Source: Candidatus Sulfomarinibacteraceae bacterium (GTDB lineage Bacteria > Acidobacteriota > Thermoanaerobaculia > Thermoanaerobaculales > Sulfomarinibacteraceae). Taken from it: a DNA stretch of 64,000 bases. How positions within the stretch are numbered: position 1 is the first letter of the stretch; each line of letters begins with the position of its first letter. Location of the stretch: the NCBI GenBank assembly GCA_963796455.1, contig CAWCLO010000004.1, forward strand, positions 928,001 to 992,000. Direction: 5' to 3'. The position numbers and the translations under genes are program-made. The notes beneath the pieces were generated by a model, which saw nothing but the letters and a program-made list of their open reading frames with translations, ran no database searches and was not told the origin of the DNA. Below are positions 1 through 64,000 of this stretch, piece after piece.

Positions 1-534
1 CCAGGTGATATCACAAACGACGGCAGGCACTTTGCGTACATGCTCCAGGCTGAAGAGACGGGTTGGGATATCTGGGCGATGCCTTTGAATGGGTCGGGGG
101 AGGCCTTTCCGCTGTTGCAGTCTGAGTTTATCGAGGTCCGTCCGACCTTTTCCCCGGACGGCAAGTGGTTCGCCTACGGGTCGAACGAATCAGGTCGATT
201 CGAGGTCTATGTCCGCCAGTTCCCCGGACCCGGTGGCCAATGGCAGGTCTCGACCGGCGGCGGAACCGAGCCCATGTGGAGCGGTGACGGATCGGAGATC
301 TACTACGTCGATCCTGGGGGAAACCTCGTGTCCGTGCAGGTCGAGGCTGGATCCGCCTTCAGAGCGGGTTTGCCGGAGACGCTTTTTGCTCCTCCCATCT
401 ACCCGACGATCCAACGCGAGCGCTACGTAGTGAGCGCCGACGGCCAGAAATTCCTGATTCTATCCACGCCCTCAGGTGAAGCTGTGCGGCCCACCACTGT
501 GCTGCTCAACTGGCACTCAGGTCTCCGGGACTAG
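1..534 (+). CDS. C-terminal part of a TolB/PD40 beta-propeller protein (often the tail of a Ser/Thr kinase); runs off the left edge
   Basis: Frame is open from base 1; PD40-like motifs 'PTFSPDGKWFAYGSNESGRFEVYV' and 'PMWSGDGSEIYY'. Confidence 0.75.
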   Translation, partial: PGDITNDGRHFAYMLQAEETGWDIWAMPLNGSGEAFPLLQSEFIEVRPTFSPDGKWFAYGSNESGRFEVYVRQFPGPGGQWQVSTGGGTEPMWSGDGSEIYYVDPGGNLVSVQVEAGSAFRAGLPETLFAPPIYPTIQRERYVVSADGQKFLILSTPSGEAVRPTTVLLNWHSGLRD

Positions 535-551
535 GCTGATACACTGAAGAG

Positions 552-1235
552 GTGGCCCGAGAATTCAGCCTACGTTTCGACCTCGATTTGAGCGAGGCCC
601 TGGGAAGACGATTGTGCCCGGACGCCAAGATCGTTCAGGAGGATCGAAATCTGGTCATGGCCGGGCAGACGATGCTCGATCTCGACCGTCACAACGGCCT
701 CGATGCGGCGTATCTCGCGATCGCCGAGCACCGTCCCTTGCCGCTCGGGCGATATCTTCTGATGCGGAACCGCGGTGAGGATGCTTTCTGGACCTATCAG
801 GCGGTGGTCCACGATCTCGAAGAAAAGCCGTCCTGCCGTGCCGGAAACGTTCGCCGAAGTCTGACCGCGATTCTCAAGGACGGCGTCAAACGCGGTATGA
901 CCTCGGTCTCCGTCGAGCCCCTCGGGGTGTGGCGGTCCCGGGGGCTCAAGATCGAGGAAATGGTGGACGCTTTCGAGGCTGCGGTTCTCGAGGTCAGCGT
1001 CGGGCTCGAAGCTCCGTTGCGGCTGACCCTGTTGCTCAGCGACCTCGAGCTTGTCGAGGAGGTCTCACACCTCTTGCGATCGCGTCTGCTGCGGAAGGCC
1101 AAGCGAAGTTTCAGGACCGTTGACGGAGAGTCTGCGCTGGTCGAAGTCAAACAGCGCGGTTTCAGGCTTCACTGCCGCTTCGTGCCCGGGTCCCTGTCGG
1201 GTTATTCCGTCACCTGCATGGATCACGCGGTCTGA
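552..1235 (+). CDS. hypothetical protein, weak macro-domain-like resemblance
   Basis: 227-aa ORF; extended -10 (TG-a-TACACT, 537-545) 6 nt before the GTG start. Confidence 0.55.
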   Translation: MAREFSLRFDLDLSEALGRRLCPDAKIVQEDRNLVMAGQTMLDLDRHNGLDAAYLAIAEHRPLPLGRYLLMRNRGEDAFWTYQAVVHDLEEKPSCRAGNVRRSLTAILKDGVKRGMTSVSVEPLGVWRSRGLKIEEMVDAFEAAVLEVSVGLEAPLRLTLLLSDLELVEEVSHLLRSRLLRKAKRSFRTVDGESALVEVKQRGFRLHCRFVPGSLSGYSVTCMDHAV

Positions 1236-1431
1236 GGGTTCGCGACGGCTCACATCCGTTGTGCCTTCTTATGACCGACTCGGACGCGGCCACGCCGTCA
1301 CTTCCCCCGATTGCTGCCCCTGATCGCTGTTCCCGGTCGCTGCTCACTGTTCTGTCGCTGGACACTGTTGCTGCCGCTGCCGCCGCCAGCCGTCTCTGGC
1401 CACCCGATTCCCCTCCGTGTATGCTGTCCCG

Positions 1432-1806
<375 letters not shown>

Positions 1807-1948
1807 TTTAACACCGCCTGCCAAGTGGGAGGGTTGTCTTGACTGCGCAGAGGAGCAGAGGATAGGAGAGCAGGGGAGAGGGTGATGGAACGCACACTGG
1901 TTCGGGATTGATGGCCACCGGTGTCCGATCCGATGTAATGTTGAAAGC

Positions 1949-2842
1949 GTGAAATCGGAATTCGCACCCCTCGAGCCCGGTGAGCCGATCGGCGTGGTGG
2001 CATTGTCAGGGCCGGTGGACGACGACAAGCTCGATGCCGGTCTTTCGGTGTTGCGTGCCTGGGGGCATCCCTTGGTGGAAGCTTCCAATCTTCGCCTGAA
2101 GGACTTGTACCTTGCAGGTTCGGACCAAGAACGTCTCGCCGGTTTCGAAGAGGTGGTCGATTCGGGCGTCCGTTGGATCGTGGCGGCGAGGGGGGGCTAT
2201 GGTTCGACCCGTCTCCTCGAATCGGTCTCGTTTCCGGATCTGCGTCGGCGGGGTGTGCATCTGATCGGCTATTCGGACCTCACGGCATTTCTCAACCCTT
2301 TGGCCCTTGATGGAGGGGCGATTCAGTTTCATGGGCCCATGGTGGCGGCCGGTCTTACCCGGACTCACAACGCAAGGCGGCTGCACGAAATGCTGACGGG
2401 AGATTTGGTGGGTCAGATTCTCTATCGCTTTCCGCCGAGCTCGGTCCTTCGACCTGGCTGCGTCGATGGCACGGCACTTGGCGGAAATCTGACCCTTTTG
2501 TCGGCCCTCGTCGGCACACCGTGGGAACCTGATTTTGATGGTTCGGTTCTTTTTCTCGAAGAGGTCGGCGAGCCCCTCTACAAGCTCGATCGAATGTTGA
2601 CCCACCTCCGGGGCTCTGGTAGATTGCGCAACGTGAAAGCATTGATTGGCGGGAGCTTGCGCGGTTGTCGACCGGCTCCGGAACGATCAAGACGGTGGCG
2701 GATGTTGCTCGAAGAGACGGCGCCTCCCGGGGCCTCGATCGTGGTCGGGTTGCCCTTTGGTCACGGTGCCGCAAATCTCGCTTTTCCAATCGGCGCGCGG
2801 GTCGAACTCGACACCGGTGCCGGGTGCGTTGTCTGGAGTTGA
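1949..2842 (+). CDS. ldcA: LD-carboxypeptidase (S66 family)
   Basis: ARGGYGS, IGYSDLT, HGPM, GGNL, LFLEEVGE, PFGHG motifs. Confidence 0.92.
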   Translation: MKSEFAPLEPGEPIGVVALSGPVDDDKLDAGLSVLRAWGHPLVEASNLRLKDLYLAGSDQERLAGFEEVVDSGVRWIVAARGGYGSTRLLESVSFPDLRRRGVHLIGYSDLTAFLNPLALDGGAIQFHGPMVAAGLTRTHNARRLHEMLTGDLVGQILYRFPPSSVLRPGCVDGTALGGNLTLLSALVGTPWEPDFDGSVLFLEEVGEPLYKLDRMLTHLRGSGRLRNVKALIGGSLRGCRPAPERSRRWRMLLEETAPPGASIVVGLPFGHGAANLAFPIGARVELDTGAGCVVWS

Positions 2843-2843
2843 G

Positions 2844-3641
2844 ATGGCGAAGTTCAGGGTGAAATCGACAGGCGGAGGAACGCACGACTCGCTGGAGCCG
2901 ATGCGCAGCGAGTTTCCGAAAGGGAGCGTGATCTTCGCCGAGGGAGATCTCGGGCTGGCCATGTATGTCATCGAAACCGGTCAGGTTGAAATCCGGAAGG
3001 TGCTCGGCGGTAAGGAGCGAACCCTGGCGACCCTGGCCAAGGGCGACTTCTTCGGCGAGATGTGCATGCTCGAGGATGAGAAACCGCGATCGGCCTCCGC
3101 CCACGCGATCGAGGATGTCAATCTGGTGATGATCGACCAGTCGGCCTTCACTTTCATACTCAAACACAACCCGGAGATCGCCATCCGGATGATGCGCAAG
3201 CTGGTCCTGCGATTGCAGCAGACCACCGAGTTGCTCGAAGAGGCGGTTGGACACAAGGTCGATATCGAGGATTCAGGGATCAAAGAACCGGTGGCGCCGT
3301 CGCACGACCCGAACGCGAGGCTGGTGGAGATCACCAGCGGAATCGTCTTTCCGCTCGCCGAATCAAAAGAAACCACCGTCGGGCGGATTGACCCGGTAAC
3401 GGGCATTCTTCCCGACGTGGATCTCACGCCGGTGGACGGCAAACGCTCGATCTCGAGACGCCATGCCCGGGTTCGGCGTGAGGACGACGGCACCTACAGT
3501 GTGGTCGAAGACGTCGGCACGATGAACGGGACCTTTGTCAACGGCGTTCGTCTGGTTGCGGGGCGCGCCTCGCCGGTGGCACCGGGTGACACCGTGGTCT
3601 TCGGGACCATCCAGTGCCGATTCGAGGTTGAAGGCGCCTGA
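2844..3641 (+). CDS. cyclic-nucleotide-binding domain + FHA domain protein
   Basis: N-terminal 'GDFFGEM...PRSASA' cNMP domain; C-terminal FHA 'VGR...ISRRHA...DVGTMNGTFVNG'; ATG 1 nt after the ldcA stop. Confidence 0.88.
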   Translation: MAKFRVKSTGGGTHDSLEPMRSEFPKGSVIFAEGDLGLAMYVIETGQVEIRKVLGGKERTLATLAKGDFFGEMCMLEDEKPRSASAHAIEDVNLVMIDQSAFTFILKHNPEIAIRMMRKLVLRLQQTTELLEEAVGHKVDIEDSGIKEPVAPSHDPNARLVEITSGIVFPLAESKETTVGRIDPVTGILPDVDLTPVDGKRSISRRHARVRREDDGTYSVVEDVGTMNGTFVNGVRLVAGRASPVAPGDTVVFGTIQCRFEVEGA

Positions 3642-5716
3642 TCCGCCCCGAGGATCCCCTGACAGTCCTCAAGGGCATCGGTCCCCGCTCGGCCGAGGCG
3701 CTGGCTGCGGAGGGCTTTGAGAGGGTCGTCGATCTGCTCCTCCATCTGCCGCGGCGCTACGATGACCGATCGCGCCTGACCACTCTCGAGCGCAGCCTGC
3801 AGCCTGGGGAGTGGGTTCTCATTCGCGGCTCCGTCAAGGGCGTCAGGGTGCGGCGAATACCGCGTCGGCGGCTGCATATCGTTGACGGTTTCATCGATGA
3901 CGGGTGTGGGAATCTCAAGGCCGTGTGGTTCAACCAGAGGTGGCTCGGCCGCCGCCTCGAGGACGAACCGGAGCTCTATCTCTACGGCCAGATCCGCAAG
4001 ACAAAGGGCGGCGGCGTTGAATTGATCAACCCCGAGATCGAAAAGGTCGAGGACGACGCCGAGAGGATCGTCCCCATCTATCGACGGATCGGTCGTTTCG
4101 GAGGACGACGGCTGCGAAACCTGATCGGGCAGTGTCTCGAGGCCGTTCCGCAGTGTCCCGATCCATTGCCGGAGGCCATTCGTCGCGAGTATGGTCTGTC
4201 CGAACTCGGCCCCGGCCTTCGCGAACTCCATGCTCCGGTAGTGCCTTCGAACGACGACGAACGCCACCTCATGATGACTGAGCTTGGGGATGGTCGAAGG
4301 GCTGGGCACCGCCGTCTCGCCTTCGACGAGTTGCTGGCGTTTGCATGCACGGTGACGGAGAATCGTGATCGCCGTGAGGGGCTCGATGGACCTCTGATCA
4401 AAGTGACCGAAAAGGCCGAAAAGCAGCTCTGCGAACTGCTACCTTTCCGACTCACCGATGCCCAGCGACGGGTGGTGCGGGAGATCTCGGCCGATCTCGG
4501 CCGGTCGCGACCGATGGCCCGCCTGGTGCAGGGCGATGTGGGTTCGGGAAAAACCGCGGTGGCGGCGGTGGCCATGGCCATGGCGCTGGAAGCAGGGTTT
4601 CAGGTCGCGATCATGGCCCCGACGGAGCTCCTCGCCGAACAACACCTGCGGACCCTCGATGGGATTTTTACTTCGGCAGGCTACCCTCCACGACTCCTGG
4701 TGGGATCTCTGACGGCGGCCGAACGGCGCGCTGTCAACGGGGGCCTCGCGGATGGATCGCTCCGCCTCGTCATCGGCACCCATGCCCTGTTCCAGGAATC
4801 GGTGGAATTCCATCGTTTGGGTCTGGTGGTGGTCGACGAACAACACCGTTTCGGTGTGGTCCAGCGCTCTGCTCTGGTTGCCAAAGGCGCCTCGCCCCAC
4901 CTGCTGGTGATGACCGCGACACCGATCCCGAGGTCCCTGGCATTGACCGTATATGGAGATCTCGAACTATCCGTTATTGACGAAATGCCTCCTGGGCGAC
5001 AGCCGGTGAGGACGGTCCTTCGACCAGCGAGCGCTCGCGCCAAGGTCTTTGATTTCATCCGAACCGAGCTCGGGGAGGGTGGTCGAGCTTTTATCGTTTG
5101 TCCATTCATCGATCCCAACGAGGACATCCCGGTTGCCGCGGTTTCAGAACGCTTCGAAGACATCCGGAATCGCCTCCAGGGCTTCGATGTCGGAATTCTC
5201 CACGGCCGCCTGTCGAGTCACGAGCGTGACGAGGTCAGCGCCGGTTTCCGCGACGGGTCGATCCAGGTCCTTCTGGCGACGACGGTCATCGAGGTCGGGG
5301 TCGATGTTCCGGAAGCCACGATCATGGTGATCGAGTCGGCGCAGCACTTCGGTTTGTCGCAGCTTCATCAACTTCGAGGCAGGGTTGGGCGCGGCTGCCG
5401 TCCGGCCTGGTGCATCCTTCTGACCGACGGAGCCGTGAGCGAGGACGCCCGACGCCGGCTCGGGGTTGTCTGCCGCTCGGTTGATGGTTTCGAAATCGCC
5501 GAGGCGGATCTGGAAATACGCGGCCCCGGTGAACTGATGGGCACCCGGCAGTGGGGGCCGGCGGCCTTCCGCTTTGCCAACCTGGTGCGCGATCTGGGGG
5601 TGATCGGACGGACCCGCGATCTGGCCGCTGAATTCTCCAGCCAGGGTAAATTGAAGAAACTTCGTCGCGACCTTGGGCTTTATCACCCGATCGAATCTGG
5701 GTTTCGCGCGAGCTGA
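3638..5716 (+). CDS. recG: ATP-dependent DNA helicase RecG; probable CTG start at 3638
   Basis: QGDVGSGKT, DEQH, MTATPIPR and QLRGRVGR motifs; RecG-type N-terminus LKGIGP...DLLLHLPRRYDDR is encoded in frame upstream of the GTG at 3848. Confidence 0.95.
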   Translation: MIRPEDPLTVLKGIGPRSAEALAAEGFERVVDLLLHLPRRYDDRSRLTTLERSLQPGEWVLIRGSVKGVRVRRIPRRRLHIVDGFIDDGCGNLKAVWFNQRWLGRRLEDEPELYLYGQIRKTKGGGVELINPEIEKVEDDAERIVPIYRRIGRFGGRRLRNLIGQCLEAVPQCPDPLPEAIRREYGLSELGPGLRELHAPVVPSNDDERHLMMTELGDGRRAGHRRLAFDELLAFACTVTENRDRREGLDGPLIKVTEKAEKQLCELLPFRLTDAQRRVVREISADLGRSRPMARLVQGDVGSGKTAVAAVAMAMALEAGFQVAIMAPTELLAEQHLRTLDGIFTSAGYPPRLLVGSLTAAERRAVNGGLADGSLRLVIGTHALFQESVEFHRLGLVVVDEQHRFGVVQRSALVAKGASPHLLVMTATPIPRSLALTVYGDLELSVIDEMPPGRQPVRTVLRPASARAKVFDFIRTELGEGGRAFIVCPFIDPNEDIPVAAVSERFEDIRNRLQGFDVGILHGRLSSHERDEVSAGFRDGSIQVLLATTVIEVGVDVPEATIMVIESAQHFGLSQLHQLRGRVGRGCRPAWCILLTDGAVSEDARRRLGVVCRSVDGFEIAEADLEIRGPGELMGTRQWGPAAFRFANLVRDLGVIGRTRDLAAEFSSQGKLKKLRRDLGLYHPIESGFRAS

Positions 5717-5933
5717 GAGCTCGAGATTATGGTGCGGCTCCGGGTGATGGCACAATAGGCTCACGTTCGATAGGAGGTTTCCAATTGCAGCACGGATCCG
5801 AAATTCAGACGATCACCGGCGGTGATTTCTACCAACGTCTTCGCACCCTCCAGGATCTCCTCGAGCTTGGTGACGAAATGGTCAGCGGGCGCGTCTGGGG
5901 TCGGTTGCAACGAATGGTCGGAGGTGATTTCTG

Positions 5934-7250
5934 ATGGGGAACAACCAATGGACACCCGGCGTCGACGATCCGCAACTGGTGGTCGAGCCGGGCCAGTTGG
6001 CTCATCTCGATACCAGTCCCGAAACCATGCTGCCTATTCCAGGCAGCCGAATGTTCGAAATCAACGAGGCGCTCAAGGTCTATCTCGCGGACCGGCCCGA
6101 TGGGGTGGTATTCGACGCCAGCCAGGGTGATGGTGGCGCGAGCCTGCCCGGGGTTCCGTCAGAGATCCTGGATATGGCCCATCGACTTCAAGTCGAACAT
6201 GGAACGGGTTACGACAAACCCTTCGGCACCCCGGAGTTCCGACGTTGTGTGGTCGAGGACTACTGGGGCCTGGATGCGGCAACCGGTTGGGGCCCGGCGA
6301 ATGTCATCGCCTGCCAGGGCGGTCGTGACGCGCTCATCAAGTCATACGATGCGGCCCAGTTCCTCGGTCACCGCCGGCGCGGCGACTTCGTAGTGACCTC
6401 CCGAGTGCCGTGGATCTCGTATAACTGGGGCCCCTACGCGGTTGGAGCCAACGTGATGCTGGCCCCCGGCCGTGAGAACGAAGCGTGGACCCTGACTCCT
6501 GAGGCCATCAACCAGTGCGGCGAATTCGCCGCGCGACTCGACGGGCGGCGTCTGGCGATGCTGGTGATCACGAGCCCCGACAACCCGACCGGCCGCAGCA
6601 TGACTCCGGAGCGCCAGATCCAAATCGCCCGAGCCGCCTTTGCAGCCGGGGTTCCCTATGTCTTCTTCGACTGGATCTATCACCGGGTGACCGATGGAGA
6701 AGCGAACGATCTCAACTCCTTTCTGGGCGCCCTCGAGCCCGAGGAACGAGAAAGGTGCATATTCCTTGACGGGCTCACCAAAGCCCTCGGTGCGAGCAAT
6801 ATCCGAAACGCCCACCTCGTCGCTTCAGAGAAGGTCATCAAGTTCATCCAGAGCCGCGCTTCCCACGCCGTGATTCCATCGTTCTACAGCCTCGCGGTGG
6901 CCATCGCAGCCTATAGGATGGGTTTTGCAGAGGCGTCAAAGACCATCGTCGGCCCCACCAACGCGTCCAGAAAAGTGATGGCCGGAAAGCTCGCCGAACT
7001 GGGGATCAACCACATTTTGGGCAAGGGATATTACGCCTTCCTCGATCTGGCCCCCTGGATCGAGAAAGCAGGTCTTGCAGACAGTGCCGAACTCGGAAGT
7101 CTGCTGGCGGAGCGTCACGGTCTGGCCGTCGTTCCCGGGGTCTATTTCTCCGAATACGGACGCAACTGGATTCGATTCTCCTACGCGTTGCCGCCGAGCA
7201 CGACGGAGGCGGCGGTAGATCGTTTGTGGGAAGCGCTGTCCTCGCTGTGA
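5934..7250 (+). CDS. PLP-dependent aminotransferase, class I/II
   Basis: SPDNPTG, D-x-x-Y (DWIY), PLP lysine in 'DGLTKALG', 'VVPG...IRFSY'. Confidence 0.9.
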   Translation: MGNNQWTPGVDDPQLVVEPGQLAHLDTSPETMLPIPGSRMFEINEALKVYLADRPDGVVFDASQGDGGASLPGVPSEILDMAHRLQVEHGTGYDKPFGTPEFRRCVVEDYWGLDAATGWGPANVIACQGGRDALIKSYDAAQFLGHRRRGDFVVTSRVPWISYNWGPYAVGANVMLAPGRENEAWTLTPEAINQCGEFAARLDGRRLAMLVITSPDNPTGRSMTPERQIQIARAAFAAGVPYVFFDWIYHRVTDGEANDLNSFLGALEPEERERCIFLDGLTKALGASNIRNAHLVASEKVIKFIQSRASHAVIPSFYSLAVAIAAYRMGFAEASKTIVGPTNASRKVMAGKLAELGINHILGKGYYAFLDLAPWIEKAGLADSAELGSLLAERHGLAVVPGVYFSEYGRNWIRFSYALPPSTTEAAVDRLWEALSSL

Positions 7251-7263
7251 GGGGCAGCGGATC

Positions 7264-10113
7264 ATGATGCGGCCCAAGGACTGGGGCCTTTTTGCCGAAA
7301 AGGTACAACTGGCGATCGAAAATTCACAGCAGGGTGACCCCAAGGGTGGGACGTCGGGTCTGGAGATCGAGTACAACATTCTCGATCGCGATCTCGCGCC
7401 GGTGGCGCATGTCGGTTACGGTCCGGAACGCAGGTCCTTCGCCGATTATCTCCACGATGAAAGGCTGCCCGATTGGGTTCGGGATCGATTTCAGCTCGAG
7501 GTCTTCCATTGGATGACCGAGCTCACGACCCAACCCTGTTATTCGGCCCGGGCCACCGCCGCTCAATCGCGACTTCTCGAGGGCGTGCTGCTCGATACGC
7601 TCGCGGATATCGGTCATTCCTTTGGTGCGTCCTTCCTCGCAATGCACGGAAATATTCCCTGTCAGGTCGATGTGAACGGTGGCAGCATTCCGGATGGGTG
7701 GAACCTCGCCCGCCAGCGCTACCTCAGAAAGTGTGTCGATCTCTTTGGCGATCGTCTCGCGACGGCGGGGATTCACACCAACCACAGTTTTCCCGAGGCA
7801 CTCCTGTCGTGGGACTTCTTCCACCTTCCGCTCTCCGAGCGCCAGGGCAGGACCATCGAGTACTATCGCAATCATTCGGTGATCCGAGCGACCCGGTTGC
7901 TGCGGCCGATGTGTCCGGTGTTCATTGCAGTCAGCGCCGCCTCACCATTTGCGTGGGAGCAGGTCGAGGGCGCCAACCAGATTGTCCTGACCGATTTTGA
8001 CTCCTGCCGGCTGCTCGCATTCCCCAACCCCGAGGATCTCGATGTTTCGGGTCTCTACGGAAGCCACGCGGACTACCTCGACATCTCCTACCGATTGGTG
8101 AGATCGGGCGTCCGCTTCGGCGCCAACAACTGGACCCCGGTGAGAGCCCGTTCCGATGTCGATCCGGTTCGCCGCAATATCACCGCAACCAGCGATCAGC
8201 TGCGGGAGCTTTACAGCCGCGGCATCTATCCAACCGGCGAGCACGGCAGTCTCGAGGAAGCCGAACGCGCACTGGTGGTCGAAAACCTCTGCGCCCGGGT
8301 CGATCTGCCGATGAACCGGGTGGAGGTGCGCACCGACGAGGGCGGGGATGATCTCGCGCTTGCGACGGCCAAGATCCTCTTCAAAGATCTCCTGATGTTG
8401 CGGATCTATGCCGAACCGGAGTACGGCGCCAGCTATGCGTACGACGTCGCCGACATCGCCCGGGCGCGGGCGAATGAAAAGGCGGCGGCGCGGCGCGGCC
8501 TGGACGCTTCGATCGAACACCCCATGACCGGTACAAAAATCAGCATCCGAGCCTATCTCGGGGAGTTGCTCGAAGAGATTGCTCCTCTGGCGACGGCGCT
8601 CGGAGCCGGCGAGGAACTTGCGCCACTTCATGAGATGGCGGCCGGCGGGCCCAATCCGGCCGCGATGATCCGTGCCGGTTTTACCAAGGCGGTCGGAACC
8701 GATGCACCGCGAGCGCCTTCGGGTGCGAGGGTGATTCCATCATCGATGTTGATTGATCTGTTCGAACAACGTCGCCGGATGATCGCCCGGGAGACCCAGG
8801 AGATCGCCGACCGACCCGACCGTCAGGGCGCCGAGTGGCCAAAGATGGCCCCTCTCGTGGCGGGGCTCGAAAGCTTGGCGGTCGAACGGCCGGCGATGCC
8901 GGTTCGGCTCGGCAGGGCCACGGAAGGAGTGCGGGTCGAGGGACTCGGTGATCGCGCATCGGAGGTCCTGGCGCTGGCTGTCGATCTGGTGCGGATCCCA
9001 TCGGTGACGAACTGCCCCGATGAGCGTTTGGAGCAGGTCTTTTCGTGCGCCGGATTTGTCGCCAACCACCTTGCTTCGGGCAAACTGGATGTCAGGCTCT
9101 TCGACCGCGGCCGCTATCCGGCGGTGGTCGCCGCGTTTCCCGGCGTGACCCAACCGAAAATCACCCTGTGTGGACACTTCGACGTGGTGCGTCCGGAACC
9201 GGACGACGCCCAGTTCGAACCTCGCATCCAAGGAGACTATCTGTGGGGTCGTGGATCGGCTGATATGAAAACCGTGGTTGCAAGCTACATGGTTTGGATG
9301 CGCGAACGGTTGGCCATGGGGCCGCCATACCCGCCCTTCAACTTGTTATTGATTGGCAACGAGGAGAACGGAGAGGGTGATCCTTTTGGCACTCCTCACG
9401 TCCTCAAAACCCTTGAAAAGGAGAGTGGGTGGCGCCCGGAGTTGATGGTGGTTGGTGAGCGGACCGGAGAAAAAGGAGACGAACTCTACGGAGAAGTGTG
9501 CACCGAAAGCAGGGGAATCCTGCGCGCTCACCTAACGGCCCGGGGCGTCAGCGGTCACACCGGAACCAGCGGCAGCCCGGCGGATCTCCTCGATCAACTT
9601 GTCGAGGCCCAGGCGGTTCTCAAATCTTTTTTCAAAAGGCACCTGACCCTCGCCAGTGTCGATGGGTGGGAGACAACCGCTCGCTTCCCCTTCCTCAATG
9701 TCGGCGAGCCCGGGGTGTACAACATCACGGCATCGCTGGGGGTACTCGGTATCGAGATCCGCCCGATCCCGGGCGACGATCTGGACGGTTTCGTGAAAGA
9801 GACCAGGGATCTCTGCCGCGAACTCGGTCTCGAGGCGGTCGTGGAGCTCATGGAACCCGGAGTCAGTTGCCCTCCGACCAATCCCCATCTCGGACAGTTG
9901 TTGCAGGCCGTCGAGGATGTTTCGGGCGCACCGGCGGTGGTTGGCAAAAAGAAGCCGGGTTCTTCAGCCCGTTTTGCGCCAGGCGGCAATCAGGTCGTGT
10001 GGGGGCAATCGGGCATCGGGCCCCACTCGCGAGAAGAGCGCCATTTCATCCCGTCGATCGAACCGTATATGCAGGTCCTCGACGCCTTTGCCACCAAGCT
10101 CCTTTCAGAATGA
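7264..10113 (+). CDS. fusion of a GCS2/glutamate-cysteine-ligase-like domain and an M20 (ArgE/DapE-like) metallo-amidohydrolase
   Basis: N-terminal GLEIEY, ELTT, GIHTN, AASPF, RVEVR; C-terminal CGHFDVV, GRGSADMK, NEE, GE and HSREE metal-ligand motifs. Confidence 0.82.
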   Translation: MMRPKDWGLFAEKVQLAIENSQQGDPKGGTSGLEIEYNILDRDLAPVAHVGYGPERRSFADYLHDERLPDWVRDRFQLEVFHWMTELTTQPCYSARATAAQSRLLEGVLLDTLADIGHSFGASFLAMHGNIPCQVDVNGGSIPDGWNLARQRYLRKCVDLFGDRLATAGIHTNHSFPEALLSWDFFHLPLSERQGRTIEYYRNHSVIRATRLLRPMCPVFIAVSAASPFAWEQVEGANQIVLTDFDSCRLLAFPNPEDLDVSGLYGSHADYLDISYRLVRSGVRFGANNWTPVRARSDVDPVRRNITATSDQLRELYSRGIYPTGEHGSLEEAERALVVENLCARVDLPMNRVEVRTDEGGDDLALATAKILFKDLLMLRIYAEPEYGASYAYDVADIARARANEKAAARRGLDASIEHPMTGTKISIRAYLGELLEEIAPLATALGAGEELAPLHEMAAGGPNPAAMIRAGFTKAVGTDAPRAPSGARVIPSSMLIDLFEQRRRMIARETQEIADRPDRQGAEWPKMAPLVAGLESLAVERPAMPVRLGRATEGVRVEGLGDRASEVLALAVDLVRIPSVTNCPDERLEQVFSCAGFVANHLASGKLDVRLFDRGRYPAVVAAFPGVTQPKITLCGHFDVVRPEPDDAQFEPRIQGDYLWGRGSADMKTVVASYMVWMRERLAMGPPYPPFNLLLIGNEENGEGDPFGTPHVLKTLEKESGWRPELMVVGERTGEKGDELYGEVCTESRGILRAHLTARGVSGHTGTSGSPADLLDQLVEAQAVLKSFFKRHLTLASVDGWETTARFPFLNVGEPGVYNITASLGVLGIEIRPIPGDDLDGFVKETRDLCRELGLEAVVELMEPGVSCPPTNPHLGQLLQAVEDVSGAPAVVGKKKPGSSARFAPGGNQVVWGQSGIGPHSREERHFIPSIEPYMQVLDAFATKLLSE

Positions 10114-10213
10114 ACCGTGTCCGCGTCCCCGTCCGCGCCTGATCGGAAAATGAGTTTCAGCGGACGAGTCGGCCTTCAGGGCCCATCGGGCGCGGACTTG
10201 GATGAGGGAACGA

Positions 10214-11225
10214 TCAGTCGCCGTCGAAGATGCCGCCGATGCCGCCCATTTTGCCGAGGATGGAGCCCTCACCCTTGCTCCCTCCCATGGTCTGCGGGGC
10301 CGCCTGCCAGATGCGTCCGGCGAGGCGTGAGAAGGGCAACGACTGGAGCCACACCTTGCCGGGTCCCCGGAGCCGGGCGAAGAAGAAGCCTTCACCACCA
10401 AAGATGGCGGATTTGACGCCGCCGACGAACTCGATGTCGTAGTTGACCGAGGTCTCGAGTGCAACCAGACATCCGGTGTCCACGCGCAGGGAGTCTCCCG
10501 GGCCAAGCTCGCGCTCGATGATGGTGCCGCCTGCGTGGATGAATGCGAGACCGTCGCCCTCGAGTTTCTGCATAATGAAGCCTTCACCGCCGAAAAGGGC
10601 AGTGCCGACCTTTTTCTGGAACGCAATGCTGACCGAAACACCCTTGGCAGCGCAGAGGAATGCGTCCTTTTGACAGACGAGGTTGCCGCCGTGACGGCTC
10701 AGATCGACCGGGATGATCTTGCCTGGATAGGGCGATGCGAAGGCGGCCCGGGCTTTTCCCGTGCCTTTGTGGGAGAAGACAGTCATAAAGAGGCTCTCGC
10801 CGGTGAGCACCCGTTTGCCTGCGCCGACCAGCTTGTCGATCATCGAGCTCTGTTTCTGTGAGCCATCGCCGAAGATCGTCTCCATCTCGATGCCGTCACC
10901 CATGTACATCATGGCTCCGGCCTCTGCGACCACGCTCTCGCCGGGATCGAGCTCGACCTCGACGAATTGCATCTCTTCACCGTGGATATCGAAATCCACG
11001 TCGTCCGCGGTCCCGCCGGAGCCTCGTCCGGGCGGTGGGGGTGGAGGAGTGTGACCCTTGAGCTCGGCCACCGTGTTGGCCGGAGCCCACGCGGTCACGC
11101 CTTCACAATAGACCTGGGTCGTCGGTCCATAGGCTGCTGCCCTCAAGGGCATCCACCAGCTCCGCCTCGCTCATCGGTCCGACCGTCTGACCATCCACCG
11201 CCACGTACCACATCCTGTCACTCAT
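10214..11225 (-). CDS. GYF_2 (DUF4339)-like domain + TIGR00266/AIM24 family protein; one frameshift near 11133
   Basis: AIM24-type 'EAGAMMYM...LTGESLF...QKDAFLC...GGEGF'; SD GAGGAGG then ATG at 11225 gives MSDRMWYVAVDGQTVGPMS..., which joins the downstream frame if one base is removed; TATAAT at 11261-11256. Confidence 0.8.
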
Positions 11226-11402
11226 TCTTCCTCCTCAAAATGCTCGGGTCGGTAGATTATACGTCGAACCGCGGCGGGAGATTCCAGCCAGACGAGGGGA
11301 AAGGGAGAAAGGGAGCAGGGGAGAGAGGGAGACTGAGTAGTCGGGATCATGGCAGGGTGGGCGATCCCCACATCTCCCTTTCGTGCGAGTTGGCCTCGAT
11401 AC

Positions 11403-12068
11403 TCAAACCCGCGCGATACACCCCGCATCATCATTTGCAGGTTTGTTCACGTAGGTGCTCACCGGATAGGCCTCCATTTGACCCGCCGGATGGGCGACGA
11501 GGATTTCGCTGAGACGATCGGCGGCCAGCGGTTCGGGTTTCAACCATTCGTCGTATCGGTCATCAGGTAGAATGACCGGCATGCGGTCGTGGAGTCCCGC
11601 GATGAGGTCGTTGGGTGAGGTGGTGATGATGGTGCAGGTTTCCAGAGGGTCGCCTTCCCCCTTGTTCCACCGTTCCCACAGACCTGCAAACGCGAATGGC
11701 CGGGCGTCCGCAAAGTGGATGAAGTGGGGCTGTTTGCCGCCGTCGGTCTTGACCCATTCGTAGAATCCGTCGGCCGGGATCAGGCAACGGCGGCTTTTGA
11801 CGGCGGAGCGAAAGGATGGCTTCTCCGCCACGGTCTCTCCCCGGGCGTTGATCATCCGGGCACCCATTTGGGGGTCCTTCGCCCACGACGGAACCAGCCC
11901 CCAGCGCAACATGGCGCATTCTCTCGATCGATCCTGTGCAGAGCGGACAACGGGGATCGGCTGGGTCGGCGCGATGTTGAATCTGGGTTTGAGATCTCTC
12001 GGCGGATCAACGTCGAAGACATCGGCCAACACCGAAGCATCGATAATCAGGGCAAATCTTCCGCACAT
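11403..12068 (-). CDS. SOS response-associated peptidase (SRAP/YedK family)
   Basis: MCGRF N-terminus, RFNIAPTQ, WGL, INARGET, GFYEW, HDRMPVIL. Confidence 0.95.
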   Translation of the reverse strand: MCGRFALIIDASVLADVFDVDPPRDLKPRFNIAPTQPIPVVRSAQDRSRECAMLRWGLVPSWAKDPQMGARMINARGETVAEKPSFRSAVKSRRCLIPADGFYEWVKTDGGKQPHFIHFADARPFAFAGLWERWNKGEGDPLETCTIITTSPNDLIAGLHDRMPVILPDDRYDEWLKPEPLAADRLSEILVAHPAGQMEAYPVSTYVNKPANDDAGCIARV

Positions 12069-12117
12069 GGGCACATTGTATGACGGCGGGCGCAAAAACG
12101 GTCAGGGCGGAAGAACA

Positions 12118-12950
12118 CCCGCAGATTGCCCAAATGACCCAGATCGGGGGACGCCGCAAAAACGAAGCCACAAAGACACGAAGGCGTCACATCAGGAAAA
12201 CCACGGAGGAACAGAGAGAGAGAGAGAACGCCCGCAGATCACGCAGATAAACGCAGATGACAGCATTTTTTGCAGTGGCGTCAGCCATCTCTGCAGGCGA
12301 ACGACGTCCGCCTCTCGAGGTTTTAACGCAGAGAAGCAAAGGCGCAAAGACGCAGAGGGCTTCCCCCGATGCAAGGCAGAACCGGCATGCCGGAGGCGTG
12401 CCGGCCGGTGGGGAGCGGGGTGACTCCGAACGCTGGCGATTGGAGACGCCCCGCTCCTCACCGGCGACTGGCGATCGGAGATCGTCTGTCGATCTGCCGA
12501 CACTGACGGAACCCTCTCAAAAGCTCGCCAATCGGGCCTTTGCGTTCTTTGCGGTTCAACCATGTGCACGCGAGACGCGTGCACCACCATGGTGGTGCAG
12601 CCGTCCCGGCTGCACTCCGGTCGTGCCTTTGCGATGGCTTCTGTGTTTTTCTGTGTGCTCTGTGGGCCTTTGCGGCCAGCTCCATCTGTGATTCCATCTC
12701 TGTGTCTCCGTGCCTCTGTGGTTTTCTTGGTGTGGCTGCTTTGTGTCTTCGTGTTTGCGACGAGAGCATTTGCGATGGATCTGCGTCTATCTGCGTGATC
12801 TGCGGGCTACTCGCGGTGCGATGTGATGGCTTCGTGCCTTGGTGTCTTGGTGGTCGCGACGAAATCGGTTGCAATAATTACCCCCGTCGCCCAATCTCCC
12901 TTTCCCTCCCTTTCCCCCTTTCTCCCATCCTCCCTTTCTCCCTTTTCTCT
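12118..12950. repeat. composite intergenic cluster of long-range inverted, short-period repeats and REP-like palindromes
   Basis: 12230-12258 vs 12779-12807 inverted (28/29 match); 12196-12225 vs 12697-12726 inverted; REP-like pair at 12564-12615; pyrimidine tract at 12894-12950. Confidence 0.8.
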
Positions 12951-12995
12951 CCGGATCTCGCCTGAAGTATCATGTTTGCCCCGCTGGAGGTCACG

Positions 12996-15125
12996 GTGAA
13001 AAAGAACTTGATCGCTGTTTCGTGGGTCTTTTTATTGGTGTTCATGGCGATGCCGAGCTCGGCAGACGGCGACAAACGCGCCTTCGAGATCGCCGATTAT
13101 TTCCGGACAGCATCGGTGGCATCGCCATCGGTCAGTGCCGATGGCTCACGGATCACCTTCACGGTCACCCGCCGCGAGATCGAGAGCGGTCAATCCTGGA
13201 CCGAGGTCTGGATGATGTCCGCCGACGGCAGCGGACTTCGGCAAATGACCCAGGGGCTGCACCACGACAGCTCCCCGGTTTTTTCACCAGATGGAAAGGA
13301 GCTGCTCTTCGTGTCCGACCGTGGCGACGGATCGCAGCTCTATCTGCTGCCGGTGGATGGCGGCGAGGCACGGCGGCTGACCGATTACCCGCCGGGTGTT
13401 TCGAATCCCGTCTGGTCACCCGATGGCAAGTACATCGCCGTGCAATCAGAGGTCTATCCGGAGTGCGGTTTCGACGGCGAGTGCAACGCCACCACTGCCG
13501 AATCCATCGAGGGTGGCCCCTTGACGGTGCGGATGACTGACGAACTCCTGTATCGCCACTGGACAGGTTGGCGGAACGGCCGTTTTTCCCATGTTCTGCT
13601 GGTTGATGTCGCAACCGGGGCAGTGGTGCGCGACATGACGCCCGGGCGTTGGGACAGCCCGACATTCTCGGTGGGTGGGGGAGGCTTTACGTTTTCGCCG
13701 GACAGCCGGGAATTGTGCGTGGTTTCCAATCACGATCGGGACCAGGCGCGCTCGACGAACGCCGATCTGTGGCTGATTCCGGTGGAAACGGCGGCGGTCA
13801 CACCGGAGGCAGTAAATATCACCACGGCAAACCAGGGCTGGGACGGCCACCCGGTTTACTCCCCGAGTGGACGGTACATCGCCTATCTGAGCCAGCAAAC
13901 ACCTGGATACGAGTCGGACCTGTATCGAATCAGTGTCTTCGATCGCAAGAAGAAGACCACCGAATACCTCACCGGGCACAAGAATTTTGACAACTGGATC
14001 AACGACCTGGCGTGGTCTGCCGATGAACGATGGCTCTACTTCACCGGTCACGAGACCGGGGAGACTCCCATTTACGCCCTCGATCTCGAAGGCGGTGATA
14101 TCCGGAAGGTTCACAGCGACGGGGCGATTGCCGGCTGGGGCCTGGGGGCAGAGGATTCAACCATCATCTATGCTCGCTCCAAAGTCGGTTCTCCGCCGGA
14201 GATCTTCTCGGTTTCCTCTGCGGGCGATGACGCAAAACAACTCACCCGTTTGAACGATGCGCTCGTATCTCAGGTCGATATCCGGCCTGCCGAGGTGATG
14301 TGGGTCGACGGTGAAGACGACACCAGAATCCAGGTCTTTGTGGTCAAACCTCATGGCTTCGATCCAACAAAAAAATATCCACTGATCCTCAATGTGCACG
14401 GTGGTCCGCAATCACCCTGGAAGGATCGTTATCGCGGCGACTGGCAGGTCTACCCCGGCAAGGGCTATGTGGTGGCGTTTCCGAATCCCACCGGGTCGGC
14501 CGGGTTTGGTCAGGATTACGTGGATGCCATTTCATGTGACTGGGGTGGACGCGTCTACCGAGATCTCATGAAGGTGACCGATGCGCTGGAAACCCTGCCC
14601 TATGTGGACGGCGATCGGATGGGTGCGATGGGTTGGTCTTACGGCGGCTACATGATGATGTGGTTCGCTGGGCATACCGACCGATTCAAGGCACTTGCAT
14701 CAATGATGGGTGTCTATGACCTGCGGTCGATGTGGGGAGCGACCGAGGAGCTCTGGTTTGTCGAGCACGACCTGTGCGGAGTTCCCTGGAAATCGAAAGA
14801 CTACGAAAAATGGTCGCCGTCGGCCTATGCGGAAGGTTTTTCATCACCCACTCTGGTGATTACCGGCGAGCGCGATTTCAGGGTTCCCTACACCCAGAGT
14901 CTTCACTTCTTCACCGATCTCAAGGTGAAGGATGTGCCCTCTCGTCTGGTGGTTTTCCCGGGTTCCGGGCACTGGCCGGGTTGGTACGAGATGGCCTTTT
15001 ACTACCTCGTTCATCTGGACTGGTTTCACCGTTGGCTGGGTGGCGAACCCGCACCATGGGATCCAAAGACCTTCTTGAGGAATCAGGTTTTCAGTCCGCC
15101 GACGGTGCCGGACAATCCCGAGTGA
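12996..15125 (+). CDS. secreted S9-family peptidase (dipeptidyl/acylaminoacyl peptidase)
   Basis: SD GGAGG then GTG; signal peptide; PD40 repeats; HGGP, GWSYGG nucleophile, D(FRV), GH. Confidence 0.93.
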   Translation: MKKNLIAVSWVFLLVFMAMPSSADGDKRAFEIADYFRTASVASPSVSADGSRITFTVTRREIESGQSWTEVWMMSADGSGLRQMTQGLHHDSSPVFSPDGKELLFVSDRGDGSQLYLLPVDGGEARRLTDYPPGVSNPVWSPDGKYIAVQSEVYPECGFDGECNATTAESIEGGPLTVRMTDELLYRHWTGWRNGRFSHVLLVDVATGAVVRDMTPGRWDSPTFSVGGGGFTFSPDSRELCVVSNHDRDQARSTNADLWLIPVETAAVTPEAVNITTANQGWDGHPVYSPSGRYIAYLSQQTPGYESDLYRISVFDRKKKTTEYLTGHKNFDNWINDLAWSADERWLYFTGHETGETPIYALDLEGGDIRKVHSDGAIAGWGLGAEDSTIIYARSKVGSPPEIFSVSSAGDDAKQLTRLNDALVSQVDIRPAEVMWVDGEDDTRIQVFVVKPHGFDPTKKYPLILNVHGGPQSPWKDRYRGDWQVYPGKGYVVAFPNPTGSAGFGQDYVDAISCDWGGRVYRDLMKVTDALETLPYVDGDRMGAMGWSYGGYMMMWFAGHTDRFKALASMMGVYDLRSMWGATEELWFVEHDLCGVPWKSKDYEKWSPSAYAEGFSSPTLVITGERDFRVPYTQSLHFFTDLKVKDVPSRLVVFPGSGHWPGWYEMAFYYLVHLDWFHRWLGGEPAPWDPKTFLRNQVFSPPTVPDNPE

Positions 15126-15238
15126 GAACATTGGCCGTGGCGGTGCCCGGATTCGCCGATTCTGGGGGATGATGGAAAGCGGGAACTACCGGGAAGTGGT
15201 AGCCTTCTGCGCAGAAAGCGCACAGTTGAGGAGATGAG

Positions 15239-16591
15239 ATGGCAGGAATTTTCAAAGCCTATGATATCCGGGGAACCTATCCCGACCAATTGAATGAGGA
15301 GACTGCCTTTCGCGTGGGTTACCACTTTCGCGAGCTGCTCGACGATGAAGACCTGGCCCTCGGCCCGGTGGTCGTGGTTTCGCGCGATATGCGTTCGCAT
15401 TCGGTGCCCATGGCCCGCGCCCTCAAGGATGGTCTGAGAGCGAGTGGAGTCGCGGTTGTGGATATCGGTGTGGCCGATACGCCGCAGAACTATTTCGGGA
15501 TCGGTTTTCTCGGCGCATCTGGAGGCATTCAGGTCACTGCGAGCCACAATCCCGCGGTGTACAACGGCTTCAAAATGTCGCGGCGCGATGCGATCCCCGT
15601 GTCGTATGAGACCGGGATCGAAAATCTCGAGGCTCTCGTCGAGGCGTCCGATGTCCCGTTGGATTCACCGCCGCTGGCCGGCGAAGAGGAGCGGTCGGTC
15701 TTCGAGGAGTACACCGCCCACGTCCTGGCCGAGGTGACCGTGTTGGAACCGCGGCTCAAGCTTGCCGCCGATGCCGCCAACGGGATGGCCACGATCTATC
15801 TGCCGATCCTCGAACAGCTCAATGTGGACCTGGTGCCGCTCTATTTCGAGCTCGACGGGACCTTTCCCAATCACGAGGCGAACCCCCTCAAACACGAAAA
15901 CCTGGTGGATGTGGAGCGGGCGGTTTCCGAAAACGGTTGTGATCTCGGAGTCGCCTTCGATGGTGACGCGGATCGCGCCATCTTGATTGACGAAAAGGGC
16001 CGTTTCATATCGGCGGACAAGCTGACCGGGCTACTGGCGCCGCGCTTTCTCAAGGATGAGCCGGGCGCATCGATCGTCTACGATCTGCGCTCCTCCTGGG
16101 CGACCAAGGAGGCAATCGAGGAGGCCGGTGGTGTTCCGGTTCGAGAGCGGGTCGGCCACAGTTTCATGAAAGCGACGATGCGGGAGGTCGGATCTCCCTT
16201 TGGCGGAGAACTCGCCGGGCACTTCTATTTTCGCCGCAATTTCACCGCCGACTCGTCCATCATGACGGTCATCGAGACCCTCAATCACGTACGTGAGAAT
16301 GGGCGGCCGCTGTCGGAACTGGTAGCGCCGCTCGAGCGCTACTTCGCCACCGGTGAGATCAATTTCCACGTCGAAGACAAGGAGGGCATGATCCGACGCC
16401 TGGCTGAAGATTTCTCGGATGGCGAGGTTGATTTCTTAGATGGGATCACCGCCCAGTTCGATGACTGGTGGTTCAACGTCAGACAATCGAATACCGAGCC
16501 CCTGCTGCGATTGGTGCTCGAAGCGAAGACCCAAGAGTTGATGGATGAGAAAACCGCGGTGCTTCTCGGCTATCTCGGAACACCTGAGTAG
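15239..16591 (+). CDS. phosphomannomutase/phosphoglucomutase
   Basis: FKAYDIRG, TASHNP, FDGDADR, GELAGH, RQSNTEP. Confidence 0.95.
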   Translation: MAGIFKAYDIRGTYPDQLNEETAFRVGYHFRELLDDEDLALGPVVVVSRDMRSHSVPMARALKDGLRASGVAVVDIGVADTPQNYFGIGFLGASGGIQVTASHNPAVYNGFKMSRRDAIPVSYETGIENLEALVEASDVPLDSPPLAGEEERSVFEEYTAHVLAEVTVLEPRLKLAADAANGMATIYLPILEQLNVDLVPLYFELDGTFPNHEANPLKHENLVDVERAVSENGCDLGVAFDGDADRAILIDEKGRFISADKLTGLLAPRFLKDEPGASIVYDLRSSWATKEAIEEAGGVPVRERVGHSFMKATMREVGSPFGGELAGHFYFRRNFTADSSIMTVIETLNHVRENGRPLSELVAPLERYFATGEINFHVEDKEGMIRRLAEDFSDGEVDFLDGITAQFDDWWFNVRQSNTEPLLRLVLEAKTQELMDEKTAVLLGYLGTPE

Positions 16592-16603
16592 GTTGGAGGG
16601 AGC

Positions 16604-18436
16604 ATGACGGCGATCCTTGGTATCTCGGCCTACTACCACGATTCCGCGGCGGCCCTGGTGGTCGACGGCAGAATTGTCGCCGCCGCCCAGGAAGAACGAT
16701 TCACGCGGGTCAAACACGACCACGAGTTTCCAAAGAACGCAATTGACTATTGCCTCAAAGAGGCTGGGATCGAACCCGGTGATCTGGATTATGTCGGTTT
16801 CTACGACAAGCCCTTCCTCAAGTTTGAACGGATTCTCGAGACCTATCTTTCATTCGCCCCGGTGGGTTTTCGGTCCTTTCTCAAGGCGATGCCCTTGTGG
16901 ATGCGGCAGAAACTTCATCTGCCGCGGGAGATCCGCCGCGAGCTCGACGGTCACTATCGGCGCCAGATCGTCTTCACCGAGCACCACGAGTCGCACGCTG
17001 CTTCGGCATTCTTTCCTTCGCCCTTCGAGGTGGCGGCGGTCCTGACTCTCGACGGGGTTGGGGAGTGGGCCACCGCCAGCTTCGGAGTCGGACGCGGCAA
17101 CAAGCTCGAGCTCAGCCACGAACTCCAGTTTCCCCACTCGCTCGGGCTGCTCTATTCGGCATTCACCTATTTCTGCGGATTCAAGGTGAATTCAGGCGAA
17201 TACAAGCTGATGGGCTTGGCGCCATACGGTACTCCGCGTTATACGGAAGAGATCTACGACAAACTCCTCGATCTTCGCGACGACGGTTCCTTTCGCCTGG
17301 ATCTCTCCTATTTCAACTACTGCCAGGGTCTCACCATGACATCGCATCGTTTCGATGGGCTCTTCGGAGGCCCGCCGCGGGCGCCGGAGTCGCCGCTGAC
17401 TCAGCGGGAAATGGACATCGCGGCCTCGATTCAAAAGGTAACGGAGGAGATCGTCCTCCGCTCGGTGCGCCACATTCACGATCAAACCGGGGTCAAGAAT
17501 CTCTGTTTGGCAGGGGGCGTCGCGTTGAATTGTGTCGGCAACGGTCGTATCCTCCGCGAAGGCCCTTTCGAGAATATCTGGATTCAGCCCGCCGCGGGTG
17601 ACGCCGGAGGCGCCCTCGGTACTGCCCTCTTCATCTGGTATCAGCTTCTGGACAATCAACGGAAGACCGAATCTCCGGATGCTCAGACCGGCTCCCTTTT
17701 GGGGCCGAGGTTCTCCGATGAAGAGATCGAGTCCTACCTCGAGAAGACCGGTTCGGTTTATCGCCACTTCGCGGACCCGGATGAGCTCGACCGCGAGATC
17801 GTCGATCTCATCGAAGGCGGCAAGGTCGTCGGTCTCTTCCAGGGTCGTATGGAGTTCGGACCTCGCGCCCTCGGGTGCCGTTCCATCATCGGTGATGCAC
17901 GAAGTCGCGAGATGCAATCGGTGATGAATCTGAAGATCAAATTCCGCGAATCATTCCGGCCCTTTGCACCGATCGTCCTGCGAGAACAGGTATCCGAGTA
18001 CTTCGAGATGGAGGATGAGGAAGACAGTCCCTACATGCTCCTGGTGGCGTCCGTCGCCGAGGACAAACTTCTCGCGGTCGACGAGGGCGATGCCGAAGGG
18101 CTCGACAAGCTGAAACAGATCCGCTCCCAGGTGCCGGCGATCACCCATGTTGACAACTCGGCCCGAGTTCAGACTGTTGATCCCGTTCGCCACGAACGTC
18201 TGCATCGTTTGATGTCGTGTTTTTTCAAAAGAACAGGATGTCCTGTGATGATCAATACCTCTTTCAATGTTCGTGGCGAACCCATCGTCTGCACTCCGAA
18301 GGACGCCTATCACTGTTTTATGGGCACCGATATGGATGTGCTGGTGCTGGAGAACTTCGTTCTGCTCAAACCGGATCAACCGGAAACCGCGGCGCCGGAC
18401 CGCGATGAATACCTCGCGCAATTCGAGTTGGATTGA
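16604..18436 (+). CDS. O-carbamoyltransferase (NodU/CmcH family, SxtI-like)
   Basis: HDSAA, EERF, HHESH, GEYKLMGLA, GGVALN, EFGPRALG, NTSFN. Confidence 0.95.
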   Translation: MTAILGISAYYHDSAAALVVDGRIVAAAQEERFTRVKHDHEFPKNAIDYCLKEAGIEPGDLDYVGFYDKPFLKFERILETYLSFAPVGFRSFLKAMPLWMRQKLHLPREIRRELDGHYRRQIVFTEHHESHAASAFFPSPFEVAAVLTLDGVGEWATASFGVGRGNKLELSHELQFPHSLGLLYSAFTYFCGFKVNSGEYKLMGLAPYGTPRYTEEIYDKLLDLRDDGSFRLDLSYFNYCQGLTMTSHRFDGLFGGPPRAPESPLTQREMDIAASIQKVTEEIVLRSVRHIHDQTGVKNLCLAGGVALNCVGNGRILREGPFENIWIQPAAGDAGGALGTALFIWYQLLDNQRKTESPDAQTGSLLGPRFSDEEIESYLEKTGSVYRHFADPDELDREIVDLIEGGKVVGLFQGRMEFGPRALGCRSIIGDARSREMQSVMNLKIKFRESFRPFAPIVLREQVSEYFEMEDEEDSPYMLLVASVAEDKLLAVDEGDAEGLDKLKQIRSQVPAITHVDNSARVQTVDPVRHERLHRLMSCFFKRTGCPVMINTSFNVRGEPIVCTPKDAYHCFMGTDMDVLVLENFVLLKPDQPETAAPDRDEYLAQFELD

Positions 18437-18445
18437 GGTGTCGCC

Positions 18446-18865
18446 ATGAGTGTCGTTCAGATCAATACTGACCCCACCCGGAAACAGCTCAATCAATTCG
18501 GATTCATCTGGATGGGCTTCGTGGCTTTTTTTGGCCTCGTTGCCTACTTCAAATTCGGTCAACCGCAGGTGGCGCGTGGTCTCTGGATCGCATCGGTGGT
18601 CGTACCGGCCATCGGTTGGATCTTTCCTCCCATCATGCGCCTCGTTTTTCTCGGGATGTCCTATCTCGCCTGGCCCATCGGTTTTGTCGTCTCACACGTG
18701 GTCCTGGCACTGGTCTATTACCTCGTGTTGACGCCTATCGGTCTGCTCATGCGGCTCTTCAGGTATGATCCTATGAGAAGGAAGTTCGACCGCGAGGCGT
18801 CAAGTTATTGGATCGAACGCGCGACGGTGACCGGGGACCCGAAGCGGTACTTCCGCCAGTTTTGA
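18446..18865 (+). CDS. SxtJ-family membrane protein
   Basis: Hydrophobic; 'YYLVLTPIGLLMRLF..DP...SYW...RQF' C-terminus; follows the carbamoyltransferase. Confidence 0.85.
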   Translation: MSVVQINTDPTRKQLNQFGFIWMGFVAFFGLVAYFKFGQPQVARGLWIASVVVPAIGWIFPPIMRLVFLGMSYLAWPIGFVVSHVVLALVYYLVLTPIGLLMRLFRYDPMRRKFDREASSYWIERATVTGDPKRYFRQF

Positions 18866-18874
18866 GGGGTTGGA

Positions 18875-19078
18875 ATGACTGATCACGAAACCAACGGTTC
18901 CGAATTCGAACGCGAGGCAAGCGAAAAACCACAGGGAATCGTGCGCGAGTTTCTCGATTTCTTGATGCATAACAAGAAGTGGTGGTTGACACCCATCATT
19001 CTGGTTTTGCTGCTGGTCACAGTCCTGATCGTGCTTTCCGGTTCCGCTGCGGCGCCCTTTATCTACACGCTCTTCTGA
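18875..19078 (+). CDS. SxtK-like small protein (DUF5989)
   Basis: 'KKWWLTPII...APFIYTLF' signature. Confidence 0.88.
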   Translation: MTDHETNGSEFEREASEKPQGIVREFLDFLMHNKKWWLTPIILVLLLVTVLIVLSGSAAAPFIYTLF

Positions 19079-19115
19079 TGCCTGAAACGTTGCGGGATTG
19101 AGGTAGGCTGAGGGC

Positions 19116-20195
19116 ATGGACAGGCGCAAAACAGGTCTCGGATCCCGCGGGTTGGCGGTCGGAGCGGCTGCGGTCATCGTACTGGCGGGGCTGAAGGCCG
19201 CCCAGGCCTTGGTGATTCCGTTTCTTTTGGCCCTCTTCCTGGCCATCATCTGCAGCCCGGCAGTCGCCTGGATGACACGCCGTCGAGTTCCCGTAGCGCT
19301 CGCGGTACTGATCGTGGTCGTGATTCTGTTGGGAGTCTTCTCGGGCTTCGGTGCGATCGTCGGGAGTTCGGTGAATGAATTCGCATCCTTCGCGAGCCTG
19401 TATCAAAGCAGATTCGACGGTCTCTTGAAGTCGGTGTCGACCTGGGCGGTAGCTCACGACATCGACCCGGAGTCCCTCGACGTGCTCATGATGCTGCAGC
19501 CCAGCGAATTGATGAATCTGCTGGGCGGGGTACTGAAGAATCTGGCCAACGTCCTGTCGAATCTCTTTTTGATTCTCCTCACGATGATCTTCATGCTTCT
19601 CGAGGCGGCGAGTCTTCCGACCAAGATCAAGGCGGCGGTGGGGCACGGGCGATTCGATGTCGAAAACACCAGGCAGGTTGTTACCCAGGTTCAGCAATAC
19701 CTCGGAATCAAAACTGCAACCAGTCTGACCACCGGCATCGTGGTCGGACTCTGGACCGCCATTATCGGCCTCGATTTTGCGGTGGTCTGGGGACTGCTCG
19801 CATTCCTCCTCAACTACATTCCAAGCATCGGTTCGATTGTGGCGGCGGTCCCGGCGGTGCTCCTGGGGCTGGTTCAGGGGGGCTTCGGCTACGCAATCCT
19901 GGTGGCTGTCGGCTATGTCGTGGTCAACGTGACCATCGGAAACTTCGTCGAGCCCTTTCTGTTGGGCCGCACCCTCGGGATGTCGACTCTGGTTGTTTTC
20001 ATGTCATTGGTCTTTTGGGGATTCATGTGGGGCAGCATCGGGATGCTGCTCTCGGTCCCGCTCACGATGATCATCAAGATTCTGCTCGACAATACCGATG
20101 ACCTGAAATGGGTTGCCGTGATGCTCGATAGCCGTCGTGGGGCCGAGAAGCGCCTCGAAGCGATGGCTGCCGATTCGCCAGCCACCTCCGAGTGA
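19116..20195 (+). CDS. AI-2E family transporter
   Basis: Multiple TM helices; 'YLGIKT', 'LNYIPSIGS', 'GNFVEP', 'LSVPLT'. Confidence 0.9.
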   Translation: MDRRKTGLGSRGLAVGAAAVIVLAGLKAAQALVIPFLLALFLAIICSPAVAWMTRRRVPVALAVLIVVVILLGVFSGFGAIVGSSVNEFASFASLYQSRFDGLLKSVSTWAVAHDIDPESLDVLMMLQPSELMNLLGGVLKNLANVLSNLFLILLTMIFMLLEAASLPTKIKAAVGHGRFDVENTRQVVTQVQQYLGIKTATSLTTGIVVGLWTAIIGLDFAVVWGLLAFLLNYIPSIGSIVAAVPAVLLGLVQGGFGYAILVAVGYVVVNVTIGNFVEPFLLGRTLGMSTLVVFMSLVFWGFMWGSIGMLLSVPLTMIIKILLDNTDDLKWVAVMLDSRRGAEKRLEAMAADSPATSE

Positions 20196-20359
20196 GCTGA
20201 AAAACCCTCGAAAACGCTGCGGACGCCAGCGAGACCCATTCAGAAATGATTATTTGGGAGTTCTTCATAAAACTTCGGTTTCGGGGGTCGAAAACGAGCT
20301 CGCTTTCCTGTCGGGCACTTGTCAGAGAGATTACAATGGACCGCCAAGGGGGAGGGCTG

Positions 20360-23014
20360 ATGTTCAAAAGTTCAGGTTTTGTTGGTTTTGTTTTCGCGAT
20401 TTCGATGATCGTTGTTTTCGTGCCGGTCGCAGGCGCAGACGACCCCATCCCGACACCGGAAAGCGTTCTCGGTTTCGTGCCCGGGTCCGATCGTCAATTA
20501 ATGGACTACGGTCAATTGACCGGTTATCTGCAGCAGCTCTCCGACGCCTCATCCAGAATCGAAATGCGGGAGGTCGGAAAGACCCCGCTCGGACGAACCA
20601 TGTACGTTTTGTTCGTTTCGTCGCCCGAGAATATCGGCCGGCTGGACGAACTCCGCGACATCAACAAGCGACTGGCGCTGGATCCGGAGATTCCGGATGA
20701 CGAGCGGGTCGGTCTGGTAGATCAGGCTCGCGTCTTTGTGATGGAGGCGCTGTCCATGCACTCCGGCGAGGTCGCCCCGAGTCAGTCGTTGGCACTCTTC
20801 GCCTATCAGATGGCGACGACCGAAGATCCTGAGGTCCTTGCCGAGATGGCGAATGTGGTCCAGATGTTTGTTCCGTGCCACAACCCGGACGGGATGGACC
20901 TGGTGGTCGAACACTACCGCAAATACCTCGGAACCAAGTATGAGGGCTCGTCACTCCCACAGGTCTACCACAAGTATGTCGGACACGATAACAACCGCGA
21001 TTTTGTCGCTCTGACTCAAGAAGACACACGAGTGATCGCACGCCTCTACAGCACCGAGTGGTATCCCCAGGTGATGGTGGAAAAACACCAGATGGGCTCG
21101 ACCGGGCCCCGCTACTACGTGCCGCCGAATCACGACCCGATCGCCCAGGTGATCGACGAAGGATTGTGGAACTGGTCGAAGATCTTTGGCGCCAACCTGC
21201 AGCGCGACATGACGGCTGACGGCAATCTGGGCGTCGCGAGTCACTGGGTTTTTGACGACTATTGGCCGGGCTCCACCGAAACCTCGTTGTGGAAGAACAT
21301 GATCAGTTTTCTCACCGAGGCGGCGAGTTGTAAGACTGGCACCGCGATCTACGTCGAACCGACCGAGCTCTCGGTTCGGGGCAAAGGCCTTTCCGAATAC
21401 AAGAAGGGTGTCAACCTTCCCGCTCCGTGGCCCGGCGGCAGGTGGGGGCTCGATGACATCGTTGATTTCGAACTTTCTTCGATGTACTCGATCCTGGGGA
21501 CCGCTTCCCGCCATCGCGCGGAGATCCTTCGTTTTCGCAACGATCTCTGCCGCAAAGAGGTTGAAAAGGGTCGCACCCAGGCGCCCTACTACTACGTCCT
21601 TCCAGCGCAGCAACATGATGCAGGAGAGCTCGCGGCATTGGTTGAACTTCTCGGGCGCCACGGCGTCGTCGTCAATCATCTGAAGGCTGACACCATGATT
21701 GGCGAGAACCACTTTTCGGCGGGAGACTTCGTGGTTTCGCTGAGCCAACCATACCGGGCATTCGTGAAGGAGATGATGGAGCATCAGGTATACCCCGAGC
21801 GCCACTACACACCCGACGGGGAGTTGATCAAGCCCTACGACATCACCAGTTGGTCGCTGCCGTTGCACATGGGCGTGAAAGCCATCCAGGTTGACACCCG
21901 CTCCGAGGTTTTCGAGGCGAATCTCGAGGCACTTGATGCCGGGCCCGACTCCCAGGCTGTCGATCTGCCAGACGGTGTCTGGGGAGTGGCCTTTTCGGCC
22001 AACGACAATCAGTCGTACAAGGCGGCTTTTGCCGCCCTCGAAGCGGGCCTCGAGGTCGGTCGTCTGACTCACCCATTCGGTGCTGAAGGGAGTGAGCTTC
22101 CTGCCGGGAGTTTCGTGGTTCTTGCGGGGTCGAAAAGGACCGACATCCTGCAGAAGATCGTCGATGAAACTACAGTCAATGGGCGGGTCTTCGAGTCGGA
22201 GATCACCGCGGCTAGGCAGCCGGTCCGTCTGCCCAGAATCGCTCTTGTGGAGACCTTCTTCCACGATATGGACGCCGGTTGGACCCGCTATCTCTTTGAC
22301 ACCTACGGCATCGCATTCACAGTTCTCAATCCCGGTGATTTCGAAACGACGGATTTTACAAAATTCGACGTCGTCGTCTTTCCGAGCGCCAGCAAAGACG
22401 TGCTCACCAAGGGTAAGTACAAACGCGGTGATCGATACGTGGTCAACGACTACCCCCCGGAGTACCGCAAACCCATCTCGAAAAAGGGTCTCGGCAAATT
22501 GACGGAGTTCATTCAGGGTGGAGGCATCGTGGTCTCCTGGGGTGATTCGACGGCGTTGTTCACCGATGGTCTCGAGGTTGCCGATGGCGAAAAAGATGAG
22601 GGCGACACCATCGAGCTGCCGGTTCGGGACATCTCGAAGGGCGCCCGGGATCAAGGCCTGCTGGCTCCCGGTGCTTTCCTCGCTGTTGATTTTCTCAAAG
22701 ACCATCCCCTGACCTGGGGCATGCCGGAAAAGGGCGGCGCCTTTTCGCGCGGCACTCCGGTCCTGCAAACCTCGATCCCGAGGCTCGATACCGATCGCAG
22801 GGTGATTGCGATTCACCCGGATCGCGATCTTCTGGTGAGTGGATATCTTGCCGGAGGAAAGGCCCTCCAGAATCTCCCTGCCATGGTCTGGGTTCGCTCC
22901 GGTCAAGGCCAGCTGGTACTATTTGCTTTCCGGCCCCAGCACCGGGGGTCGACGCCGGCGACCTTCAAGCTGGTTTTCAACTCGTTGCTTTTACCACCGG
23001 TAAGCGCGGAATAG
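20360..23014 (+). CDS. secreted M14-family zinc carboxypeptidase-like protein
   Basis: Signal peptide; HSGE (HxxE), NPDG, DNNRD and HQM; SD GGAGG before the ATG at 20360. Confidence 0.87.
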   Translation: MFKSSGFVGFVFAISMIVVFVPVAGADDPIPTPESVLGFVPGSDRQLMDYGQLTGYLQQLSDASSRIEMREVGKTPLGRTMYVLFVSSPENIGRLDELRDINKRLALDPEIPDDERVGLVDQARVFVMEALSMHSGEVAPSQSLALFAYQMATTEDPEVLAEMANVVQMFVPCHNPDGMDLVVEHYRKYLGTKYEGSSLPQVYHKYVGHDNNRDFVALTQEDTRVIARLYSTEWYPQVMVEKHQMGSTGPRYYVPPNHDPIAQVIDEGLWNWSKIFGANLQRDMTADGNLGVASHWVFDDYWPGSTETSLWKNMISFLTEAASCKTGTAIYVEPTELSVRGKGLSEYKKGVNLPAPWPGGRWGLDDIVDFELSSMYSILGTASRHRAEILRFRNDLCRKEVEKGRTQAPYYYVLPAQQHDAGELAALVELLGRHGVVVNHLKADTMIGENHFSAGDFVVSLSQPYRAFVKEMMEHQVYPERHYTPDGELIKPYDITSWSLPLHMGVKAIQVDTRSEVFEANLEALDAGPDSQAVDLPDGVWGVAFSANDNQSYKAAFAALEAGLEVGRLTHPFGAEGSELPAGSFVVLAGSKRTDILQKIVDETTVNGRVFESEITAARQPVRLPRIALVETFFHDMDAGWTRYLFDTYGIAFTVLNPGDFETTDFTKFDVVVFPSASKDVLTKGKYKRGDRYVVNDYPPEYRKPISKKGLGKLTEFIQGGGIVVSWGDSTALFTDGLEVADGEKDEGDTIELPVRDISKGARDQGLLAPGAFLAVDFLKDHPLTWGMPEKGGAFSRGTPVLQTSIPRLDTDRRVIAIHPDRDLLVSGYLAGGKALQNLPAMVWVRSGQGQLVLFAFRPQHRGSTPATFKLVFNSLLLPPVSAE

Positions 23015-23029
23015 GACGATTGACGGAAG

Positions 23030-25363
23030 GTGTGCGCGGCAGCTGATGCTGCCGCTTTCACCGGCCGAGGAGCATTCCAAAACGTGTTTGGTTTTTTTGC
23101 GAAACCCTGGGATCGATGCGCACCCGGTGCGCCCCGAATCGCCTTGCTTGCGATCATGGGACTGGTTGTTCTTTCGAGTGCGCCCGGGTACTGCCAGGAA
23201 AACGAAACCACCAAACCCTTTGAGGTTCCGCGGGCGACGTCAGAGGTCGTGATCGATGGCGTGGTCGATGAGCAGGCCTGGGACGACGCACTGATTCTGG
23301 AGCTTCGTTACGAAGTCCGGCCGGGAGAAAACATCGAACCTCCGGTGCGGACGGTGGGCTATGTGACCTTTGATGAACATCACGTCCTGGTCGCCTTCAA
23401 AGCCTATGACCCCGAGCCGGATAAGATCCGCGCCCGCTATCGGGATCACGATCAGGTGTTTGGCGACGATTACGTCGGCATCACACTGGACACGTTCAAC
23501 GACCAACGTCGGGCTTACCAGTTCTGGGTCAACCCTCTCGGCGTGCAACTCGACGCGGTCTACAATGACCTGGAAAGTGACTTCGACCGGGCATGGGATG
23601 GGATCTGGGAATCGGCGGGCCGTCTGACCGATTTTGGCTACGAGGTCGAATTTGCAATTCCCTTCAACCAGATCCGATTCCAGAACCTCGCAGGTCCACA
23701 GATCTGGGGACTCGACCTGACACGGACCTACCCACGTGACAATCGTTATCAGATGGGACTCTTTCCACGTGAACGCGGCGCCAACAGCTTGCTGGCGCAG
23801 GAAGAGAGAATCGAGGGATTCGCGGGTGTTTCGCCGGGACGCAATCTCGAGTTGGTTCCGACACTGACCGGTTTCGTGCATCAGGAACGACCGGATTTCC
23901 CGGACTCGATGGAAACCTCGGAGGAAAAGAGCCTCGAACCAGGGGTCACCGGCAGGTGGGGAATCACGCCGAACATCACCCTGATCGGCGCCATCAATCC
24001 GGACTTCTCCCAGGTCGAGGCCGATGCGGTGAAGTTGGCCATCAACGAACGATTCGCGCTCTTTTTTGAAGAAAAGCGCCCATTCTTTCTTGAAAGTTCC
24101 GACTATTTCGAAACCGGTATGAACCTGCTCTACACGCGGATGATCAACGATCCCATCGCAGCCCTCAAGACAACTGGAAAGATGGACGCCAACACCTTCG
24201 GGTTGTTCGCGGCGCGCGACGAGATCACCAATGTTGTCGTCCCGGGTGCACAGGGCTCGGATTCGGGCTCCTTCGAAAGCGCCAGCAACTCCCTGGTCGG
24301 TCGCTATCGCTACGATATCGGGCTCGAGTCCGCGATCGGAGTGTTATTTACCGAGCGTCAGGGAGAAGACGGCTACTTCAATCGGGTCGGCAGCCTCGAC
24401 GGCACTTTTCGTCCGACCTCGTCGGATGAGATCTCAGTCAACGCCGCCTATTCGAACACCCGATATTCCGGTGAGATGCAGGAGGAGTTCGAAGTCAGCG
24501 CTAAGGAATTCGGCGATTACGCTCTGACCCTCAAATACAAACACACCACACGATCGTGGTGGGTCTTTTCCGAGTTCCTGGATTTCGGTGAGGGATTTCG
24601 TGCAGATCTCGGGTTCATCCCGCGGGTCGGCTTTCGGCAGGGGACTGCTGGTGCCGGTTACATCTTGTGGGGAGACTCGGAGCACTGGTACAACCGTCTC
24701 GAATTCAGCGGCTTTGTCGGGCGCACGGAAGATCGGAACCGGGAGCAACTGGCTGACGTGGCGTTGGTTTCCTTCGGGGGCGAGGGGCCGCTGCAATCCC
24801 ACTTTCGACTCGAGCTGGCCGAGCGAACCGAGGTGTATGAAGGCGTTCGCTTCGAGAATCTCTTCACGCCGGAGTTTTTCCTCAGGATGCGTCCGACCGC
24901 GTCCTTTTCATTTCGGGTCAGAGGAACACTCGGCGATTGGATCGATTTCACCAATGTTCGACCGGCGGACCGCGTCCAGATCCATGGAAGCCTCGACTTC
25001 AATATCGGGCGTCACTTCGAACTGGATCTCGGCCACACCTATTCCATCCTTGATGTGGAGGGGGGTCGCTTGTTCACGGCCAACGTATCCGAGCTGAAGG
25101 CGGTGTGGCAGTTCACTACCCGAACCTTCGTTCGGGCGATTGTTCAACACACCGATATCAGTCGGGATCAGGATCTTTACGAGGACCAGGTCGATACCGA
25201 GAGTCGAGATTTTTTTGTCCAACTCCTGTTCTCCTACAAGGTGAATCCGCAGACCGTCTTCTTCTTCGGCTACAGCGAAGGCGGAGAGGAGAACCAGGAC
25301 TTTCCGTTGACCACGATCGATCGCACGCTCTTTCTGAAGATCGGTTACGCGTGGCTCTGGTGA
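23030..25363 (+). CDS. CBM9-like sugar-binding domain + DUF5916 probable outer-membrane beta-barrel protein; start uncertain
   Basis: 'IDGVVDE..W', 'NPDFSQVEAD', 'EKRPFFLE'; aromatic C-terminus LFLKIGYAWLW. Confidence 0.8.
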   Translation: MCAAADAAAFTGRGAFQNVFGFFAKPWDRCAPGAPRIALLAIMGLVVLSSAPGYCQENETTKPFEVPRATSEVVIDGVVDEQAWDDALILELRYEVRPGENIEPPVRTVGYVTFDEHHVLVAFKAYDPEPDKIRARYRDHDQVFGDDYVGITLDTFNDQRRAYQFWVNPLGVQLDAVYNDLESDFDRAWDGIWESAGRLTDFGYEVEFAIPFNQIRFQNLAGPQIWGLDLTRTYPRDNRYQMGLFPRERGANSLLAQEERIEGFAGVSPGRNLELVPTLTGFVHQERPDFPDSMETSEEKSLEPGVTGRWGITPNITLIGAINPDFSQVEADAVKLAINERFALFFEEKRPFFLESSDYFETGMNLLYTRMINDPIAALKTTGKMDANTFGLFAARDEITNVVVPGAQGSDSGSFESASNSLVGRYRYDIGLESAIGVLFTERQGEDGYFNRVGSLDGTFRPTSSDEISVNAAYSNTRYSGEMQEEFEVSAKEFGDYALTLKYKHTTRSWWVFSEFLDFGEGFRADLGFIPRVGFRQGTAGAGYILWGDSEHWYNRLEFSGFVGRTEDRNREQLADVALVSFGGEGPLQSHFRLELAERTEVYEGVRFENLFTPEFFLRMRPTASFSFRVRGTLGDWIDFTNVRPADRVQIHGSLDFNIGRHFELDLGHTYSILDVEGGRLFTANVSELKAVWQFTTRTFVRAIVQHTDISRDQDLYEDQVDTESRDFFVQLLFSYKVNPQTVFFFGYSEGGEENQDFPLTTIDRTLFLKIGYAWLW

Positions 25364-25426
25364 GGCTCGGACTCTGAGCGCTCCCACGAGAAACCATGCG
25401 GCCGCCGGTCGAAACGAGCGACCCTC

Positions 25427-25978
25427 GTGACGCTGGCCGAGATTCTGGTCCTCGCCGTGGGTCTCTCGATGGACGCTTTTGCCGTTTCGCTCGCTGGAGG
25501 CGCGGCAGGTAGGTTACGCCAGCCCCGGTCGGCCATCCGCCTGGCGTTTCACCTCGGGCTCTTTCAGTTCATGATGCCGGTGATCGGGTGGTATGCGGGG
25601 TCGCGGGCGGCCCACCTCGTTTCATCATGGGGTCACTGGGTTGCATTTGTCCTTCTGGCATTTGTCGGGGCACGGATGGTGATCTCCGGCCTCGGCTCGC
25701 ACGATGGCGGGACGGCGCCCACCGATCCGTCCAAAGGCTGGAATCTGGTCGCGTTAAGCGTCGCCACCAGCATCGATGCCCTGGCGATCGGGCTGAGTCT
25801 GGCCCTCGTCGGGGTGGCGATCTGGCAGCCGAGCGTCATCATCGGAGTGGTCACCGGAGTGCTCTCGTTGATCGGCATCGCCATCGGTGGCAAGGCCGGG
25901 GCTCGATTCGGGCCGCGGATGGAGGTCGCCGGTGGACTGTTGCTGCTGGCGATCGGAATCCGAATCGTCCTCTTCTAG
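25427..25978 (+). CDS. mntP: manganese efflux pump MntP
   Basis: 'LSMDAFAVS', 'FQFMMP', 'ATSIDAL'. Confidence 0.9.
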   Translation: MTLAEILVLAVGLSMDAFAVSLAGGAAGRLRQPRSAIRLAFHLGLFQFMMPVIGWYAGSRAAHLVSSWGHWVAFVLLAFVGARMVISGLGSHDGGTAPTDPSKGWNLVALSVATSIDALAIGLSLALVGVAIWQPSVIIGVVTGVLSLIGIAIGGKAGARFGPRMEVAGGLLLLAIGIRIVLF

Positions 25979-27175
25979 CTATGGGCGCTCGGGGGTTCGA
26001 ATCTGGAGACAGACGAAGAAACCGACCAGAGCGATTGCCCCGGCCAGGATGAAGACCCAACGAAATCCGTAGTTCACCCAGATATATCCGGAGAGAATCG
26101 GCAGGGTCATGGCTACGGCGTGGTCGATGCTGATGCCCAAGGAGATGGTCGGCGTGATGTCGGCCGGGTCATCGGCGATCTTTTTCAGATAGGTGGTTCG
26201 CGCGACGCGCAGCGCAAAGAGGACCATGTCGAGGATGTAGGCGGCGTAAAGGGCGAAGAGCACGGCCGTGCCGGAGAGGACATCTCCAGCAAAGGCATAC
26301 GTCAGGCAGATGGCGAGCAAGAGCAGCTCGTCCGCCGCCAGCACTGTGCGTTCGCCGACCCAGTCGATGACTTCTCCCAGGAGCGGCCGCATGATGACAC
26401 CGAGGGTGGCGGCGGTAAAATAGAGCAGAGCGATCGTGCTCAGAGAGACACCGTGGATCTCGATCAAAACCCAGGCACCAAAAGCGAGGAAGATCTGTTT
26501 TCGGATTCCGAAGAGTGCCGAAATCACATAGAAGAGCCGATACTTCTTTTTATAGACAAGACGGCGGGAGGGCGCATCGCCCCGTCCGGTCTTCAGGCGG
26601 AGATAGAGCACGCCGGCGAGCAGGGCGGTGGCGGCGGCAATCGCAAAGAAGAGCGAGAAGCGATCACCAAGGGTCCGGGCGAGGACAAATACCAGCCCGA
26701 CGCCGACAATCGTGCCCAGGTTCCTGGCGCCACCGAACTGGCCGAGGCGGCGTCCTTCCTTGCCGCCGTCGGCGAGCTTGAGGGCAATCGGGCCTTCGAC
26801 CGTGAAAATGATGTGTTCTCCGAGAGACCAGATGACCACGAACACCACGAGGGCGGCGTGGGTTGGCGCGAGGTAACCGAGGCCTACGGCCCCGACGGCC
26901 GCCAGGACCATGGCCGCTGCCGCCATCTGGGTCTCACGAAAAAATGTCAACATGCCCCCGGCCACAAAGATGATGAGGAACCCGGGGAACTCCCGCGGCA
27001 GTTCGAGCCAACCACGCGCTTCGGCCCCGAGTTGTTGGACCTCGGCGAGGTAGTTGTTGAATGTGGCGGCGAAGATGCCGGCCGCCGCGCCAAAACACGC
27101 TGTCGCGACCAGGGCATCCCTCAGATCGTGGTTTGTGGTTTTCGGTCTCGTGATGGTCAAGCCGGTGCTCCTCAT
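25979..27175 (-). CDS. MFS transporter
   Basis: About 12 hydrophobic segments; 'LELPREFPG'. Confidence 0.85.
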   Translation of the reverse strand: MRSTGLTITRPKTTNHDLRDALVATACFGAAAGIFAATFNNYLAEVQQLGAEARGWLELPREFPGFLIIFVAGGMLTFFRETQMAAAAMVLAAVGAVGLGYLAPTHAALVVFVVIWSLGEHIIFTVEGPIALKLADGGKEGRRLGQFGGARNLGTIVGVGLVFVLARTLGDRFSLFFAIAAATALLAGVLYLRLKTGRGDAPSRRLVYKKKYRLFYVISALFGIRKQIFLAFGAWVLIEIHGVSLSTIALLYFTAATLGVIMRPLLGEVIDWVGERTVLAADELLLLAICLTYAFAGDVLSGTAVLFALYAAYILDMVLFALRVARTTYLKKIADDPADITPTISLGISIDHAVAMTLPILSGYIWVNYGFRWVFILAGAIALVGFFVCLQIRTPERP

Positions 27176-27238
27176 CGATGGCGCGAAGCGGTCCGCATTG
27201 TACGCGTATACTCCGCGATGTCGACGGAAGGAGAAAAG

Positions 27239-29807
27239 ATGAGACGATCAGCGATTCTTGCCACGTGCTTTGCAATCCTTGTTGCGCTGGCGGCTATCCC
27301 GATCAAGGCCGAGGAAGAAACGGCCCAGCCGAAGAACGTCATCGGAAAATGGCTCGTATTGGGGCCTGTTGCACAGCCCACTCCGGCCTTTGCAGATCAG
27401 GATTCCTGTGAAGCTTCGAATGATCTGCTCGAAATCAATCATCTGCCGACCGGGATTTTGTTTCCGTCACCTGGAGACGAGGTTGATTGTTTTGGCACGA
27501 ACACGAGTTGGAACTTGGTCGAGGCCGGGTCCGATGGCGCGATCGGGCTTGATGCCACGAGCGGCCATGAAGACGGCCAGCCCTCGGTCGTGTGGCTCGC
27601 CACCACGGTGCGAAATGATCGATTCAGCACCCTGAACCTCGAGATCGAAAGCGAGCACCCGGCGCGGTTTTTTCTGGATGATTCCGAGGTCGAGAGTGGT
27701 GACGAAATCGAACTTGCACGCGGCACGCATCAATTCCTCATCCAATCCGTGTTCGACCCCGAAGTCACCGAGACATGGTCGATTCGGACCGAGCTGTCCG
27801 GGGAATTCGCCGAGTCGATCGAGGTCTCGATCGACCAGGGGCGTGATCTCGGAATTCTCGATGTCACCGACATCACCACGGCCGCAGGCATCGATCTTTC
27901 TCCCGATGGACATCGTGTCGTAATGTCTCTGACGCGCGTCCTTCCCGGAACCGATCAACGTGAGTCGTGGATCGAAATCCGTTCGACGATCGATGGCTCG
28001 CTGCTGCGGACACTGCGGGGTTCCTCAGATATCAGCCAGGTCAGGTTCGCGCCCACCGGAGGCATGATCTCCTACGTATCACGGAATCCGAATACCAAGG
28101 AATACGATGTGCTGGTGGCGGATCAGGATCTGGGGTCGGCCTCGATCCTTATCCGTGGGGTGGCCGATTTTGAAAGTTACATATGGTCTCCCCTCGGAGA
28201 CCTCATCGTGTATTCGGTTGAAACAGAGGCCGAGCAGGATGAGCGCGGCATCAAACGGCTCCGCGGCCTGCTCGATCGAATGGCGGGGAATCGAGACCTG
28301 AGTTCGCTCTATGCGGCCTCCATACCCAGTGGCATCACGCGCAGGCTCACCTCAGGAGACCTGAGCGTGGGCGCCCTCGCTTTCTCACCCGATGGCACAC
28401 GGCTTCTGGTCACCCGGGAGCGGGAGGATCTGTCACAACGCCCGTATTCCGTCACCGAGCTCTGGGAACTGAATCTCGCGGACGGCGGAGCGCGCAAGCT
28501 TCGCGATGGTCGTTGGATACAGGACGCGGCTTACTCGCCCGACGGAAAGACGATCGTGGTTCAGGCGGGACCGAGTGAGTTCGGTGAAGCGGGAATCGCA
28601 GTGGGCCTCGAGGCGCCGGTCAACGATTACGACGGCCAGCTCTTTGTCTTTGATCCGGAAACAGATTCGGTGGATGCGATCACTCGGGATTTCGATCCGG
28701 CGGTTGCCTCGTTCCAATGGAGTGTTTTTGATGGGGCCGTATATTTGCTGGCGGCCGATGGCCACCGTCGCGGGCTCTTCCAATACTCGTTCGAGAAAAA
28801 AGAATTTCGACCCATCGACACCGGGATCGAGAGCCTGGAGTCCTTTGCCATAGCCGAAGAGGGTGCGACCATCGTCGCCTCCGGGACCTCGGTCTGGACG
28901 CCACAGCGGGTCATCGCCCTGGATGCCGAAGACGAAGAGCCGCGACTGATCGTCGAGCCGGGGGCCGCGCGCTTCCAAGGAGTGCGAAGGGGAGACGTCG
29001 AAACCTGGAACTTCAAGGCGAGCGACGGACGCCTGGTGAACGGGCGCGTCTATCTACCGGTGGGATTTGAACCGGGCGGGCAGTACCCTGCAATCGTCAA
29101 CTACTACGGCGGTACCTCGCCGATGAATCGAAGTTTCGGCGGCAGGTATCCTGCCGAATGGTGGGCGGCCAACGGTTATGTGGTTTATGTTCTGACCCCG
29201 ACCGGAGCCTACGGGTGGGGCCAGGACGAGTCGGCAGTCCACGTCAACGACTGGGGCGAGGTCACGAGTCGGCAGATCATCGAGGCGACCGGCGCTTTTC
29301 TCGAGGCCCATCCGTTCGTCGATCCGAAGCGAGTCGGCTGCATCGGCGCATCCTATGGCGGTTTCATGACCATGTCGCTGGTTACCAAGACCGATATCTT
29401 TGCGGCGGCGGTGGCCCACGCGGGGATTTCTGCTCTCGTCGTACTGGGGCGAGGGTTATTGGGGATACAGCTATGGGGCGGTGGCCAACGCCGACAGTTT
29501 TCCCTGGAGCCGGAAGGACATCTTTGTCGAGCGGAGCCCGCTCTTCAACGCCGACCAGGTGACGACCCCGGTTCTGCTGACCCACGGTGACGAGGACCCG
29601 AACGTGCCTCCGGGAGAAAGTGATCAGTTCTACGCAGCCCTCAAACTACTCGGCGTCGAAACCGAATACCTTCGGGTCGCTGGTCTCGGCCACCTGATCA
29701 TGGAGCACGACAAACGGGTGCTGTGGTCGCAGAGCATCGTGGCCTGGTTCGACCGCTGGCTGAAGGACCAACCCGAATGGTGGCAGGCGCTGTATCCTGA
29801 ATCCTAG
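27239..29807 (+). CDS. secreted S9-family peptidase; frameshift near 29433
   Basis: SD AAGGAG then ATG; signal peptide; YYGG, GASYGG; catalytic Asp and His (DPNV, GH) lie in the shifted frame 29400-29807. Confidence 0.85.
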
Positions 29808-29874
29808 TGATCGTGGAAGATAGCGCGCGATCTTTTGTTGTATATGAAAAGATGGAGAAGCGGGAGTTTGAGCC

Positions 29875-30458
29875 ATGATGAGAGACCTCACAATCGTCGC
29901 CCTGGTTTTTGTGCTGGCAGGGGGCGTTCTCCTTGCGCAGGAAGCCGAGGAGGAAAAGGCGAAATACGTCTTTTTTGTCGAGGACTCCAAGGCGCGGGTG
30001 TGGGCGAATCTCACTCTCACCGGACAACGAGCCGACGAGCCCTACATTCCGATTGTCGTCGGCGTCCAGAACATCCAACAGAAATCGGTGACTCTGGATC
30101 AAGCGAGCTTCAGGATTTCGGATCTGGACGATCTGATCTATGTCATGCCTACCGTCAAGGCGTGGCGCAAGAGTTACGACAAAATCGTCATGGACCGGCG
30201 CACGATGTCCGCCTCGGGAATTCCCTGGCAGGTCTGGCAGACCGGACGGCGCCTTGGCGAGACCAATTTCTTTCCTGATCTGCGGTCCGAGAGAGGCAAT
30301 GTTCTGCGCGACTCGGTGACCCTTCGCAAGGGCTACGGCATGGTGGACATCCTTTATTTCGAGCGGCCGAGAAATTTCTCGCCAACCGTCCGTTCTTTCT
30401 CGAGGTCTGGGGTGAGGGTTGGGAATCACCTATCAAGATGCGGTTGATGGTGTTCTGA
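29875..30458 (+). CDS. secreted hypothetical protein; likely frameshift near 30370 (unshifted ORF ends at 30447)
   Basis: Signal peptide; the alternative frame gives a more protein-like tail KFLANRPFFLEVWGEGWESPIKMRLMVF*. Confidence 0.55.
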
Positions 30459-30738
30459 GAGACCGCCTTTCCAACATCCCTGAACAGTGCGTCCAGATCT
30501 TCCGCGTCCATCGCAAAATCGACTGTGTGGATAACACTCACCAGCAGGGCTGCTCAAAGGAACAAAAAGCCGCTCCGAAAACGGTCAGCCGTGTGAGTGT
30601 TTTCCTGGCCAAACTCATTGCTCTGGGAAAACCCGGTGTGGGCAGATAATTTCCGCCCGGGTGGTGGTGGTCTCCAGGATCATGTGATAGATTTCACTTG
30701 CTCGGCGGATCCCGCCGAAGTCACTACCGGAGACTACA

Positions 30739-31978
30739 ATGTCACGAGTCAAACCCTTTCGAGCCTGGCGGCCGCGAACAGAGATCTGCGATCAGGTGGC
30801 GAGCCCGCCATACGATGTCCTGTCGAGCGCGGAAGCGCGCGAGATGGCGGCCGATAACCCAAATTCGTTTCTCCACGTCGTCAAACCCGAGATCGATCTC
30901 GAGCCGGGGACCGATGTTTACGCGCCTGAGGTCTATGCCACCGGGGCCGCCAATCTAAGCGGTTGATGGATGAGAAGATCCTGGTTCAGGAGAAAGCCCG
31001 GCACTGTATCTGTATCGGCAACGGATGGGGGACCACGTGCAGACGGGTCTCGTGGCCGGCGCGAGCGTCGATGAATACGAAGCGGATCTGATCAAGAAAC
31101 ACGAACACACCCGTCCGGTCAAAGAAGACGATCGAACCCGCCATATCGATACGCTCAACGCCAACACCGGACCGGTTTTTCTGACCTATAAGGCCCGCCC
31201 CGAGATCGATGCTCTGGTGGATCGACTGACGGCGGCGGATCCGACCTATGATTTCGTCGCTCCGGATGGCATCCAGCACGTGCTCTGGGTTGTTGACGAG
31301 CCTGCCGACCGGGATGCCCTGGTTGACGCATTCGGCCGGGTGCCGGAGTTGTACGTGGCAGACGGTCATCACAGATCTGCGGCCGGGACCCGGATCCGGG
31401 CCCTGCGGCGCGACGCCAACCCGGATCACACCGGTACCGAGGCCTACAACTACTTTCTTTCCGTGATCTTTCCGGACAACCAAATGATGATTCTCGACTA
31501 CAACCGGATCATCAAGGACCTCAACGATCTCGACCCCGAGACATTTCTCGAAAAGGCCGCGCTGCATTTTGACGTCGAACCGGCAGATGACGGCCGTCCG
31601 GCCGGGGTTCGGAGCTTTGGTATGTACCTTGATGGCCGCTGGTACCGGCTGACCGCCAAACCTGACAGCGTCCCGGAAGAAGACCCGGTCAACCGCCTCG
31701 ATGTGGCGCTCCTGCAAAACAACCTCCTCGCGCCCGTACTCGGTATCGGCGACCCGAGATCCGACGAACGCATCGATTTCGTAGGTGGAATTCGTGGCCT
31801 CGGGGAGCTCGAGCGGCGGGTGGAATCGGGCGATTGGGCGGTGGCATTCGCGCTGCACCCCACATCCATCGACCAGCTCTTCGCGGTTGCCGATGCCGGT
31901 TTGGTGATGCCTCCGAAGTCGACCTGGTTCGAGCCCAAACTGCGTTCGGGCCTCATCGTGAGACCACTCGACGACTGA
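30739..31978 (+). CDS. DUF1015 family protein; two apparent 1-nt deletions at about 30956 and 31000
   Basis: 'VKPFRA..P', 'SPPYDV', 'IKKHEHT', 'ADGHHR', 'MPPKSTWFEPKLRSG'. Confidence 0.88.
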
Positions 31979-31997
31979 GGATGACGAGGAGGGAATC

Positions 31998-32879
31998 ATG
32001 AAAATTCTCATTTCCGACGCCTTCGACCCTGCGTTGCCGGCCAAACTCGAAACCTTCGGCGAAGTCACGGAGGACAAAGAGCGTCTGCCTGAGGTGGATG
32101 TGGTTCTGGTGCGTTCAAAAACAAAATGCACCAGCGAATATATCGATCAAGCAAAGAATCTCCGTCTGATCATTCGCGGCGGGGTCGGTCTGGACAATAT
32201 CGATGTGGAATATGCACGTTCGAAAGGTGTGCAGGTGTTCAATACAGCTCAGGCATCGGCGGTTTCGGTCGCCGAACTCGCCTTTGCTCTGATGATCTCG
32301 GTGCCGACTCGACTGGTCGAGGGTCACGACAGCATGAAACGACGTGATTGGCTGAAGAAACAACTCAAACGCACCGAACTCATGGGCAAGACCCTGGGTC
32401 TGGTAGGCGCCGGCAACATCGGCACCGAGTTGGCGCGGCGGGCAATCGCCTTCGGCATGCGGGTGATCGCCTACGATCCGCTCATCAAAGGACACGAATG
32501 TGTCGATCTGGTGACGCTGGAAGAGCTGTTCGAGCAGTCGGACTACATCTCGCTCCACGTACCGCTGACTGACACGACCACGGGCATGTTCAACTCCGAC
32601 ACCATCGCGACCATGAAAGACGGCGTCGTGATCATCAACACCGCCCGCGGGGGTTGTATTGTCGAGGACGATATGGCGGCTGCACTCAAGTCCGGCAAAG
32701 TTCGCGCTTATGCCACCGACGTGTTCTACTCCGATCCGCCGGACGATTCGTGTCCGTTGTACGATGAGCCGAATGCGATCATGACGCCCCACCTGGGCGC
32801 GTCGAGCCGTGAGAACATGTTGCGGATTGGTGATGTGGTTGTCAGAATCCTCGAGGACTTCGACCAACAGACCGCATGA
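31998..32879 (+). CDS. serA: D-3-phosphoglycerate dehydrogenase-like 2-hydroxyacid dehydrogenase (short form, no ACT domain)
   Basis: GVGLDNID, GAGNIG, NTARG, TPHLGAS; adjacent to serC. Confidence 0.8.
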   Translation: MKILISDAFDPALPAKLETFGEVTEDKERLPEVDVVLVRSKTKCTSEYIDQAKNLRLIIRGGVGLDNIDVEYARSKGVQVFNTAQASAVSVAELAFALMISVPTRLVEGHDSMKRRDWLKKQLKRTELMGKTLGLVGAGNIGTELARRAIAFGMRVIAYDPLIKGHECVDLVTLEELFEQSDYISLHVPLTDTTTGMFNSDTIATMKDGVVIINTARGGCIVEDDMAAALKSGKVRAYATDVFYSDPPDDSCPLYDEPNAIMTPHLGASSRENMLRIGDVVVRILEDFDQQTA

Positions 32880-32910
32880 CCCCGATTGATGAGCCAGTGA
32901 GGAGGACACG

Positions 32911-33996
32911 ATGAGCAAGACCTGGAATTTTTATGCCGGACCTGCAACCCTGCCGGCGCCCGCGATCGAGCGCGCCAAAGCGGACCTCCCGGATTGGGAA
33001 GGAACCGGAATGTCGGTGATGGAGACCTCGCACCGATCTCCCGAATACGATGCCGTCCATCAGCAGGCGATCAGCCTGGTGACCGAACTGCTCGGTCTTG
33101 ATGACGACCACCAGGTGCTTTTCATTCAGGGTGGGGCCTCGCTCCAGTTCGCGATGCTGGCCATGAATTTCATCCCGAAGGGCGGTTCGGCGGATTACGT
33201 CAACACCGGCACCTGGTCGACCAAAGCCTTGAAAGAGGCCAACATCATCGCCAAGGGGCGGGAAGCGGCTTCGAGCGAAAAAGATGGATTCACCAGGATT
33301 CCGAAACAGGAAGAGTACGATCTCGACCCCGACGCGGCCTACGTTCACATCACGTCGAACAACACCATCAAGGGCACCCAGTTCCACGACTTCCCGGACA
33401 CCGGTTCGGTGCCTCTGGTGGCTGACATGTCATCTGATTTTCTGTGGCGGCCGTTTGACGCCAACCGTTTCAGCCTGATCTACGCCGGAGCGCAGAAAAA
33501 TATCGGCCCTTCCGGTGTGACGATGGTCATCCTCAAGAAGTCCTGGCTCGAGGCGGCCAATACCGATCTGCCGACCATGCTTTCCTACTCGACCTTCTCC
33601 GCCAAGGACTCGTTGTACAACACGCCGCCGTCCTTTTCGATCTACATGGTGAGAAACGTGCTCGAGTGGCTCAAGGACAACGGCGGTCTCACTGCCATGG
33701 AAGCTCGAAACCGGGCCAAGGGTGACCGCCTGTACGGGGTGTTTGCAGCTCACCCGGATTTCTACCGCTGCCCTGTCGACCCGGACAGCCGGTCGTATAT
33801 GAATGTCGTCTTCCGCCTTCCGACGGAAGAACTCGAAGCTGCGTTCGTGGCCGAGGGCAAGGCGGCCGGAATGGTCGGTCTCAAAGGCCATCGGTCGGTT
33901 GGCGGCTGTCGCGCCTCGATCTACAACGCCATGGCACCCGAAGGAGTCGAGTTTCTTGCGGAGTTTATGGAGGACTTCGCGCGGCGCAACGGATGA
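32911..33996 (+). CDS. serC: phosphoserine aminotransferase
   Basis: NFYAGPA, SHRS, GGASLQF, DMSS, AQKNIGP, GHRSVGG.RASIYNA. Confidence 0.97.
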   Translation: MSKTWNFYAGPATLPAPAIERAKADLPDWEGTGMSVMETSHRSPEYDAVHQQAISLVTELLGLDDDHQVLFIQGGASLQFAMLAMNFIPKGGSADYVNTGTWSTKALKEANIIAKGREAASSEKDGFTRIPKQEEYDLDPDAAYVHITSNNTIKGTQFHDFPDTGSVPLVADMSSDFLWRPFDANRFSLIYAGAQKNIGPSGVTMVILKKSWLEAANTDLPTMLSYSTFSAKDSLYNTPPSFSIYMVRNVLEWLKDNGGLTAMEARNRAKGDRLYGVFAAHPDFYRCPVDPDSRSYMNVVFRLPTEELEAAFVAEGKAAGMVGLKGHRSVGGCRASIYNAMAPEGVEFLAEFMEDFARRNG

Positions 33997-34015
33997 CCTG
34001 ATTCCGGTTCGATTC

Positions 34016-34043
34016 AAGGACGGGCTGCGGCCCGTCCTTTTTT
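34016..34043 (+). terminator. intrinsic terminator after serC
   Basis: AAGGACGGGC-TGCG-GCCCGTCCTT followed by a T run. Confidence 0.9.
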
Positions 34044-34101
34044 GTTGCCGGGGCCATCGTTTCAACGACCGGCAGGGGGAGCCTGGGTTACCATGAGTTC
34101 T

Positions 34102-34833
34102 GTGAAAAGACTGATCATCGCGGATTCTCACGTCGGGCAGATTGACGGCGATTGGGAAGCGATGTGCTCGCTGGTGCGGGCGGCCCCAGCGCGAGGAGTG
34201 TCTGAGATCATCTATCTCGGCGATGGATTTCAGTACCTGATCGGGATGTCCAAGTTCTGGACGACCGGGGTCCTGGAGGTTCTCGAGGCCTGGAGGGACG
34301 TTCGCAGCCAAGGGGTGCGGATCGTGGTTGTCGAAGGGAACCGGGATTTCTTCCTCGACGCCCCTGAGCTTGCGAACGAAATCGACTGGGGCGGACTCCG
34401 TTACGAGTTCAAGGCCGGTCCGACCGCATACCGACTGGACCATGGAGATCGTGTCAATAGCCGAGATTTCCAATACCGATTCTGGTCGAGCGTGTCGAAA
34501 TCATCACCGGCGCGCCTCTGGGCGCGGTTGTTGCCACGAAGGCTCGCCGTCAGCATCGTTCGTCGGATGGAGGCTCATCTCGCCACCACCAACAAAAAAT
34601 ACCGTTACACGAAACCGATTACCGACCTCAAGAAATCGGCGGAGAGTGCGTGGTCAGAAGGGATCGATGTGTTGTTCTGGGGACACTTTCATACCCCGTG
34701 GGAGTGGCGAAGCGGTGAACACCTGGCGATGATCATTCCGGCATGGTTGGAAACCAGAAAGAGCGTCCTGGTCGATGACATGGGAGAATGGAAACTCGAA
34801 AAAATGACTGATGTGAGTTTGCCAGAAAATTGA
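34102..34833 (+). CDS. lpxH: UDP-2,3-diacylglucosamine hydrolase (LpxH-like metallophosphoesterase); start at GTG 34102 or ATG 34093
   Basis: DSH, LGD, GNRD, HGD, GHFH motifs. Confidence 0.8.
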   Translation: MKRLIIADSHVGQIDGDWEAMCSLVRAAPARGVSEIIYLGDGFQYLIGMSKFWTTGVLEVLEAWRDVRSQGVRIVVVEGNRDFFLDAPELANEIDWGGLRYEFKAGPTAYRLDHGDRVNSRDFQYRFWSSVSKSSPARLWARLLPRRLAVSIVRRMEAHLATTNKKYRYTKPITDLKKSAESAWSEGIDVLFWGHFHTPWEWRSGEHLAMIIPAWLETRKSVLVDDMGEWKLEKMTDVSLPEN

Positions 34834-34873
34834 TCCAGCGAAAAATGGATTTGATCTTGAAAGGGGAGAGGGC

Positions 34874-36139
34874 GTGACTCCAAAGATCCTGCCAGGACCG
34901 AAGACCGAACTTCGCGGTTCGGTAAAACTTCCGCCATCGAAGAGCCTGACCAACCGCGCGCTGATTGCCGCCGCCGTCGCGGACGGCGGTATCATCACAT
35001 CGCCGCTGGATTGCGACGACACAAGGGTTCTTGTTGCTGCGCTCTCCGCTGCCGGTTGGTCGATCGATTGGAGCGATACCATCGAGGTCGGGGGACGCAC
35101 GGTCCCAGAGGGTCAAGTGCATCTCGACCTCGGCGACTCCGGAACCGGCGCGCGTCTGATCCTCGGTCTGCTGGCTGCGAGCCCCGGACGGTTCATCGTC
35201 GATGGCAGTGCGCGATTACGGCAACGGCCGATGGCTCCGGTGATAGATACGCTGCAGCGCCTGGGTGCCCAGCTCAGTTCAACTGACGGCAAATTGCCCA
35301 TCGAAATCGACGGCGTTGAACTCGATGGCGGCGGAGCCACCGTGAAACCGGAGGTCTCGTCGCAGTTTGTGAGCTCCCTGGTGCTGGCTGCGCCGCTGAT
35401 GAAAAGAGGTCTTGATCTCCAGGTCGTGGGTGATCTGCCCTCGGCGCCATATCTGGATCTGACCGAAGAAGTCCTGACCGCATTTGGTGGCGGTGTCATC
35501 GTCGACAATGATCGACGGTGGTGGCGAGTCGCTCCCGGTCCCCTTCGTCTCGCACTCTATGATGTGGAGGGAGACTGGTCTGCTGCCTCCTTCGCCCTGG
35601 CTGCTGCGGCGGTGGCGGGTGGGCAGGTGGAAATGGGGCCCCTCGAGCCTGCCAGTCGTCAAGGTGATCGTGGGATCCTCGAGATTCTCTCGCGAGCGGG
35701 GCTCGAGTTCGAGTGGCGCGAAAGATATGTCGCGGCGCGCGGACCCATCACTTCGCCAATCAAGGCCGACCTCCGCGACATGCCGGACCTCTTCCCGGCG
35801 TTGATGGTAGTCGCCGCCTGCGCGCCACCGGGATCGCGTCTCTCGGGTCTTGAAAACCTGCAACACAAAGAGAGTGACAGACTGACCGTCATGGTCCGAA
35901 ACCTCGGCAGGCTTGGGGCGGGAATCACGGTTCGGGAAACCGAAATTGAGGTCCATACCTGCATCCGACCGACCCCTGGGCCGTCGCCAAAGGTTACCGC
36001 CGCCGGAGATCACCGGGTGGCCATGGCCATGGCGGTTGCCGCCCTCGCCGTAGGTCCCCTTGAAATCGACGATGCGGATTGTGTCAGCAAATCCTTCCCG
36101 GGTTTCTGGCAAACGTGGGATGGTCTGGTGGGCGCTTGA
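34874..36139 (+). CDS. aroA: 3-phosphoshikimate 1-carboxyvinyltransferase
   Basis: SKSLTNR, SGT..R, RPM, SSQF, DWS, KESDR, DHR, KSFP. Confidence 0.95.
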   Translation: MTPKILPGPKTELRGSVKLPPSKSLTNRALIAAAVADGGIITSPLDCDDTRVLVAALSAAGWSIDWSDTIEVGGRTVPEGQVHLDLGDSGTGARLILGLLAASPGRFIVDGSARLRQRPMAPVIDTLQRLGAQLSSTDGKLPIEIDGVELDGGGATVKPEVSSQFVSSLVLAAPLMKRGLDLQVVGDLPSAPYLDLTEEVLTAFGGGVIVDNDRRWWRVAPGPLRLALYDVEGDWSAASFALAAAAVAGGQVEMGPLEPASRQGDRGILEILSRAGLEFEWRERYVAARGPITSPIKADLRDMPDLFPALMVVAACAPPGSRLSGLENLQHKESDRLTVMVRNLGRLGAGITVRETEIEVHTCIRPTPGPSPKVTAAGDHRVAMAMAVAALAVGPLEIDDADCVSKSFPGFWQTWDGLVGA

Positions 36140-36252
36140 CGATAGTTTTTCTTCTGCCGCCGCGTCTCGTGAGTCCTGGAACACCCAGCTGGCGGTGCGC
36201 GGTAGGGGATCGAAGACCGGCATTCGGCAAAAGGTGGGCTGAGGCTGGATAG

Positions 36253-39200
36253 ATGAGATTCCCGACCCCGGCGGCATTGCTTATCGAACATCCAGCGGTG
36301 CCGGTTCCGGGGATCGAGGCCCACGCGACGGAATCCGAACCTGTCGGCGAAGTGGTCGACCGGAAAACCCTGACCCGTAGCGATCGATATCAACTGGCCG
36401 CGCAACTGACGGCGGCCGTTTCATTGCTGGCGGAATTCGATCTTTGGCCCGGACGGACCGCCATCAAGTCTGCGCGGATATGGCGATCATCGGATGGAAT
36501 CGGCACAACCTTGTCCCGTTTCCCCGTGCCGTTATCGCAGGTCTTCACCCGTCTCGGCAGCGGCCAGACCGCGGCCGAGACGACCCGGCGGGCTGTCATG
36601 GAGGCCGTCTCCTGCGCGGTGGGCCTGCCGATTTCTGCGATCGACGTGGATCGCGATGAACCCGGTTTTTTTCTGGAAGGGGCGATTGTTCGGCAGCTTC
36701 GCGAGTTGCCGACGCCCCTCGACCGGGTAACGGCCCGAAGTCTGTGGGCTCTTCGCTGGGATGGTCTGCCCGCGCCCGAGCCCGGCGTCGCGAGTTACTG
36801 GCACGTATCCGATGAGGACCTGGCCCGCAGGTATGCGTCCGCCCTGTGGGCCACCCTCGGCCGCAAGGGGAGGGAAGCCTGGATGTGGCCGGCCGGGAGA
36901 GAGGATTTGGGAACGGCTCCGTCTCCGGCTCTCGGAGGCAAAGGTGTATTGATCGTCGTTGGATCCATCTCATCGGACGAATTGGCCGCGATTTCGAGAT
37001 GGGCGCAACGTCCCGGATGCTCCGCCGTGGCGGTCGGTTCATTTCCTCGAGGTTGGTACCCACCCGAACCGCCGGGAATCGACGACGGGTCCTTGTCCCG
37101 CCACCTGGCGGTCACGGGCACCACCCCGGACCGGTCGCGCAAGGTCATCGATCAACGGGCCGGTCGTTTCGATCCCTTGGATCGCCGGGATCGCGAGGCG
37201 CTGACGCGCTTGGCGAGATATCGGTTCAAGGATCCGCCGCTGATTGAAATCGGTGCCCGCGCCCGTTCGGCCGCCGAGCGGCTGGAAGAGATGCTCCACC
37301 TGGTGCCGGAAGGGCTGCCGCCGGGATTCGTTGCGGTCCACAGCGGTTTATCCGCGGGTGAGATCGATGACGCCCTGAAAGACCTCGCGGTGATCGAGAC
37401 CCTGGACCGGTGGCGGCTGCCGGATGTCCGGCCTCTCGAACCCGGTGCCGCCCATCTCGAGATCGCCGGTCTCTTCGAATCAGGCGATCCGCGGCGCCGT
37501 CTTCACAGCGCTCTGGGGAGCGGCGATGCAACAGAACTCGTCAAATGGTCGCGTCGCCAGCTCGATGTTTTGGATGGACGATCGGTTCGCGACCTTTTGG
37601 CGCCGGTTGCCCCCGGTTGTCTGGGGCCGGTTGTCCAGTCCCTCATGGCGGAAGCGTGTCTCTCGATCCTCGATCTCACTGGCGCACGAGCGGCGATCGG
37701 GATCATGAACGGGCCGCGGAGACGTGTGCTTGAGCGTTGGTTTGCATGTCTTGATGAAGCCCCATCATCTCATCACGAGATGCCCTCGGACGAGGAGCTG
37801 GAGATCGAGCCGAGGGTCGCCGCCGAGGTTGCGATCAGGGTACTCGCTCAGTCCGTTCATGGACGGGGAGGCGACCTGAAGGCGGTGCGGAATTGCATCG
37901 ATGGTCTGCTGCCCCGTTTGTCGGAGGCTCTCCGCGGCAGGATCGAAATCGAGCGTACATTCATCGACGATCCGGCTCGATTCAAGGACCGGGAGTGGCG
38001 CCGCCGGGTCGCGGCCGGACATCCGGTGCTGCGGGCACTGGTTATCCATCGTTTCGCATACCTTCTGGCGGACGCGGAGCCACACAAGGCCCGTCGGTTG
38101 TTTCGAAATCTGCGGGGCGATGAAATCGGACCGGGTCTTTCCGCCGTTCTGGAGCTGGATATCGGGATGACAGAAATCGTGGGCGGCGAATCCAGAATCG
38201 CGGAGGTCCATCAACTGAGGGCCTATCGTCTCCTTCAGGCGGCCGGCTTCCAGCATGCCACCAGGGCTGTTCTTTTCAATCTCGCTGTGACCGATCTCGA
38301 TCAGCTCAGGGTCGGGCGGGCGTCGGACCGATTGTCAGCGCTGGCCGAGGACGAGCCGGAGAGCCCGTATCTGCTTGGTGAAATGTGCCGGCTGGCATTG
38401 GCGCTCGGCGATGAGTCGGAGTTTCGCCGGAGCTTGTCGTTAATGACCGCTGATGTTTCGGCTGACCTGCCTCCGTTTGCCGAGGGTGTGGCCTTTCTGC
38501 GCGGGGTCTCTTTGCTCCTCGACGGGGATCTTGCTTCGGCTCGTCGCGAACTCGCGCGTGGCGGTCAAGAGGGAGGGGTGTGGCTCGAACTGGTCCACGG
38601 TCTGTCCGGAAGGGTTGCAGAACCCCAAACCACCGATGGTTGGGGCGTGACTCTTGCCGCTGCATGGTTGGGGCGGGGCCTTCCCTCGTTTGAAAAAACG
38701 ACGATGTCCGACCAGGAAGGCTTCGCGCTTGCGCTGGTTGATCGATTGGCGGGCACAACGATGGAGATCGAGCCCACCGCGCGGGCGCTTGCCGTCAGGG
38801 TATTGGATTCGCTCGGTATTCACGGCTGGGCGGAACAACTCCGCGGCAGTTTTGGTGGCAGCGTGGTACCGGCGCTTGCAAAGATCGTCGAGAGGGGGTC
38901 CTTTGAGGGCATCGGCGAGGACAATCTGGCCGGCCTCCTCCAGGCTCTCGGGCTCACGGGTCTCGAAATCATTGACACCCGTGAGGGTCGACAGATTTGG
39001 AGGATCGGTACGGGCGCGGCGGGAAGCGAGGTCCGTCACGGCCGAATCTCCCTGGTCCCCCTCGGCGGAGAGGCGTCGGGTGAACCGGCCTGGATTCTGG
39101 TCAAAACCCTGTTTGAGCTCTTTGCGCCGCCTTCGGTGGATCACCAGGATCCTTCGGTCGAAAAGACGGGTTTTGTCGGGTCCTCACCCCCTGCCGTACT

Positions 39201-40092
39201 GGTGCGCCGGCAACTTCTCGAACTCGGGCCGAGCCATCTGCCGATTCTCATCCTTGGTGAAACTGGAGTCGGCAAAGAGGTTGCCGCGAAAGCTCTGCAT
39301 CGATTGTCCGGGCGGGATGGCGCACTGGTCGCGGTCGATATGAACGCCATCCCGGCGAATCTCCTCGAAGCCGAACTCTTTGGTTCCCTCAAAGGGGCGT
39401 TTACCGGGGCCGATCGTGCGCGACGCGGACTGGTGATGGCAGCTGACGGCGGAACCCTTTTCCTCGACGAAATCGGCGATCTCGACCCACTGCTGCAGGT
39501 CAAGCTTCTGCGCTTTCTCGAGTCCAAGGAGGTCCGGCCGGTGGGTTCAGATCATGCAACGAAGGTGGATGTTCGGATCGTCGCCGCCACCCATCGTGAT
39601 CTGAAGCAGAGGATTCGGGAAAACGTCTTCCGGAGTGATCTTTTTTATCGACTCGCCATCACCGAGATCAAGATCCCACCTTTGCGCGAACGCCATACGG
39701 ACATTCCTGCACTGACGGAACACTTTGAGAGCTTGGCTGTCGCGCGTCATGGGCTTTTGTCGGCGCGATGGAGCGCGGAGGCGATGAAATTGCTGCAACG
39801 ATACCGCTGGCCCGGCAACGTTCGCGAGTTCCGCCAAACCATCGAGGTTGCACTCGTGCGGGCGGCCGGCGGGCCCGTGCGCGCGGAACACCTTCCGATA
39901 GAAAACTTCGAAGAAATGGAATCGAAACCCTGGGACGTTGCCCAACGGGAGTTCAGAGCCCGTTTTCTCGAAGCCGCGCTCCGCCGCAACAACGGCAACC
40001 GCAGCGCGACCGCGCGCGAACTGGGAATCTCGCGGCAAGCCCTGCTCTATCATCTGAGAAACCTGGGCCTCACACATATCCTTAAAAACTGA
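36253..40092 (+). CDS. sigma-54-dependent enhancer-binding protein with a ~950-aa uncharacterised N-terminal region
   Basis: GETGVGKE, intact GAFTGA, LFLDEIG, WPGNVRE, Fis-type HTH. Confidence 0.9.
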   Translation: MRFPTPAALLIEHPAVPVPGIEAHATESEPVGEVVDRKTLTRSDRYQLAAQLTAAVSLLAEFDLWPGRTAIKSARIWRSSDGIGTTLSRFPVPLSQVFTRLGSGQTAAETTRRAVMEAVSCAVGLPISAIDVDRDEPGFFLEGAIVRQLRELPTPLDRVTARSLWALRWDGLPAPEPGVASYWHVSDEDLARRYASALWATLGRKGREAWMWPAGREDLGTAPSPALGGKGVLIVVGSISSDELAAISRWAQRPGCSAVAVGSFPRGWYPPEPPGIDDGSLSRHLAVTGTTPDRSRKVIDQRAGRFDPLDRRDREALTRLARYRFKDPPLIEIGARARSAAERLEEMLHLVPEGLPPGFVAVHSGLSAGEIDDALKDLAVIETLDRWRLPDVRPLEPGAAHLEIAGLFESGDPRRRLHSALGSGDATELVKWSRRQLDVLDGRSVRDLLAPVAPGCLGPVVQSLMAEACLSILDLTGARAAIGIMNGPRRRVLERWFACLDEAPSSHHEMPSDEELEIEPRVAAEVAIRVLAQSVHGRGGDLKAVRNCIDGLLPRLSEALRGRIEIERTFIDDPARFKDREWRRRVAAGHPVLRALVIHRFAYLLADAEPHKARRLFRNLRGDEIGPGLSAVLELDIGMTEIVGGESRIAEVHQLRAYRLLQAAGFQHATRAVLFNLAVTDLDQLRVGRASDRLSALAEDEPESPYLLGEMCRLALALGDESEFRRSLSLMTADVSADLPPFAEGVAFLRGVSLLLDGDLASARRELARGGQEGGVWLELVHGLSGRVAEPQTTDGWGVTLAAAWLGRGLPSFEKTTMSDQEGFALALVDRLAGTTMEIEPTARALAVRVLDSLGIHGWAEQLRGSFGGSVVPALAKIVERGSFEGIGEDNLAGLLQALGLTGLEIIDTREGRQIWRIGTGAAGSEVRHGRISLVPLGGEASGEPAWILVKTLFELFAPPSVDHQDPSVEKTGFVGSSPPAVLVRRQLLELGPSHLPILILGETGVGKEVAAKALHRLSGRDGALVAVDMNAIPANLLEAELFGSLKGAFTGADRARRGLVMAADGGTLFLDEIGDLDPLLQVKLLRFLESKEVRPVGSDHATKVDVRIVAATHRDLKQRIRENVFRSDLFYRLAITEIKIPPLRERHTDIPALTEHFESLAVARHGLLSARWSAEAMKLLQRYRWPGNVREFRQTIEVALVRAAGGPVRAEHLPIENFEEMESKPWDVAQREFRARFLEAALRRNNGNRSATARELGISRQALLYHLRNLGLTHILKN

Positions 40093-40127
40093 TTCTTGGT
40101 GTTCCTTCATTGCCATTGGCGGCGGGC

Positions 40128-40153
40128 AAAAAAGAGCGGGCCGTCAGGCCCGC
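40128..40153 (-). terminator. intrinsic terminator on the minus strand
   Basis: GCGGGCC-TGAC-GGCCCGC followed by TCTTTTTT on the minus strand. Confidence 0.85.
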
Positions 40154-40206
40154 AGGAGGAAGGAGGAGGTATGATGTCGTGTACCAGGTCGTTGTGTGCC
40201 CGGCAC
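40128..40206 (-). ncRNA. candidate sigma-54-dependent small RNA with anti-SD tract
   Basis: Bounded by a -24/-12 promoter and an intrinsic terminator; contains ACCUCCUCCUUCCUCCU; no AUG. Confidence 0.65.
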
Positions 40207-40216
40207 TCAGTTTATA

Positions 40217-40232
40217 AGCAAACGGTGTGCCA
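40217..40232 (-). promoter_or_regulatory. sigma-54 (-24/-12) promoter
   Basis: Minus strand reads TGGCACACCGTTTGCT, matching TGGCAC-N5-TTGCW. Confidence 0.8.
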
Positions 40233-40255
40233 GAAATCCGGAAGTCGGTGGTTTT

Positions 40256-41191
40256 TTGGTTCAGATCGGATCTACGCTCCTCAAACAACACCTTCGGAGT
40301 CTCCGCGAAGACGGAGAACCGGAGGTCCACGAGCGTGTGGACCTGCGAGCCTGGACCGCCTTGGGCGTTGGTGGTCTGGCCGACCTTTTGATCCGATGTC
40401 GTAGTGCTGACGGGCTTCAGCGGGCGATCGACCTGCTCGCCGCGCACGGCCAGCGTTGGTTGGTTCTCGGCGCCGGAAGCCGTCTGGTACCACCGCCTGA
40501 GGGTTTGCGGGTGCCGATCGTGAATCTGAGCGGAAATCTCGCCCTCTGGGAGCTTGACCTCGATGGTGCGGTGGCTGGAGGGGGTGCCAACCTGGCACAG
40601 GTGTCCCGTGCTGCGACACGGACCGGTTTGCCCAGCTTGGCCGGGTTGATGAAGACGGGCGATTCGGTGGGTGGTGTGATCCATGCCGCCGGGAGCGGAA
40701 GATTCTCCCTCGCGGGTCTGCTCGATTGGGTTGATCTCGCGCGACCTGGCGCGCCTGCAGAAAGGCTGCTGATCAGGGACCGGGGGATCTCGTTGAGCGA
40801 TCATGAGCTCGATCTCGACCGCCGGGTCGTGATCCGGGCCCGCCTCCAGCTTGCGGCTGACAACCAGGCCACGGCACCTCAAGACCTTGCTTCCGCGGCC
40901 GGCCAACGTCTGCCGCGGCAGCCGCGGTCCACCGCGCCTGCATTTGTCGCGGCGAAGGGGAAAAGCATCGAAAACGTGCTCTCCGACGCCGAGTGCACCG
41001 GGATGACTGCCGGTGGGGCTCGTTTGTCGAAGCGGTTTCCAAATCGGATCTGTACTTCGAGGGCCTCGCGTTCCACCGACGTCGCGGCGCTGACGCGAAA
41101 GGTGATTCAGGCGGTCACGGAACGAACCGGCGAGGCGATCACCTCGGCCCTGTGTTTCGTTGATGACGAGGGTCGGGAAATCGATCCGTGA
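40256..41191 (+). CDS. MurB-like FAD-binding protein with degenerate motifs; start uncertain (40196 or 40256)
   Basis: 'WTALGVGGLAD', 'LGAGSRL', 'VGG', 'QPRST', 'GGARLS' follow the MurB motif order. Confidence 0.7.
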   Translation: MVQIGSTLLKQHLRSLREDGEPEVHERVDLRAWTALGVGGLADLLIRCRSADGLQRAIDLLAAHGQRWLVLGAGSRLVPPPEGLRVPIVNLSGNLALWELDLDGAVAGGGANLAQVSRAATRTGLPSLAGLMKTGDSVGGVIHAAGSGRFSLAGLLDWVDLARPGAPAERLLIRDRGISLSDHELDLDRRVVIRARLQLAADNQATAPQDLASAAGQRLPRQPRSTAPAFVAAKGKSIENVLSDAECTGMTAGGARLSKRFPNRICTSRASRSTDVAALTRKVIQAVTERTGEAITSALCFVDDEGREIDP

Positions 41192-42447
41192 GCCGTCAAC
41201 TCGCTGCCGGCAGCTGGTTGCGCATTCTTGCCGGGATCGCGGTTCTCATTTTGGCTGTTGAAACCCTGGGTGCGTGGCGATGGGGCAGGGCTGCGGCGGT
41301 TCTGATGCGCAACCCCGATCGCGGTGCGGTCATGCTTTCGGATGACCGGTCCGTCGCCCTTCCCTCGTTCGTAGAAAGATCGCGACGGCTCGTGGTGCGT
41401 GATTTTGGCAGCGCCGACCGCGAAGTCGTTGTCGCCGCGCTGACCCGTTTGGGTCACCGGCAGACGGCTTGGATTCCGGCCCATCCAAGTGGCTTCACAC
41501 ACCTGTCGCACGCCGCCTTGCTCGGTGATCAGCCCGCTGTGGCCCTCGACCTTCTTGGCAAGTCCCTCAAGCGCGATCCACTGTCACCCGCTCTGCGGCG
41601 ATTGCGGGCCATGGTTCTCCTGTACCTGGGCGTTCTGGATGAGGCGCTTCTGGATCTCGCCATCGCGGAGGCTGTGGCACCGGGTCTTCAGAGTCCGGAG
41701 ATCGAGCTTCCCCCCGAGGATCAGCGAGCCGTCAGGCTTGAATCTCTGCGCTTGCGGAGTGAGCTCTATCCCCGCAAGCGGACCGAAACCGCGCTCACCC
41801 TCGCCCGACTGCTGCGCAGCCAGGGTGATGTTGCCGCAGCTGAGCTCGTATTGGCAGATTTCGGGGGTCGTCCCGAAATCGAATTGGAACGCGCCCGGTG
41901 GGCGATGGAGGAAGGCGACCTCGGCCGTGCGATCCCTATTCTGGAGTCCATTGCCGAGCGGAGCTCCTATCCCAGAGCCATACGGGCCAGTGCCTGGTCT
42001 TCCATCGCAGTTGCCCGGGACCGGGACGGCGATCGCGACGGTGCCCTGGCCGCAGCTCAGGCCGCTCTCCAACTCATGCCCGCATCGCCAGCGCCCTATG
42101 TCACCCTTGCCGGTCTGGCACAGCGCAGGGGCGACGCTGACCTCGCACTGCAACACCTGCGGAGGGCGTGGGGGATGGCACCGACCGATGTCGGGCTCCT
42201 GCACCGGATCGCCGCGGTCGCGGAGGGTTCGGGCAAGACTTCCGATGCGATTCTGGCCCTCGAACGAGCAGTGGAAATCGAACCCAATGAAGCTCGCCAC
42301 GCCGCCGCCCTGGTTTCGTTTCAGATTCGGAACCGCGACTTCGTCGAAGCGGCCGGTGCCCTGTCACAAGCTCTCGATCGTTTCCCGACCGATCCGGAAT
42401 TGCTGCGTCTCGCCGAGCGGCTGCAGAGGGATATCGGGATCCGGTAG
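41188..42447 (+). CDS. membrane-anchored TPR protein
   Basis: N-terminal TM helix; repeated TPR-like 'A..L.P' helices. Confidence 0.75.
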   Translation: MSRQLAAGSWLRILAGIAVLILAVETLGAWRWGRAAAVLMRNPDRGAVMLSDDRSVALPSFVERSRRLVVRDFGSADREVVVAALTRLGHRQTAWIPAHPSGFTHLSHAALLGDQPAVALDLLGKSLKRDPLSPALRRLRAMVLLYLGVLDEALLDLAIAEAVAPGLQSPEIELPPEDQRAVRLESLRLRSELYPRKRTETALTLARLLRSQGDVAAAELVLADFGGRPEIELERARWAMEEGDLGRAIPILESIAERSSYPRAIRASAWSSIAVARDRDGDRDGALAAAQAALQLMPASPAPYVTLAGLAQRRGDADLALQHLRRAWGMAPTDVGLLHRIAAVAEGSGKTSDAILALERAVEIEPNEARHAAALVSFQIRNRDFVEAAGALSQALDRFPTDPELLRLAERLQRDIGIR

Positions 42448-42465
42448 GAATTGGGCAGAGGAGAG

Positions 42466-42533
42466 GGAGCAGAGGAGCAGAGGAGCAGAGGAGCAGAGGA
42501 GCAGAGGAGCAGAGGAGCAGAGGAGCAGAGGAG
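42466..42533 (+). repeat. tandem octamer (GGAGCAGA) x8 plus partial copy
   Basis: Eight perfect copies at 42466-42529. Confidence 0.97.
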
Positions 42534-42613
42534 ACTCTGCCCTTATCACGTTGGTCGACCCGCGATGATCTCCCTTTCCCCTCATACCCAGCCGAATCGG
42601 TGGGTCTTTTCAA

Positions 42614-42734
42614 GATGTCATCCTGAGCGAAGCGCCTTTGGCGCGAAGTCGAAGGATCTGCGGGCCGGGGTCTTTGTGATCCACCTCATAGATCCTTCGA
42701 CTTCGCCTTGTGGGGCTCCGCTCAGGATGACATC
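42614..42734. repeat. REP-like long palindrome (GATGTCATCCTGAGCG...CGCTCAGGATGACATC)
   Basis: Arms of about 45 nt: GATGTCATCCTGAGCG...GCGAAGTCGAAGGATCT and AGATCCTTCGACTTCGC...CGCTCAGGATGACATC. Confidence 0.88.
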
Positions 42735-42897
42735 GGGAGGCGACACTCCCATTCAGGAGAGATCAGAACCGAGTGGTTTTCCCTTTCCCTCGTTCGGTAA
42801 CGGTAAAGGGCTGGGGCTCGGGATCCAGCATCCAGTATCCAGCATCGAGCGACGGGGCGGTCTACCTTTCCCCCATTCTCCCTTTCACAGACGGCCC

Positions 42898-43641
42898 TCA
42901 CTCATCCTCGTCGGCATCAACCTTCGAATATCTGCCGGGTTTGGCCCCCGCCGCCCACTCCATCTGGCGACAGATGCCGCGGACGATCTGGACCTCGTTG
43001 TCGGTGATTCCGGCGCGACCGAAGAGCCGGCGGAGTTTGCGAAGGATCCGCTGCGGGCTCTGAGGATCGAGAAAGCCGATCACGGAGAGGCTCTGGTCGA
43101 GGTGTGCCATCAGGGCCTCCACCTCCACCTGTGAGGCCGGTTCCGGGGCGGCGTCGGGTGCTCCCACGGCCCACAGATGCGCCTCAGCCACCAGAATCGC
43201 GATTGCCTGGACGAGGTTGAGCACCGGAAATGCCGGATCGGTCGGGATACGGATGACCATATCGCAGCGATCGAGGTGGTCTCGGGTCAGACCGCGGGTT
43301 TCGTTGCCGAAAACGAGGGCAGCCTGCTCCGGGCCTCGCTCGAGCAAAAGGGGGATGGCCTCGGGGGGGGAAAGCACCGGAAGGTTTTTGCGCCCTCTTC
43401 CCGATGCAGATGCCGCCAGAGTGCGGTACGGAGCGCAGGCCTCGGCAAAGCTCGGCCATCTTCGGCACTGCAGCTGATCCTCGGCGCCGCAGGCCCAGCT
43501 GAGGACCTCCGGATCGTCGGGGGAAATCGCCGGGCGCACCAGCTCGAGTCTCGGAATTCCGAAGTTGGCCGCAACCCGCATGGCGGCCCCAAGGTTACCG
43601 GGCAGACCGGTTTCGACCAGAATCAAGGCTCCTACTGACAT
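42898..43641 (-). CDS. trmJ: TrmJ/LasT-family SPOUT RNA methyltransferase
   Basis: 'LVET..PGNLGAAMR..ANFG', 'VFGNETRGL', 'IPT...FPVLNL.QA'. Confidence 0.88.
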   Translation of the reverse strand: MSVGALILVETGLPGNLGAAMRVAANFGIPRLELVRPAISPDDPEVLSWACGAEDQLQCRRWPSFAEACAPYRTLAASASGRGRKNLPVLSPPEAIPLLLERGPEQAALVFGNETRGLTRDHLDRCDMVIRIPTDPAFPVLNLVQAIAILVAEAHLWAVGAPDAAPEPASQVEVEALMAHLDQSLSVIGFLDPQSPQRILRKLRRLFGRAGITDNEVQIVRGICRQMEWAAGAKPGRYSKVDADEDE

Positions 43642-43680
43642 CGGGGGATATAATAGACCAAAGATCGCAGCGGAGCTTTC

Positions 43681-45642
43681 ATGATCATTCCCCTCGGTCA
43701 CGAACAAACCAAAGTTCGGAGATTGCCGTGGGTGACCTTCTCGATCATGGGTCTGTGTGTTGTGGTCTTCATCGTCACGAATATCGTCGGCACCTCTCAT
43801 GAAGAGAGGGGTGCGGAACATCTCGACGAGGCGATCAACTATTTCGTAGAGCATCCCTACCTCGACCTCCCGGAGCGATTGCTGAACTTCTTCGAAACCC
43901 GGTTCGGTGAAGAAGAGACAGCCGCGGAGATCGAAACCATCCGCGAGTTGGGGCCGGATCGCCCGTCGAGCGAGTTGCAGGTATCGCAAGAACAGACCCA
44001 TCTCGATGAGCTTGTCGCCAAGGGTTATTCGTCGATGGAAAAATCGCCGATGCGACGCTGGGGTCTGGTGCCGGCCGATTTCCACATTCCGACCGTCGTG
44101 AGCTACCAGTTCCTCCACGGCGGTTTCTGGCACCTCTTTGGAAATCTCTTTCTGCTTTATCTGGCCGGTCCATTTATCGAGGATGTCTGGGGCCGTCCGA
44201 TCTACGGGTCGTTCTACATTGTTGCAGGTGGGATTGCGGGTCTGATGTTCATGGTCCGGTATCCGGATCTGGACATGCCTTTGATCGGCGCGTCGGGCGC
44301 CGTTGCCGGTGTGATGGGCGCCTTTTTGATTCGCTATTGGAACTCGAAGATCAAGTTCTTTTATTGGATCGGATTCATCTTCACCGGCGTCGGTACGGCT
44401 CCAGCGTGGATCATGTTGCCGCTGTGGTTCTTCAAAGAACTCTCGTATGCAAACCTGGCCGACTACCTCGCCCCGGGAGCGGGGGGTGGGGGAGTCGCGT
44501 TCTGGGCCCACGTGTGGGGTTTCGCATTCGGGGCCCTCGCGGCTACCGTGATCGCCTATTTCAAGGTCGAGGAGCGCTTTATCGATTCGAGCATCGAGTC
44601 CAAGATCACGGTGATCGACAACACGGTCGTGGAGTCGGCGGTTCAACTCGCCGACAAGGGAGATCTCGGAGGCTCCATCGAAGCTCTCGATCGGGAAATC
44701 AAGGCCAATCCGGACAACGTCGACGCGGCGATGGCCCTGTGGAATCTCAGTTTCCAGAACCAGAATGTGGGGGCGGCCGTCCCTGCGATGTTGGGCGCTA
44801 TGCGAAGCGCGGCGCGGCGGGGAGACAGCGGTTTTGTGGTCGCTCACTGGGAGGACATGCTGCATGCTGCGCCCTCGATGACCTTCGACCCCGTCCTGGG
44901 CATTCAAATTGCCGAGATGATGGAAAGGGAACGTCGGGAAGAAGCGGCACGGGAGACCCTGCGCCGTGCTCAGGAGTCGGTCACCGTCGGCACGCCTGCT
45001 GCCATTCAACTCCGTATGGCGCGGCTCGCCGTGGCCCTCCAGGCGCCGGAGGCCGCGGCCATTATCGAATCCGCTCTCGGAAATCCGGAAACGCCGCCGG
45101 AAGCGAGATCGGAACTCGAAACCGCGCGCAAAGTTATTCCCGAGACTATTCCCCCCCAATCCCACGAGCGCGATTCCATGGAAATCAGCGAAGAGGAGGA
45201 GGGAGCCGTCGAGACGGAAGAGGTGGTTCACACGCTGCGGAAGTTGGCTGCAATCCCGCGCTCGATCGAAGGCGCCTCGCTGCAGATCGAAGTCAATGGC
45301 GAGCTGCGCAAATTGCACATCGACTCGATTCAAGCCGTGGCGGTTGGCGGGATCAACCGGTCGGGGCAAAAACCGGTTGTTTTGGTCGATTTGTTGCTCG
45401 ATTCGCCCTGGGGCAACCGTGCGCCCATCCGAACAATCCGGGTCCTGAGCAACACCTTTGATCCCCGTCCCCTCGTCGGGATCGACGATCCGCTCAAAGC
45501 GTTTCAGAAATTCCTGGGGCACATGCTTGAGGTGTCGGAGGCGGTACCGCTTCCCGATCCCGATGCCGCGCGAGGACAGCCCTTTCGCTCTTATCCGACG
45601 ATTGATGCCTATGAACTCGAGGTGCTGGGTATTCGTCCCTGA
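43681..45642 (+). CDS. rhomboid intramembrane serine protease with long helical C-terminal domain
   Basis: FLHGGFWHLFGN, GASGA, AHVWG; TATAAT at 43649-43654. Confidence 0.88.
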   Translation: MIIPLGHEQTKVRRLPWVTFSIMGLCVVVFIVTNIVGTSHEERGAEHLDEAINYFVEHPYLDLPERLLNFFETRFGEEETAAEIETIRELGPDRPSSELQVSQEQTHLDELVAKGYSSMEKSPMRRWGLVPADFHIPTVVSYQFLHGGFWHLFGNLFLLYLAGPFIEDVWGRPIYGSFYIVAGGIAGLMFMVRYPDLDMPLIGASGAVAGVMGAFLIRYWNSKIKFFYWIGFIFTGVGTAPAWIMLPLWFFKELSYANLADYLAPGAGGGGVAFWAHVWGFAFGALAATVIAYFKVEERFIDSSIESKITVIDNTVVESAVQLADKGDLGGSIEALDREIKANPDNVDAAMALWNLSFQNQNVGAAVPAMLGAMRSAARRGDSGFVVAHWEDMLHAAPSMTFDPVLGIQIAEMMERERREEAARETLRRAQESVTVGTPAAIQLRMARLAVALQAPEAAAIIESALGNPETPPEARSELETARKVIPETIPPQSHERDSMEISEEEEGAVETEEVVHTLRKLAAIPRSIEGASLQIEVNGELRKLHIDSIQAVAVGGINRSGQKPVVLVDLLLDSPWGNRAPIRTIRVLSNTFDPRPLVGIDDPLKAFQKFLGHMLEVSEAVPLPDPDAARGQPFRSYPTIDAYELEVLGIRP

Positions 45643-45643
45643 T

Positions 45644-46216
45644 TCAACGGTCGGTGGCTTCGCCAAAAACCTGAGCGCTGAACACCTTGAGAATTGCGTC
45701 AGATCGGCGCCAGCAGCCCGCCTCGAGCCCGGCCTTGCGGCAGGTGTGATCGAGGAATGTCTCGCGGTCCCAACCATACTCGGTAGCGACCTGGGGAAGC
45801 AGCAGGCCACGTGCCGCTCCGCATTCAATCAGCACGCCGTCGCGCCCGACGACCACCTGTTCGGCGGATACCGGACAGAGGGGAGTCAAGGCTGAGATTT
45901 CGATGACGGTGCGGGAGAGTTCATCACCCGTCAAAGGTGGGAAGCGCGGGTCCTCGAATGCCGCCGCCACGGCATTGTCGCGGACGCTCTTCCACAGGGG
46001 TGAAACGCCGACGACGTGACCGATACAGCCCCGGAGGACGTGATCGATCTTGAGGGTGACAAAGGCGCCGCGTTGTTCGAGAAGAAGATCCGAGGGCGGC
46101 GAGGAGACCGGCGGGGGAAGGTCAGCCAGGCGGTTGGAGATGGCCGATCGGGCGAGATCGAGCAAGAACCGCCGGTCATCTTCACCGATCAACGGAGAGG
46201 TGGTCGGGGCTTCCAT
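45644..46216 (-). CDS. amrA: AmmeMemoRadiSam system protein A (AMMECR1 domain)
   Basis: GAFVTL, LRGCIG, DPRF, LLPQV, CRKAGL. Confidence 0.92.
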   Translation of the reverse strand: MEAPTTSPLIGEDDRRFLLDLARSAISNRLADLPPPVSSPPSDLLLEQRGAFVTLKIDHVLRGCIGHVVGVSPLWKSVRDNAVAAAFEDPRFPPLTGDELSRTVIEISALTPLCPVSAEQVVVGRDGVLIECGAARGLLLPQVATEYGWDRETFLDHTCRKAGLEAGCWRRSDAILKVFSAQVFGEATDR

Positions 46217-46242
46217 ACCCTGCAGGATGCTATCGTGCGCCC

Positions 46243-47508
46243 ATGATTGTCAAACTTCCTTTTGGCCATGAACAACTGGCTCTCGATCTTCGCGGCATTC
46301 GGGTTCGCCCATTGGCGCCCACCGCCCCTCCCGGTCAGCGCGATATTGGTGGGTTGGTGGCTCAGGCCCTGGACTCACCACTGGAAGGGGATCCACTGTC
46401 CACGCTCGCGTGCGATCGATCAACCGTCACCATCCTCGTGCCCGATTCCACCCGAAAGGCCTGGCTTCCAGAGGTGCTCCCGGCGGTGATTCTTCGTCTT
46501 GAAGGGGCGGGTATCGATGCCTCGGCAATCACGGTTCTGGTGGCCAACGGCACCCACCCCTCGGTCGGCGAGGAGGCGGTCGCAACCCTGGTGGGCCCGC
46601 TGCCGGACGGGGTCCGCGTGGTCGAACACGATAGCCGTCGCTTGCAGGATCTGGTGGTTGTCGGAAAACTCGGGCCGGATCGAGATCTTCACCTCAATCG
46701 CCGAGCGGTTGAAAGCGACCTCCTGATCACCGTCGGGACGGTCCGGCATCACTACTTTGCCGGTTTTGGTGGCGGCCCGAAAATGGTCTTTCCGGGAATC
46801 GGAGCCTATGACGAGATCCAGACCAATCATTCGCTGGTCTTGCGATCCGACGATCGGGGTTCCGTTCGCGAGCCCGCTTGTGAGCCCGGGTTGCTGATCG
46901 GCAATCCGGTAGCTGACGAAATCGCCAAGGCCGCCGATCTATACCCACCTGATCTCGCCCTGTGCCTGGTCGAGGGCAACGATGGGAACCCGGCCTGGGC
47001 GGGGGCCGGCCCCTGGCGGACGGCATTTGCGGCCGCGGTGGACAAGCTTCGAATCTGGTTCGAGACAAGCCCGGGCGCACCCTTTCAACTCATGGTTGCT
47101 TGTGGAGGCGGGTCGCCGTCCGACGCCACCCTGATCCAGGGCCACAAGTCTTTCGATGCCGTCTGCCGCTTTCTCGCTCCCGGGGGAGAGCTGCTGTATG
47201 TGGCGGCACTCGATGGCGGGCTTGGTTCACCCATGATGGAGCCGTTCATCCGTGATCCTCGACCCGAGCGCATTCTGGAAGCACTGGCAGAGAAATGGGT
47301 GCAATACGGTCACACAACCCTGCGCTTGGTTGAAAAGACTTCTCGCTATCGGGTCAGCCTTTGTTCGAACCTCGATCCGGTTGTGGTCTGCAAGCTCGGT
47401 TTCGAGCCAGTTGTGGAACCGGATGAGATCATCGAACGCTGGCGACGCGAATATCCGGGGGAAACGGTGGGCGTGATGGCAGGGGCGCCGGTCTTCCCAC
47501 GAAACTGA
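46243..47508 (+). CDS. larA: LarA-family (DUF2088) nickel-pincer-dependent racemase/epimerase
   Basis: PDSTR, ANGTH, HYFAGFGGGPK..FPG, NH, Q..K. Confidence 0.85.
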   Translation: MIVKLPFGHEQLALDLRGIRVRPLAPTAPPGQRDIGGLVAQALDSPLEGDPLSTLACDRSTVTILVPDSTRKAWLPEVLPAVILRLEGAGIDASAITVLVANGTHPSVGEEAVATLVGPLPDGVRVVEHDSRRLQDLVVVGKLGPDRDLHLNRRAVESDLLITVGTVRHHYFAGFGGGPKMVFPGIGAYDEIQTNHSLVLRSDDRGSVREPACEPGLLIGNPVADEIAKAADLYPPDLALCLVEGNDGNPAWAGAGPWRTAFAAAVDKLRIWFETSPGAPFQLMVACGGGSPSDATLIQGHKSFDAVCRFLAPGGELLYVAALDGGLGSPMMEPFIRDPRPERILEALAEKWVQYGHTTLRLVEKTSRYRVSLCSNLDPVVVCKLGFEPVVEPDEIIERWRREYPGETVGVMAGAPVFPRN

Positions 47509-47534
47509 TCCGGCAAATCTTCACGGATCTGCCC

Positions 47535-47548
47535 TTGACCCTGATCAA
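47535..47548 (+). promoter_or_regulatory. FNR/Dnr-type (Crp-Fnr family) binding site
   Basis: TTGAC-CCTG-ATCAA, one mismatch to TTGAT-N4-ATCAA; TACTCT -10 at 47571-47576. Confidence 0.7.
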
Positions 47549-47612
47549 GGACGCGAATCGGTATGAACCCTACTCTTTCAACTGGATGTCAAGAGATCGT
47601 TTTGGAGGCTCC

Positions 47613-47972
47613 ATGACTGCAGATAAGAACACGATCGATGAGTTGGCCAGCGACCACCCGAGCGCGCTCGTCGACCTCGTCCGGGTGGGTGAGGGGGCGA
47701 TCGTCAGCCGGGTACTCGCCCGGACCACGGGCGGTAACGTGACCCTTTTTGCGTTTGACCAAGGGCAGGGGCTTTCCGAACACACCGCACCATTCGATGC
47801 TTTGGTCCAGGTCGTCGATGGGCGTCTCGATCTGACTATCGGGGAGAATCCCGTAAGTCTGGGTGCCGGCGAAGTGGTCAGGATGCCAGCCAACGTGCCC
47901 CACGCTCTGCACGCTCCGGAGCCCGCACGGATGCTTCTGACGATGCTCCGCGAAATCGAAACGGAGGCCTGA
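47613..47972 (+). CDS. cupin domain protein
   Basis: SD GGAGG; 'TLFAFDQGQGLSEHTAP', 'MPANVPHAL'. Confidence 0.9.
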   Translation: MTADKNTIDELASDHPSALVDLVRVGEGAIVSRVLARTTGGNVTLFAFDQGQGLSEHTAPFDALVQVVDGRLDLTIGENPVSLGAGEVVRMPANVPHALHAPEPARMLLTMLREIETEA

Positions 47973-48749
47973 ATGGCAATTCGAGAGGTCATTGAAATTG
48001 ACGAAAAGCTCTGCGACGGCTGTGGAGACTGCGTCACCGCATGTGCCGAAGGTGCGATCGCGATTATCGACGGCAAGGCCAAATTGATCAGTGATGTTTA
48101 TTGCGACGGCCTCGGAGCCTGTCTCGGCCACTGCCCTCAGGGAGCTCTCAAGGTCATCCATCGCGAGGCCGACGAGTTTGATGAATCAGCGGTCGAGCAG
48201 CACCTGAAGGGCATGGGGCAGGGGAGAAATCCTGTGGCACCAGCACCTGTTTTTGGTGTCGTCGGTCAAAACCCGATGGCCGGAGGCGGTTGTCCCGGTT
48301 CCCGACCCCAGGTGATGAGCCCCACCCAGGATCCCGCCGTCGCCGCCGGGCCCGGCCCCGCCTCACAGCTCGGACATTGGCCGATTCAGCTCCATCTCGT
48401 GCCGCCCACCGCGCCCTTCTTCCAGAATCAGAATGTGCTCCTGGCCGCAGACTGTGTGGCATTTTCGGTCGGCGATTTCCATCAACGCTATCTGCAGGGA
48501 CATTCCTTGGCCATCGCGTGCCCGAAACTTGACAGCAATCAGGAGATCTATCTCCAAAAGCTCGTCGCCATGATCGACGAGGCGGAGATCAAGAGCCTAA
48601 GTGTCATGGTCATGGAGGTCCCGTGCTGCGGAGGGCTGGTGCGTCTGGTCGAGGAGGCGCTCCGAAGGTCAGAGCGGCAGATTCCGGTCGAATGCCTGGT
48701 AGTGGGCACCCAGGGACACATCCTTGGTGAGTACCAGATCGCCGGCTGA
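47973..48749 (+). CDS. 4Fe-4S dicluster (ferredoxin-like) protein
   Basis: CDGCGDC...C and CDGLGAC...CP; GCPGS, WPIQL, ADC, CPKLD, MEVPCC. Confidence 0.9.
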   Translation: MAIREVIEIDEKLCDGCGDCVTACAEGAIAIIDGKAKLISDVYCDGLGACLGHCPQGALKVIHREADEFDESAVEQHLKGMGQGRNPVAPAPVFGVVGQNPMAGGGCPGSRPQVMSPTQDPAVAAGPGPASQLGHWPIQLHLVPPTAPFFQNQNVLLAADCVAFSVGDFHQRYLQGHSLAIACPKLDSNQEIYLQKLVAMIDEAEIKSLSVMVMEVPCCGGLVRLVEEALRRSERQIPVECLVVGTQGHILGEYQIAG

Positions 48750-48789
48750 TACAATCGGGTCGTTCGATGAGCGGCCCGAGGAGAATAGA

Positions 48790-49917
48790 ATGAGAGACCG
48801 ATTTGGCACCGTCCTAACCGTGGTGGTGCTGTTTTGTGCGGTGGCGTCTGCGCCGCCAGTCGTGGCCCAGGATGAGGGAAAGACCTTATTCTGGGTCGAA
48901 AATTCGACTGTTGAGATCGGCAAGGTCATTGCCGGCCGACCTGCTTCCGCCACATTCCTTTTCCACAACGACGGACCGGAGGATGTCCACATCATTCGGG
49001 CGAAACCTTCCTGAGGATGCACGGTGGCCGAGTTCGACTCGGTCATCCCGGCAGGTGGGTCGGGAACGCTGCGGGCGGTGATCAAAACAAGCGAACAACA
49101 AAGCGGCGTGTTTTCGAAATCGATCAATGTCCAGACCGATGCCGCGGATGCCCGGACTCTGGTCTTGCGATTGCGCGCCACAATCGACCAGCCCATCGTG
49201 GCAAAACCCCGCATGTTTCTTATCGTCACCGCGACCGAAGGCGAAGAGCTGCGAGGAGGTCTTCTGCTCCACCGGGCCGATGGTGTTCCCCTCGATATCT
49301 ACAGTGTGTCCTCCGGAAACCCACTGTTCAAACCGCGGGTCGAAAAGGTCGAGAAAACAAAGGAATTCGACGGGAGGGAAGGTCTGCCTGGAGATATATG
49401 GCTCGAGGTGGTCGGTGATGCAACCCTTGCTGCGGGAACCACGAAGGGCACCCTTCGCCTGGAAACAAATCATCCGGATGTTTCAAAGCTCTCGATTCCC
49501 TATACGATGCGCGTCCGCCCACTGATCACTCTTCGACCGGACGTCGTGAGAATGTGGCCGACCTCATCGACCGAAACCGTCGGTCGAGTTGCCGTCGTCG
49601 GTCTCAACCGAAACGACGGGATCGCCTTTTCGATCACTGACATCGAGGTTTCACATCCGGATCTGTTTACCGTGTCGGCCATTTCGACAAAGGCCGGTCA
49701 GCAACAACAGATCATGGTGGTTTTGGCCGAGAATCTTGCAAGCGACGACCTCGTCGGGAGCGTGGACGGGAGGATCACGATTCGTACCGACGATCCCCGA
49801 AAGCCGGTCATTGATGTTCCGGTCATCGTGGCCCGCAACCGGACTCAATCCCGGCGCCCGCCGAGAGCTTTTGTGCGGAGTCAGACAGCGGCGACTACGA
49901 ACCCGGCAGCGCGCTGA
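48790..49917 (+). CDS. secreted DUF1573-like Ig-fold protein with in-frame UGA at 49012-49014 (candidate selenoprotein)
   Basis: SD GAGGAG, signal peptide; reads AKPS-(TGA)-GCTVAEFDSVIPAGGSGTL in the same frame; the family motif is normally SCGCT. Confidence 0.75.
49023..49047 (+). promoter_or_regulatory. SECIS-like hairpin
   Basis: GGTGGCCGAG-TTCGA-CTCGGTCATC, a 10-bp stem starting 9 nt after the UGA. Confidence 0.5.
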
Positions 49918-51466
49918 CCGGAGCCGATGTTACAAAACGCCATACCGGGTCCTCATCTGTTTTGACGAGTGTCGAGGCCTCGACACGGGAGCGAAACCTC
50001 GCCAGCAATTCGCCGAGCGAACTGCCCGTCGCCGCGGCCTGAAGGGCGTCGAAGACCCCGACATCGCCGCGGCTGAGAAAGGCCTGCCACTGGGCCTCAC
50101 GATAGCCCGGGTGGTCGATTCGGACCCCGCCGAGACCGCTGATCCCGCGCTGAATCAGTTTCATCCTCCGCCGCGCTTCATGTTGGCTGAGCATGAGCTC
50201 CTTCGAATAGGGGGTGTAGGGCTTCGGCACCAAAACGTTGAAGCCGGCGTGAAGGGTCCCGACCCGTCCACGTTCGCGGCCGTAACCCACCATCACTGCC
50301 CGCACCCGGGTGATGAGGTCCACGATGCCGGCGAGGTCGGTGTCGGTCTCGCCGGGAAGACCGATGATGAAGTACATCTTCAGGCTTTCGATACCGCAGC
50401 GCTGTGCGGTTTCGGCGGCGGCGAGAATGGCGCTGTTCGGGATCGGTTTTTTGAGCTTGCGGCGGAGCTCATCGCTCCCGGTTTCCGGTGCGATGGTGAC
50501 CGATCGCGCCCCGGATTCCGCGAGAGGTCGCAGGACATCCTCCGTCATCGCCGGAATTCGCAGCGATGATAGGGCCACATTCAGATCCCGACGTCGGCAC
50601 TGGTGCAGGATCTCCGCCAGACGTGGGTGATCACCGACGGCGGTGGCGACGAATCCGATACGGTCGCTGATCTGCGCGATTCGGTCGACTCGAGCGAGGA
50701 TGCCCTCCTCCGAATAACAACGGAGTCGGCCGTAGTTGTAGCTCACCCAACAATAACGGCACTTCTCGGGACAGCCTCGCGACATCTCGACGAGGCCACG
50801 ACCACTGTATTCGGTATGAGGAGTCACCATGTGGGAGGCTGGAACCATGGCGTTGTCGGCCATGTGTTCATCACGCTTTTCGATTCGTCTCCGGCGGCCG
50901 TTTGGACGCCCATTCTCGTCGAGATGGTGGAGCGGCACGAAATACCCGTCCCGCGTCGCCAACTCCAGGAGGAGCCGGTCGCGATCACGGATTTCGAGAC
51001 ACAGCTCGAGCAAGGGCGGCCACAATCGTTCGGCGGATCCGAGGACGAAGACGTCGACGGCCGGCGACAAGGGGAGGGGATTGATGGATGCCACCGCGCC
51101 ACCCATGACCAGTAGGGGATGCCGATGGTCGCGTTCTTCCCTTCGAGTCGGGATACCGGCTGCCTGAAGAGTCGAAAGCAGATTCGCGGCATCGAGTTCG
51201 AAGGAGCAGCTCCAAGCGAGGAGATCGAGATCGCCGAGTCCACAACCGGTTTCCAGAGTCCTGCCGTTTCCCGGCGCATCCGAGAAGAAGCGTTCGATCC
51301 CGACGTCCTCACATCGGCCGGCGATCTCCACCACCCACTGGAACGCGAGCGAAGACATCGCAACGTGATATGTGTTCGGGTAACCGACACCCACCCTCAG
51401 CTTGCCTGCGGTGGAGACATCGAACACCCGCTTTTCGGAATTCAGCAGGTGACGGCGTTCGGTCAT
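49895..51466 (-). CDS. radical SAM protein
   Basis: YPNTY..AMSSL, RGCPEKCRYC, SSLR, TIAPETG, KMYFIIGLP; start ATG 51466 or TTG 51472 after GGAGAGG. Confidence 0.88.
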   Translation of the reverse strand: MTERRHLLNSEKRVFDVSTAGKLRVGVGYPNTYHVAMSSLAFQWVVEIAGRCEDVGIERFFSDAPGNGRTLETGCGLGDLDLLAWSCSFELDAANLLSTLQAAGIPTRREERDHRHPLLVMGGAVASINPLPLSPAVDVFVLGSAERLWPPLLELCLEIRDRDRLLLELATRDGYFVPLHHLDENGRPNGRRRRIEKRDEHMADNAMVPASHMVTPHTEYSGRGLVEMSRGCPEKCRYCWVSYNYGRLRCYSEEGILARVDRIAQISDRIGFVATAVGDHPRLAEILHQCRRRDLNVALSSLRIPAMTEDVLRPLAESGARSVTIAPETGSDELRRKLKKPIPNSAILAAAETAQRCGIESLKMYFIIGLPGETDTDLAGIVDLITRVRAVMVGYGRERGRVGTLHAGFNVLVPKPYTPYSKELMLSQHEARRRMKLIQRGISGLGGVRIDHPGYREAQWQAFLSRGDVGVFDALQAAATGSSLGELLARFRSRVEASTLVKTDEDPVWRFVTSAPVSALPGS

Positions 51467-51639
51467 CGTCAAAGCAAAGCACCTCTCCGGTCGCGCGAAC
51501 CCGTGCAGTCGATATTTTCGAAGGCGGTGGCGCAACCGAACGAAATAATTGAATTGGTCACTGGACGAGCATACGGCACCCTGTACAATAGCGGTTCTGC
51601 AGACCTCCGCATGGTCCGCGTCAAAGGAAGCTCCACAGC

Positions 51640-52356
51640 GTGACTGCCCCACGAAACGACCGAACACACCCAATATTGGTGGCGATAGATGGACCGGCCG
51701 GGGCCGGAAAATCAACCGTGGCGGCGGGTTTGGCCGCCAGGCTCGGCATTCCCTACCTCGACACGGGCGCCATGTATCGGGCGGTGGCGCTGCTGGCCAT
51801 CCGCGACGGTCTTCCCGCTACCCTCGATTTGGAATCGGCGCGACGCGTCGTGGAACTGATGAACGAGCACGATATCGACGTCGCTGCGGATGTTGATGGC
51901 ACCCGGATCCTGATTGATGGTGAGGATGTGAGTTCCGAAATCCGTTCCCCCGAGTGCTCGATGATGGCTTCTGGAGTATCCGCTGTCAGTGAGGTCCGGC
52001 AGGCCCTGGTCCCCATCCAGAGGAGGCTCGGTCTCGAAAAGGGCGGGGTCATGGAGGGACGTGATATCGGATCGGTGGTTCTCCCCGATGCGGATCTCAA
52101 GGTATTTCTCACGGCTGATTCGGAGCAGCGAGCTCTGAGACGCCATCGCGACCTTGTGGAGGACCAGATCGAGACGACTCTCGACGAGGTTCGGCGGCAA
52201 CAGAATCAGCGCGATCATCAGGACACCTCACGCGCCGATTCACCCCTCCAGGTAGCTCGTGGCGCGATCGTGGTCGACACCTCGAAGCTGAGCCTGGAGG
52301 AGGTCATTGATCGACTGTCGGAGGAGCTGGGCAACGTTTTCGATCACGATGCTTGA
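51640..52356 (+). CDS. cmk: cytidylate kinase
   Basis: AIDGPAGAGKST, DTGAMYR, EGRDIG, KVFLTA. Confidence 0.96.
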   Translation: MTAPRNDRTHPILVAIDGPAGAGKSTVAAGLAARLGIPYLDTGAMYRAVALLAIRDGLPATLDLESARRVVELMNEHDIDVAADVDGTRILIDGEDVSSEIRSPECSMMASGVSAVSEVRQALVPIQRRLGLEKGGVMEGRDIGSVVLPDADLKVFLTADSEQRALRRHRDLVEDQIETTLDEVRRQQNQRDHQDTSRADSPLQVARGAIVVDTSKLSLEEVIDRLSEELGNVFDHDA

Positions 52357-52439
52357 CAGTATCGTGCATTAGGCCGTAAGGTCATCAAATTACAGAGGCT
52401 AGGTTCACAATGGGGTGAGTCTAGCGAGGAGGAACAGTC

Positions 52440-54590
52440 TTGAGTATGGACCCGGAAATGAATGGTGATCTGGAACAAGAGGAGGGAATGAACGAGCTCT
52501 CCATGGAACAGCTGATGGAGACGTCCCTGCAGTCTCTGAAGGAAGGCGAAGTCGTTCACGGTGTTGTGGTGGCGGTCGACAGCGATGAAGTGTTGGTCGA
52601 CATCGGTTACAAGTGTGAGGGCAGCGTCTCCGTTTCAGAGTTCACGGATCCCGAGACCAACGAGGTCACGGTATCGGTCAACGACGAGGTCGAGGTCTTC
52701 GTGGAGCGTATGGATGAGGGAGAAGGGCGTGTCCGCCTCTCTCGCGACCGCGCCGCAAAGCTCAAGATCTGGCGTACGATCGAGGAAGCCTACAAATCCG
52801 GAGTTCCCGTCACGGGGCAGGTTCTGGAGAGAGTCAAGGGAGGCCTGTCGGTCGATATCGGCGTTCGTGCCTTTCTTCCCGGCTCGCTGGTGGACCTGCT
52901 CCCCAACCGCCGACTCGAAGATTATCTCGAACAGGAGATCGAGGCCCGCATCATCTCCTTTGACCGCCGTCGCTCCAACGTTGTCTTGTCGCGAAAAGCC
53001 ATCCTCGAAGAGGCCCAGGGCAAGGTCAAAGAAGAGACCATGGAAACCCTCGAAGAGGGCAAACTGGTCAATGGAGTGGTCAAGAACCTGACCGACTATG
53101 GGGTTTTTGTTGATCTCGGAGGTCTCGACGGCCTGCTCCACATCACCGATATCTCCTGGGGACGCGTCGGTCACCCGACCGAGTATTTCAACGTCGGCGA
53201 CGAGGTGGATGTGGTGGTACTGAGGTTCGATCGCGAACGCGAGCGAGTCTCGTTAGGCTACAAACAACGCTTCGAAGACCCATGGATTCTGGTGCCGGAG
53301 AAATACCCTGTCGGCAAGAGAGTCGAGGGCAAGGTTGTCAGCATCGTGGACTATGGAGCTTTTGTGGTCCTCGAAGAGGGCGTCGAAGGCCTGATCCATG
53401 TCAGCGAAATGTCGTGGACAAAAAAGGTCAAGAATCCTCGTTCCATCCTCGAGATCGACCAGGAAGTCGAGGTCGTGGTCTCCGAAGTCGATGCCGATAA
53501 GAGACGCCTGTCCCTGTCCCTGCGTGCGACGGAGCCCAATCCCTGGGAGAAGGTGGCCGAGTCCTACAACGTCGGGAGCTCCGTCAAGGGTGTGGTCCGC
53601 AATCTGACGGATTTCGGCGCGTTTATCGAAATCATTCCCGGAGTGGACGGTCTGGTCCACATCTCAGATATGTCGTGGACCCGCCGGATCAACCATCCTT
53701 CGGAGGTCGTGCAAAAGGGCGAAGAGGTCGAGGCGGTCATCACTTCGATCGATTCGTACAATCAGCGGATCTCGCTTTCCATGAAAGAGCTCATGCCGAA
53801 CGAATGGGAAGAGTACGCCAACACCCATGGAGTCGGCGATGTGGGCAACGGGAAGGTCACCAACATCACCGATTTCGGTGTCTTTGTGGAGCTCGCCCCC
53901 GGTGTCGAGGGTTTGTGTCACATCTCCGAAATCGATCGCGATGAGAGTCTCTCCCTGGCGGAGATGTTCAGCACCGGGCAGCAGGTGATGTGCCGGATTC
54001 TGCGGATCGACTGGCACGAGAGCCGCATCGGTCTTTCGATGCATGGTGTCCAGCAGGATGATGTCGAGGCGGTTATAGCTGCCGAAGAGAGTTCTTCCAC
54101 CAATACCGCCATGGCTGCGGCTCTGCGCGCCGTCGGCATCGGTGATGACGAAGCCGAGACCGAGGCATCGACCGACGAGGCCGATGTGGTCGCCGAAGAG
54201 ACGGCGGCGGCTGGAGACGTCGTCGATGAATCCGCAGAAGAAGTGGCCGAAGAAGTCACCGAAGAAGCGGCTGTTGAAACGGTGGTCGAGGAAACGACTG
54301 AGGGTGAAACCGAAGTCGAGACCGTCGCGGAGGTGGCTGTAGAAGCCGAAGCGGCTGCAGAGTCGGATGAGATCGAGGCGGCAGCCGAAGTTGAAGCCGA
54401 AGCGGTGGTCGAGGAAGCAACGGTGGATGAGACCGAGGTCACGGAGGACGCGGCAGTCGAGACGGTCGAAGCAGTCGAAGAAAACGACGAGTCTGAAGAG
54501 GCTGAAGAAGCTGTGGCCAGTGATGACGGAGACGCGCCGGGTGAAGAAGAGCCCGAAGCATCCGCCGATCCGGAAAAAGAGGAAAAATAG
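52440..54590 (+). CDS. rpsA: 30S ribosomal protein S1 with long acidic C-terminal tail
   Basis: Six S1 repeats (FLPGS, DGLLHITDISW, EGLIHVSEMSW...); follows cmk. Confidence 0.96.
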   Translation: MSMDPEMNGDLEQEEGMNELSMEQLMETSLQSLKEGEVVHGVVVAVDSDEVLVDIGYKCEGSVSVSEFTDPETNEVTVSVNDEVEVFVERMDEGEGRVRLSRDRAAKLKIWRTIEEAYKSGVPVTGQVLERVKGGLSVDIGVRAFLPGSLVDLLPNRRLEDYLEQEIEARIISFDRRRSNVVLSRKAILEEAQGKVKEETMETLEEGKLVNGVVKNLTDYGVFVDLGGLDGLLHITDISWGRVGHPTEYFNVGDEVDVVVLRFDRERERVSLGYKQRFEDPWILVPEKYPVGKRVEGKVVSIVDYGAFVVLEEGVEGLIHVSEMSWTKKVKNPRSILEIDQEVEVVVSEVDADKRRLSLSLRATEPNPWEKVAESYNVGSSVKGVVRNLTDFGAFIEIIPGVDGLVHISDMSWTRRINHPSEVVQKGEEVEAVITSIDSYNQRISLSMKELMPNEWEEYANTHGVGDVGNGKVTNITDFGVFVELAPGVEGLCHISEIDRDESLSLAEMFSTGQQVMCRILRIDWHESRIGLSMHGVQQDDVEAVIAAEESSSTNTAMAAALRAVGIGDDEAETEASTDEADVVAEETAAAGDVVDESAEEVAEEVTEEAAVETVVEETTEGETEVETVAEVAVEAEAAAESDEIEAAAEVEAEAVVEEATVDETEVTEDAAVETVEAVEENDESEEAEEAVASDDGDAPGEEEPEASADPEKEEK

Positions 54591-54638
54591 GTTGCTTGCG
54601 GTCCGAGGGGGACTGCGGGGGAGCAAGGAGCACCATAG

Positions 54639-54923
54639 ATGACTATGACCAAGGCGGATCTCGTAGAAACGGTCGCTGAAGCAGCCGACGTGCCGCGCAA
54701 GCAAGCGGATGAAGTCGTACAGGTGATACTCGAGAGCATCATCACGGCTCTGAGGCGCAACGAGAAGGTCGAACTCCGGGGATTCGGTTCGTTCCGGATC
54801 CGGCAGCGTGGCGAGCGCACCGGGCGCAACCCCAAGACCGGTGAGCAGGTGCATGTTCCGCCAAAGAAGATCCCCTATTTCAAACCAGGCAAACACCTCA
54901 GAGAAGAGCTGCTGCAGCAGTGA
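54639..54923 (+). CDS. ihfB: integration host factor beta / HU-family protein
   Basis: MTKADL, ELRGFGSF, GRNPKTG, FKPGK; follows rpsA. Confidence 0.85.
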   Translation: MTMTKADLVETVAEAADVPRKQADEVVQVILESIITALRRNEKVELRGFGSFRIRQRGERTGRNPKTGEQVHVPPKKIPYFKPGKHLREELLQQ

Positions 54924-55438
54924 CCGGAGAGGGTCGACATCTCTTTGCTCCATGGCGGTTGAAGTACGTGTCAACGGCTGATAACCGCGACAAAAGCCAA
55001 TGCATCTTCTGCCGGGCCTACGCTTCGAAGGATGACCGTGAAACACTGACCCTGGCACGCGATACGGGTTCTTTTGCGTTGTTGAATCTCTATCCCTACA
55101 CAACCGGGCATGCGATGGTGGCGCCGATTCAGCACAAGAGTGATATCGGCGACGTCGATGTCGACATATTGACCGAAATGATGGGCACAGCCAAGAACCT
55201 GATGGATTCGCTCCGTGCTCTCTACAAACCCCACGGATTCAATGTCGGTTTCAATGTGGGCGAGGCCGCCGGGGCGGGAATCGAGGAACATCTGCACCTC
55301 CATATCGTTCCGCGGTGGCATGCGGACAACAACTTCATGACTGTCATCGGTGATACGCGGGTGATTCCCGAGGACTTGGAAACCACTTTCGACCGGATGC
55401 GGAAAGCACTCAAAACCGTTCGTGGGAGCGAGAGATGA
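54920..55438 (+). CDS. HIT-family hydrolase
   Basis: APWR..Y, CIFC, NLYPY..GH, HLHLHIVPRW. Confidence 0.92.
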   Translation: MTGEGRHLFAPWRLKYVSTADNRDKSQCIFCRAYASKDDRETLTLARDTGSFALLNLYPYTTGHAMVAPIQHKSDIGDVDVDILTEMMGTAKNLMDSLRALYKPHGFNVGFNVGEAAGAGIEEHLHLHIVPRWHADNNFMTVIGDTRVIPEDLETTFDRMRKALKTVRGSER

Positions 55439-55899
55439 AAAAAAGCCGGTCGGAAAAGAAAACAAACAACCCGAAAGAGGAAAAGGCCGCCTCGAAGGTT
55501 CCGTTGAGGCTCCTCATGGGAGCATGGCTGATTCCGGGTCTGGGGCATTGGTTGCTCGGCAAGCGCAAGCGCGCGATCATCTTTGCGCTCGTGATAGTGA
55601 GTGCATTTGTCACCGGCACCCTGCTCGATGGCGAATTGGGAACACCAAAACCGCAGAACCCATTTTCATGGCTCGCCGCCTTCGCCTGCCTCGGTAACGG
55701 CATTCTCTACCTCATCCGGTTGTTCTGGATTAACGGTCTTGGAGACGTTCTCAGTGGGTTCCCGTTCGGGCTCGAAGGTGGGGGCAACCCGTCGGCAACG
55801 GGTTTTGCCTATGGAAACACCTTTCTCTATACCGCTGGTCTGATGAATCTTTTGACGGTTCTTGATGTTTCGGACATTGCCAAGGGTCAAAAGGACTGA
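55435..55899 (+). CDS. membrane protein (DUF6677-like)
   Basis: 'WLIPGLGH', 'YG..F...AGLMNLL...D'. Confidence 0.7.
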   Translation: MKKSRSEKKTNNPKEEKAASKVPLRLLMGAWLIPGLGHWLLGKRKRAIIFALVIVSAFVTGTLLDGELGTPKPQNPFSWLAAFACLGNGILYLIRLFWINGLGDVLSGFPFGLEGGGNPSATGFAYGNTFLYTAGLMNLLTVLDVSDIAKGQKD

Positions 55900-55900
55900 G

Positions 55901-56068
55901 ATGGACCACCTCACTCTGATGCTGTGGCACGCATTTCTGGTTGCGGTTTTTTTCGCCTTTTTGTGGCGATCGACCACAGCGGGAAGGCGTCGCCTTTTCC
56001 TCAAGACCTTTTTGATCATGGCGGTTGGCGGGACCTTGCTCGGCTGGCTCATGTTCCCGTTCCCCTGA
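55901..56068 (+). CDS. small two-TM membrane protein
   Basis: ATG 1 nt after the upstream stop; hydrophobic; ends GWLMFPFP. Confidence 0.7.
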   Translation: MDHLTLMLWHAFLVAVFFAFLWRSTTAGRRRLFLKTFLIMAVGGTLLGWLMFPFP

Positions 56069-56083
56069 GCTTGAGATGAGGTA

Positions 56084-57211
56084 TTGAGCGTGTCGGGTCG
56101 CGAACTGCTCATCGTTGCGGGAGAGGTCTCGGGTGACATTCACGCCGGCAACCTTTTGCGCGAACTGAACGATCTCGACCCGACGATCACGGCCTATGGG
56201 GTCGGGGGCGATCGACTGATCGATGCCGGCCTCGAGGCGGTGGCGACGGTCGATGAGCTCGCTCACATGGGCCTGGTGGAAGTTCTTCGTGAGCTGCCGC
56301 GGATTCTCCGCCTGATGAATTCGCTGGTTGACGAGGCGAAGCGCCGAAAACCGGACCTTGCCGTACTGGTGGACTCTCCGGATTTCAACCTTCGCCTCGC
56401 ACGAAGGCTCCGGTCACTCGGGATTCCGGTGGTCCTTTATGTTTCTCCGCAGCTCTGGGCCTGGCGGCGCGGTCGTGTTCACCAGGTTCGGGAACTCGCC
56501 GAAGAGGTGCTCTGCATTCTCCCGTTTGAGGTTCCGTTTTATGAAGAGCACGGAGTCAAGGCACGTTATGTCGGCCATCCTCTGGTTGACGAGATCTATC
56601 GGGTCGGTCTGCTTGGCGCCGAGAATCGAGCCCGGGTCCGGCGTCTGGGGCTCCTCCCGGGCTCGCGAGGGATGGAAGTCCGGCAACTGCTGCCGGTGAT
56701 GATGGAAGCCCTCGCGCTGATGCCGACCGAACAGGTCGAAGAAGCGGTTCTGATCGAGGCTCCGGGAATGGAATCCGTCGTCGATGAGGTCCTTGCCGGC
56801 TGCCCCGCGGACTCGAGGCTGATCCGCAGCGGTGGTGAGGACCGTCGGGAAGCGTTGGTCGGAAGTGCTCTCGCCTGGACCGCCTCGGGCACGGCCACCC
56901 TGGAGTGCACCCTCCTCGATGTGCCCATGGTGGTTGGCTACAAATTGCGCGCTCTCTCTTTCGCCTTGGCCCGTCTCCTGGTGAAGGTGCCGAATGTCGC
57001 CCTCGTCAATCTGATCGCCGGCGAGACTGTGGTTCCCGAGTTGCTCCAGAAGGATTGGAACGGTCCTCATCTCGCCGAGGTCTCCCGACGTTTGTTGGCC
57101 GACGATGCCGCGTCACAGCGGCCGGGTCTCGCTCGAGCCCGTCGTCTGCTGGGTGAGCCGGGGGCCTCGAGAAAGACCGCCATGGCGGTGCGGGATTATT
57201 TGCGCGAGTGA
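56084..57211 (+). CDS. lpxB: lipid-A-disaccharide synthase
   Basis: AGEVSGD, DSPDFN, SPQLWAWR, VGHP, LPGSR, SGTATLE. Confidence 0.96.
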   Translation: MSVSGRELLIVAGEVSGDIHAGNLLRELNDLDPTITAYGVGGDRLIDAGLEAVATVDELAHMGLVEVLRELPRILRLMNSLVDEAKRRKPDLAVLVDSPDFNLRLARRLRSLGIPVVLYVSPQLWAWRRGRVHQVRELAEEVLCILPFEVPFYEEHGVKARYVGHPLVDEIYRVGLLGAENRARVRRLGLLPGSRGMEVRQLLPVMMEALALMPTEQVEEAVLIEAPGMESVVDEVLAGCPADSRLIRSGGEDRREALVGSALAWTASGTATLECTLLDVPMVVGYKLRALSFALARLLVKVPNVALVNLIAGETVVPELLQKDWNGPHLAEVSRRLLADDAASQRPGLARARRLLGEPGASRKTAMAVRDYLRE

Positions 57212-57324
57212 AAAGCGTTCTCTTCCGCGATAGTGCCGGATAAGAGATCTCCACTGCAATGAAATTGCCGGAACCCGCGCACCGGCCCACTCGTCCGCGG
57301 TAGAATGCCTGGCTTGGAGGACGG

Positions 57325-58740
57325 ATGAAGACAGCGCCGACACGAGATTTGGATCAGCGGACCGGAAGGCCCGTCCGGGTCGGCATGATCAGCCTCGGCT
57401 GTGCCAAGAACCTGGTCGACGGCGAGCTCATGTTGGGAAAGCTCCAGAGTGACGGTATCGAGTTGACCTCGGATGCTGCCGGGGCGGATGTGGTTGTCGT
57501 CAATACCTGTGGTTTCATCACCGAGGCAAAAGAGGAGTCCATCGAGGCAATCCTGGAAATCGCTCGAGCGAAGGAGCGGGGCGATGTTCGGCGCCTGGTG
57601 GTTTCAGGTTGCATGGCGCAGGCCTATGCGGACGATCTGGCGCGAGAGATCCCTGAGATCGACGCATTCATCGGGCTCGACGAATTGGAGCAAATCACCA
57701 CCGCCGTTCGCGGCGAGTTGGCGGCCCATATTCCCGATCAGCGCGGAGCCTTGAAGGTCTATGACCACAGCATTCCCAGGGTGCTGTCAACCGGTAGCCA
57801 TGCCTATCTGAAGGTCGCCGAAGGCTGCAACAACCCGTGCACCTTCTGTCACATTCCGAATATGCGGGGGCGGTTCCGGTCGCGAAGCGTGGACGATCTC
57901 GTGGCCGAGGCACGGGCCCTCGAAGATCAGGGGATCCAGGAGTTGAATCTGATCGCCCAGGACACCACACGCTATGGCGAAGATCTGGGGCTCGCAGGTG
58001 GGCTGCGAGAGTTGGTGGAAGAGCTTCTCGAACAAACCGATCTGCCGTGGATTCGGTTTCTCTACGCCTATCCGGCCACCCTCGATGAAGGTCTTTTCGA
58101 TCTCATGGCGGCGGAGCCGCGGTTTCTTTCTTACCTCGATATTCCGCTGCAACATGCCAGCCGGAAAGTCCTCAAATTGATGAAGAGGGGAGGGGACTCA
58201 CGCAGCTATCGCGCCTTGATCGAAAAAGCCCGTTCGAAGGTGCCCGATCTGACGCTTCGCACGACCATGATCGTCGGGTTTCCCGGTGAGGGAGATCAGG
58301 AGTTCGAAGAACTCGAATCCTTCGTGCGCGATATTCGTTTTGATCATCTCGGTGTATTCAGCTATTCCTGGCAGGAAGAAAACCCTGGAGCGGAGCTCGG
58401 CGATCCGGTTGCAGAAGAAGTCAAGACACTCCGGCGTGACCGTCTCCTGACCCTGCAACAGGGCATCAGCATGCAACGCCATCAGGAAATGGTCGGTCGA
58501 AACTTCGAAGCCCTGGTCTCCGGACCTCTTGAAGAAATGGAACTCCTGCTCGAAGCACGACTGGCGCGGCAGGCACCAGAGATTGACGGTCGTCTGCTGA
58601 TCAACGATGGCGAGGCGCCTGCCGGTTCACTGGTTGAGGTTGAAATCACGGACGCCCACCCCTACGACCTGGTCGGTCGTCTGGTGAGGGTGGTTCGTGA
58701 GGGTCGCCGGCCGCCCACGCGGCTGCCGGTCATGAGCTGA
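57325..58740 (+). CDS. rimO: ribosomal protein S12 methylthiotransferase
   Basis: SLGCAKNLVD, NTCGFI, EGCNNPCTFC, DIPLQH, APEIDG. Confidence 0.95.
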   Translation: MKTAPTRDLDQRTGRPVRVGMISLGCAKNLVDGELMLGKLQSDGIELTSDAAGADVVVVNTCGFITEAKEESIEAILEIARAKERGDVRRLVVSGCMAQAYADDLAREIPEIDAFIGLDELEQITTAVRGELAAHIPDQRGALKVYDHSIPRVLSTGSHAYLKVAEGCNNPCTFCHIPNMRGRFRSRSVDDLVAEARALEDQGIQELNLIAQDTTRYGEDLGLAGGLRELVEELLEQTDLPWIRFLYAYPATLDEGLFDLMAAEPRFLSYLDIPLQHASRKVLKLMKRGGDSRSYRALIEKARSKVPDLTLRTTMIVGFPGEGDQEFEELESFVRDIRFDHLGVFSYSWQEENPGAELGDPVAEEVKTLRRDRLLTLQQGISMQRHQEMVGRNFEALVSGPLEEMELLLEARLARQAPEIDGRLLINDGEAPAGSLVEVEITDAHPYDLVGRLVRVVREGRRPPTRLPVMS

Positions 58741-58750
58741 AGGAGATCGG

Positions 58751-59716
58751 GTGGAGGTTCTCAGAGATCCGCTCGGAAACGATGATCCGCCGCAGGGCGC
58801 GGTGTTGAGCATTGGAAATTTTGACGGTGTACACGTGGGACATCAGGCTGTTCTCAGCTATGTGGTCGAGCGGGCACATTCGATGGAAGTTCCAAGTCTG
58901 TGTATGACCTTCGACCCCCATCCCATCAAGCTATTACGGCCATCCGACTCGCCTCGTCTTCTGACCACACTTGAGCAAAGGCTTTCACTGATCGAAGCCA
59001 CGGGGATCGAATCCACCCTGGTGGTGCCGTTCACCCACAAGCTGGCTCGAATGGATGCCGCCGACTTCGTTTCCGATGTCCTGGTCGACAAACTCCGGGT
59101 CCGAGAGGTCTATATCGGCAAAAACTTCAGATTCGGCGCCGATCGCGGCGGAGATGTTGATCTCCTGAAGAAGATGGGCGAGAAACTCGGATTCCTTGCC
59201 GAATCCTCACCGATCGTGGAGGCCGCCGGAGGGGTGGTGTCCTCGACCCGCGTGCGCGAATCGATGGCTGCCGGCCGAGTTGACGAGGTGAGTTCGTTGT
59301 TGGGACGAGCGGCCTTCATCGAAGGCACTGTTCTCGAGGGGAAACGCCTGGGAAGGACCTTGGGCTTTCCGACCCTCAACATCGAAGCAGACAACGAACT
59401 GGAACCGCGCCATGGCGTGTATGTGACAGCGGCCTATCTTCCGTCCTTCAATCGCACGTTTCCGGCTGTTACCAACATCGGGGTGCGTCCCACGGTGTAT
59501 CAGAATTCCATGACAACGATCGAGAGCCACCTGCTCGATTTCACGGCAGATGTGTATCGAGAAAAGGTTCGGCTTTTCTTCCTCGAACGTCTTCGCGAAG
59601 AACGGACCTTCAGTTCAACAATGGAACTCATGTCTCAGATCCGACGCGATGTTGCAGATGGGCGATCGTATTTTGAAAGCCATGCGGTTTCCGAGCTTCC
59701 TCTGGTGCTTCCGTGA
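58751..59716 (+). CDS. ribF: bifunctional riboflavin kinase / FAD synthetase
   Basis: GNFDGVHVGH, TFDPHP, SSTRVR, GRTLGFPTLN, NIGVRPT. Confidence 0.96.
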   Translation: MEVLRDPLGNDDPPQGAVLSIGNFDGVHVGHQAVLSYVVERAHSMEVPSLCMTFDPHPIKLLRPSDSPRLLTTLEQRLSLIEATGIESTLVVPFTHKLARMDAADFVSDVLVDKLRVREVYIGKNFRFGADRGGDVDLLKKMGEKLGFLAESSPIVEAAGGVVSSTRVRESMAAGRVDEVSSLLGRAAFIEGTVLEGKRLGRTLGFPTLNIEADNELEPRHGVYVTAAYLPSFNRTFPAVTNIGVRPTVYQNSMTTIESHLLDFTADVYREKVRLFFLERLREERTFSSTMELMSQIRRDVADGRSYFESHAVSELPLVLP

Positions 59717-60726
59717 CCGTTGAAGTGTTTCTGACGCTCTTCGGATCGCTCTTCGTTTCTACCGTTTTTTTGTTGTTCATTGTCGCGCTGGTATGGTGGT
59801 TCGATCGCTACGACCGAGAACCGATTCATTTAGTGGTGATGGTTTTCCTCTATGGCGCGTCGGTGGCGCCTGCGATCGCGCTCTTCGCCTTTGGTGTTTT
59901 CGACAGCGTCGTCGTGAGCTGGATCTCGGCGGATTCCATCACATTTGTGGGAACCACCATTCTAGGACCCATCGTCGAGGAGTGCGCCAAGGGCGCCGGG
60001 ATTTTGCTGGTGGTTTTTTTCACCAGCAAGTTCGACAATCCGACGGATGGGGTGGTTTACGGAACCGCGGTCGGACTCGGATTTGCAGTTACCGAAAATG
60101 TGATCTACGGGCTTGGCGCCGGGGTCCAGATGACGGAAGTTCAGAGCCCGGTCTTCCTGATCGCCGGCAGAACACTGTTGTCGGCTGGTGTCCACGCTGT
60201 TTGCAGTGCATCTCTTGGAGGCTTTATCGGTCACGCAGTCATGACCCGAAGCATGATTGTACGGGCAAACTGGACCCTCTGTGGTCTGGGGATCGCGGTC
60301 CTCATTCACGCCTCGTTCAATCTGACCTTGATGCTGGCGGGCCCATTTTCGCCCGATGGATCACTACGAAGCTGGTTACTGGCCGTTCCCGGCGTCTATA
60401 TCGCGTATTTTGTCGTCCTGGCGGCATTCCTGAGATCTGAACAGGGGATTCTGAAAGAACAATTGGCCGAGGAAGTGCGCTTCAAAACCGTGCCGCCGTG
60501 GGTTGCCGACGTGATTCCCTATTATCGCCGTAGAATCCGCAGCGATTGGTGGGAGTCCCGCAATGAACGGGCCGTTATTTCGCGGCTCTTGACCCGCATC
60601 GCGTTCCGCAAACACGCCCTCCGCAATCTGTCACAGGACGAAGCGAATCTGGCCTCGCTGGAGGTGGTCAGGTTGCGCCAGCGTCTGCGGGAAATCCTCG
60701 GTATCAAACCGCCCGAGATCGACTGA
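59713..60726 (+). CDS. PrsW-family intramembrane glutamic protease
   Basis: DRYDREP, EECAK, GFAVTEN, H...H..FN. Confidence 0.9.
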   Translation: MTVEVFLTLFGSLFVSTVFLLFIVALVWWFDRYDREPIHLVVMVFLYGASVAPAIALFAFGVFDSVVVSWISADSITFVGTTILGPIVEECAKGAGILLVVFFTSKFDNPTDGVVYGTAVGLGFAVTENVIYGLGAGVQMTEVQSPVFLIAGRTLLSAGVHAVCSASLGGFIGHAVMTRSMIVRANWTLCGLGIAVLIHASFNLTLMLAGPFSPDGSLRSWLLAVPGVYIAYFVVLAAFLRSEQGILKEQLAEEVRFKTVPPWVADVIPYYRRRIRSDWWESRNERAVISRLLTRIAFRKHALRNLSQDEANLASLEVVRLRQRLREILGIKPPEID

Positions 60727-60805
60727 AACAGACCGAATTGTCAAAAAATTGTCGAAGATCGACGACAACTGCGGCGGTCCCTCGCCCCGACGGTAGGATG
60801 GACCC

Positions 60806-61582
60806 ATGATTTCGGAGATGGATTCCAAAGATTTGCTCCACCTCGTATCCAACAAAAAGTTGGATGAACTCGAGGTACTGCAGGTACTTCGATCTCCATA
60901 TTGCACGTTGCAGATTGCTGAAATATTGGCCGCCGACGCAAAATCCCTCGATGGCCACGTGGTCCGCGAACGACTGGCTGGATTTCCCGGGTTCAATCTT
61001 GCCCGGGCCATGGATCTGCTCGGTTCACTGCCGTGGACCTCCTTGCTTTCTCTGGCACAAACCGCAAAAACACCGCCGGTGGTCCGTCGTCAGGCCGAGC
61101 GCAAGATCATGTTGCAACTGCCGAATATGTCGCTGGGTGAAAAGGTCGCGTTGGCGCGACGCGCGCACCGGGCCTTGTTGAGCCCTTTGATCTCTCACGC
61201 CGACGGCAAGGTTCTGTCGGCTCTGCTCAACAACCCCAGGTTGGTGGAAAACGACATTCTGGTGATGGTCAACACCGCCGAACCGCCGCCCGAATTCTTC
61301 GCTGAGCTTGCCAGGCATCACAAATGGGGACAGTATTTCCGAGTTCGACGGGCCCTCGTAGAATGCCCGGCCACACCCTATCCACTGGCATTGAGTGTTC
61401 TTGTTCAACTGCCTCAGGCCGAACTTCGACGGGCTTTGAATCGCCCGGATCTTCCCGACAACGTTCGCTCGGCCGTGGCCTCGCTGCTCGAACGCGAGGC
61501 CCAAGGTCTCCGAAGGGTGGTAGAATCCAGGCGTGATGTCCGCAATGGAGGGGGCGCCCAACCATCCGAAGACCTTCGGTGA
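60806..61582 (+). CDS. hypothetical alpha-helical protein, paralog of 62350-63423
   Basis: 'MSLGEKVALAR...ALLNNPRLVENDI...KW...VRRALVECPATP'. Confidence 0.7.
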   Translation: MISEMDSKDLLHLVSNKKLDELEVLQVLRSPYCTLQIAEILAADAKSLDGHVVRERLAGFPGFNLARAMDLLGSLPWTSLLSLAQTAKTPPVVRRQAERKIMLQLPNMSLGEKVALARRAHRALLSPLISHADGKVLSALLNNPRLVENDILVMVNTAEPPPEFFAELARHHKWGQYFRVRRALVECPATPYPLALSVLVQLPQAELRRALNRPDLPDNVRSAVASLLEREAQGLRRVVESRRDVRNGGGAQPSEDLR

Positions 61583-62357
61583 GGAGCTGCAGAGACTTCG
61601 CCAGGGTGCCGGAATGAGTTTGGAGGATATCGCTGCCGAAACCAAGATTTCGCGGCAGATTTTGTCGAGCCTTGAAAGCGGCGATTTCAGATACCTGCCG
61701 CAAAAAGTTTTCTGCCGCAATTTCGTCAATCAATACGCCATCGTCGTCGGTGCAGACCCCTACCAGTTGACCGAGGCCTTTGACGGGGCCTGGAATCGTT
61801 TTCTGCTCGCCTCCGGCGCTCACCCGGGCCTGGTGGACGAAGAGACGCCTTTTGTTCGCACGGTTCGGTGGCGCTTCTGGGTGCCGGTGCTGATTGCCGG
61901 TGCGATTCTGGTGGCAGCCGCGGTGGTGATCTGGAGAAGCTCCGCCCCCGACCAGCAGATCGGAGGCGGTTCCAGCATACCGGCGACGCCGACATCGATC
62001 CCTCCGGCCCCGATCATGAATGTTCAACGTCCATCTCCCGGTATCGTGGAAGACGAAGCGTTGCTCGAAGCGGACGATATGTTGTCGATTGTTGTTCGGG
62101 TCGAAGCAGAAATGGAGTGCTGGATCCACTATCGGGACCGCGACGGGGTGGCGGGAGGCAAACTGCTTGCCGGCGGGACCGAAGAGACTCTCGAAATCAT
62201 CGGGCCGGTCAAACTCACCATCGGTGATGCCAGTGCGGTCGTCCTTGAAATTGGCGGCGCAACCTACCGCAATCTCGGTCGGCCCGGTCAGGTGGTTCAT
62301 ACCGAAGTCAGTAATGATGGTTTGAGGGTGCTAGGATCGAGGGCACTCGATGAATGA
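61536..62357 (+). CDS. rodZ: RodZ-like HTH + TM + DUF4115 protein
   Basis: 'GEELQRLRQ..GMSLEDIA.ETKI....L..LESG', 'F...YA', TM helix, 'CWI', 'IGDA'. Confidence 0.8.
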   Translation: MSAMEGAPNHPKTFGEELQRLRQGAGMSLEDIAAETKISRQILSSLESGDFRYLPQKVFCRNFVNQYAIVVGADPYQLTEAFDGAWNRFLLASGAHPGLVDEETPFVRTVRWRFWVPVLIAGAILVAAAVVIWRSSAPDQQIGGGSSIPATPTSIPPAPIMNVQRPSPGIVEDEALLEADDMLSIVVRVEAEMECWIHYRDRDGVAGGKLLAGGTEETLEIIGPVKLTIGDASAVVLEIGGATYRNLGRPGQVVHTEVSNDGLRVLGSRALDE

Positions 62358-63423
62358 ACACAATGTCACCGCGGGTGCCGACCTGATCGAAGGTGTCGTC
62401 AAGGGGATGGTGCCCCGACAGGTGAGGCTCTTCGCGGCCCAGGGACTGTTGCCGGTCACCCGTGAAGAACTACTCAGTCTTCAGGTGCTGCTTTCGGCCG
62501 ACCCGGATAAAGAGCTTGCAGAGGTGGCGTCCGCGTCGTTGAAGGCGGAGGAAGAGCGAACGATTATTTCCTGGATCCGTTCGAGCCCTCCGGATCCTCT
62601 GGTCCTCGATCTCTTGATTCGGGTCCGTAACGATGAGAGCATCTGGGCGGTGGTTGCACAATCGGCAAAGGTTTCCGACCAGACGCTGAGAGTCATGGCC
62701 CGAAATGCAACGCCGCTGATTCAGGACATCGTTATTACCAACCAGGTTCGGGTGCTGGGATGCCTCGATATCCTCGACGATCTGCGGGAAAATCCTCAGA
62801 TCAACCAGGTGATCATGCGCCGGGTCCGGGAGTTCGAGGAAGAGTTCATCCAGAAAGTGCTTGCCCAGGAGGAAGCGCTCAACGCGGCCGGTCCGAGCGT
62901 CCAAGACGCGTTGGAAGCGTTGCGCGCGATCGGTGCGCACATTCCCGCTCTGGATACGCTTCCGTATCCGACCAACGAGGATCCGTCACTCGACGAAGCA
63001 GTCAAAAAATCCGCAAATACGGACACCCATGCTCGGCTCCTCAAGATGAGCGTCCACGAACGAATTATCTGCGCCCTGCGGGGAACATCGGAAGAACGTA
63101 CGATCTTGATCAATAGCCGGAACCGGCTGATCCAACGATCGGTCCTAGCCTGTCCAAAATTGACGGACAACGAGGTCGAACGATTTGCCTCGTCAAGAAG
63201 CGTGGCGGAAGAAGTCATCCACGCGATCTCGGAAAACCGCCGTTGGATGCGGTTGTACCCGGTGGCTGTGGCGCTGGCCCTCAACCCGAAGACTCCGGTC
63301 TACGCGGTGAAACAGGTGATCGCCCGGCTCAACCATCGCGACAAGATCAGAGTGTCGCGCGACCGGAATCTCAGCCCGATCACCCGCCAGATCGCTCAGA
63401 AATTGAGCGACACCAGAAGGTGA
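62350..63423 (+). CDS. hypothetical alpha-helical protein
   Basis: 'AAQGLLP', 'MSVHERI..ALRG..EER..LI', 'PKLTDNEV', 'LALNPKTP'. Confidence 0.75.
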   Translation: MNEHNVTAGADLIEGVVKGMVPRQVRLFAAQGLLPVTREELLSLQVLLSADPDKELAEVASASLKAEEERTIISWIRSSPPDPLVLDLLIRVRNDESIWAVVAQSAKVSDQTLRVMARNATPLIQDIVITNQVRVLGCLDILDDLRENPQINQVIMRRVREFEEEFIQKVLAQEEALNAAGPSVQDALEALRAIGAHIPALDTLPYPTNEDPSLDEAVKKSANTDTHARLLKMSVHERIICALRGTSEERTILINSRNRLIQRSVLACPKLTDNEVERFASSRSVAEEVIHAISENRRWMRLYPVAVALALNPKTPVYAVKQVIARLNHRDKIRVSRDRNLSPITRQIAQKLSDTRR

Positions 63424-63521
63424 AATCCACGTCTGCAACTCCATCTCAGGTACTCGCCCGTGCGTTGCGAAGGTACCGTGATCGTGGTAATTTCGGTCTA
63501 ATGTGGGTGGAGTGATCGAGA

Positions 63522-64000
63522 ATGCGCCACAAAGTCACTTTGTATGACACCCTGGGTCTGGAGCGCGACGCAACGGACCAGGAGATACGAGATGCGTTTC
63601 GCAAGCTCGCGATGAAGCACCACCCTGACCGCTTCTCCGGGCCAAAGCGAGACGAGGCGGAAGTGCGTTTCCAGGTCATCACTGAAGCGTTCAACGTGCT
63701 CAGTCATCCAGACAGCCGCGAGAAGTACGACAAGGAGTTCGCCAAGGGAACCGAAAGCAAGGCGATGGACCCGAAGGAAATCGCCCGGCGGCTGACCGCA
63801 AAAGGTTCACAGGATATGAGGGAGGGAAATTGGGCGGAAGCACTGGAAAACCTCAAACACGCCATCGATCACGATGATGAGAGTGCTCGTGCCCATTTCT
63901 TTTATGGACAGGCGCTGGGAAGGATCCCATCAAAAATTCGAGATGCCCTGCGCCATGTCGAGCGTGCCGCGACCCTCGAGCCCTCGAACGCAACAATGCG
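63522..64000 (+). CDS. DnaJ-domain + TPR protein; runs off the right edge
   Basis: MRHKVTLYDTLGL...FRKLAMKHHPDR...EAFNVLS...REKYD, then TPR-like helices. Confidence 0.88.
   Translation, partial: MRHKVTLYDTLGLERDATDQEIRDAFRKLAMKHHPDRFSGPKRDEAEVRFQVITEAFNVLSHPDSREKYDKEFAKGTESKAMDPKEIARRLTAKGSQDMREGNWAEALENLKHAIDHDDESARAHFFYGQALGRIPSKIRDALRHVERAATLEPSNATM

Follow-up and report, generated by a model that had tools for sequence, protein, structure and literature searches.

An aminotransferase gene beside a ligase-M20 hydrolase fusion in three bacterial phyla: a predicted protect-transaminate-deprotect cassette

The pairing of an aminotransferase with an M20 deacylase is a known pattern of protect-transaminate-deprotect pathways, as in DapC with DapE, ArgD with ArgE and LysJ with LysK, and evolution has swapped the installer of the protecting group, which may be acetyl, succinyl or LysW. 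M20 enzymes normally release an amino acid and not ammonia. Other described systems remove an amide with hydrolases of other kinds: omega-amidase is a nitrilase-superfamily enzyme and PuuD a class I amidotransferase-type hydrolase. Here, we report a cassette from a window of 64,000 nucleotides (the whole stretch of DNA that was analysed) of a Candidatus Sulfomarinibacteraceae bacterium, in which an aminotransferase gene (AT) precedes a single gene for a carboxylate-amine ligase fused to an M20 hydrolase. A literature search for such a module found no description of it.

The cassette and its parts

The features of the cassette are as follows.

5934..7250, + strand: AT (P0002), class I/II PLP aminotransferase, 438 aa, ATG start (ORF listing and Pfam)
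7251..7263, + strand: spacer of 13 nt between the AT stop codon and the fusion start (sequence)
7264..10113, + strand: fusion ORF P0001, 949 aa, ATG start, comprising ligase domain, linker and M20 domain (ORF listing, Pfam and model)
7264..8886, + strand: carboxylate-amine ligase domain, residues 1-541, GshA/YbdK fold (AlphaFold model and Foldseek)
8887..8949, + strand: linker, residues 542-562, modelled as coil (full-length model)
8950..10110, + strand: M20 di-metal amidohydrolase domain of DapE/ArgE type, residues 563-949 (Pfam, PDB sequence match and fold)

A GAGG-type purine run overlaps the AT stop codon ahead of the fusion start. P0002 matches Pfam Aminotran_1_2 at 1.1e-24 and no NCBIfam model over its cut-off, the top model being GntC with 88.8 bits against a cut-off of 415. 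Its closest solved sequences in a PDB sequence search are subgroup-Ib aspartate aminotransferases (1j32 at 4e-18, and 1bkg), and no glutamine transaminase structure is found among the best 20 hits. Residues K283, N217, D246, Y249, R291, R414 and R131 are invariant in an alignment of 54 family members, R131 lying where, we presume, subgroup Ib enzymes bind the distal carboxylate. A family-specific invariant motif common to the three phyla, D61-G73, sets the cassette AT apart from aspartate aminotransferases in general.

Sequence similarity is marginal for the N-terminal half of the fusion, and its assignment was settled by fold. P0001 scores 18.9 bits with Pfam GCS2, under the cut-off of 21; the NCBIfam models gshA_cyano (44.7 bits) and YbdK (31.6 bits) both stay far under theirs, and in a profile search the match to YbdK was limited to the C-terminal part of that protein (8.9e-6). 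An AlphaFold model of residues 1-545 (pLDDT 90.8, pTM 0.92), closing with a pair of long helices (493-516 and 518-541), has as its top Foldseek matches GshA 3nzt (E 2e-11), YbdK 1r8g, GshF 3ln7 and E. coli GshA 1v4g, all with probability 1.0 and E-values from 2e-11 to 4e-10; glutamine synthetase (GS) structures are the weakest matches (E 5e-3 or worse). The predicted structure thus identifies a ligase of GshA/YbdK fold. Across 35 sequences from three phyla, E34, E36, E79, E86, H171, N173, R294, R296, R352, E354 and R356 are invariant, a Glu/His/Asn/Arg pattern that we take to resemble the metal and glutamate sites of GshA.

The C-terminal half is recognized directly, with Pfam Peptidase_M20 on residues 635-944 at 9.7e-16 (58.7 bits, cut-off 24.6). 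A PDB sequence search returns 2rb7 at 6e-20 together with DapE chains, and a fold search with the full-length model (pLDDT 87.3, pTM 0.81) returns 2rb7 first (TMt 0.83), then DapE and ArgE structures (ArgE 8uw6), with M20 dipeptidases such as carnosinase/CN2 also among the matches. None of the NCBIfam DapE, ArgE and LysK models exceeds its cut-off, the DapE score being 79.7 bits against 284 and that of LysK 24.9 bits. H638, D667, E700, E701, E732 and H921, together with H765 of the lid/dimerisation subdomain (approximately residues 745-865), are invariant in 52 family members. The linker has the lowest pLDDT of its part of the chain (blocks of 78 and 67), and ligase-less orthologues start at approximately residue 560-567 of P0001.

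A sequence-only reading of this DNA had described a 949-aa ORF 13 nt after a class I/II aminotransferase, with a GCS2-type N-terminal half and a complete M20 domain. The ORF coordinates agree; the motifs that it named (GLEIEY, ELTT, GIHTN, ASPF, RVEVR, HFD, ADMK, EE and a C-terminal His) are all present in the P0001 translation; Foldseek places the N-terminal half in the GshA/YbdK fold, and the M20 domain retains DapE-type metal ligands and the lid His. That reading had named a wrong fold, a frameshift and an unlinked aminotransferase as what would undo it, and the data point the other way on all three. Both PF01546 and PF04107 are found in 119 of the best 120 database rows (query counted; 866-983 aa), more than 100 full-length fusion relatives exist, and relatives are present at 55 genome loci. 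The junction between the domains is crossed without indels by contigs from other public runs (X2, 8623-8956; X1, 8871-9395), one of which may be the source sample itself. The fusion is consequently no frameshift artefact.

Linkage, distribution and loss of the ligase

In 54 of the 55 loci picked by the fusion, an AT gene precedes it in the same orientation, in 48 of them within 300 nt as read from coordinates. A metagenome survey in which loci were chosen by AT alone (80 kept, 62 informative) gave a downstream M20 partner in 57 of the 62 informative loci: 44 with the ligase within 300 nt, 10 with the ligase after an insert of 0.4-3.5 kb, and 3 with M20 only. The partner was absent from the 3.5-8 kb downstream flank in the remaining five (L106, L116, L119, L155 and L159). 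Two in-frame triple fusions of AT, ligase and M20 were found, P0122 (1391 aa) and P0123 (1380 aa), with a single ORF (5510-9838) read across the three parts at locus L020. The aminotransferase linkage proposed from the window thus holds in other genomes.

Cassettes occur in Acidobacteriota, Chloroflexota and Planctomycetota, and a gammaproteobacterial carrier was also among the genomes examined. Record titles and run labels place the carriers in sediment, groundwater and similar metagenomes. The Chloroflexota proteins are orthologous to those of Acidobacteriota. The distribution is patchy (36/301 Acidobacteriota), and the module is accessory, not universal.

The ligase is missing, with AT and M20 still adjacent, in at least two lineages, and is thus dispensable to the pair. 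One Chloroflexota clade is M20-only (9 of 47 carriers), and no ligase domain was found in the five of these nine in which it was sought. The ligase is also absent at two loci with Acidobacteriota-type synteny, L101 and L104; in L101 the AT (931-2256) and M20 (2269-3516) genes keep the same 13-nt spacing as in the window. A strictly obligatory ligase-first route would need another acylating enzyme in such lineages, and a DapD-type replacement scored over the cut-off there in 0 of 10. By analogy with the exchanges known from described pathways, ligase loss with persistence of AT-M20 would fit a swapping of the installer.

Genes around the cassette, where informative, belong to operons for amino-acid biosynthesis: arg, lysC-asd, cimA-leuB-ilvD and metE. 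An argC-argB-argD-GNAT-argG-argJ operon adjoins the cassette at three loci (L032, L054 and L045), and argG is in or beside four (L032, L054, L128 and the divergent arg operon of L045, where argG itself is not in the retrieved part). Either lysC or lysC-asd follows M20 directly on its 3' side in five ligase-less loci, cimA-leuB-ilvD is near the cassette in L046, and a split metE in L059. The partner-less AT genes of L116 and L119 pair with a B12/radical-SAM-like gene, and an amidase was seen near a partner-less AT in L155 alone, namely GatA (605 bits).

Proposed function and its alternatives

Three enzyme classes with conserved catalytic residues, two of them fused and all tightly linked, make up the cassette, and the three enzymes are predicted to act as one unit. 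We propose, with a probability of roughly 0.4, that they run an ATP-driven protect-transaminate-deprotect cycle in amino-acid metabolism. The ligase would use ATP to put a removable amide handle, probably the gamma-carboxyl of free glutamate, on an amino-acid-type metabolite, presumably an alpha-keto acid also bearing an amine that would otherwise cyclise or be wrongly transaminated. The AT would then transaminate the handle-bearing metabolite, and the M20 domain would finally strip the handle off. With installer and remover fused, the handle would be reused for the price of one ATP, much as ArgJ reuses acetyl. This reading follows from the pattern of AT-M20 pairing and from the nearest solved relatives of the M20 domain after 2rb7, which are DapE and ArgE. 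The sequence-only reading had suggested such a compact pathway; its parts and linkage have held up, and the loss of the ligase in at least two lineages weakens it. If true, the cycle would be a short, previously undescribed route of amino-acid metabolism carried by sediment bacteria of three phyla.

Known pathways were each excluded or disfavoured as the source of a general product. A general diaminopimelate (DAP) route was rejected on the lack of DapF in all 16 Chloroflexota carriers and on the canonical DAP genes found beside the cassette in Planctomycetota; the Planctomycetota and gammaproteobacterial carriers have DapB or DapD, or DapL-like genes near the cut-off, alongside it. DapB is equally rare in Anaerolineales with the cassette (6/47) and without it (13/104). 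Lysine via aminoadipate (LysX/LysK) was rejected since both carriers inspected, fused L065 and ligase-less L068, have a complete canonical LysW cluster (LysX 345 and 361 bits, cut-off 276; LysK 378 and 402 bits, cut-off 363); the cassette M20 is far from LysK in the tree. For arginine and ornithine, each adjoining arg operon is complete and has argJ and argD scoring over the cut-off, so ornithine synthesis at these loci can do without the cassette. Glutathione recycling is unlikely: glutathione synthetase (GshB, TIGR01380) scored over the cut-off in none of five carriers, with no match whatever in G031, G046 and G072.

The main rival, which we regard as unlikely, is that the gamma-glutamyl moiety serves as amino donor and that M20 hydrolysis makes the amination irreversible, ratcheted by ATP. 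The ligase would produce gamma-Glu-X, a gamma-glutamyl amide replaced by glutamine in ligase-less lineages; the AT would donate the glutamyl alpha-amino group to a keto acid such as oxaloacetate; and M20 would convert the N-substituted 2-oxoglutaramate to 2-oxoglutarate and X. The free alpha-amino acid end of a gamma-glutamyl handle would itself be a transaminase substrate, which fits this scheme at least as well as ours. The aspartate aminotransferases nearest to AT and the invariant basic R131 agree with it, as does the resemblance of a 2-oxoglutaryl amide to the N-succinyl substrate of DapE; AT-M20-lysC-asd would cover the path from oxaloacetate to aspartate semialdehyde in four successive reactions, argG is an aspartate consumer, and ligase loss is easier to bear if another enzyme supplies the gamma-glutamyl donor. 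Against it, the known omega-amidases are not M20 enzymes, the glutamine version would need new chemistry given what M20 enzymes normally release, glutamine transaminases are missing from the best 20 PDB hits of AT, and the sole amidase beside a partner-less AT is GatA. On this reading the cassette would be functionally analogous to the glutamine transaminase/omega-amidase pair, whose coupling, with keto-amide hydrolysis making transamination irreversible, is documented (PMC3223725). Why a cell should need to drive an aspartate aminotransferase with ATP is, however, not evident.

Rather improbable is a loose association, in which an ordinary aspartate-type AT shares only an operon with an unrelated ligase-M20 protein, engaged for example in recovering amino acids from N-acyl or gamma-glutamyl forms in necromass. 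The five partner-less AT loci, two of them with the B12/radical-SAM-like gene, the patchy spread and the habitats of the carriers would suit it, but the in-frame triple fusions, the partner in 57 of 62 informative loci, the spacing kept even after ligase loss and the AT's own D61-G73 motif across three phyla speak against it.

More doubtful still is a lineage-specific DAP route, with gamma-glutamyl versions of the DapD, DapC and DapE steps leading to LL-diaminopimelate in the lineage of the window, perhaps in other Acidobacteriota, and another substrate elsewhere. In the window's genome, which is 90.5% complete, DapF (158 bits, cut-off 115) and LysA (423 bits, cut-off 298) are present, DapA, DapB and DapD have no match, and DapL has none over the cut-off; the Acidobacteriota carriers have DapF in 8/8 and DapB in 0/8, and the M20 domain is DapE-like. 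However, no source of tetrahydrodipicolinate is known without DapA and DapB, and Chloroflexota carriers are DapF-less despite orthologous cassette proteins. A sister family also lacks both DapB (0/31 relatives over the cut-off) and the cassette (0/5 genomes searched), so the DapB gap does not track the cassette.

Least probable is a glutathione-type cycle that makes and breaks down a gamma-glutamyl dipeptide or thiol. Here M20 would free an amino acid, for example cysteine, from a dipeptide, the ligase would join that amino acid to glutamate, and the AT would replenish or deplete the pool. Gamma-glutamylcysteine ligases as best fold matches, carnosinase-type dipeptidases among the M20 matches and a fusion that could set the level of one compound speak for this gamma-glutamyl metabolite or Cys-Gly peptidase alternative of the sequence-only reading. 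It is disfavoured by the glutathione synthetase result, the persistence of AT-M20 after ligase loss, nearest M20 structures that are deacylases (DapE/ArgE) and not Cys-Gly dipeptidases, and the lack of any necessary role for AT, which has the tightest linkage of all partners and is part of the P0122 and P0123 fusions.

Comparison with known systems

The proposed cycle shares single elements with several described systems. GshA, the GshF N-domain and YbdK (GCS2) have the fold of the cassette ligase, which differs from them in its marginal sequence similarity, its fusion to M20 and its occurrence in carriers without a glutathione synthetase over the cut-off. Glutamine transaminase and omega-amidase (glutaminase II; MtnE/MtnU of methionine salvage) likewise form a conserved aminotransferase-amidohydrolase gene pair, whereas the cassette hydrolase is an M20 enzyme, usually with an ATP-dependent ligase fused to it. 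The Puu pathway also begins with ATP-dependent gamma-glutamylation, by a ligase of the glutamine-synthetase superfamily, and removes the glutamate later; PuuA is, however, of the GS type that matched the cassette ligase least, and an oxidase and a dehydrogenase, not an aminotransferase, act between ligation and hydrolysis.

In the LysW/LysX-LysZ-LysY-LysJ-LysK pathway and archaeal ArgW/ArgX, an ATP-dependent amide to a glutamate gamma-carboxyl protects the amine and an M20 hydrolase acts last, although LysX is an ATP-grasp enzyme whose glutamate belongs to the carrier protein LysW, and the cassette M20 scores low on the LysK model. In arginine synthesis, the M20 enzyme ArgE figures among the best fold matches, and ArgJ alone takes the protecting group off the product and passes it to a new substrate; unlike the cassette, ArgJ transfers acetyl without ATP and has a different fold. 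The succinylase branch of DAP synthesis differs in that its DapD is a CoA-dependent hexapeptide acyltransferase, whereas the cassette installer is a ligase of GshA fold that depends on ATP and is joined to the remover, and in that the cassette is found in DapF-less Chloroflexota and coexists with canonical DAP genes elsewhere. DapD/DapC/DapE nevertheless share with it the protect-transaminate-deprotect logic, a class I aminotransferase (DapC in some bacteria) and an M20 deprotecting enzyme; DapE is the nearest named relative of the cassette M20 by sequence and fold, and the order AT, acylating enzyme, M20 recalls the dapC-dapD-dapE locus of Bordetella.

Domains and active sites of the cassette

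The cassette consists of an aminotransferase gene and, directly downstream, a gene for a fusion of a ligase with an M20 domain:

5934-7250, + strand, aminotransferase ORF, 438 aa
7264-10113, + strand, fusion ORF (ligase and M20), 949 aa
fusion residues 493-541, two long helices, end of the ligase domain (full-length model)
fusion residues 542-562, coil, linker (full-length model)
fusion residues 563-949, M20 domain with lid (full-length model)

The gap between the two ORFs is 13 nt, and the aminotransferase stop codon lies inside a GAGG-type purine run. All ligase and M20 motifs named in the sequence-only reading were found in the translations. In Pfam the aminotransferase matches Aminotran_1_2 (PF00155, 1.1e-24, 87.7 bits against a cut-off of 19.7) and the fusion matches Peptidase_M20 (PF01546, 9.7e-16, residues 635-944, 58.7 bits against 24.6), with GCS2 (18.9 bits) and M20_dimer (18.6 bits) each under the cut-off of 21. 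Neither protein reaches the cut-off of any NCBIfam model. The best score of the aminotransferase is to GntC (88.8 bits, cut-off 415) and that of the M20 half to DapE PRK13009 (79.7 bits, cut-off 284), with AcOrn-deacetyl at 40 (297.7) and LysK NF003367 at 24.9 (363), and hence without an equivalog-level match to DapE, ArgE or LysK; the ligase half scores 44.7 with gshA_cyano (249) and 31.6 with YbdK (425). The window's genome holds a single copy of each cassette part, and close paralogues are absent.

The ligase half was modelled with AlphaFold over residues 1-545 from an alignment of 35 sequences from three phyla (pLDDT 90.8, pTM 0.92); the full-length fusion model reached pLDDT 87.3 and pTM 0.81. 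Foldseek on the ligase model bears out the carboxylate-amine ligase (glutamine synthetase-like) fold that had been proposed for the N-terminal half. The top matches are 3nzt (2e-11), then 1r8g, 3ln7, 1tt4 and 1v4g (E 2e-11 to 4e-10, TMq 0.45-0.57); the best are gamma-glutamylcysteine ligases and YbdK, followed by the Pup ligase PafA, plant and yeast GCL and Dop, with glutamine synthetases the weakest. The nearest ESM Atlas cluster, a 448-aa stand-alone hypothetical protein of Chloroflexota with GshA clusters next, offers no functional name. E34, E36, E79, E86, H171, N173, R294, R296, R352, E354 and R356 are invariant in 35/35 ligase sequences, and they are putative equivalents of the metal-, ATP- and glutamate-binding residues of GshA; here as for DapE and aspartate aminotransferase, the residue roles are presumed.

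The fold of the M20 half is best matched by 2rb7 (TMt 0.83, 27% identity), then by DapE (0.69-0.77) and ArgE structures. When aligned to DapE chains, its GHFD, ADMK, NEE, GERT and GH fall under the DapE ligand motifs and the lid His is in register, given the DapE residue numbers that we assume for this mapping. The two-metal ligands H638, D667, E700, E701, E732 and H921 and the lid H765 are invariant in 52/52 M20 members. In a quick maximum-likelihood tree the cassette M20 sequences group in a clade of their own (SH-aLRT 95), which a long branch separates from true LysK and the ArgE-like protein of the window's genome. The aminotransferase aligns to the subgroup-Ib aspartate aminotransferases 1j32 and 1bkg; K283, N217, D246, Y249, R291 and R414 occupy canonical PLP/alpha-carboxylate positions in the alignment to 1j32 and are invariant in 54/54 members, which also share a family-specific invariant stretch, D61-G73.

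Ligase loss and two readings of the mechanism

Of 151 Anaerolineales genomes sampled at a completeness of 85% or more, 47 matched the fusion protein (P0001) at E <= 1e-50, which defines the carriers: 34 at full length, nine by a stand-alone M20 only and four in pieces or at contig ends. The nine stand-alone orthologues are ~390-400 aa long and 47-55% identical to P0001 residues ~563-949, and in the loci fetched an aminotransferase orthologue (52-56% identity) immediately precedes the M20 gene. The ligase domain was absent from all five ligase-less Anaerolineales genomes searched for it, and DapD from 10/10 genomes searched. In the quick tree a single clade (support 94) unites the ligase-less Chloroflexota; it sits among the fused members from Chloroflexota and Planctomycetota. 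In two metagenome loci, L101 and L104, whose RecG ... AIM24/SRAP gene order is that of the window's relatives, M20 likewise accompanies the aminotransferase while the ligase is missing, and in L101 the M20 ORF begins 13 nt after the aminotransferase, the same spacing as in the window. The absence of the ligase in these two loci is independent of the Chloroflexota clade, and the ligase is the expendable part of the cassette. In five loci of the ligase-less clade (L056, L057, L058, L062, L063) aspartokinase follows the M20 gene, and then asd where the contig continues. L058 carries in addition, at 10645-13019 and divergent from its AT-M20-lysC-asd genes, a DapL-like aminotransferase (TIGR03540, 461 bits, cut-off 593) and a GFO/IDH/MocA oxidoreductase; its genome, G072, has no DapA, DapB or DapF match.

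An aminotransferase together with an M20 hydrolase is the paradigm of protect-transaminate-deprotect pathways, as in DapC/DapE, ArgD/ArgE and LysJ/LysK. By analogy, such a cycle is the best-supported mechanism for the cassette, at a probability of about 40%. The GshA-type ligase would be the installer, hanging free glutamate on a metabolite; the dedicated aminotransferase would then act on the glutamate conjugate, after which the handle would be freed for the next round by the M20 domain that shares a chain with the ligase. Since the installer is the element that differs among known pathways, loss of the ligase is the less surprising. That ligase, aminotransferase and M20 form a self-contained, ATP-driven amination machine recycling a glutamate handle is more tentative. 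If it were so, this would be a fourth chemical solution to the protecting-group problem of amino-acid biosynthesis, free glutamate and ATP beside acetyl, succinyl and LysW, and the first among pathways like DapD/C/E, ArgA/D/E or LysX/J/K to have free glutamate as protecting group and installer and remover in one polypeptide, a clear case of the first and last steps of a pathway in one protein.

The main rival is an ATP-driven ratchet, in which the glutamyl moiety itself would be the amino donor and the M20 domain would cleave the resulting 2-oxoglutaryl amide. It accounts well for the likeness of the aminotransferase to aspartate aminotransferases and for the AT-M20-lysC-asd operon, but in lineages that lack the ligase it would demand M20 chemistry without precedent, and we consider it unlikely. 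The model for it is the coupling of glutamine transaminase with omega-amidase (PMC3223725). A true pair of this kind would consist of a nitrilase-superfamily omega-amidase and an aminotransferase of the glutamine transaminase K type, whereas the hydrolase here is an M20 enzyme, and glutamine transaminase structures are not among the 20 PDB sequence matches of the aminotransferase, so that the pair serves as a working analogy only. Were the ratchet correct, it would be a new way of driving transamination and the first enzyme system to spend ATP on irreversible transamination through an M20 keto-amide hydrolase.

Linkage, distribution and genomic setting

Counting the query, 119 of the top 120 database rows have both PF01546 and PF04107 (866-983 aa, 60-100% identity), and 539 of 8000 scored candidates have E <= 1e-3. 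A scan of species-representative genomes gave 55 loci with a relative of the fusion: by title 30 from Acidobacteriota lineages, 13 Chloroflexota, nine Planctomycetota, one 'bacterium', one 'Deltaproteobacteria' (a 2.8-kb contig) and one Gammaproteobacteria (broken frames). A frameshift artefact at the domain junction, which would have undone the fusion, is contradicted by contigs of other public runs that span it without indels, although the source sample may be among these runs. The linkage of the aminotransferase likewise holds in other genomes, where in 54/55 of these loci it precedes the fusion on the same strand, within 300 nt in 48 and at 0.5-5.4 kb in six, as read from coordinates.

An unbiased test used metagenome loci picked by the aminotransferase alone (600 pattern matches, 535 relatives, the best 80 taken); 18 loci with less than 1.5 kb downstream were left out. 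In the 62 informative loci the ligase lay within 300 nt in 44 and beyond an insert of 0.4-3.5 kb in 10, an M20 without ligase followed in three, and five had no partner in 3.5-8 kb. In two proteins, P0122 (1391 aa) and P0123 (1380 aa), PF00155, PF04107 and PF01546 are joined in one chain, and at locus L020 the triple fusion is a single ORF (5510-9838). From the triple fusions alone a physical association of the aminotransferase with ligase-M20 may be argued. The inserted genes are a multihaem cytochrome and GSDH in L008, L012 and L017, a NUDIX and two alpha/beta hydrolase genes in L128 and a DNA methylase in L134, with no recurring informative partner among these five loci. A loose association of the aminotransferase with ligase-M20, with which the partnerless loci would agree, is improbable beside the frequency of close linkage. 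Judged from the sequences, the cassette brings together three enzyme classes whose active sites are intact; they are inherited as one unit and in some cases fused into one.

The block after the aminotransferase in L008 (348-3650), an MtrC-like multihaem cytochrome and a GSDH-family gene, recurs in L012, L017 and L106; in L008 aminotransferase and cytochrome read as one 1100-aa frame, and L106 has no fusion at all. In L116 (6433-7995) and L119 (6334-7968) a 520-544-aa radical SAM protein with weak matches to B12-rSAM methylase models overlaps the start of a cassette-type aminotransferase 64-65% identical to the window's, without ligase or M20 within 8 kb. The amidase beside a partnerless aminotransferase in L155 is GatA.

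The fusion is found in 36/301 Acidobacteriota genomes, clustered in a small number of families (19/22 in one of them), and in 5/5 searched genomes of the window's genus, 0/2 from other genera of its family and 0/5 of the sister family, which argues that the module is accessory and patchy and no universal housekeeping step. Carriers are numerous among uncultured bacteria of sediment, groundwater and wastewater, in three phyla; their genomes are mostly metagenome bins, for which absence calls depend on completeness, and related genomes in the carrier counts are not independent.

In the window the cassette is flanked by recG (3848-5716) and an opposite-strand AIM24-family gene. Loci of Acidobacteriota type share this synteny, which is uninformative on function; among the 144 loci with any match, RecG is present in 31 and AIM24 in 18. 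Further genes near the cassette (1949-2842, 2646-3641 and 12972-18436) code for an S66 LD-carboxypeptidase, a cNMP-binding/FHA protein, an S9 prolyl oligopeptidase carrying PD40 repeats, a member of the phosphoglucosamine/phosphomannomutase family and a carbamoyltransferase of NodU/CmcH type; the LD-carboxypeptidase is syntenic with the cassette in 25 loci and recG in 31. Where informative, the neighbours of the cassette belong to amino-acid biosynthesis. In the Chloroflexota loci L032 and L054 it is followed by argC, argB, argD, a small GNAT gene, argG and argJ, all over their cut-offs, and in L045 the same operon is divergent from it; cimA-leuB-ilvD lies upstream in L046 and a split metE in L059. 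No relevant riboswitch or RNA leader was detected before the aminotransferase in window positions 5400-10600 (one chance-level miRNA match, E 0.92), and 12 loci of other phyla yielded rRNA and tRNA only. Promoters and terminators at 5600-10400 were not in excess over shuffled sequence (1 against 0.9 and 5 against 3.8), and the public runs listed no RNA dataset holding the locus.

Candidate pathways and known systems

Diaminopimelate (DAP) synthesis was addressed by eight family searches in the window's own genome and 20-29 carriers, plus the 151-genome Anaerolineales sample. The window's genome (90.5% complete) has two genes over cut-off:

C10:641320-642084, DapF
C1:895728-897104, LysA

It gave no match to DapA, DapB or DapD and none over cut-off to DapL, and DapB was over cut-off in 0/31 of its relatives; its order shows the same pattern. 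A gamma-glutamyl analogue of DapD/C/E looked attractive because DapF and LysA occur there without DapA, DapB, DapD or DapL. As a general function, replacement of DapD/C/E or of DapL by the cassette fails. DapF is over cut-off in 8/8 Acidobacteriota and 4/4 Planctomycetota carriers, in 0/16 of Chloroflexota and in 0/1 of Gammaproteobacteria; DapB is so in 6/20 carriers, and in Anaerolineales it is equally rare with the cassette (6/47) and without it (13/104). Planctomycetota carriers have DapL-like genes (475-520 bits, cut-off 593) together with DapB, and the gammaproteobacterial carrier has DapD and DapB. DapA-like matches at five inspected Anaerolineales loci lie beside proline-racemase-like and DAO genes or beside hydrolase and aldehyde-dehydrogenase genes; given these catabolic clusters, of hydroxyproline type or other, they are not DapA. 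In the window's order a sister family lacks both DapB and the cassette (0/5 searched), and DAP supply there, with its DapA/B/D/L gap, does not track the cassette. A DAP role confined to certain lineages, for which the gap in the window's genome would speak and the sister family would not, is quite improbable.

At 6728-10810 of L075 (G000:C1:889001-903000) the gene order is LysA, a same-strand M20D amidohydrolase (TIGR01891, 387 bits), presumably similar to enzymes of the N-acetyl-DAP deacetylase type, and a protein of 409 aa that contains 'Gate' (nucleoside recognition) domains; MurQ comes next. Four Acidobacteriota carriers have 776-791-aa frames with a DapC_direct-like aminotransferase domain (221-232 bits; G038:C8:176726, G039:C3:132257, G048:C44:15314, G049:C43:154254), which suggests an aminotransferase fused to another domain.

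A LysW-free aminoadipate route, with the ligase as LysX analogue, the M20 domain as LysK and the aminotransferase as LysN, was rejected, as carriers have canonical LysW, LysX and LysK. LysW is over cut-off in 14/16 Chloroflexota carriers, ligase kept or lost, in 2/8 of Acidobacteriota and in 0/4 of Planctomycetota. L065, from a carrier of the fused type, and L068, from a ligase-less one, both hold LysW, LysX, LysY, LysZ, LysJ and, over its cut-off, LysK, and the cluster of L068 further includes homocitrate synthase, homoaconitase and homoisocitrate dehydrogenase; because canonical LysX and LysK exist in both, the cassette is no stand-in for them. In the window's genome tblastn found no LysW, LysX or homocitrate synthase. 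The aminoadipate cluster of L065 adjoins argG-argH. DapB occurs in 19/151 Anaerolineales and DapF in 0/16 tested, and with a complete LysW cluster in two inspected genomes these bacteria seem, on gene content, to make lysine without DAP.

An ornithine route fails in that the arg operons beside the cassette are already complete. The window's genome has a separate arg operon with N-acetylornithine carbamoyltransferase and an ArgE-like M20. On the minus strand of L072 (G000:C1:535001-553000, at 4820-12786) this reads argR, argG, an ORF of at most 414 aa without family match, argC, argD, N-acetylornithine carbamoyltransferase (427 bits, cut-off 288), argB and the ArgE-like M20; ArgJ was not found in this genome by tblastn. 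A glutathione cycle was discarded, with GshB (TIGR01380) over cut-off in 0/5 carriers and without any match in three. A glutathione-synthetase-like ATP-grasp match in the window's genome (G000:C2:179089-180072, 204 bits, cut-off 299) sits in a 733-aa frame and may be part of a larger fusion. A gamma-glutamyl dipeptide cycle, with which the fold of the ligase half would agree and which the GshB counts do nothing to favour, is the least probable of the readings. With DAP as a general function, LysK/LysX and glutathione set aside by these negatives, the range of candidate substrates becomes smaller.

Literature searches, supplements aside, returned no description of an aminotransferase with a ligase-M20 architecture. 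The accessible part of GapMind 2026 (PMC13759103) covers only other DapE and ArgE replacements, and that of a paper on thiohistidine dipeptides (PMC13674229) one YbdK-like ligase in an unrelated cluster. Databases name the module only 'M20 metallo-hydrolase' or 'succinyl-diaminopimelate desuccinylase'. Whether handle cycle or ratchet, such annotation misleads metabolic reconstruction, as the gene could pass for DapE where the rest of the DAP pathway is missing. The closest known systems are GshA and DapD/C/E, and the DAP tests narrow the comparison with the latter.

Follow-up and report, generated by a model that had tools for sequence, protein, structure and literature searches.

Does the short interval between a gene for a giant sigma-54 activator and a MurB-like gene encode a regulatory RNA and, if so, what drives this RNA and on which messages does it act? 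The locus lies in the window (the whole 64,000-nt stretch of DNA that was analyzed), and the initial annotation had read it as a sigma-54-driven small RNA that masks Shine-Dalgarno (SD) sequences, an interpretation that our analysis supported. The reading that we prefer, with reasonable though far from complete confidence, is that the conserved unit yields a sigma-54-dependent, trans-acting small RNA, probably driven by the activator and predicted to mask extended SD regions, with the mRNA of an IHF/HU-family gene as the best-conserved predicted target. The features on which the argument turns are the following.

34874..36139, plus strand: aroA (EPSP synthase), upstream of the activator gene in the conserved gene order.
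36253..40092, plus strand: sigma-54 enhancer-binding protein of 1279 aa, candidate activator, convergent with the RNA.
40128..40206, minus strand: predicted 79-nt small RNA, from its fold, homology bounds, and single copy.
40128..40153, minus strand: intrinsic terminator, 7 G-C pairs and a U run (the scan gives a stem at 40153-40136).
40154..40180, minus strand: CU-rich unpaired linker, predicted pairing seed, with the core ACCUCCUCCUU at 40170-40160.
40181..40206, minus strand: 5′ hairpin, from pairing and two-sided changes in a 41-sequence alignment.
40217..40232, minus strand: sigma-54-type −24/−12 promoter, TGGCAC-N5-TTGCT.
40256..41191, plus strand: MurB-like gene with an uncertain start codon, lying divergent to the RNA promoter.

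The sigma-54 consensus claimed at 40232-40217 of the minus strand (TGGCAC-N5-TTGCT) was present, and promoter geometry would place +1 at approximately 40206. The 79 nt from 40206 to 40128 read as had been described, with no AUG, and the layout of hairpin, CU tract, and terminator was recovered: 9 pairs form the 5′ hairpin, 27 nt of linker stay open, and a GC hairpin of 7 pairs precedes the U run. The fold (−28.7 kcal/mol, z = −4.16) was equalled by none of 200 shuffles, the linker bases were computed to be unpaired with p > 0.9, and the linker core closely resembled the 16S 3′ end of the same genome. The combined pattern of promoter, CU tract, and T-run occurred at one site in the 64-kb window and in none of 100 shuffles, although the pattern was derived from the same locus and this control is weak. 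No paralogue of the RNA above E 1 was found in its own genome, in which the RNA is single-copy, and rpoN was present approximately 32 kb from the RNA gene.

Comparison with related genomes by BLASTN and covariance analysis bore out the claim in that promoter, CU tract, and terminator were jointly conserved. With the intergenic DNA as query, 22 of the 24 congeneric genomes gave matches (E = 4e-17 or better) in which homology began at the terminator end or a few bases from it; the two congeners with no match were 65% and 85% complete. Weak matches in the sister family represented the same element. The promoter lay 62-70 nt ahead of the CU core in all 30 genomes fetched from these matches. Among 29 aligned homologues, the TGGCA and TTGC promoter boxes were invariant and the bases between and after them differed. 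The core ACCUCCUCCUU was invariant in 29/29 of these rows, which had been picked by core presence, and ACCUCCUCCUUC was invariant with variable spacers in the 29 copies, the rows having been selected for carrying core and promoter.

Covariation and the covariance model were based on a 41-sequence alignment built without structure information. Paired cells made up 95.6% of this alignment (≤40% in slid controls), and two-sided changes were found in 6 of the 15 pairs; 33 such changes were observed vs. 8.2 in shuffles, a test that is inflated by the kinship of the sequences. Pairing was 93.4% in the 5′ hairpin (two-sided changes in 3/7 pairs) and 97.6% in the terminator (3/8 pairs). The 5′ hairpin was strongly divergent in sequence between genera, and only 36 of 77 isolated 5′ segments were better than nearly all of 50 shuffles. 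RNAalifold missed this hairpin in a two-family MAFFT alignment because the two hairpin forms were misaligned across families; single folds and a one-family alignment recovered it. A further structure-supporting alignment agreed with the fold, but had been fitted to the model.

The covariance model detected the RNA in 18 of 19 genomes of the window's family (f1) and in 14 of 16 genomes of the sister family (f2), all of them kin, so that the counts are not independent. Outside both families, it gave four weak matches among 114 genomes of 15 other families, a set in which one genome (G044) counted only as denominator. Records bearing the same RNA were mostly labelled Thermoanaerobaculia, Ca. Sulfomarinibacteraceae, or Thermoanaerobaculaceae. 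Within a single acidobacterial order, the RNA family is almost ubiquitous. Judged from sequence, the gene-like unit is very probably a real transcribed RNA. Paralogue-like RNAs with a hairpin, CU core, and terminator, and with no sigma-54 consensus, were observed at L187:2047-2143 (G155), L188:1995-2092 (G075), and L183:3051-3150 (G073), which suggests versions under another sigma factor.

The same DNA can also be read from the plus strand, with AAGGAGG as a ribosome-binding site and translation of an upstream ORF or a small peptide from 40171 or 40174. Of 94 distinct pattern-matched copies, four of which are probably unrelated RNAs, 73 did have an ATG 7 nt after AAGGAGG, a textbook spacing, yet 12 had no ATG at the site, the ORFs ran from 4 to 338 codons with frameshifts, and the orientation of both promoter and terminator is that of minus-strand transcription. 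The peptide, which the initial annotation had named among the observations that would overturn it, was therefore not conserved, and a functional plus strand is hardly credible. No conserved ORF was present on either strand of the RNA gene, the RNA having no AUG and the antisense ORF being variable. The conserved CAU is better read as putatively pairing with the AUG codons of targets, as it does in the predicted duplexes.

Rfam gave no match to the RNA at the gathering score or at E up to 10. Within the window, only RNase P reached its gathering score (class A RNase P RNA, 1435-1807, plus strand), and three chance matches were found around the locus at E up to 10. A description of the RNA was not found in the literature, although catalogues of RNA motifs that exist solely as supplementary files may include it. 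The family is thus new and uncatalogued in Rfam, and the kind of RNA is already known.

In its predicted control, the RNA resembles Qrr1 and Pxr (PMC8043402, PMC5568312). According to the passages drawn on here, Pxr of Myxococcus and its relatives is a small RNA with a predicted sigma-54 promoter beside the sigma-54 activator gene nla19 (PMC5568312), and it binds near the SD sequences of several mRNAs (10.1101/2025.09.11.675593). The window RNA likewise combines a predicted sigma-54 promoter with an adjacent sigma-54 activator gene. Pxr differs in lying downstream of a response-regulator activator, in its length of approximately 108 nt, in its three stem-loops, and in being processed, whereas the window RNA has two hairpins and stands tail to tail with the activator. 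Identity with the Pxr family of Rfam was rejected, given two hairpins rather than three and no match up to E 10. Qrr1 and luxO of Vibrio are described as joining a sigma-54 promoter, an adjacent activator, translational repression, and feedback on their own circuit (PMC8043402). In that system qrr1 is divergent from luxO and LuxO is controlled by phosphorylation, whereas the window RNA and its activator are convergent and the activator gave no receiver-domain match; moreover, the predicted feedback point of the window RNA is the IHF/HU-family gene, not the activator.

In its build, the RNA resembles the CU-rich double-hairpin RNAs of Burkholderia (toxic sRNAs RF02278, ncS27; ncS16 RF02866; PMC5688073, PMC4603805), with which NmsR of Neisseria was grouped as a structural likeness. 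The Burkholderia RNAs are reported to have two hairpins and an unpaired CU tract predicted to lie over ribosome-binding sites, and overexpression of ncS27 slows growth (PMC5688073). The source passages on the Burkholderia RNAs and NmsR do not describe sigma-54 control. Membership in the toxic sRNA, ncS16, and suhB/MmgR families of Rfam was rejected, as the window RNA matched none of these models.

What drives the RNA? As claimed, the activator gene is convergent with it, stops at 40092, 35 nt from the RNA 3′ end (40128), and encodes GAFTGA. The protein has a sigma-54 AAA domain (PF00158, residues 976-1139) and a Fis-type HTH (HTH_8), and GAFTGA or its near variant GAYTGA was found in 19 activator orthologues. 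No Pfam domain and no receiver-domain match were found in the N-terminal 960 aa. A structural model of this front end (pLDDT 85, pTM 0.56, 17 sequences) consisted of alpha/beta domains followed by a long helical repeat (TPR-like superhelix), and it matched TPR proteins and, weakly, the STAND-TPR protein 6mfv (E = 7e-4). The N-terminal query from the own genome does not reach f2, and its blank outside the order is uninformative.

The gene order aroA, activator, RNA, and murB-like gene was common to both families. In the window's family, the activator adjoined the RNA in 17/19 genomes and did not in 2/19; in the sister family it was adjacent in 8/14 and not adjacent in 4/14, the locus ending at a contig edge in 2/14. 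The giant activator was encoded elsewhere in the genome in 5/5 of the separated cases tested. The idea of an activator-sRNA module was therefore upheld, with one reservation: the two are neighbors in most genomes, but in some they are separated, both still being present. In genus g9 (L101, L201 (G051), L162 (G151)), the RNA lies beside a shortened activator of 318-441 aa that has lost most or all of the 960-aa front and has kept GAFTGA. Since strict matches to the sigma-54 promoter number 32 in the genome, the RNA could also be driven by another activator. No activator or IHF binding site was identified by eye in the region upstream of the promoter, which is murB coding sequence. On this evidence, control by the neighboring giant activator appears more probable than control from elsewhere, with a substantial share of doubt.

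The divergent neighbor raises the possibility of control in cis. The MurB-like gene has FAD_binding_4 and MurB_C domains, scored 87.6 bits vs. the NCBIfam MurB cut-off of 259, and with this query had no match in 12 of the 35 genomes that represent the order. The gene may have degenerated from a functional copy. Readthrough from aroA and the activator gene into murB and the TPR gene would be paired by the RNA as a perfect antisense, and sigma-54 polymerase parked at the promoter would block murB transcription. Since murB homology starts approximately 20-45 nt from the −24 box, the murB leader must overlap the RNA promoter, and in 43 of 47 loci a hairpin and T-run scan of the 330 nt beyond the RNA found no terminator in the sense of the activator, both of which favor such control. 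A perfect antisense, however, would pair whatever its sequence, so that the near invariance of the CU core, and with it the seed, is left unexplained, and the RNA persists where a TPR gene or acpP-fabF replaces murB. We give control of murB in cis a small probability as the function of the RNA, and an effect on murB may be a by-product. Several genera of the sister family (L030, L190, L191, L192, L193) have no murB-like gene at this place, and acpP-fabF lies opposite the RNA promoter instead.

If the RNA acts in trans, its partner may be an mRNA or may be another RNA or a protein. The Hfq family was present in 40 of 41 genomes, and genomes across the order had two Hfq-like genes, of which one was canonical and the other divergent (L152; G000:C10:527218-527388). 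GlmY acts as a decoy. Several sigma-54 RNAs beside activators are decoys, and CrcZ sequesters Crc (PMC6296734), which would fit a sponge of the CrcZ or GlmY type that takes up an RNA-binding protein or a second RNA instead of repressing an mRNA. The loop motif ACGAC, common to both families, and the two Hfq-like genes can be counted in its favor. Against it, the RNA offers a single open tract with no repeated protein-binding motifs, the ACGAC loop is lost in several genera in which the anti-SD core remains, and csrA was not found in 5/5 genomes tested. A sponge is accordingly very unlikely, and the specific case of a CsrB/RsmZ-type CsrA sponge was rejected, given that the GGA repeats lie on the strand opposite the promoter and terminator and that csrA was not found in the same five genomes. 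GlmY/GlmZ and CrcZ differ from the window RNA in forming decoy or activating cascades rather than carrying an anti-SD seed (CrcZ: PMC6296734).

Action in trans by masking of SD sequences is, from the sequence evidence, the probable mode of the RNA. We searched for its targets by pairing the linker with the start region of each of 4035 genes of its own genome, called by a simple script that surely placed some starts wrongly. Pairing below −20 kcal/mol was found in 496 of the 4035 start regions vs. 105 coding windows, and with 120-426 for shuffled seeds. The best plain-duplex match was an 89-aa IHF/HU-family gene (G000:C1:519616, −35.0), although values of −27 to −34 were obtained with shuffled seeds for half of the genes and the top rank alone is not significant. 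An exact complement of at least 10 nt occurred in only 17 of the 4035 called genes. When mRNA self-folding was included, the IHF/HU-family gene fell to rank 102 of 4032 because a leader hairpin hides part of its site; 962 of the 4032 start regions then bound below −10 kcal/mol. The gene ranked first in that calculation was a DUF1302 gene, whose site stays at −22 to −25 in all four orthologues found in five genomes, and many of the top self-folding-ranked matches look, by eye, like exported proteins from their N-termini.

The IHF/HU-family candidate, which was chosen after the genome-wide ranking, stood out in the comparison between genomes. Of the 19 genomes of the window's family, 17 (from 8 of 10 genera) contained in this start region a 10- to 13-nt exact complement to their own RNA, the remainder of the leader diverging; in the other two, G-U took the place of an A-U pair. 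None of 476 start regions from 28 genes of the ribosomal cluster contained a complement of at least 10 nt (of 32 reference genes, 4 represented in fewer than 8 genomes had been dropped), and 1 of 19 start regions of an IHF/HU-family paralogue did. None of 20 sites of IHF/HU orthologues in 19 genomes outside the order reached even 8 nt. In f2, only 3 of 14 sites reached 10 nt, most being interrupted duplexes averaging −20.4. Covariation of RNA and target between the two families was not found, exchange of the RNAs giving −25.7 vs. −25.9 and −20.4 vs. −20.6. In f6, of the same class, a sister RNA had 5-7 nt of complement to its IHF/HU orthologue in 5/5 genomes, which is no match. Two other candidates were rejected: the 10-mer GAAGGAGGAG occurred in 0/12 ssb genes, and nuoD, with the same 11-nt site in the own genome, had lost it in 5/5 relatives.

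The candidate is a member of PF00216 and scored 86.6 bits on IHF-beta (cut-off 115) and 66.9 on HU-beta; among solved natural chains, HU proteins score above IHF subunits, so that NCBIfam leans to IHF-beta and structures lean to HU. The paralogue, a second IHF-beta-like gene, lies in the window at 54645-54917 (plus strand; 108 bits, cut-off 115), approximately 14 kb from the RNA, and its start region was mostly devoid of extended complement.

Two readings compete for the conserved site. The IHF/HU-family site was also the best partner of the 16S tail (−15.4 vs. at most −14.1 in controls), so a very strong SD is a rival explanation of its conservation. On a broader scale, the RNA could lack specific targets and damp translation in general or mimic the 16S tail, acting through weak binding to many strong SDs or through titration of a protein that reads the 16S 3′ tail. 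Such a role is consistent with a core that closely copies the 16S 3′ end of its own genome, with the many start regions that still bind after self-folding, with the same core in look-alikes from Betaproteobacteria and f6 that have unrelated hairpins, and with the lack of RNA-target covariation between families. The extended IHF/HU-family site, however, was seen solely inside the RNA-bearing order, which suggests selection on a specific pair as judged by sequence. We consider broad damping improbable, if somewhat less so than cis control; it overlaps the preferred reading and differs from it in breadth only. That the IHF/HU-family mRNA is a true target has, on the pairing data, slightly less than an even chance.

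The preferred mechanism, masking of selected SD regions, would begin with the TPR-rich front end of the activator sensing a signal, upon which its AAA domain would open the sigma-54 promoter of the RNA. Aided by Hfq at its U tail, the RNA would cover the SD of a group of mRNAs by pairing, in many cases together with the AUG, and would thereby block 30S loading. The sigma-54 promoters of glmY and crcZ are described as needing IHF in addition to an activator (GlrR, PMC3045617; CbrB, PMC6296734), so an IHF target would close a feedback loop; the source parts on GlmY/GlmZ and CrcZ do not describe repression of IHF by these RNAs (PMC3045617, PMC6296734). As covered in the part drawn on here, a 2025 review on nucleoid proteins and small RNAs has IHF controlling small RNAs, not the reverse (PMC12152304).

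A bolder extension, which we put forward tentatively and consider rather unlikely, is that the sigma-54 small RNA represses a subunit of IHF, the DNA-bending protein on which many sigma-54 promoters depend, so that one giant sensor-activator would damp the whole sigma-54 regulon and reshape the nucleoid by negative feedback, the RNA being one branch of a wider, uncatalogued class of sigma-54-driven 16S-tail mimics that extends to Betaproteobacteria. If the IHF/HU target is true, a single sensor would be linked to global sigma-54 output and nucleoid structure. Almost nothing on regulatory RNA in Thermoanaerobaculia was found in the literature. Because the family comes with a defined seed and with candidates for the activator and for a target that can be tested, all three steps could be rebuilt in E. 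coli.

The wider class was surveyed with the pattern of promoter, CU tract, and T-run in one genome per species, which gave at least 115 loci; a relaxed version missed f2, its gap being too short. At least 24 distinct loci outside the order, mostly labelled Betaproteobacteria, had the same layout; their core was UUCAUCCUCCUCCUUUGG, and their 5′ hairpin was longer and differed from that of the window RNA. These betaproteobacterial look-alikes scored 18-31 bits on the ncS16, toxic sRNA, and suhB/MmgR models vs. thresholds of 41-50 (best, 30.8 vs. 48). Among the matches listed, a cardiolipin-synthase-type gene adjoined 7 of 13 look-alikes examined, and a sigma-54 activator was present in none of those listed with 2.5-kb flanks. 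The look-alikes (L051, L053, L066, L084, L104, L111, and others) often lay between a cardiolipin-synthase-type gene and an ABC transporter.

Also among the matches listed, three loci of Desulfobacteraceae (L062, L075, L087) had a sigma-54 promoter, CU core, and terminator, with no 5′ hairpin, and faced uvrA, and three gammaproteobacterial loci (L038, L108, L147) had a sigma-54 promoter, CU core, and terminator. A second CU-rich candidate RNA in the own genome (L205:3054-3151; G000:C4 near 756100, plus strand), ended by a terminator and preceded by a sigma-70-like promoter, was rejected as not conserved, with only short terminator-like matches in 3 of 40 relatives. The f6 sister RNA was found at L184:3048-3144 (G099) and also in G089, G103, G106, and G256; at the one locus read, it sits between glucokinase and a cardiolipin-synthase-type gene.

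Follow-up and report, generated by a model that had tools for sequence, protein, structure and literature searches.

A conserved pair of predicted hairpins follows the in-frame UGA of a DUF1573 candidate selenoprotein gene in Candidatus Sulfomarinibacteraceae

A DUF1573 domain-containing selenoprotein (PF07610, motif UGC) is listed as "Predicted with high confidence" in Table 1 of PMC13188914 and also appears in a table of PMC9312934. This family is probably the same as OS_HP2, introduced with two genes in PMC1976440 (Zhang & Gladyshev 2007); the identification is drawn from the slot in the table and from the name of the NCBIfam model. In the bSECISearch model as restated in PMC13188914, the review from which we took the spacing limits, the consensus bacterial SECIS (bSECIS) has a stem of 4-16 bp, a loop of 3-9 nt, an MFE of -7.5 or below, a G in the first two loop positions, and a spacer of 16-37 nt. 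Atypical bacterial SECIS elements exist as well, going by the accessible text of PMC13188914, PMC12013277, and a bioRxiv preprint by Haft. A two-hairpin SECIS layout was not found described in the open literature (titles, starts of abstracts, and text passages), and our literature search returned nothing on selenocysteine in Thermoanaerobaculia.

We analyzed a gene with an in-frame TGA in a 64,000-nt stretch of Candidatus Sulfomarinibacteraceae DNA, here called the window. The read-through product scored 58.2 bits against PF07610 (gathering score, 26.1 bits); the piece upstream of the TGA scored 17.4 bits, and the downstream piece gave no match. The TGA falls on the initial Cys of the CGC motif of DUF1573, and the resulting S-U-G-C-T carries the TGA where homologs have Cys. 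The gene thus resembles the described DUF1573 UGC family in its PF07610 domain above cut-off, its U at the first CGC position, and its single Sec per protein, and it does not represent a new selenoprotein family, since the DUF1573 UGC protein already figures among the predicted selenoproteins. Against the NCBIfam model for OS_HP2 (NF041425), all 39 aligned members match (best E value, 4.1e-26), but the product itself reaches 63.9 bits against a cut-off of 100, with the Cys paralog at 83.8 bits; it is therefore a member of the literature family and not of the OS_HP2 HMM subfamily. It also differs from OS_HP2 in lineage, with relatives titled Thermoanaerobaculia and Ca. Sulfomarinibacteraceae against a 2007 family described from deltaproteobacterial symbionts, and in architecture, which here comprises a signal peptide and three Ig domains. 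The unusual feature of the locus is a conserved pair of predicted hairpins after the UGA in place of the usual single one.

The original prediction placed the open reading frames upstream and downstream of the TGA in one frame, and this was borne out: the frame is open from the ATG at 48790 to the final TGA at 49915-49917, interrupted solely by the TGA at 49012-49014, and with that codon read as U it yields RAKPS-U75-GC77-TVAEFD within 375 aa (Table 1). The upstream Shine-Dalgarno (SD) sequence described earlier is present too, and a signal peptide is predicted. GGAG-type motifs lie 5' of most ortholog starts, and the predicted signal peptide, called by eye from hydropathy, has a basic N-region, a stretch of hydrophobic residues (5-22) that is the most hydrophobic segment of the product, and a cleavage site near VVA/QD; the 375-aa protein is predicted, with good confidence, to be exported. 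The earlier claim that the downstream GTG has no SD did not survive, as a GAGGA at 49013-49017, formed by UGA-GGA, stands 6 nt before the GTG at 49024. This SD-like sequence does not rescue a model of two genes, because the corresponding codon is GTG or TTG in just 10 of 28 Sec-type sequences (GTC, GTT, CTG, or GTA in the others) and lies inside hairpin 1. Gene callers do split the gene, as anticipated: the 297-aa downstream piece in the window has a database entry of its own, and of 78 database matches, 68 are pieces of 223-341 aa without PF07610. A sigma-70 promoter scan gave no sites, and terminator-like matches were no better than chance. At its 3' end the gene runs 23 nt (49895-49917) into the end of a convergent B12-binding radical SAM ORF. 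Elsewhere in the window, a short tandem repeat at 42364-42613, between a TPR gene and the next gene, translates as GAEEQRSR / LLCSSAP units.

Table 1. Features of the DUF1573 locus (window positions) and positions of other candidate Sec genes in the same genome (G000)
Feature	Position	Strand	Description or basis
Shine-Dalgarno-like GAGGAG	48778..48783	+	6 nt 5' of ATG; sequence
Read-through ORF, 375 aa	48790..49917	+	signal peptide (predicted) and three Ig-like (PapD/ASH-type) domains
N-terminal signal peptide (predicted)	48790..48867	+	hydropathy, similar ortholog N-termini; by eye
In-frame TGA, predicted Sec75 of S-U-G-C-T	49012..49014	+	TGA in 31/32 orthologs; Cys in paralog and revertant
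Cys77 codon	49018..49020	+	invariant in 39/39 aligned proteins
Hairpin 1	49023..49047	+	canonical SECIS position; loop UCG or UUCGA, variable YWY
Hairpin 2	49046..49065	+	7 pairs, loop AGGUGG, near-invariant GGU at 49054-49056; candidate SelB-binding hairpin
Ig-like domains of the 375-aa product	residues ~31-135, 137-243, 245-350		AlphaFold2 model, fold searches
Candidate Sec genes (of L222-L233)	C1:1155944, C2:119611, C1:630172, C7:105182, C5:108090, C1:54568
Candidate Sec genes (of L222-L233), rest	C4:602301, C1:471309, C4:241721, C4:219925, C10:125796, C1:356707

The TGA recurs at a column aligned to Cys, as a selenoprotein reading would have it. Among the best ortholog loci from 29 genomes the motif column holds TGA in 28, the exception being a TGC in one genome (G010), and three further orthologs with TGA bring the count to 31 of 32 orthologs. 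These come from a search of 36 genomes of the family, four of which (G002, G013, G024, and G033) yielded no ortholog. The same column is Cys in a paralog (L014), in the revertant from G010 (L017), and in 81 Cys-type sequences. The orthologs are at ~31 to 50% amino acid identity. Homologs are present in all 60 relatives searched, and in the sister family each of 24 genomes gives a single distant match (24 to 31% identity). Two orthologs, L028 (G014) and L260 (G021), keep the TGA and the hairpins and have frames that break downstream, likely through assembly indels. Support for the TGA from sequencing runs is at the level of contigs, not raw reads: a contig from a public run (X3, 151 nt, depth 2; possibly the source sample) is identical to the window over 48902-49052, spanning the TGA, and related contigs in four public runs have no change at 49012-49014 among the 40 of 49 differences listed.

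A similar pattern was seen in a sample of 301 genomes of the phylum, the only tallies in which G083 is counted. An internal TGA was found in 22 of the 150 PF07610 matches listed (of 497), always at the first motif Cys (22/22), and TAA or TAG in none of those listed. These 22 matches come from 16 genomes, all selA-positive (16/16 among the matches listed), whereas the selA-negative genomes (41, with 49 of the 150 matches listed) had none with TGA in the PF07610 motif. Because selA is common in the sample (231/301) and kin are not independent, this association is supporting rather than decisive; the TGA counts are likewise not independent, since the Sec clade has one origin. Scanning the genome contigs with a short motif pattern, one that favors this motif, gave at least 114 stretches. 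Near-identical Sec-DUF1573 genes (L165 and L168) occur in records titled Actinomycetota and Calditrichota, possibly through misbinning or recent transfer.

A stem-loop had been predicted at 49023-49047 with its loop 19 nt past the UGA, and it exists, with 11 pairs counting G-U and a predicted stability of -15.5 kcal/mol. The prediction of one stem-loop is correct insofar as this first hairpin is real and conserved, but it missed a second conserved hairpin at 49046-49065, whose loop lies 38 nt from the UGA (-10.9 kcal/mol). Among the long ORFs of this genome, 2,260 end at an ordinary TGA; a hairpin as stable as the first follows 6 of these stops, one as stable as the second follows 33, and both follow 0. 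Synonymous-codon identity among the aligned genes was 0.76 (expected, 0.42) within codons 76-90 and 0.44 (expected, 0.39) elsewhere. At synonymous sites, 9 of 15 columns inside codons 76-90 were at least 0.9 identical, compared to 2 of 155 outside, and both of the latter fall at codons 91-93, which confines the constraint to codons 76-93. RNAalifold, given 29 sequences, recovered the same two abutting helices unprompted. Covariation is thin: in hairpin 1 a single pair has a compensatory change (8/29 sequences), with 8 mismatches at the same pair, and hairpin 2 has no compensatory pair among the 29 aligned sequences. An Rfam scan of 48600-50100 gave two chance-level matches and no SECIS family.

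Both hairpins track the TGA. Hairpin 1 with at least 7 of 8 pairs was present in 45/48 TGA sequences versus 0/81 Cys sequences, hairpin 2 with at least 6 of 7 pairs in 41/48 versus 0/81, and the Gly codon in the hairpin 2 loop was GGT in 44/48 versus 8/81. Since the helices were defined on TGA sequences, a control by synonymous shuffling matters here; the mean z scores for hairpins 1 and 2 were -1.9 and -1.7 in TGA sequences (n = 49) as opposed to -0.2 and -0.1 in Cys sequences (n = 81), and z fell below -1 in 46/49 TGA sequences for each hairpin versus 19/81 (hairpin 1) and 13/81 (hairpin 2) Cys sequences. In the Sec-DUF1573 genes of other families, z was below -1 for hairpin 1 in 20/21 and for hairpin 2 in 7/21. 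Anecdotally, three genes of other families (L253, L254, and L256) have a weaker or larger-looped first hairpin and a strong second one with a GGUC or GGGC loop, and two (L099 and L105) have GGUC in the first hairpin and a weak second hairpin.

The genome also offers a view of its other candidate Sec genes. A genome-wide screen for UGA read-through gave 160 candidates, from which 20 were picked by eye and 17 scanned; in at least 10 of the 17, the region across or adjoining the UGA matches a redox or selenoprotein family. Twelve candidates (L222-L233) include TlpA/ResA-like, deiodinase-like, GSU2204-family, GSU3128/AhpD-like, and PrdB-like proteins and several peroxiredoxins. L228 and L229 had no NCBIfam match, the latter being presumably DUF3179-like; L226 ends 27 codons past its UGA, and L230 is without a simple hairpin. 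In 11 of the 12, a single hairpin follows the UGA at a spacer of 16-23 nt with G in the first two loop positions, and 10 of these loops contain GU.

How the twin hairpins relate to the consensus bSECIS is less straightforward. They are alike in that stable stem-loops lie in the coding region just after the UGA and a G-G-U loop is present, and both fall within the consensus limits for stem, loop length, and MFE. However, no one hairpin combines the loop G with a spacer of 16-37 nt: two hairpins abut, the one at canonical distance lacks the loop G (UCG; spacer, 19 nt) unless its G21-C27 pair opens, and the one with the GGU-containing loop (AGGUGG) has a spacer of 38 nt, 1 nt beyond the consensus range. 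It is conceivable, at a probability somewhat short of even, that hairpin 2 provides the SelB-binding loop and hairpin 1 serves as a spacer. SelB would then bind the GGU loop ~40 nt past the UGA, and hairpin 1, its loop free to vary, would fold out ~22 nt and bring the GGU loop back to the usual working distance. The thin covariation, the low share of Sec-DUF1573 genes in other families with a stable hairpin 2, and the fit of hairpin 1 to the consensus once its top G-C pair opens all speak against this reading. A comparably strong contender, to which we give slightly less than an even chance, is that hairpin 1 alone is the SECIS, the opening of G21-C27 producing a 7-nt GUUCGAC loop with a 17-nt spacer, and that hairpin 2 is an enhancer or stabilizer. 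In its favor, the distance of hairpin 1 from the UGA matches that of the single hairpins in the 11 other candidate Sec genes described above, the Glu codon at this place is GAG in 45/48 TGA sequences, and hairpin 1 is the consistently stable one in the other families. On the other hand, G21-C27 has a predicted pairing probability of 0.99, the bases after G21 vary (UUC, UAC, CAC, and others), and it is the unpaired GGU of hairpin 2 that is near-invariant, like the GU-containing loops in 10 of the 11 other hairpins.

Evidence for the link between the hairpins and recoding also comes from the lone Cys ortholog. L017 is syntenic with the gene in the window and is its sister on the tree (support, 98), within a clade that holds 42 Sec sequences and 1 Cys sequence (support, 99). 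This tree was built by a quick method from 135 rows with the motif position masked and with SH-aLRT support only; loci that were too short or lacked the motif were excluded. Both hairpins are lost in L017 (synonymous-shuffle z, -0.15 and -0.34), which on these sequences is a reversion to Cys with decay of the predicted RNA signal. The paralog L014 (G000:C10:645106-646134) is a Cys-type (TCGC) three-domain DUF1573 protein of the same genome that belongs to a separate, widespread Cys clade. Since Cys paralogs and a Cys revertant exist, selenium is not essential to the fold.

AlphaFold2, run on a 39-row alignment with U modeled as C, predicted three beta-sandwich domains (pLDDT, 90.9; pTM, 0.77), with residues 74-77, U75 and C77 included, forming a loop between two strands; a single-sequence AlphaFold model of domain 1 (pLDDT, 53.8) was set aside. 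The domains share the fold of PapD-like/ASH Ig domains (Z scores of 10-12 and rmsd of 2-3 Å per domain), the matches being the C-terminal Ig domain of VesB (Z, 12.0), HYDIN (11.2), CEP192 (10.9), and Porphyromonas gingivalis 2QSV (10.7). A profile search matched 2QSV as well (E value, 1.9e-5), but that match spans domains 2-3 only and is without the U-G-C loop. No solved structure matched across the U-G-C motif in sequence and profile searches, a PDB sequence search with the single protein gave no significant match, and an ESM Atlas search with the natural Cys ortholog returned solely DUF1573/HYDIN-type clusters with no functional lead. We found no experimental function for any DUF1573 protein in our literature search. 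The gene neighborhood gives no function either, because the neighbors (LarA-like, cupin, and 4Fe-4S protein genes) are kept mainly in close relatives, and none of the neighbors tested is found at 5 of 29 and 10 of 23 loci; gene context was thus rejected as a guide.

U75 and C77 are the only Sec or Cys residues past the signal peptide, and both are among just 7 positions invariant in 39 proteins. We rank a redox loop above soft-metal binding, and the latter above a structural bond. The chance of a redox role, in which the motif alternates between selenol/thiol and selenenylsulfide and exchanges with or protects envelope proteins, we put at about even. Binding of a soft metal (Cu(I), Hg, or Ni) by U75 and C77 outside the cytoplasm, in place of redox exchange, is unlikely: CxC and selenolate ligands do bind soft metals, and in close relatives genes for a Ni-pincer LarA-like protein and a 4Fe-4S protein lie upstream, but these neighbors are not retained in more distant Sec orthologs, and no His or Met ligand is conserved in the invariant or near-invariant columns, the start Met aside. 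Less probable still, the protein would be an Ig-repeat scaffold of the cell envelope, or an adhesin-like one, in which U-G-C forms a structural Se-S bond. Its closest folds are indeed noncatalytic PapD/ASH Ig domains; however, a single domain holds the whole U-G-C pair in one of its loops, and a costly Sec codon together with ~50 nt of RNA constraint throughout the family would be expected of a reactive site.

We return to the decoding of the UGA. The genes on which a Sec reading depends are there: profile matches in this genome reached 475.6 bits for selA, 317.4 for selB, 347.8 for selD, and 76.4 for tRNA-Sec, all above their cut-offs, and selA, selB, and the canonical tRNA-Sec gene (selC) are intact. 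The check was qualified for selD, which in this assembly is frameshifted by one base near its 3' end, at a short C run (G000:C10:115895-115904; L010). The frameshift is likely a homopolymer or assembly error, because the site is intact in all 13 relatives examined and, in an approximate census of ~27 genes, 2 carried frameshifts; selD is above cut-off in 53 of 60 relatives. The SelD encoded in this genome is of the Cys type (GCGAK) and, in most of the family, has no internal stop; most sister-family genomes encode a SelD copy that an internal TGA interrupts. ARAGORN additionally called five scattered "tRNA-Asp(gtc)" genes of an identical 95-nt length (C1:256404, C1:372006, C10:210759, C10:275636, and C10:353452), which are probably a repeated intergenic element.

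The correspondence of TGA and Cys, the Sec genes, the TGA-specific RNA structure, and the Cys revertant without that structure all agree with the original reading, and the UGA at 49012-49014 very probably encodes selenocysteine. That it is instead read as Cys by a system of the SelC*/tRNA-ReC type, an option the original prediction had entertained, or is a real stop (a nonsense mutation, a sequencing error, or two genes) is very improbable: a tRNA-ReC route from UGA to Cys is known in some bacteria (PMC13582414), the assembled selD carries a frameshift, the downstream GTG has an SD-like GAGGA in front of it, and TGA is the commonest stop in the genome (2,260 of 3,344 long ORFs), yet the TGA is kept in 31 genomes and the downstream start codon is not, an identical public-run contig spans the TGA, there is one selB above cut-off and one convincing UCA-anticodon tRNA, the canonical tRNA-Sec (four UCA calls at a relaxed threshold are poor structures inside open frames), and neither the second SelB-type factor nor the second Sec-like tRNA that a SelC*/tRNA-ReC system needs was found in this 90.5%-complete genome.

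We regard the locus as very probably a single gene, with the UGA read as Sec, likely under the guidance of the twin hairpins, that encodes a predicted exported three-Ig DUF1573 protein with a probably redox-active U-G-C. In the proposed mechanism, SelB and tRNA-Sec would decode the UGA, likely guided by the two downstream hairpins; the product would be a predicted exported three-Ig DUF1573 scaffold whose Sec75-Gly-Cys77 loop holds a probable redox-active selenol/thiol pair in the periplasm, and cycling between selenol/thiol and selenenylsulfide would exchange with or protect envelope thiols. More tentatively, the hairpin pair may define a distinct bacterial SECIS class serving exported three-Ig selenoproteins of the Thermoanaerobaculia that are family-wide and invisible in databases, their redox-active U-G-C loop carried by a fold other than thioredoxin.

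The read-through model mends an annotation error that runs through the family, in which the 68 database matches noted above are headless fragments. The natural Sec/Cys sister pair from G000 and G010, together with the Cys paralog in the same genome, is material for probing the role of the DUF1573 CxC. Should hairpin 2 prove to be where SelB binds, it would be a concrete, mutable example of an "atypical" SECIS that is missed by the consensus model, which would aid both the finding of selenoproteins and the design of recoding.
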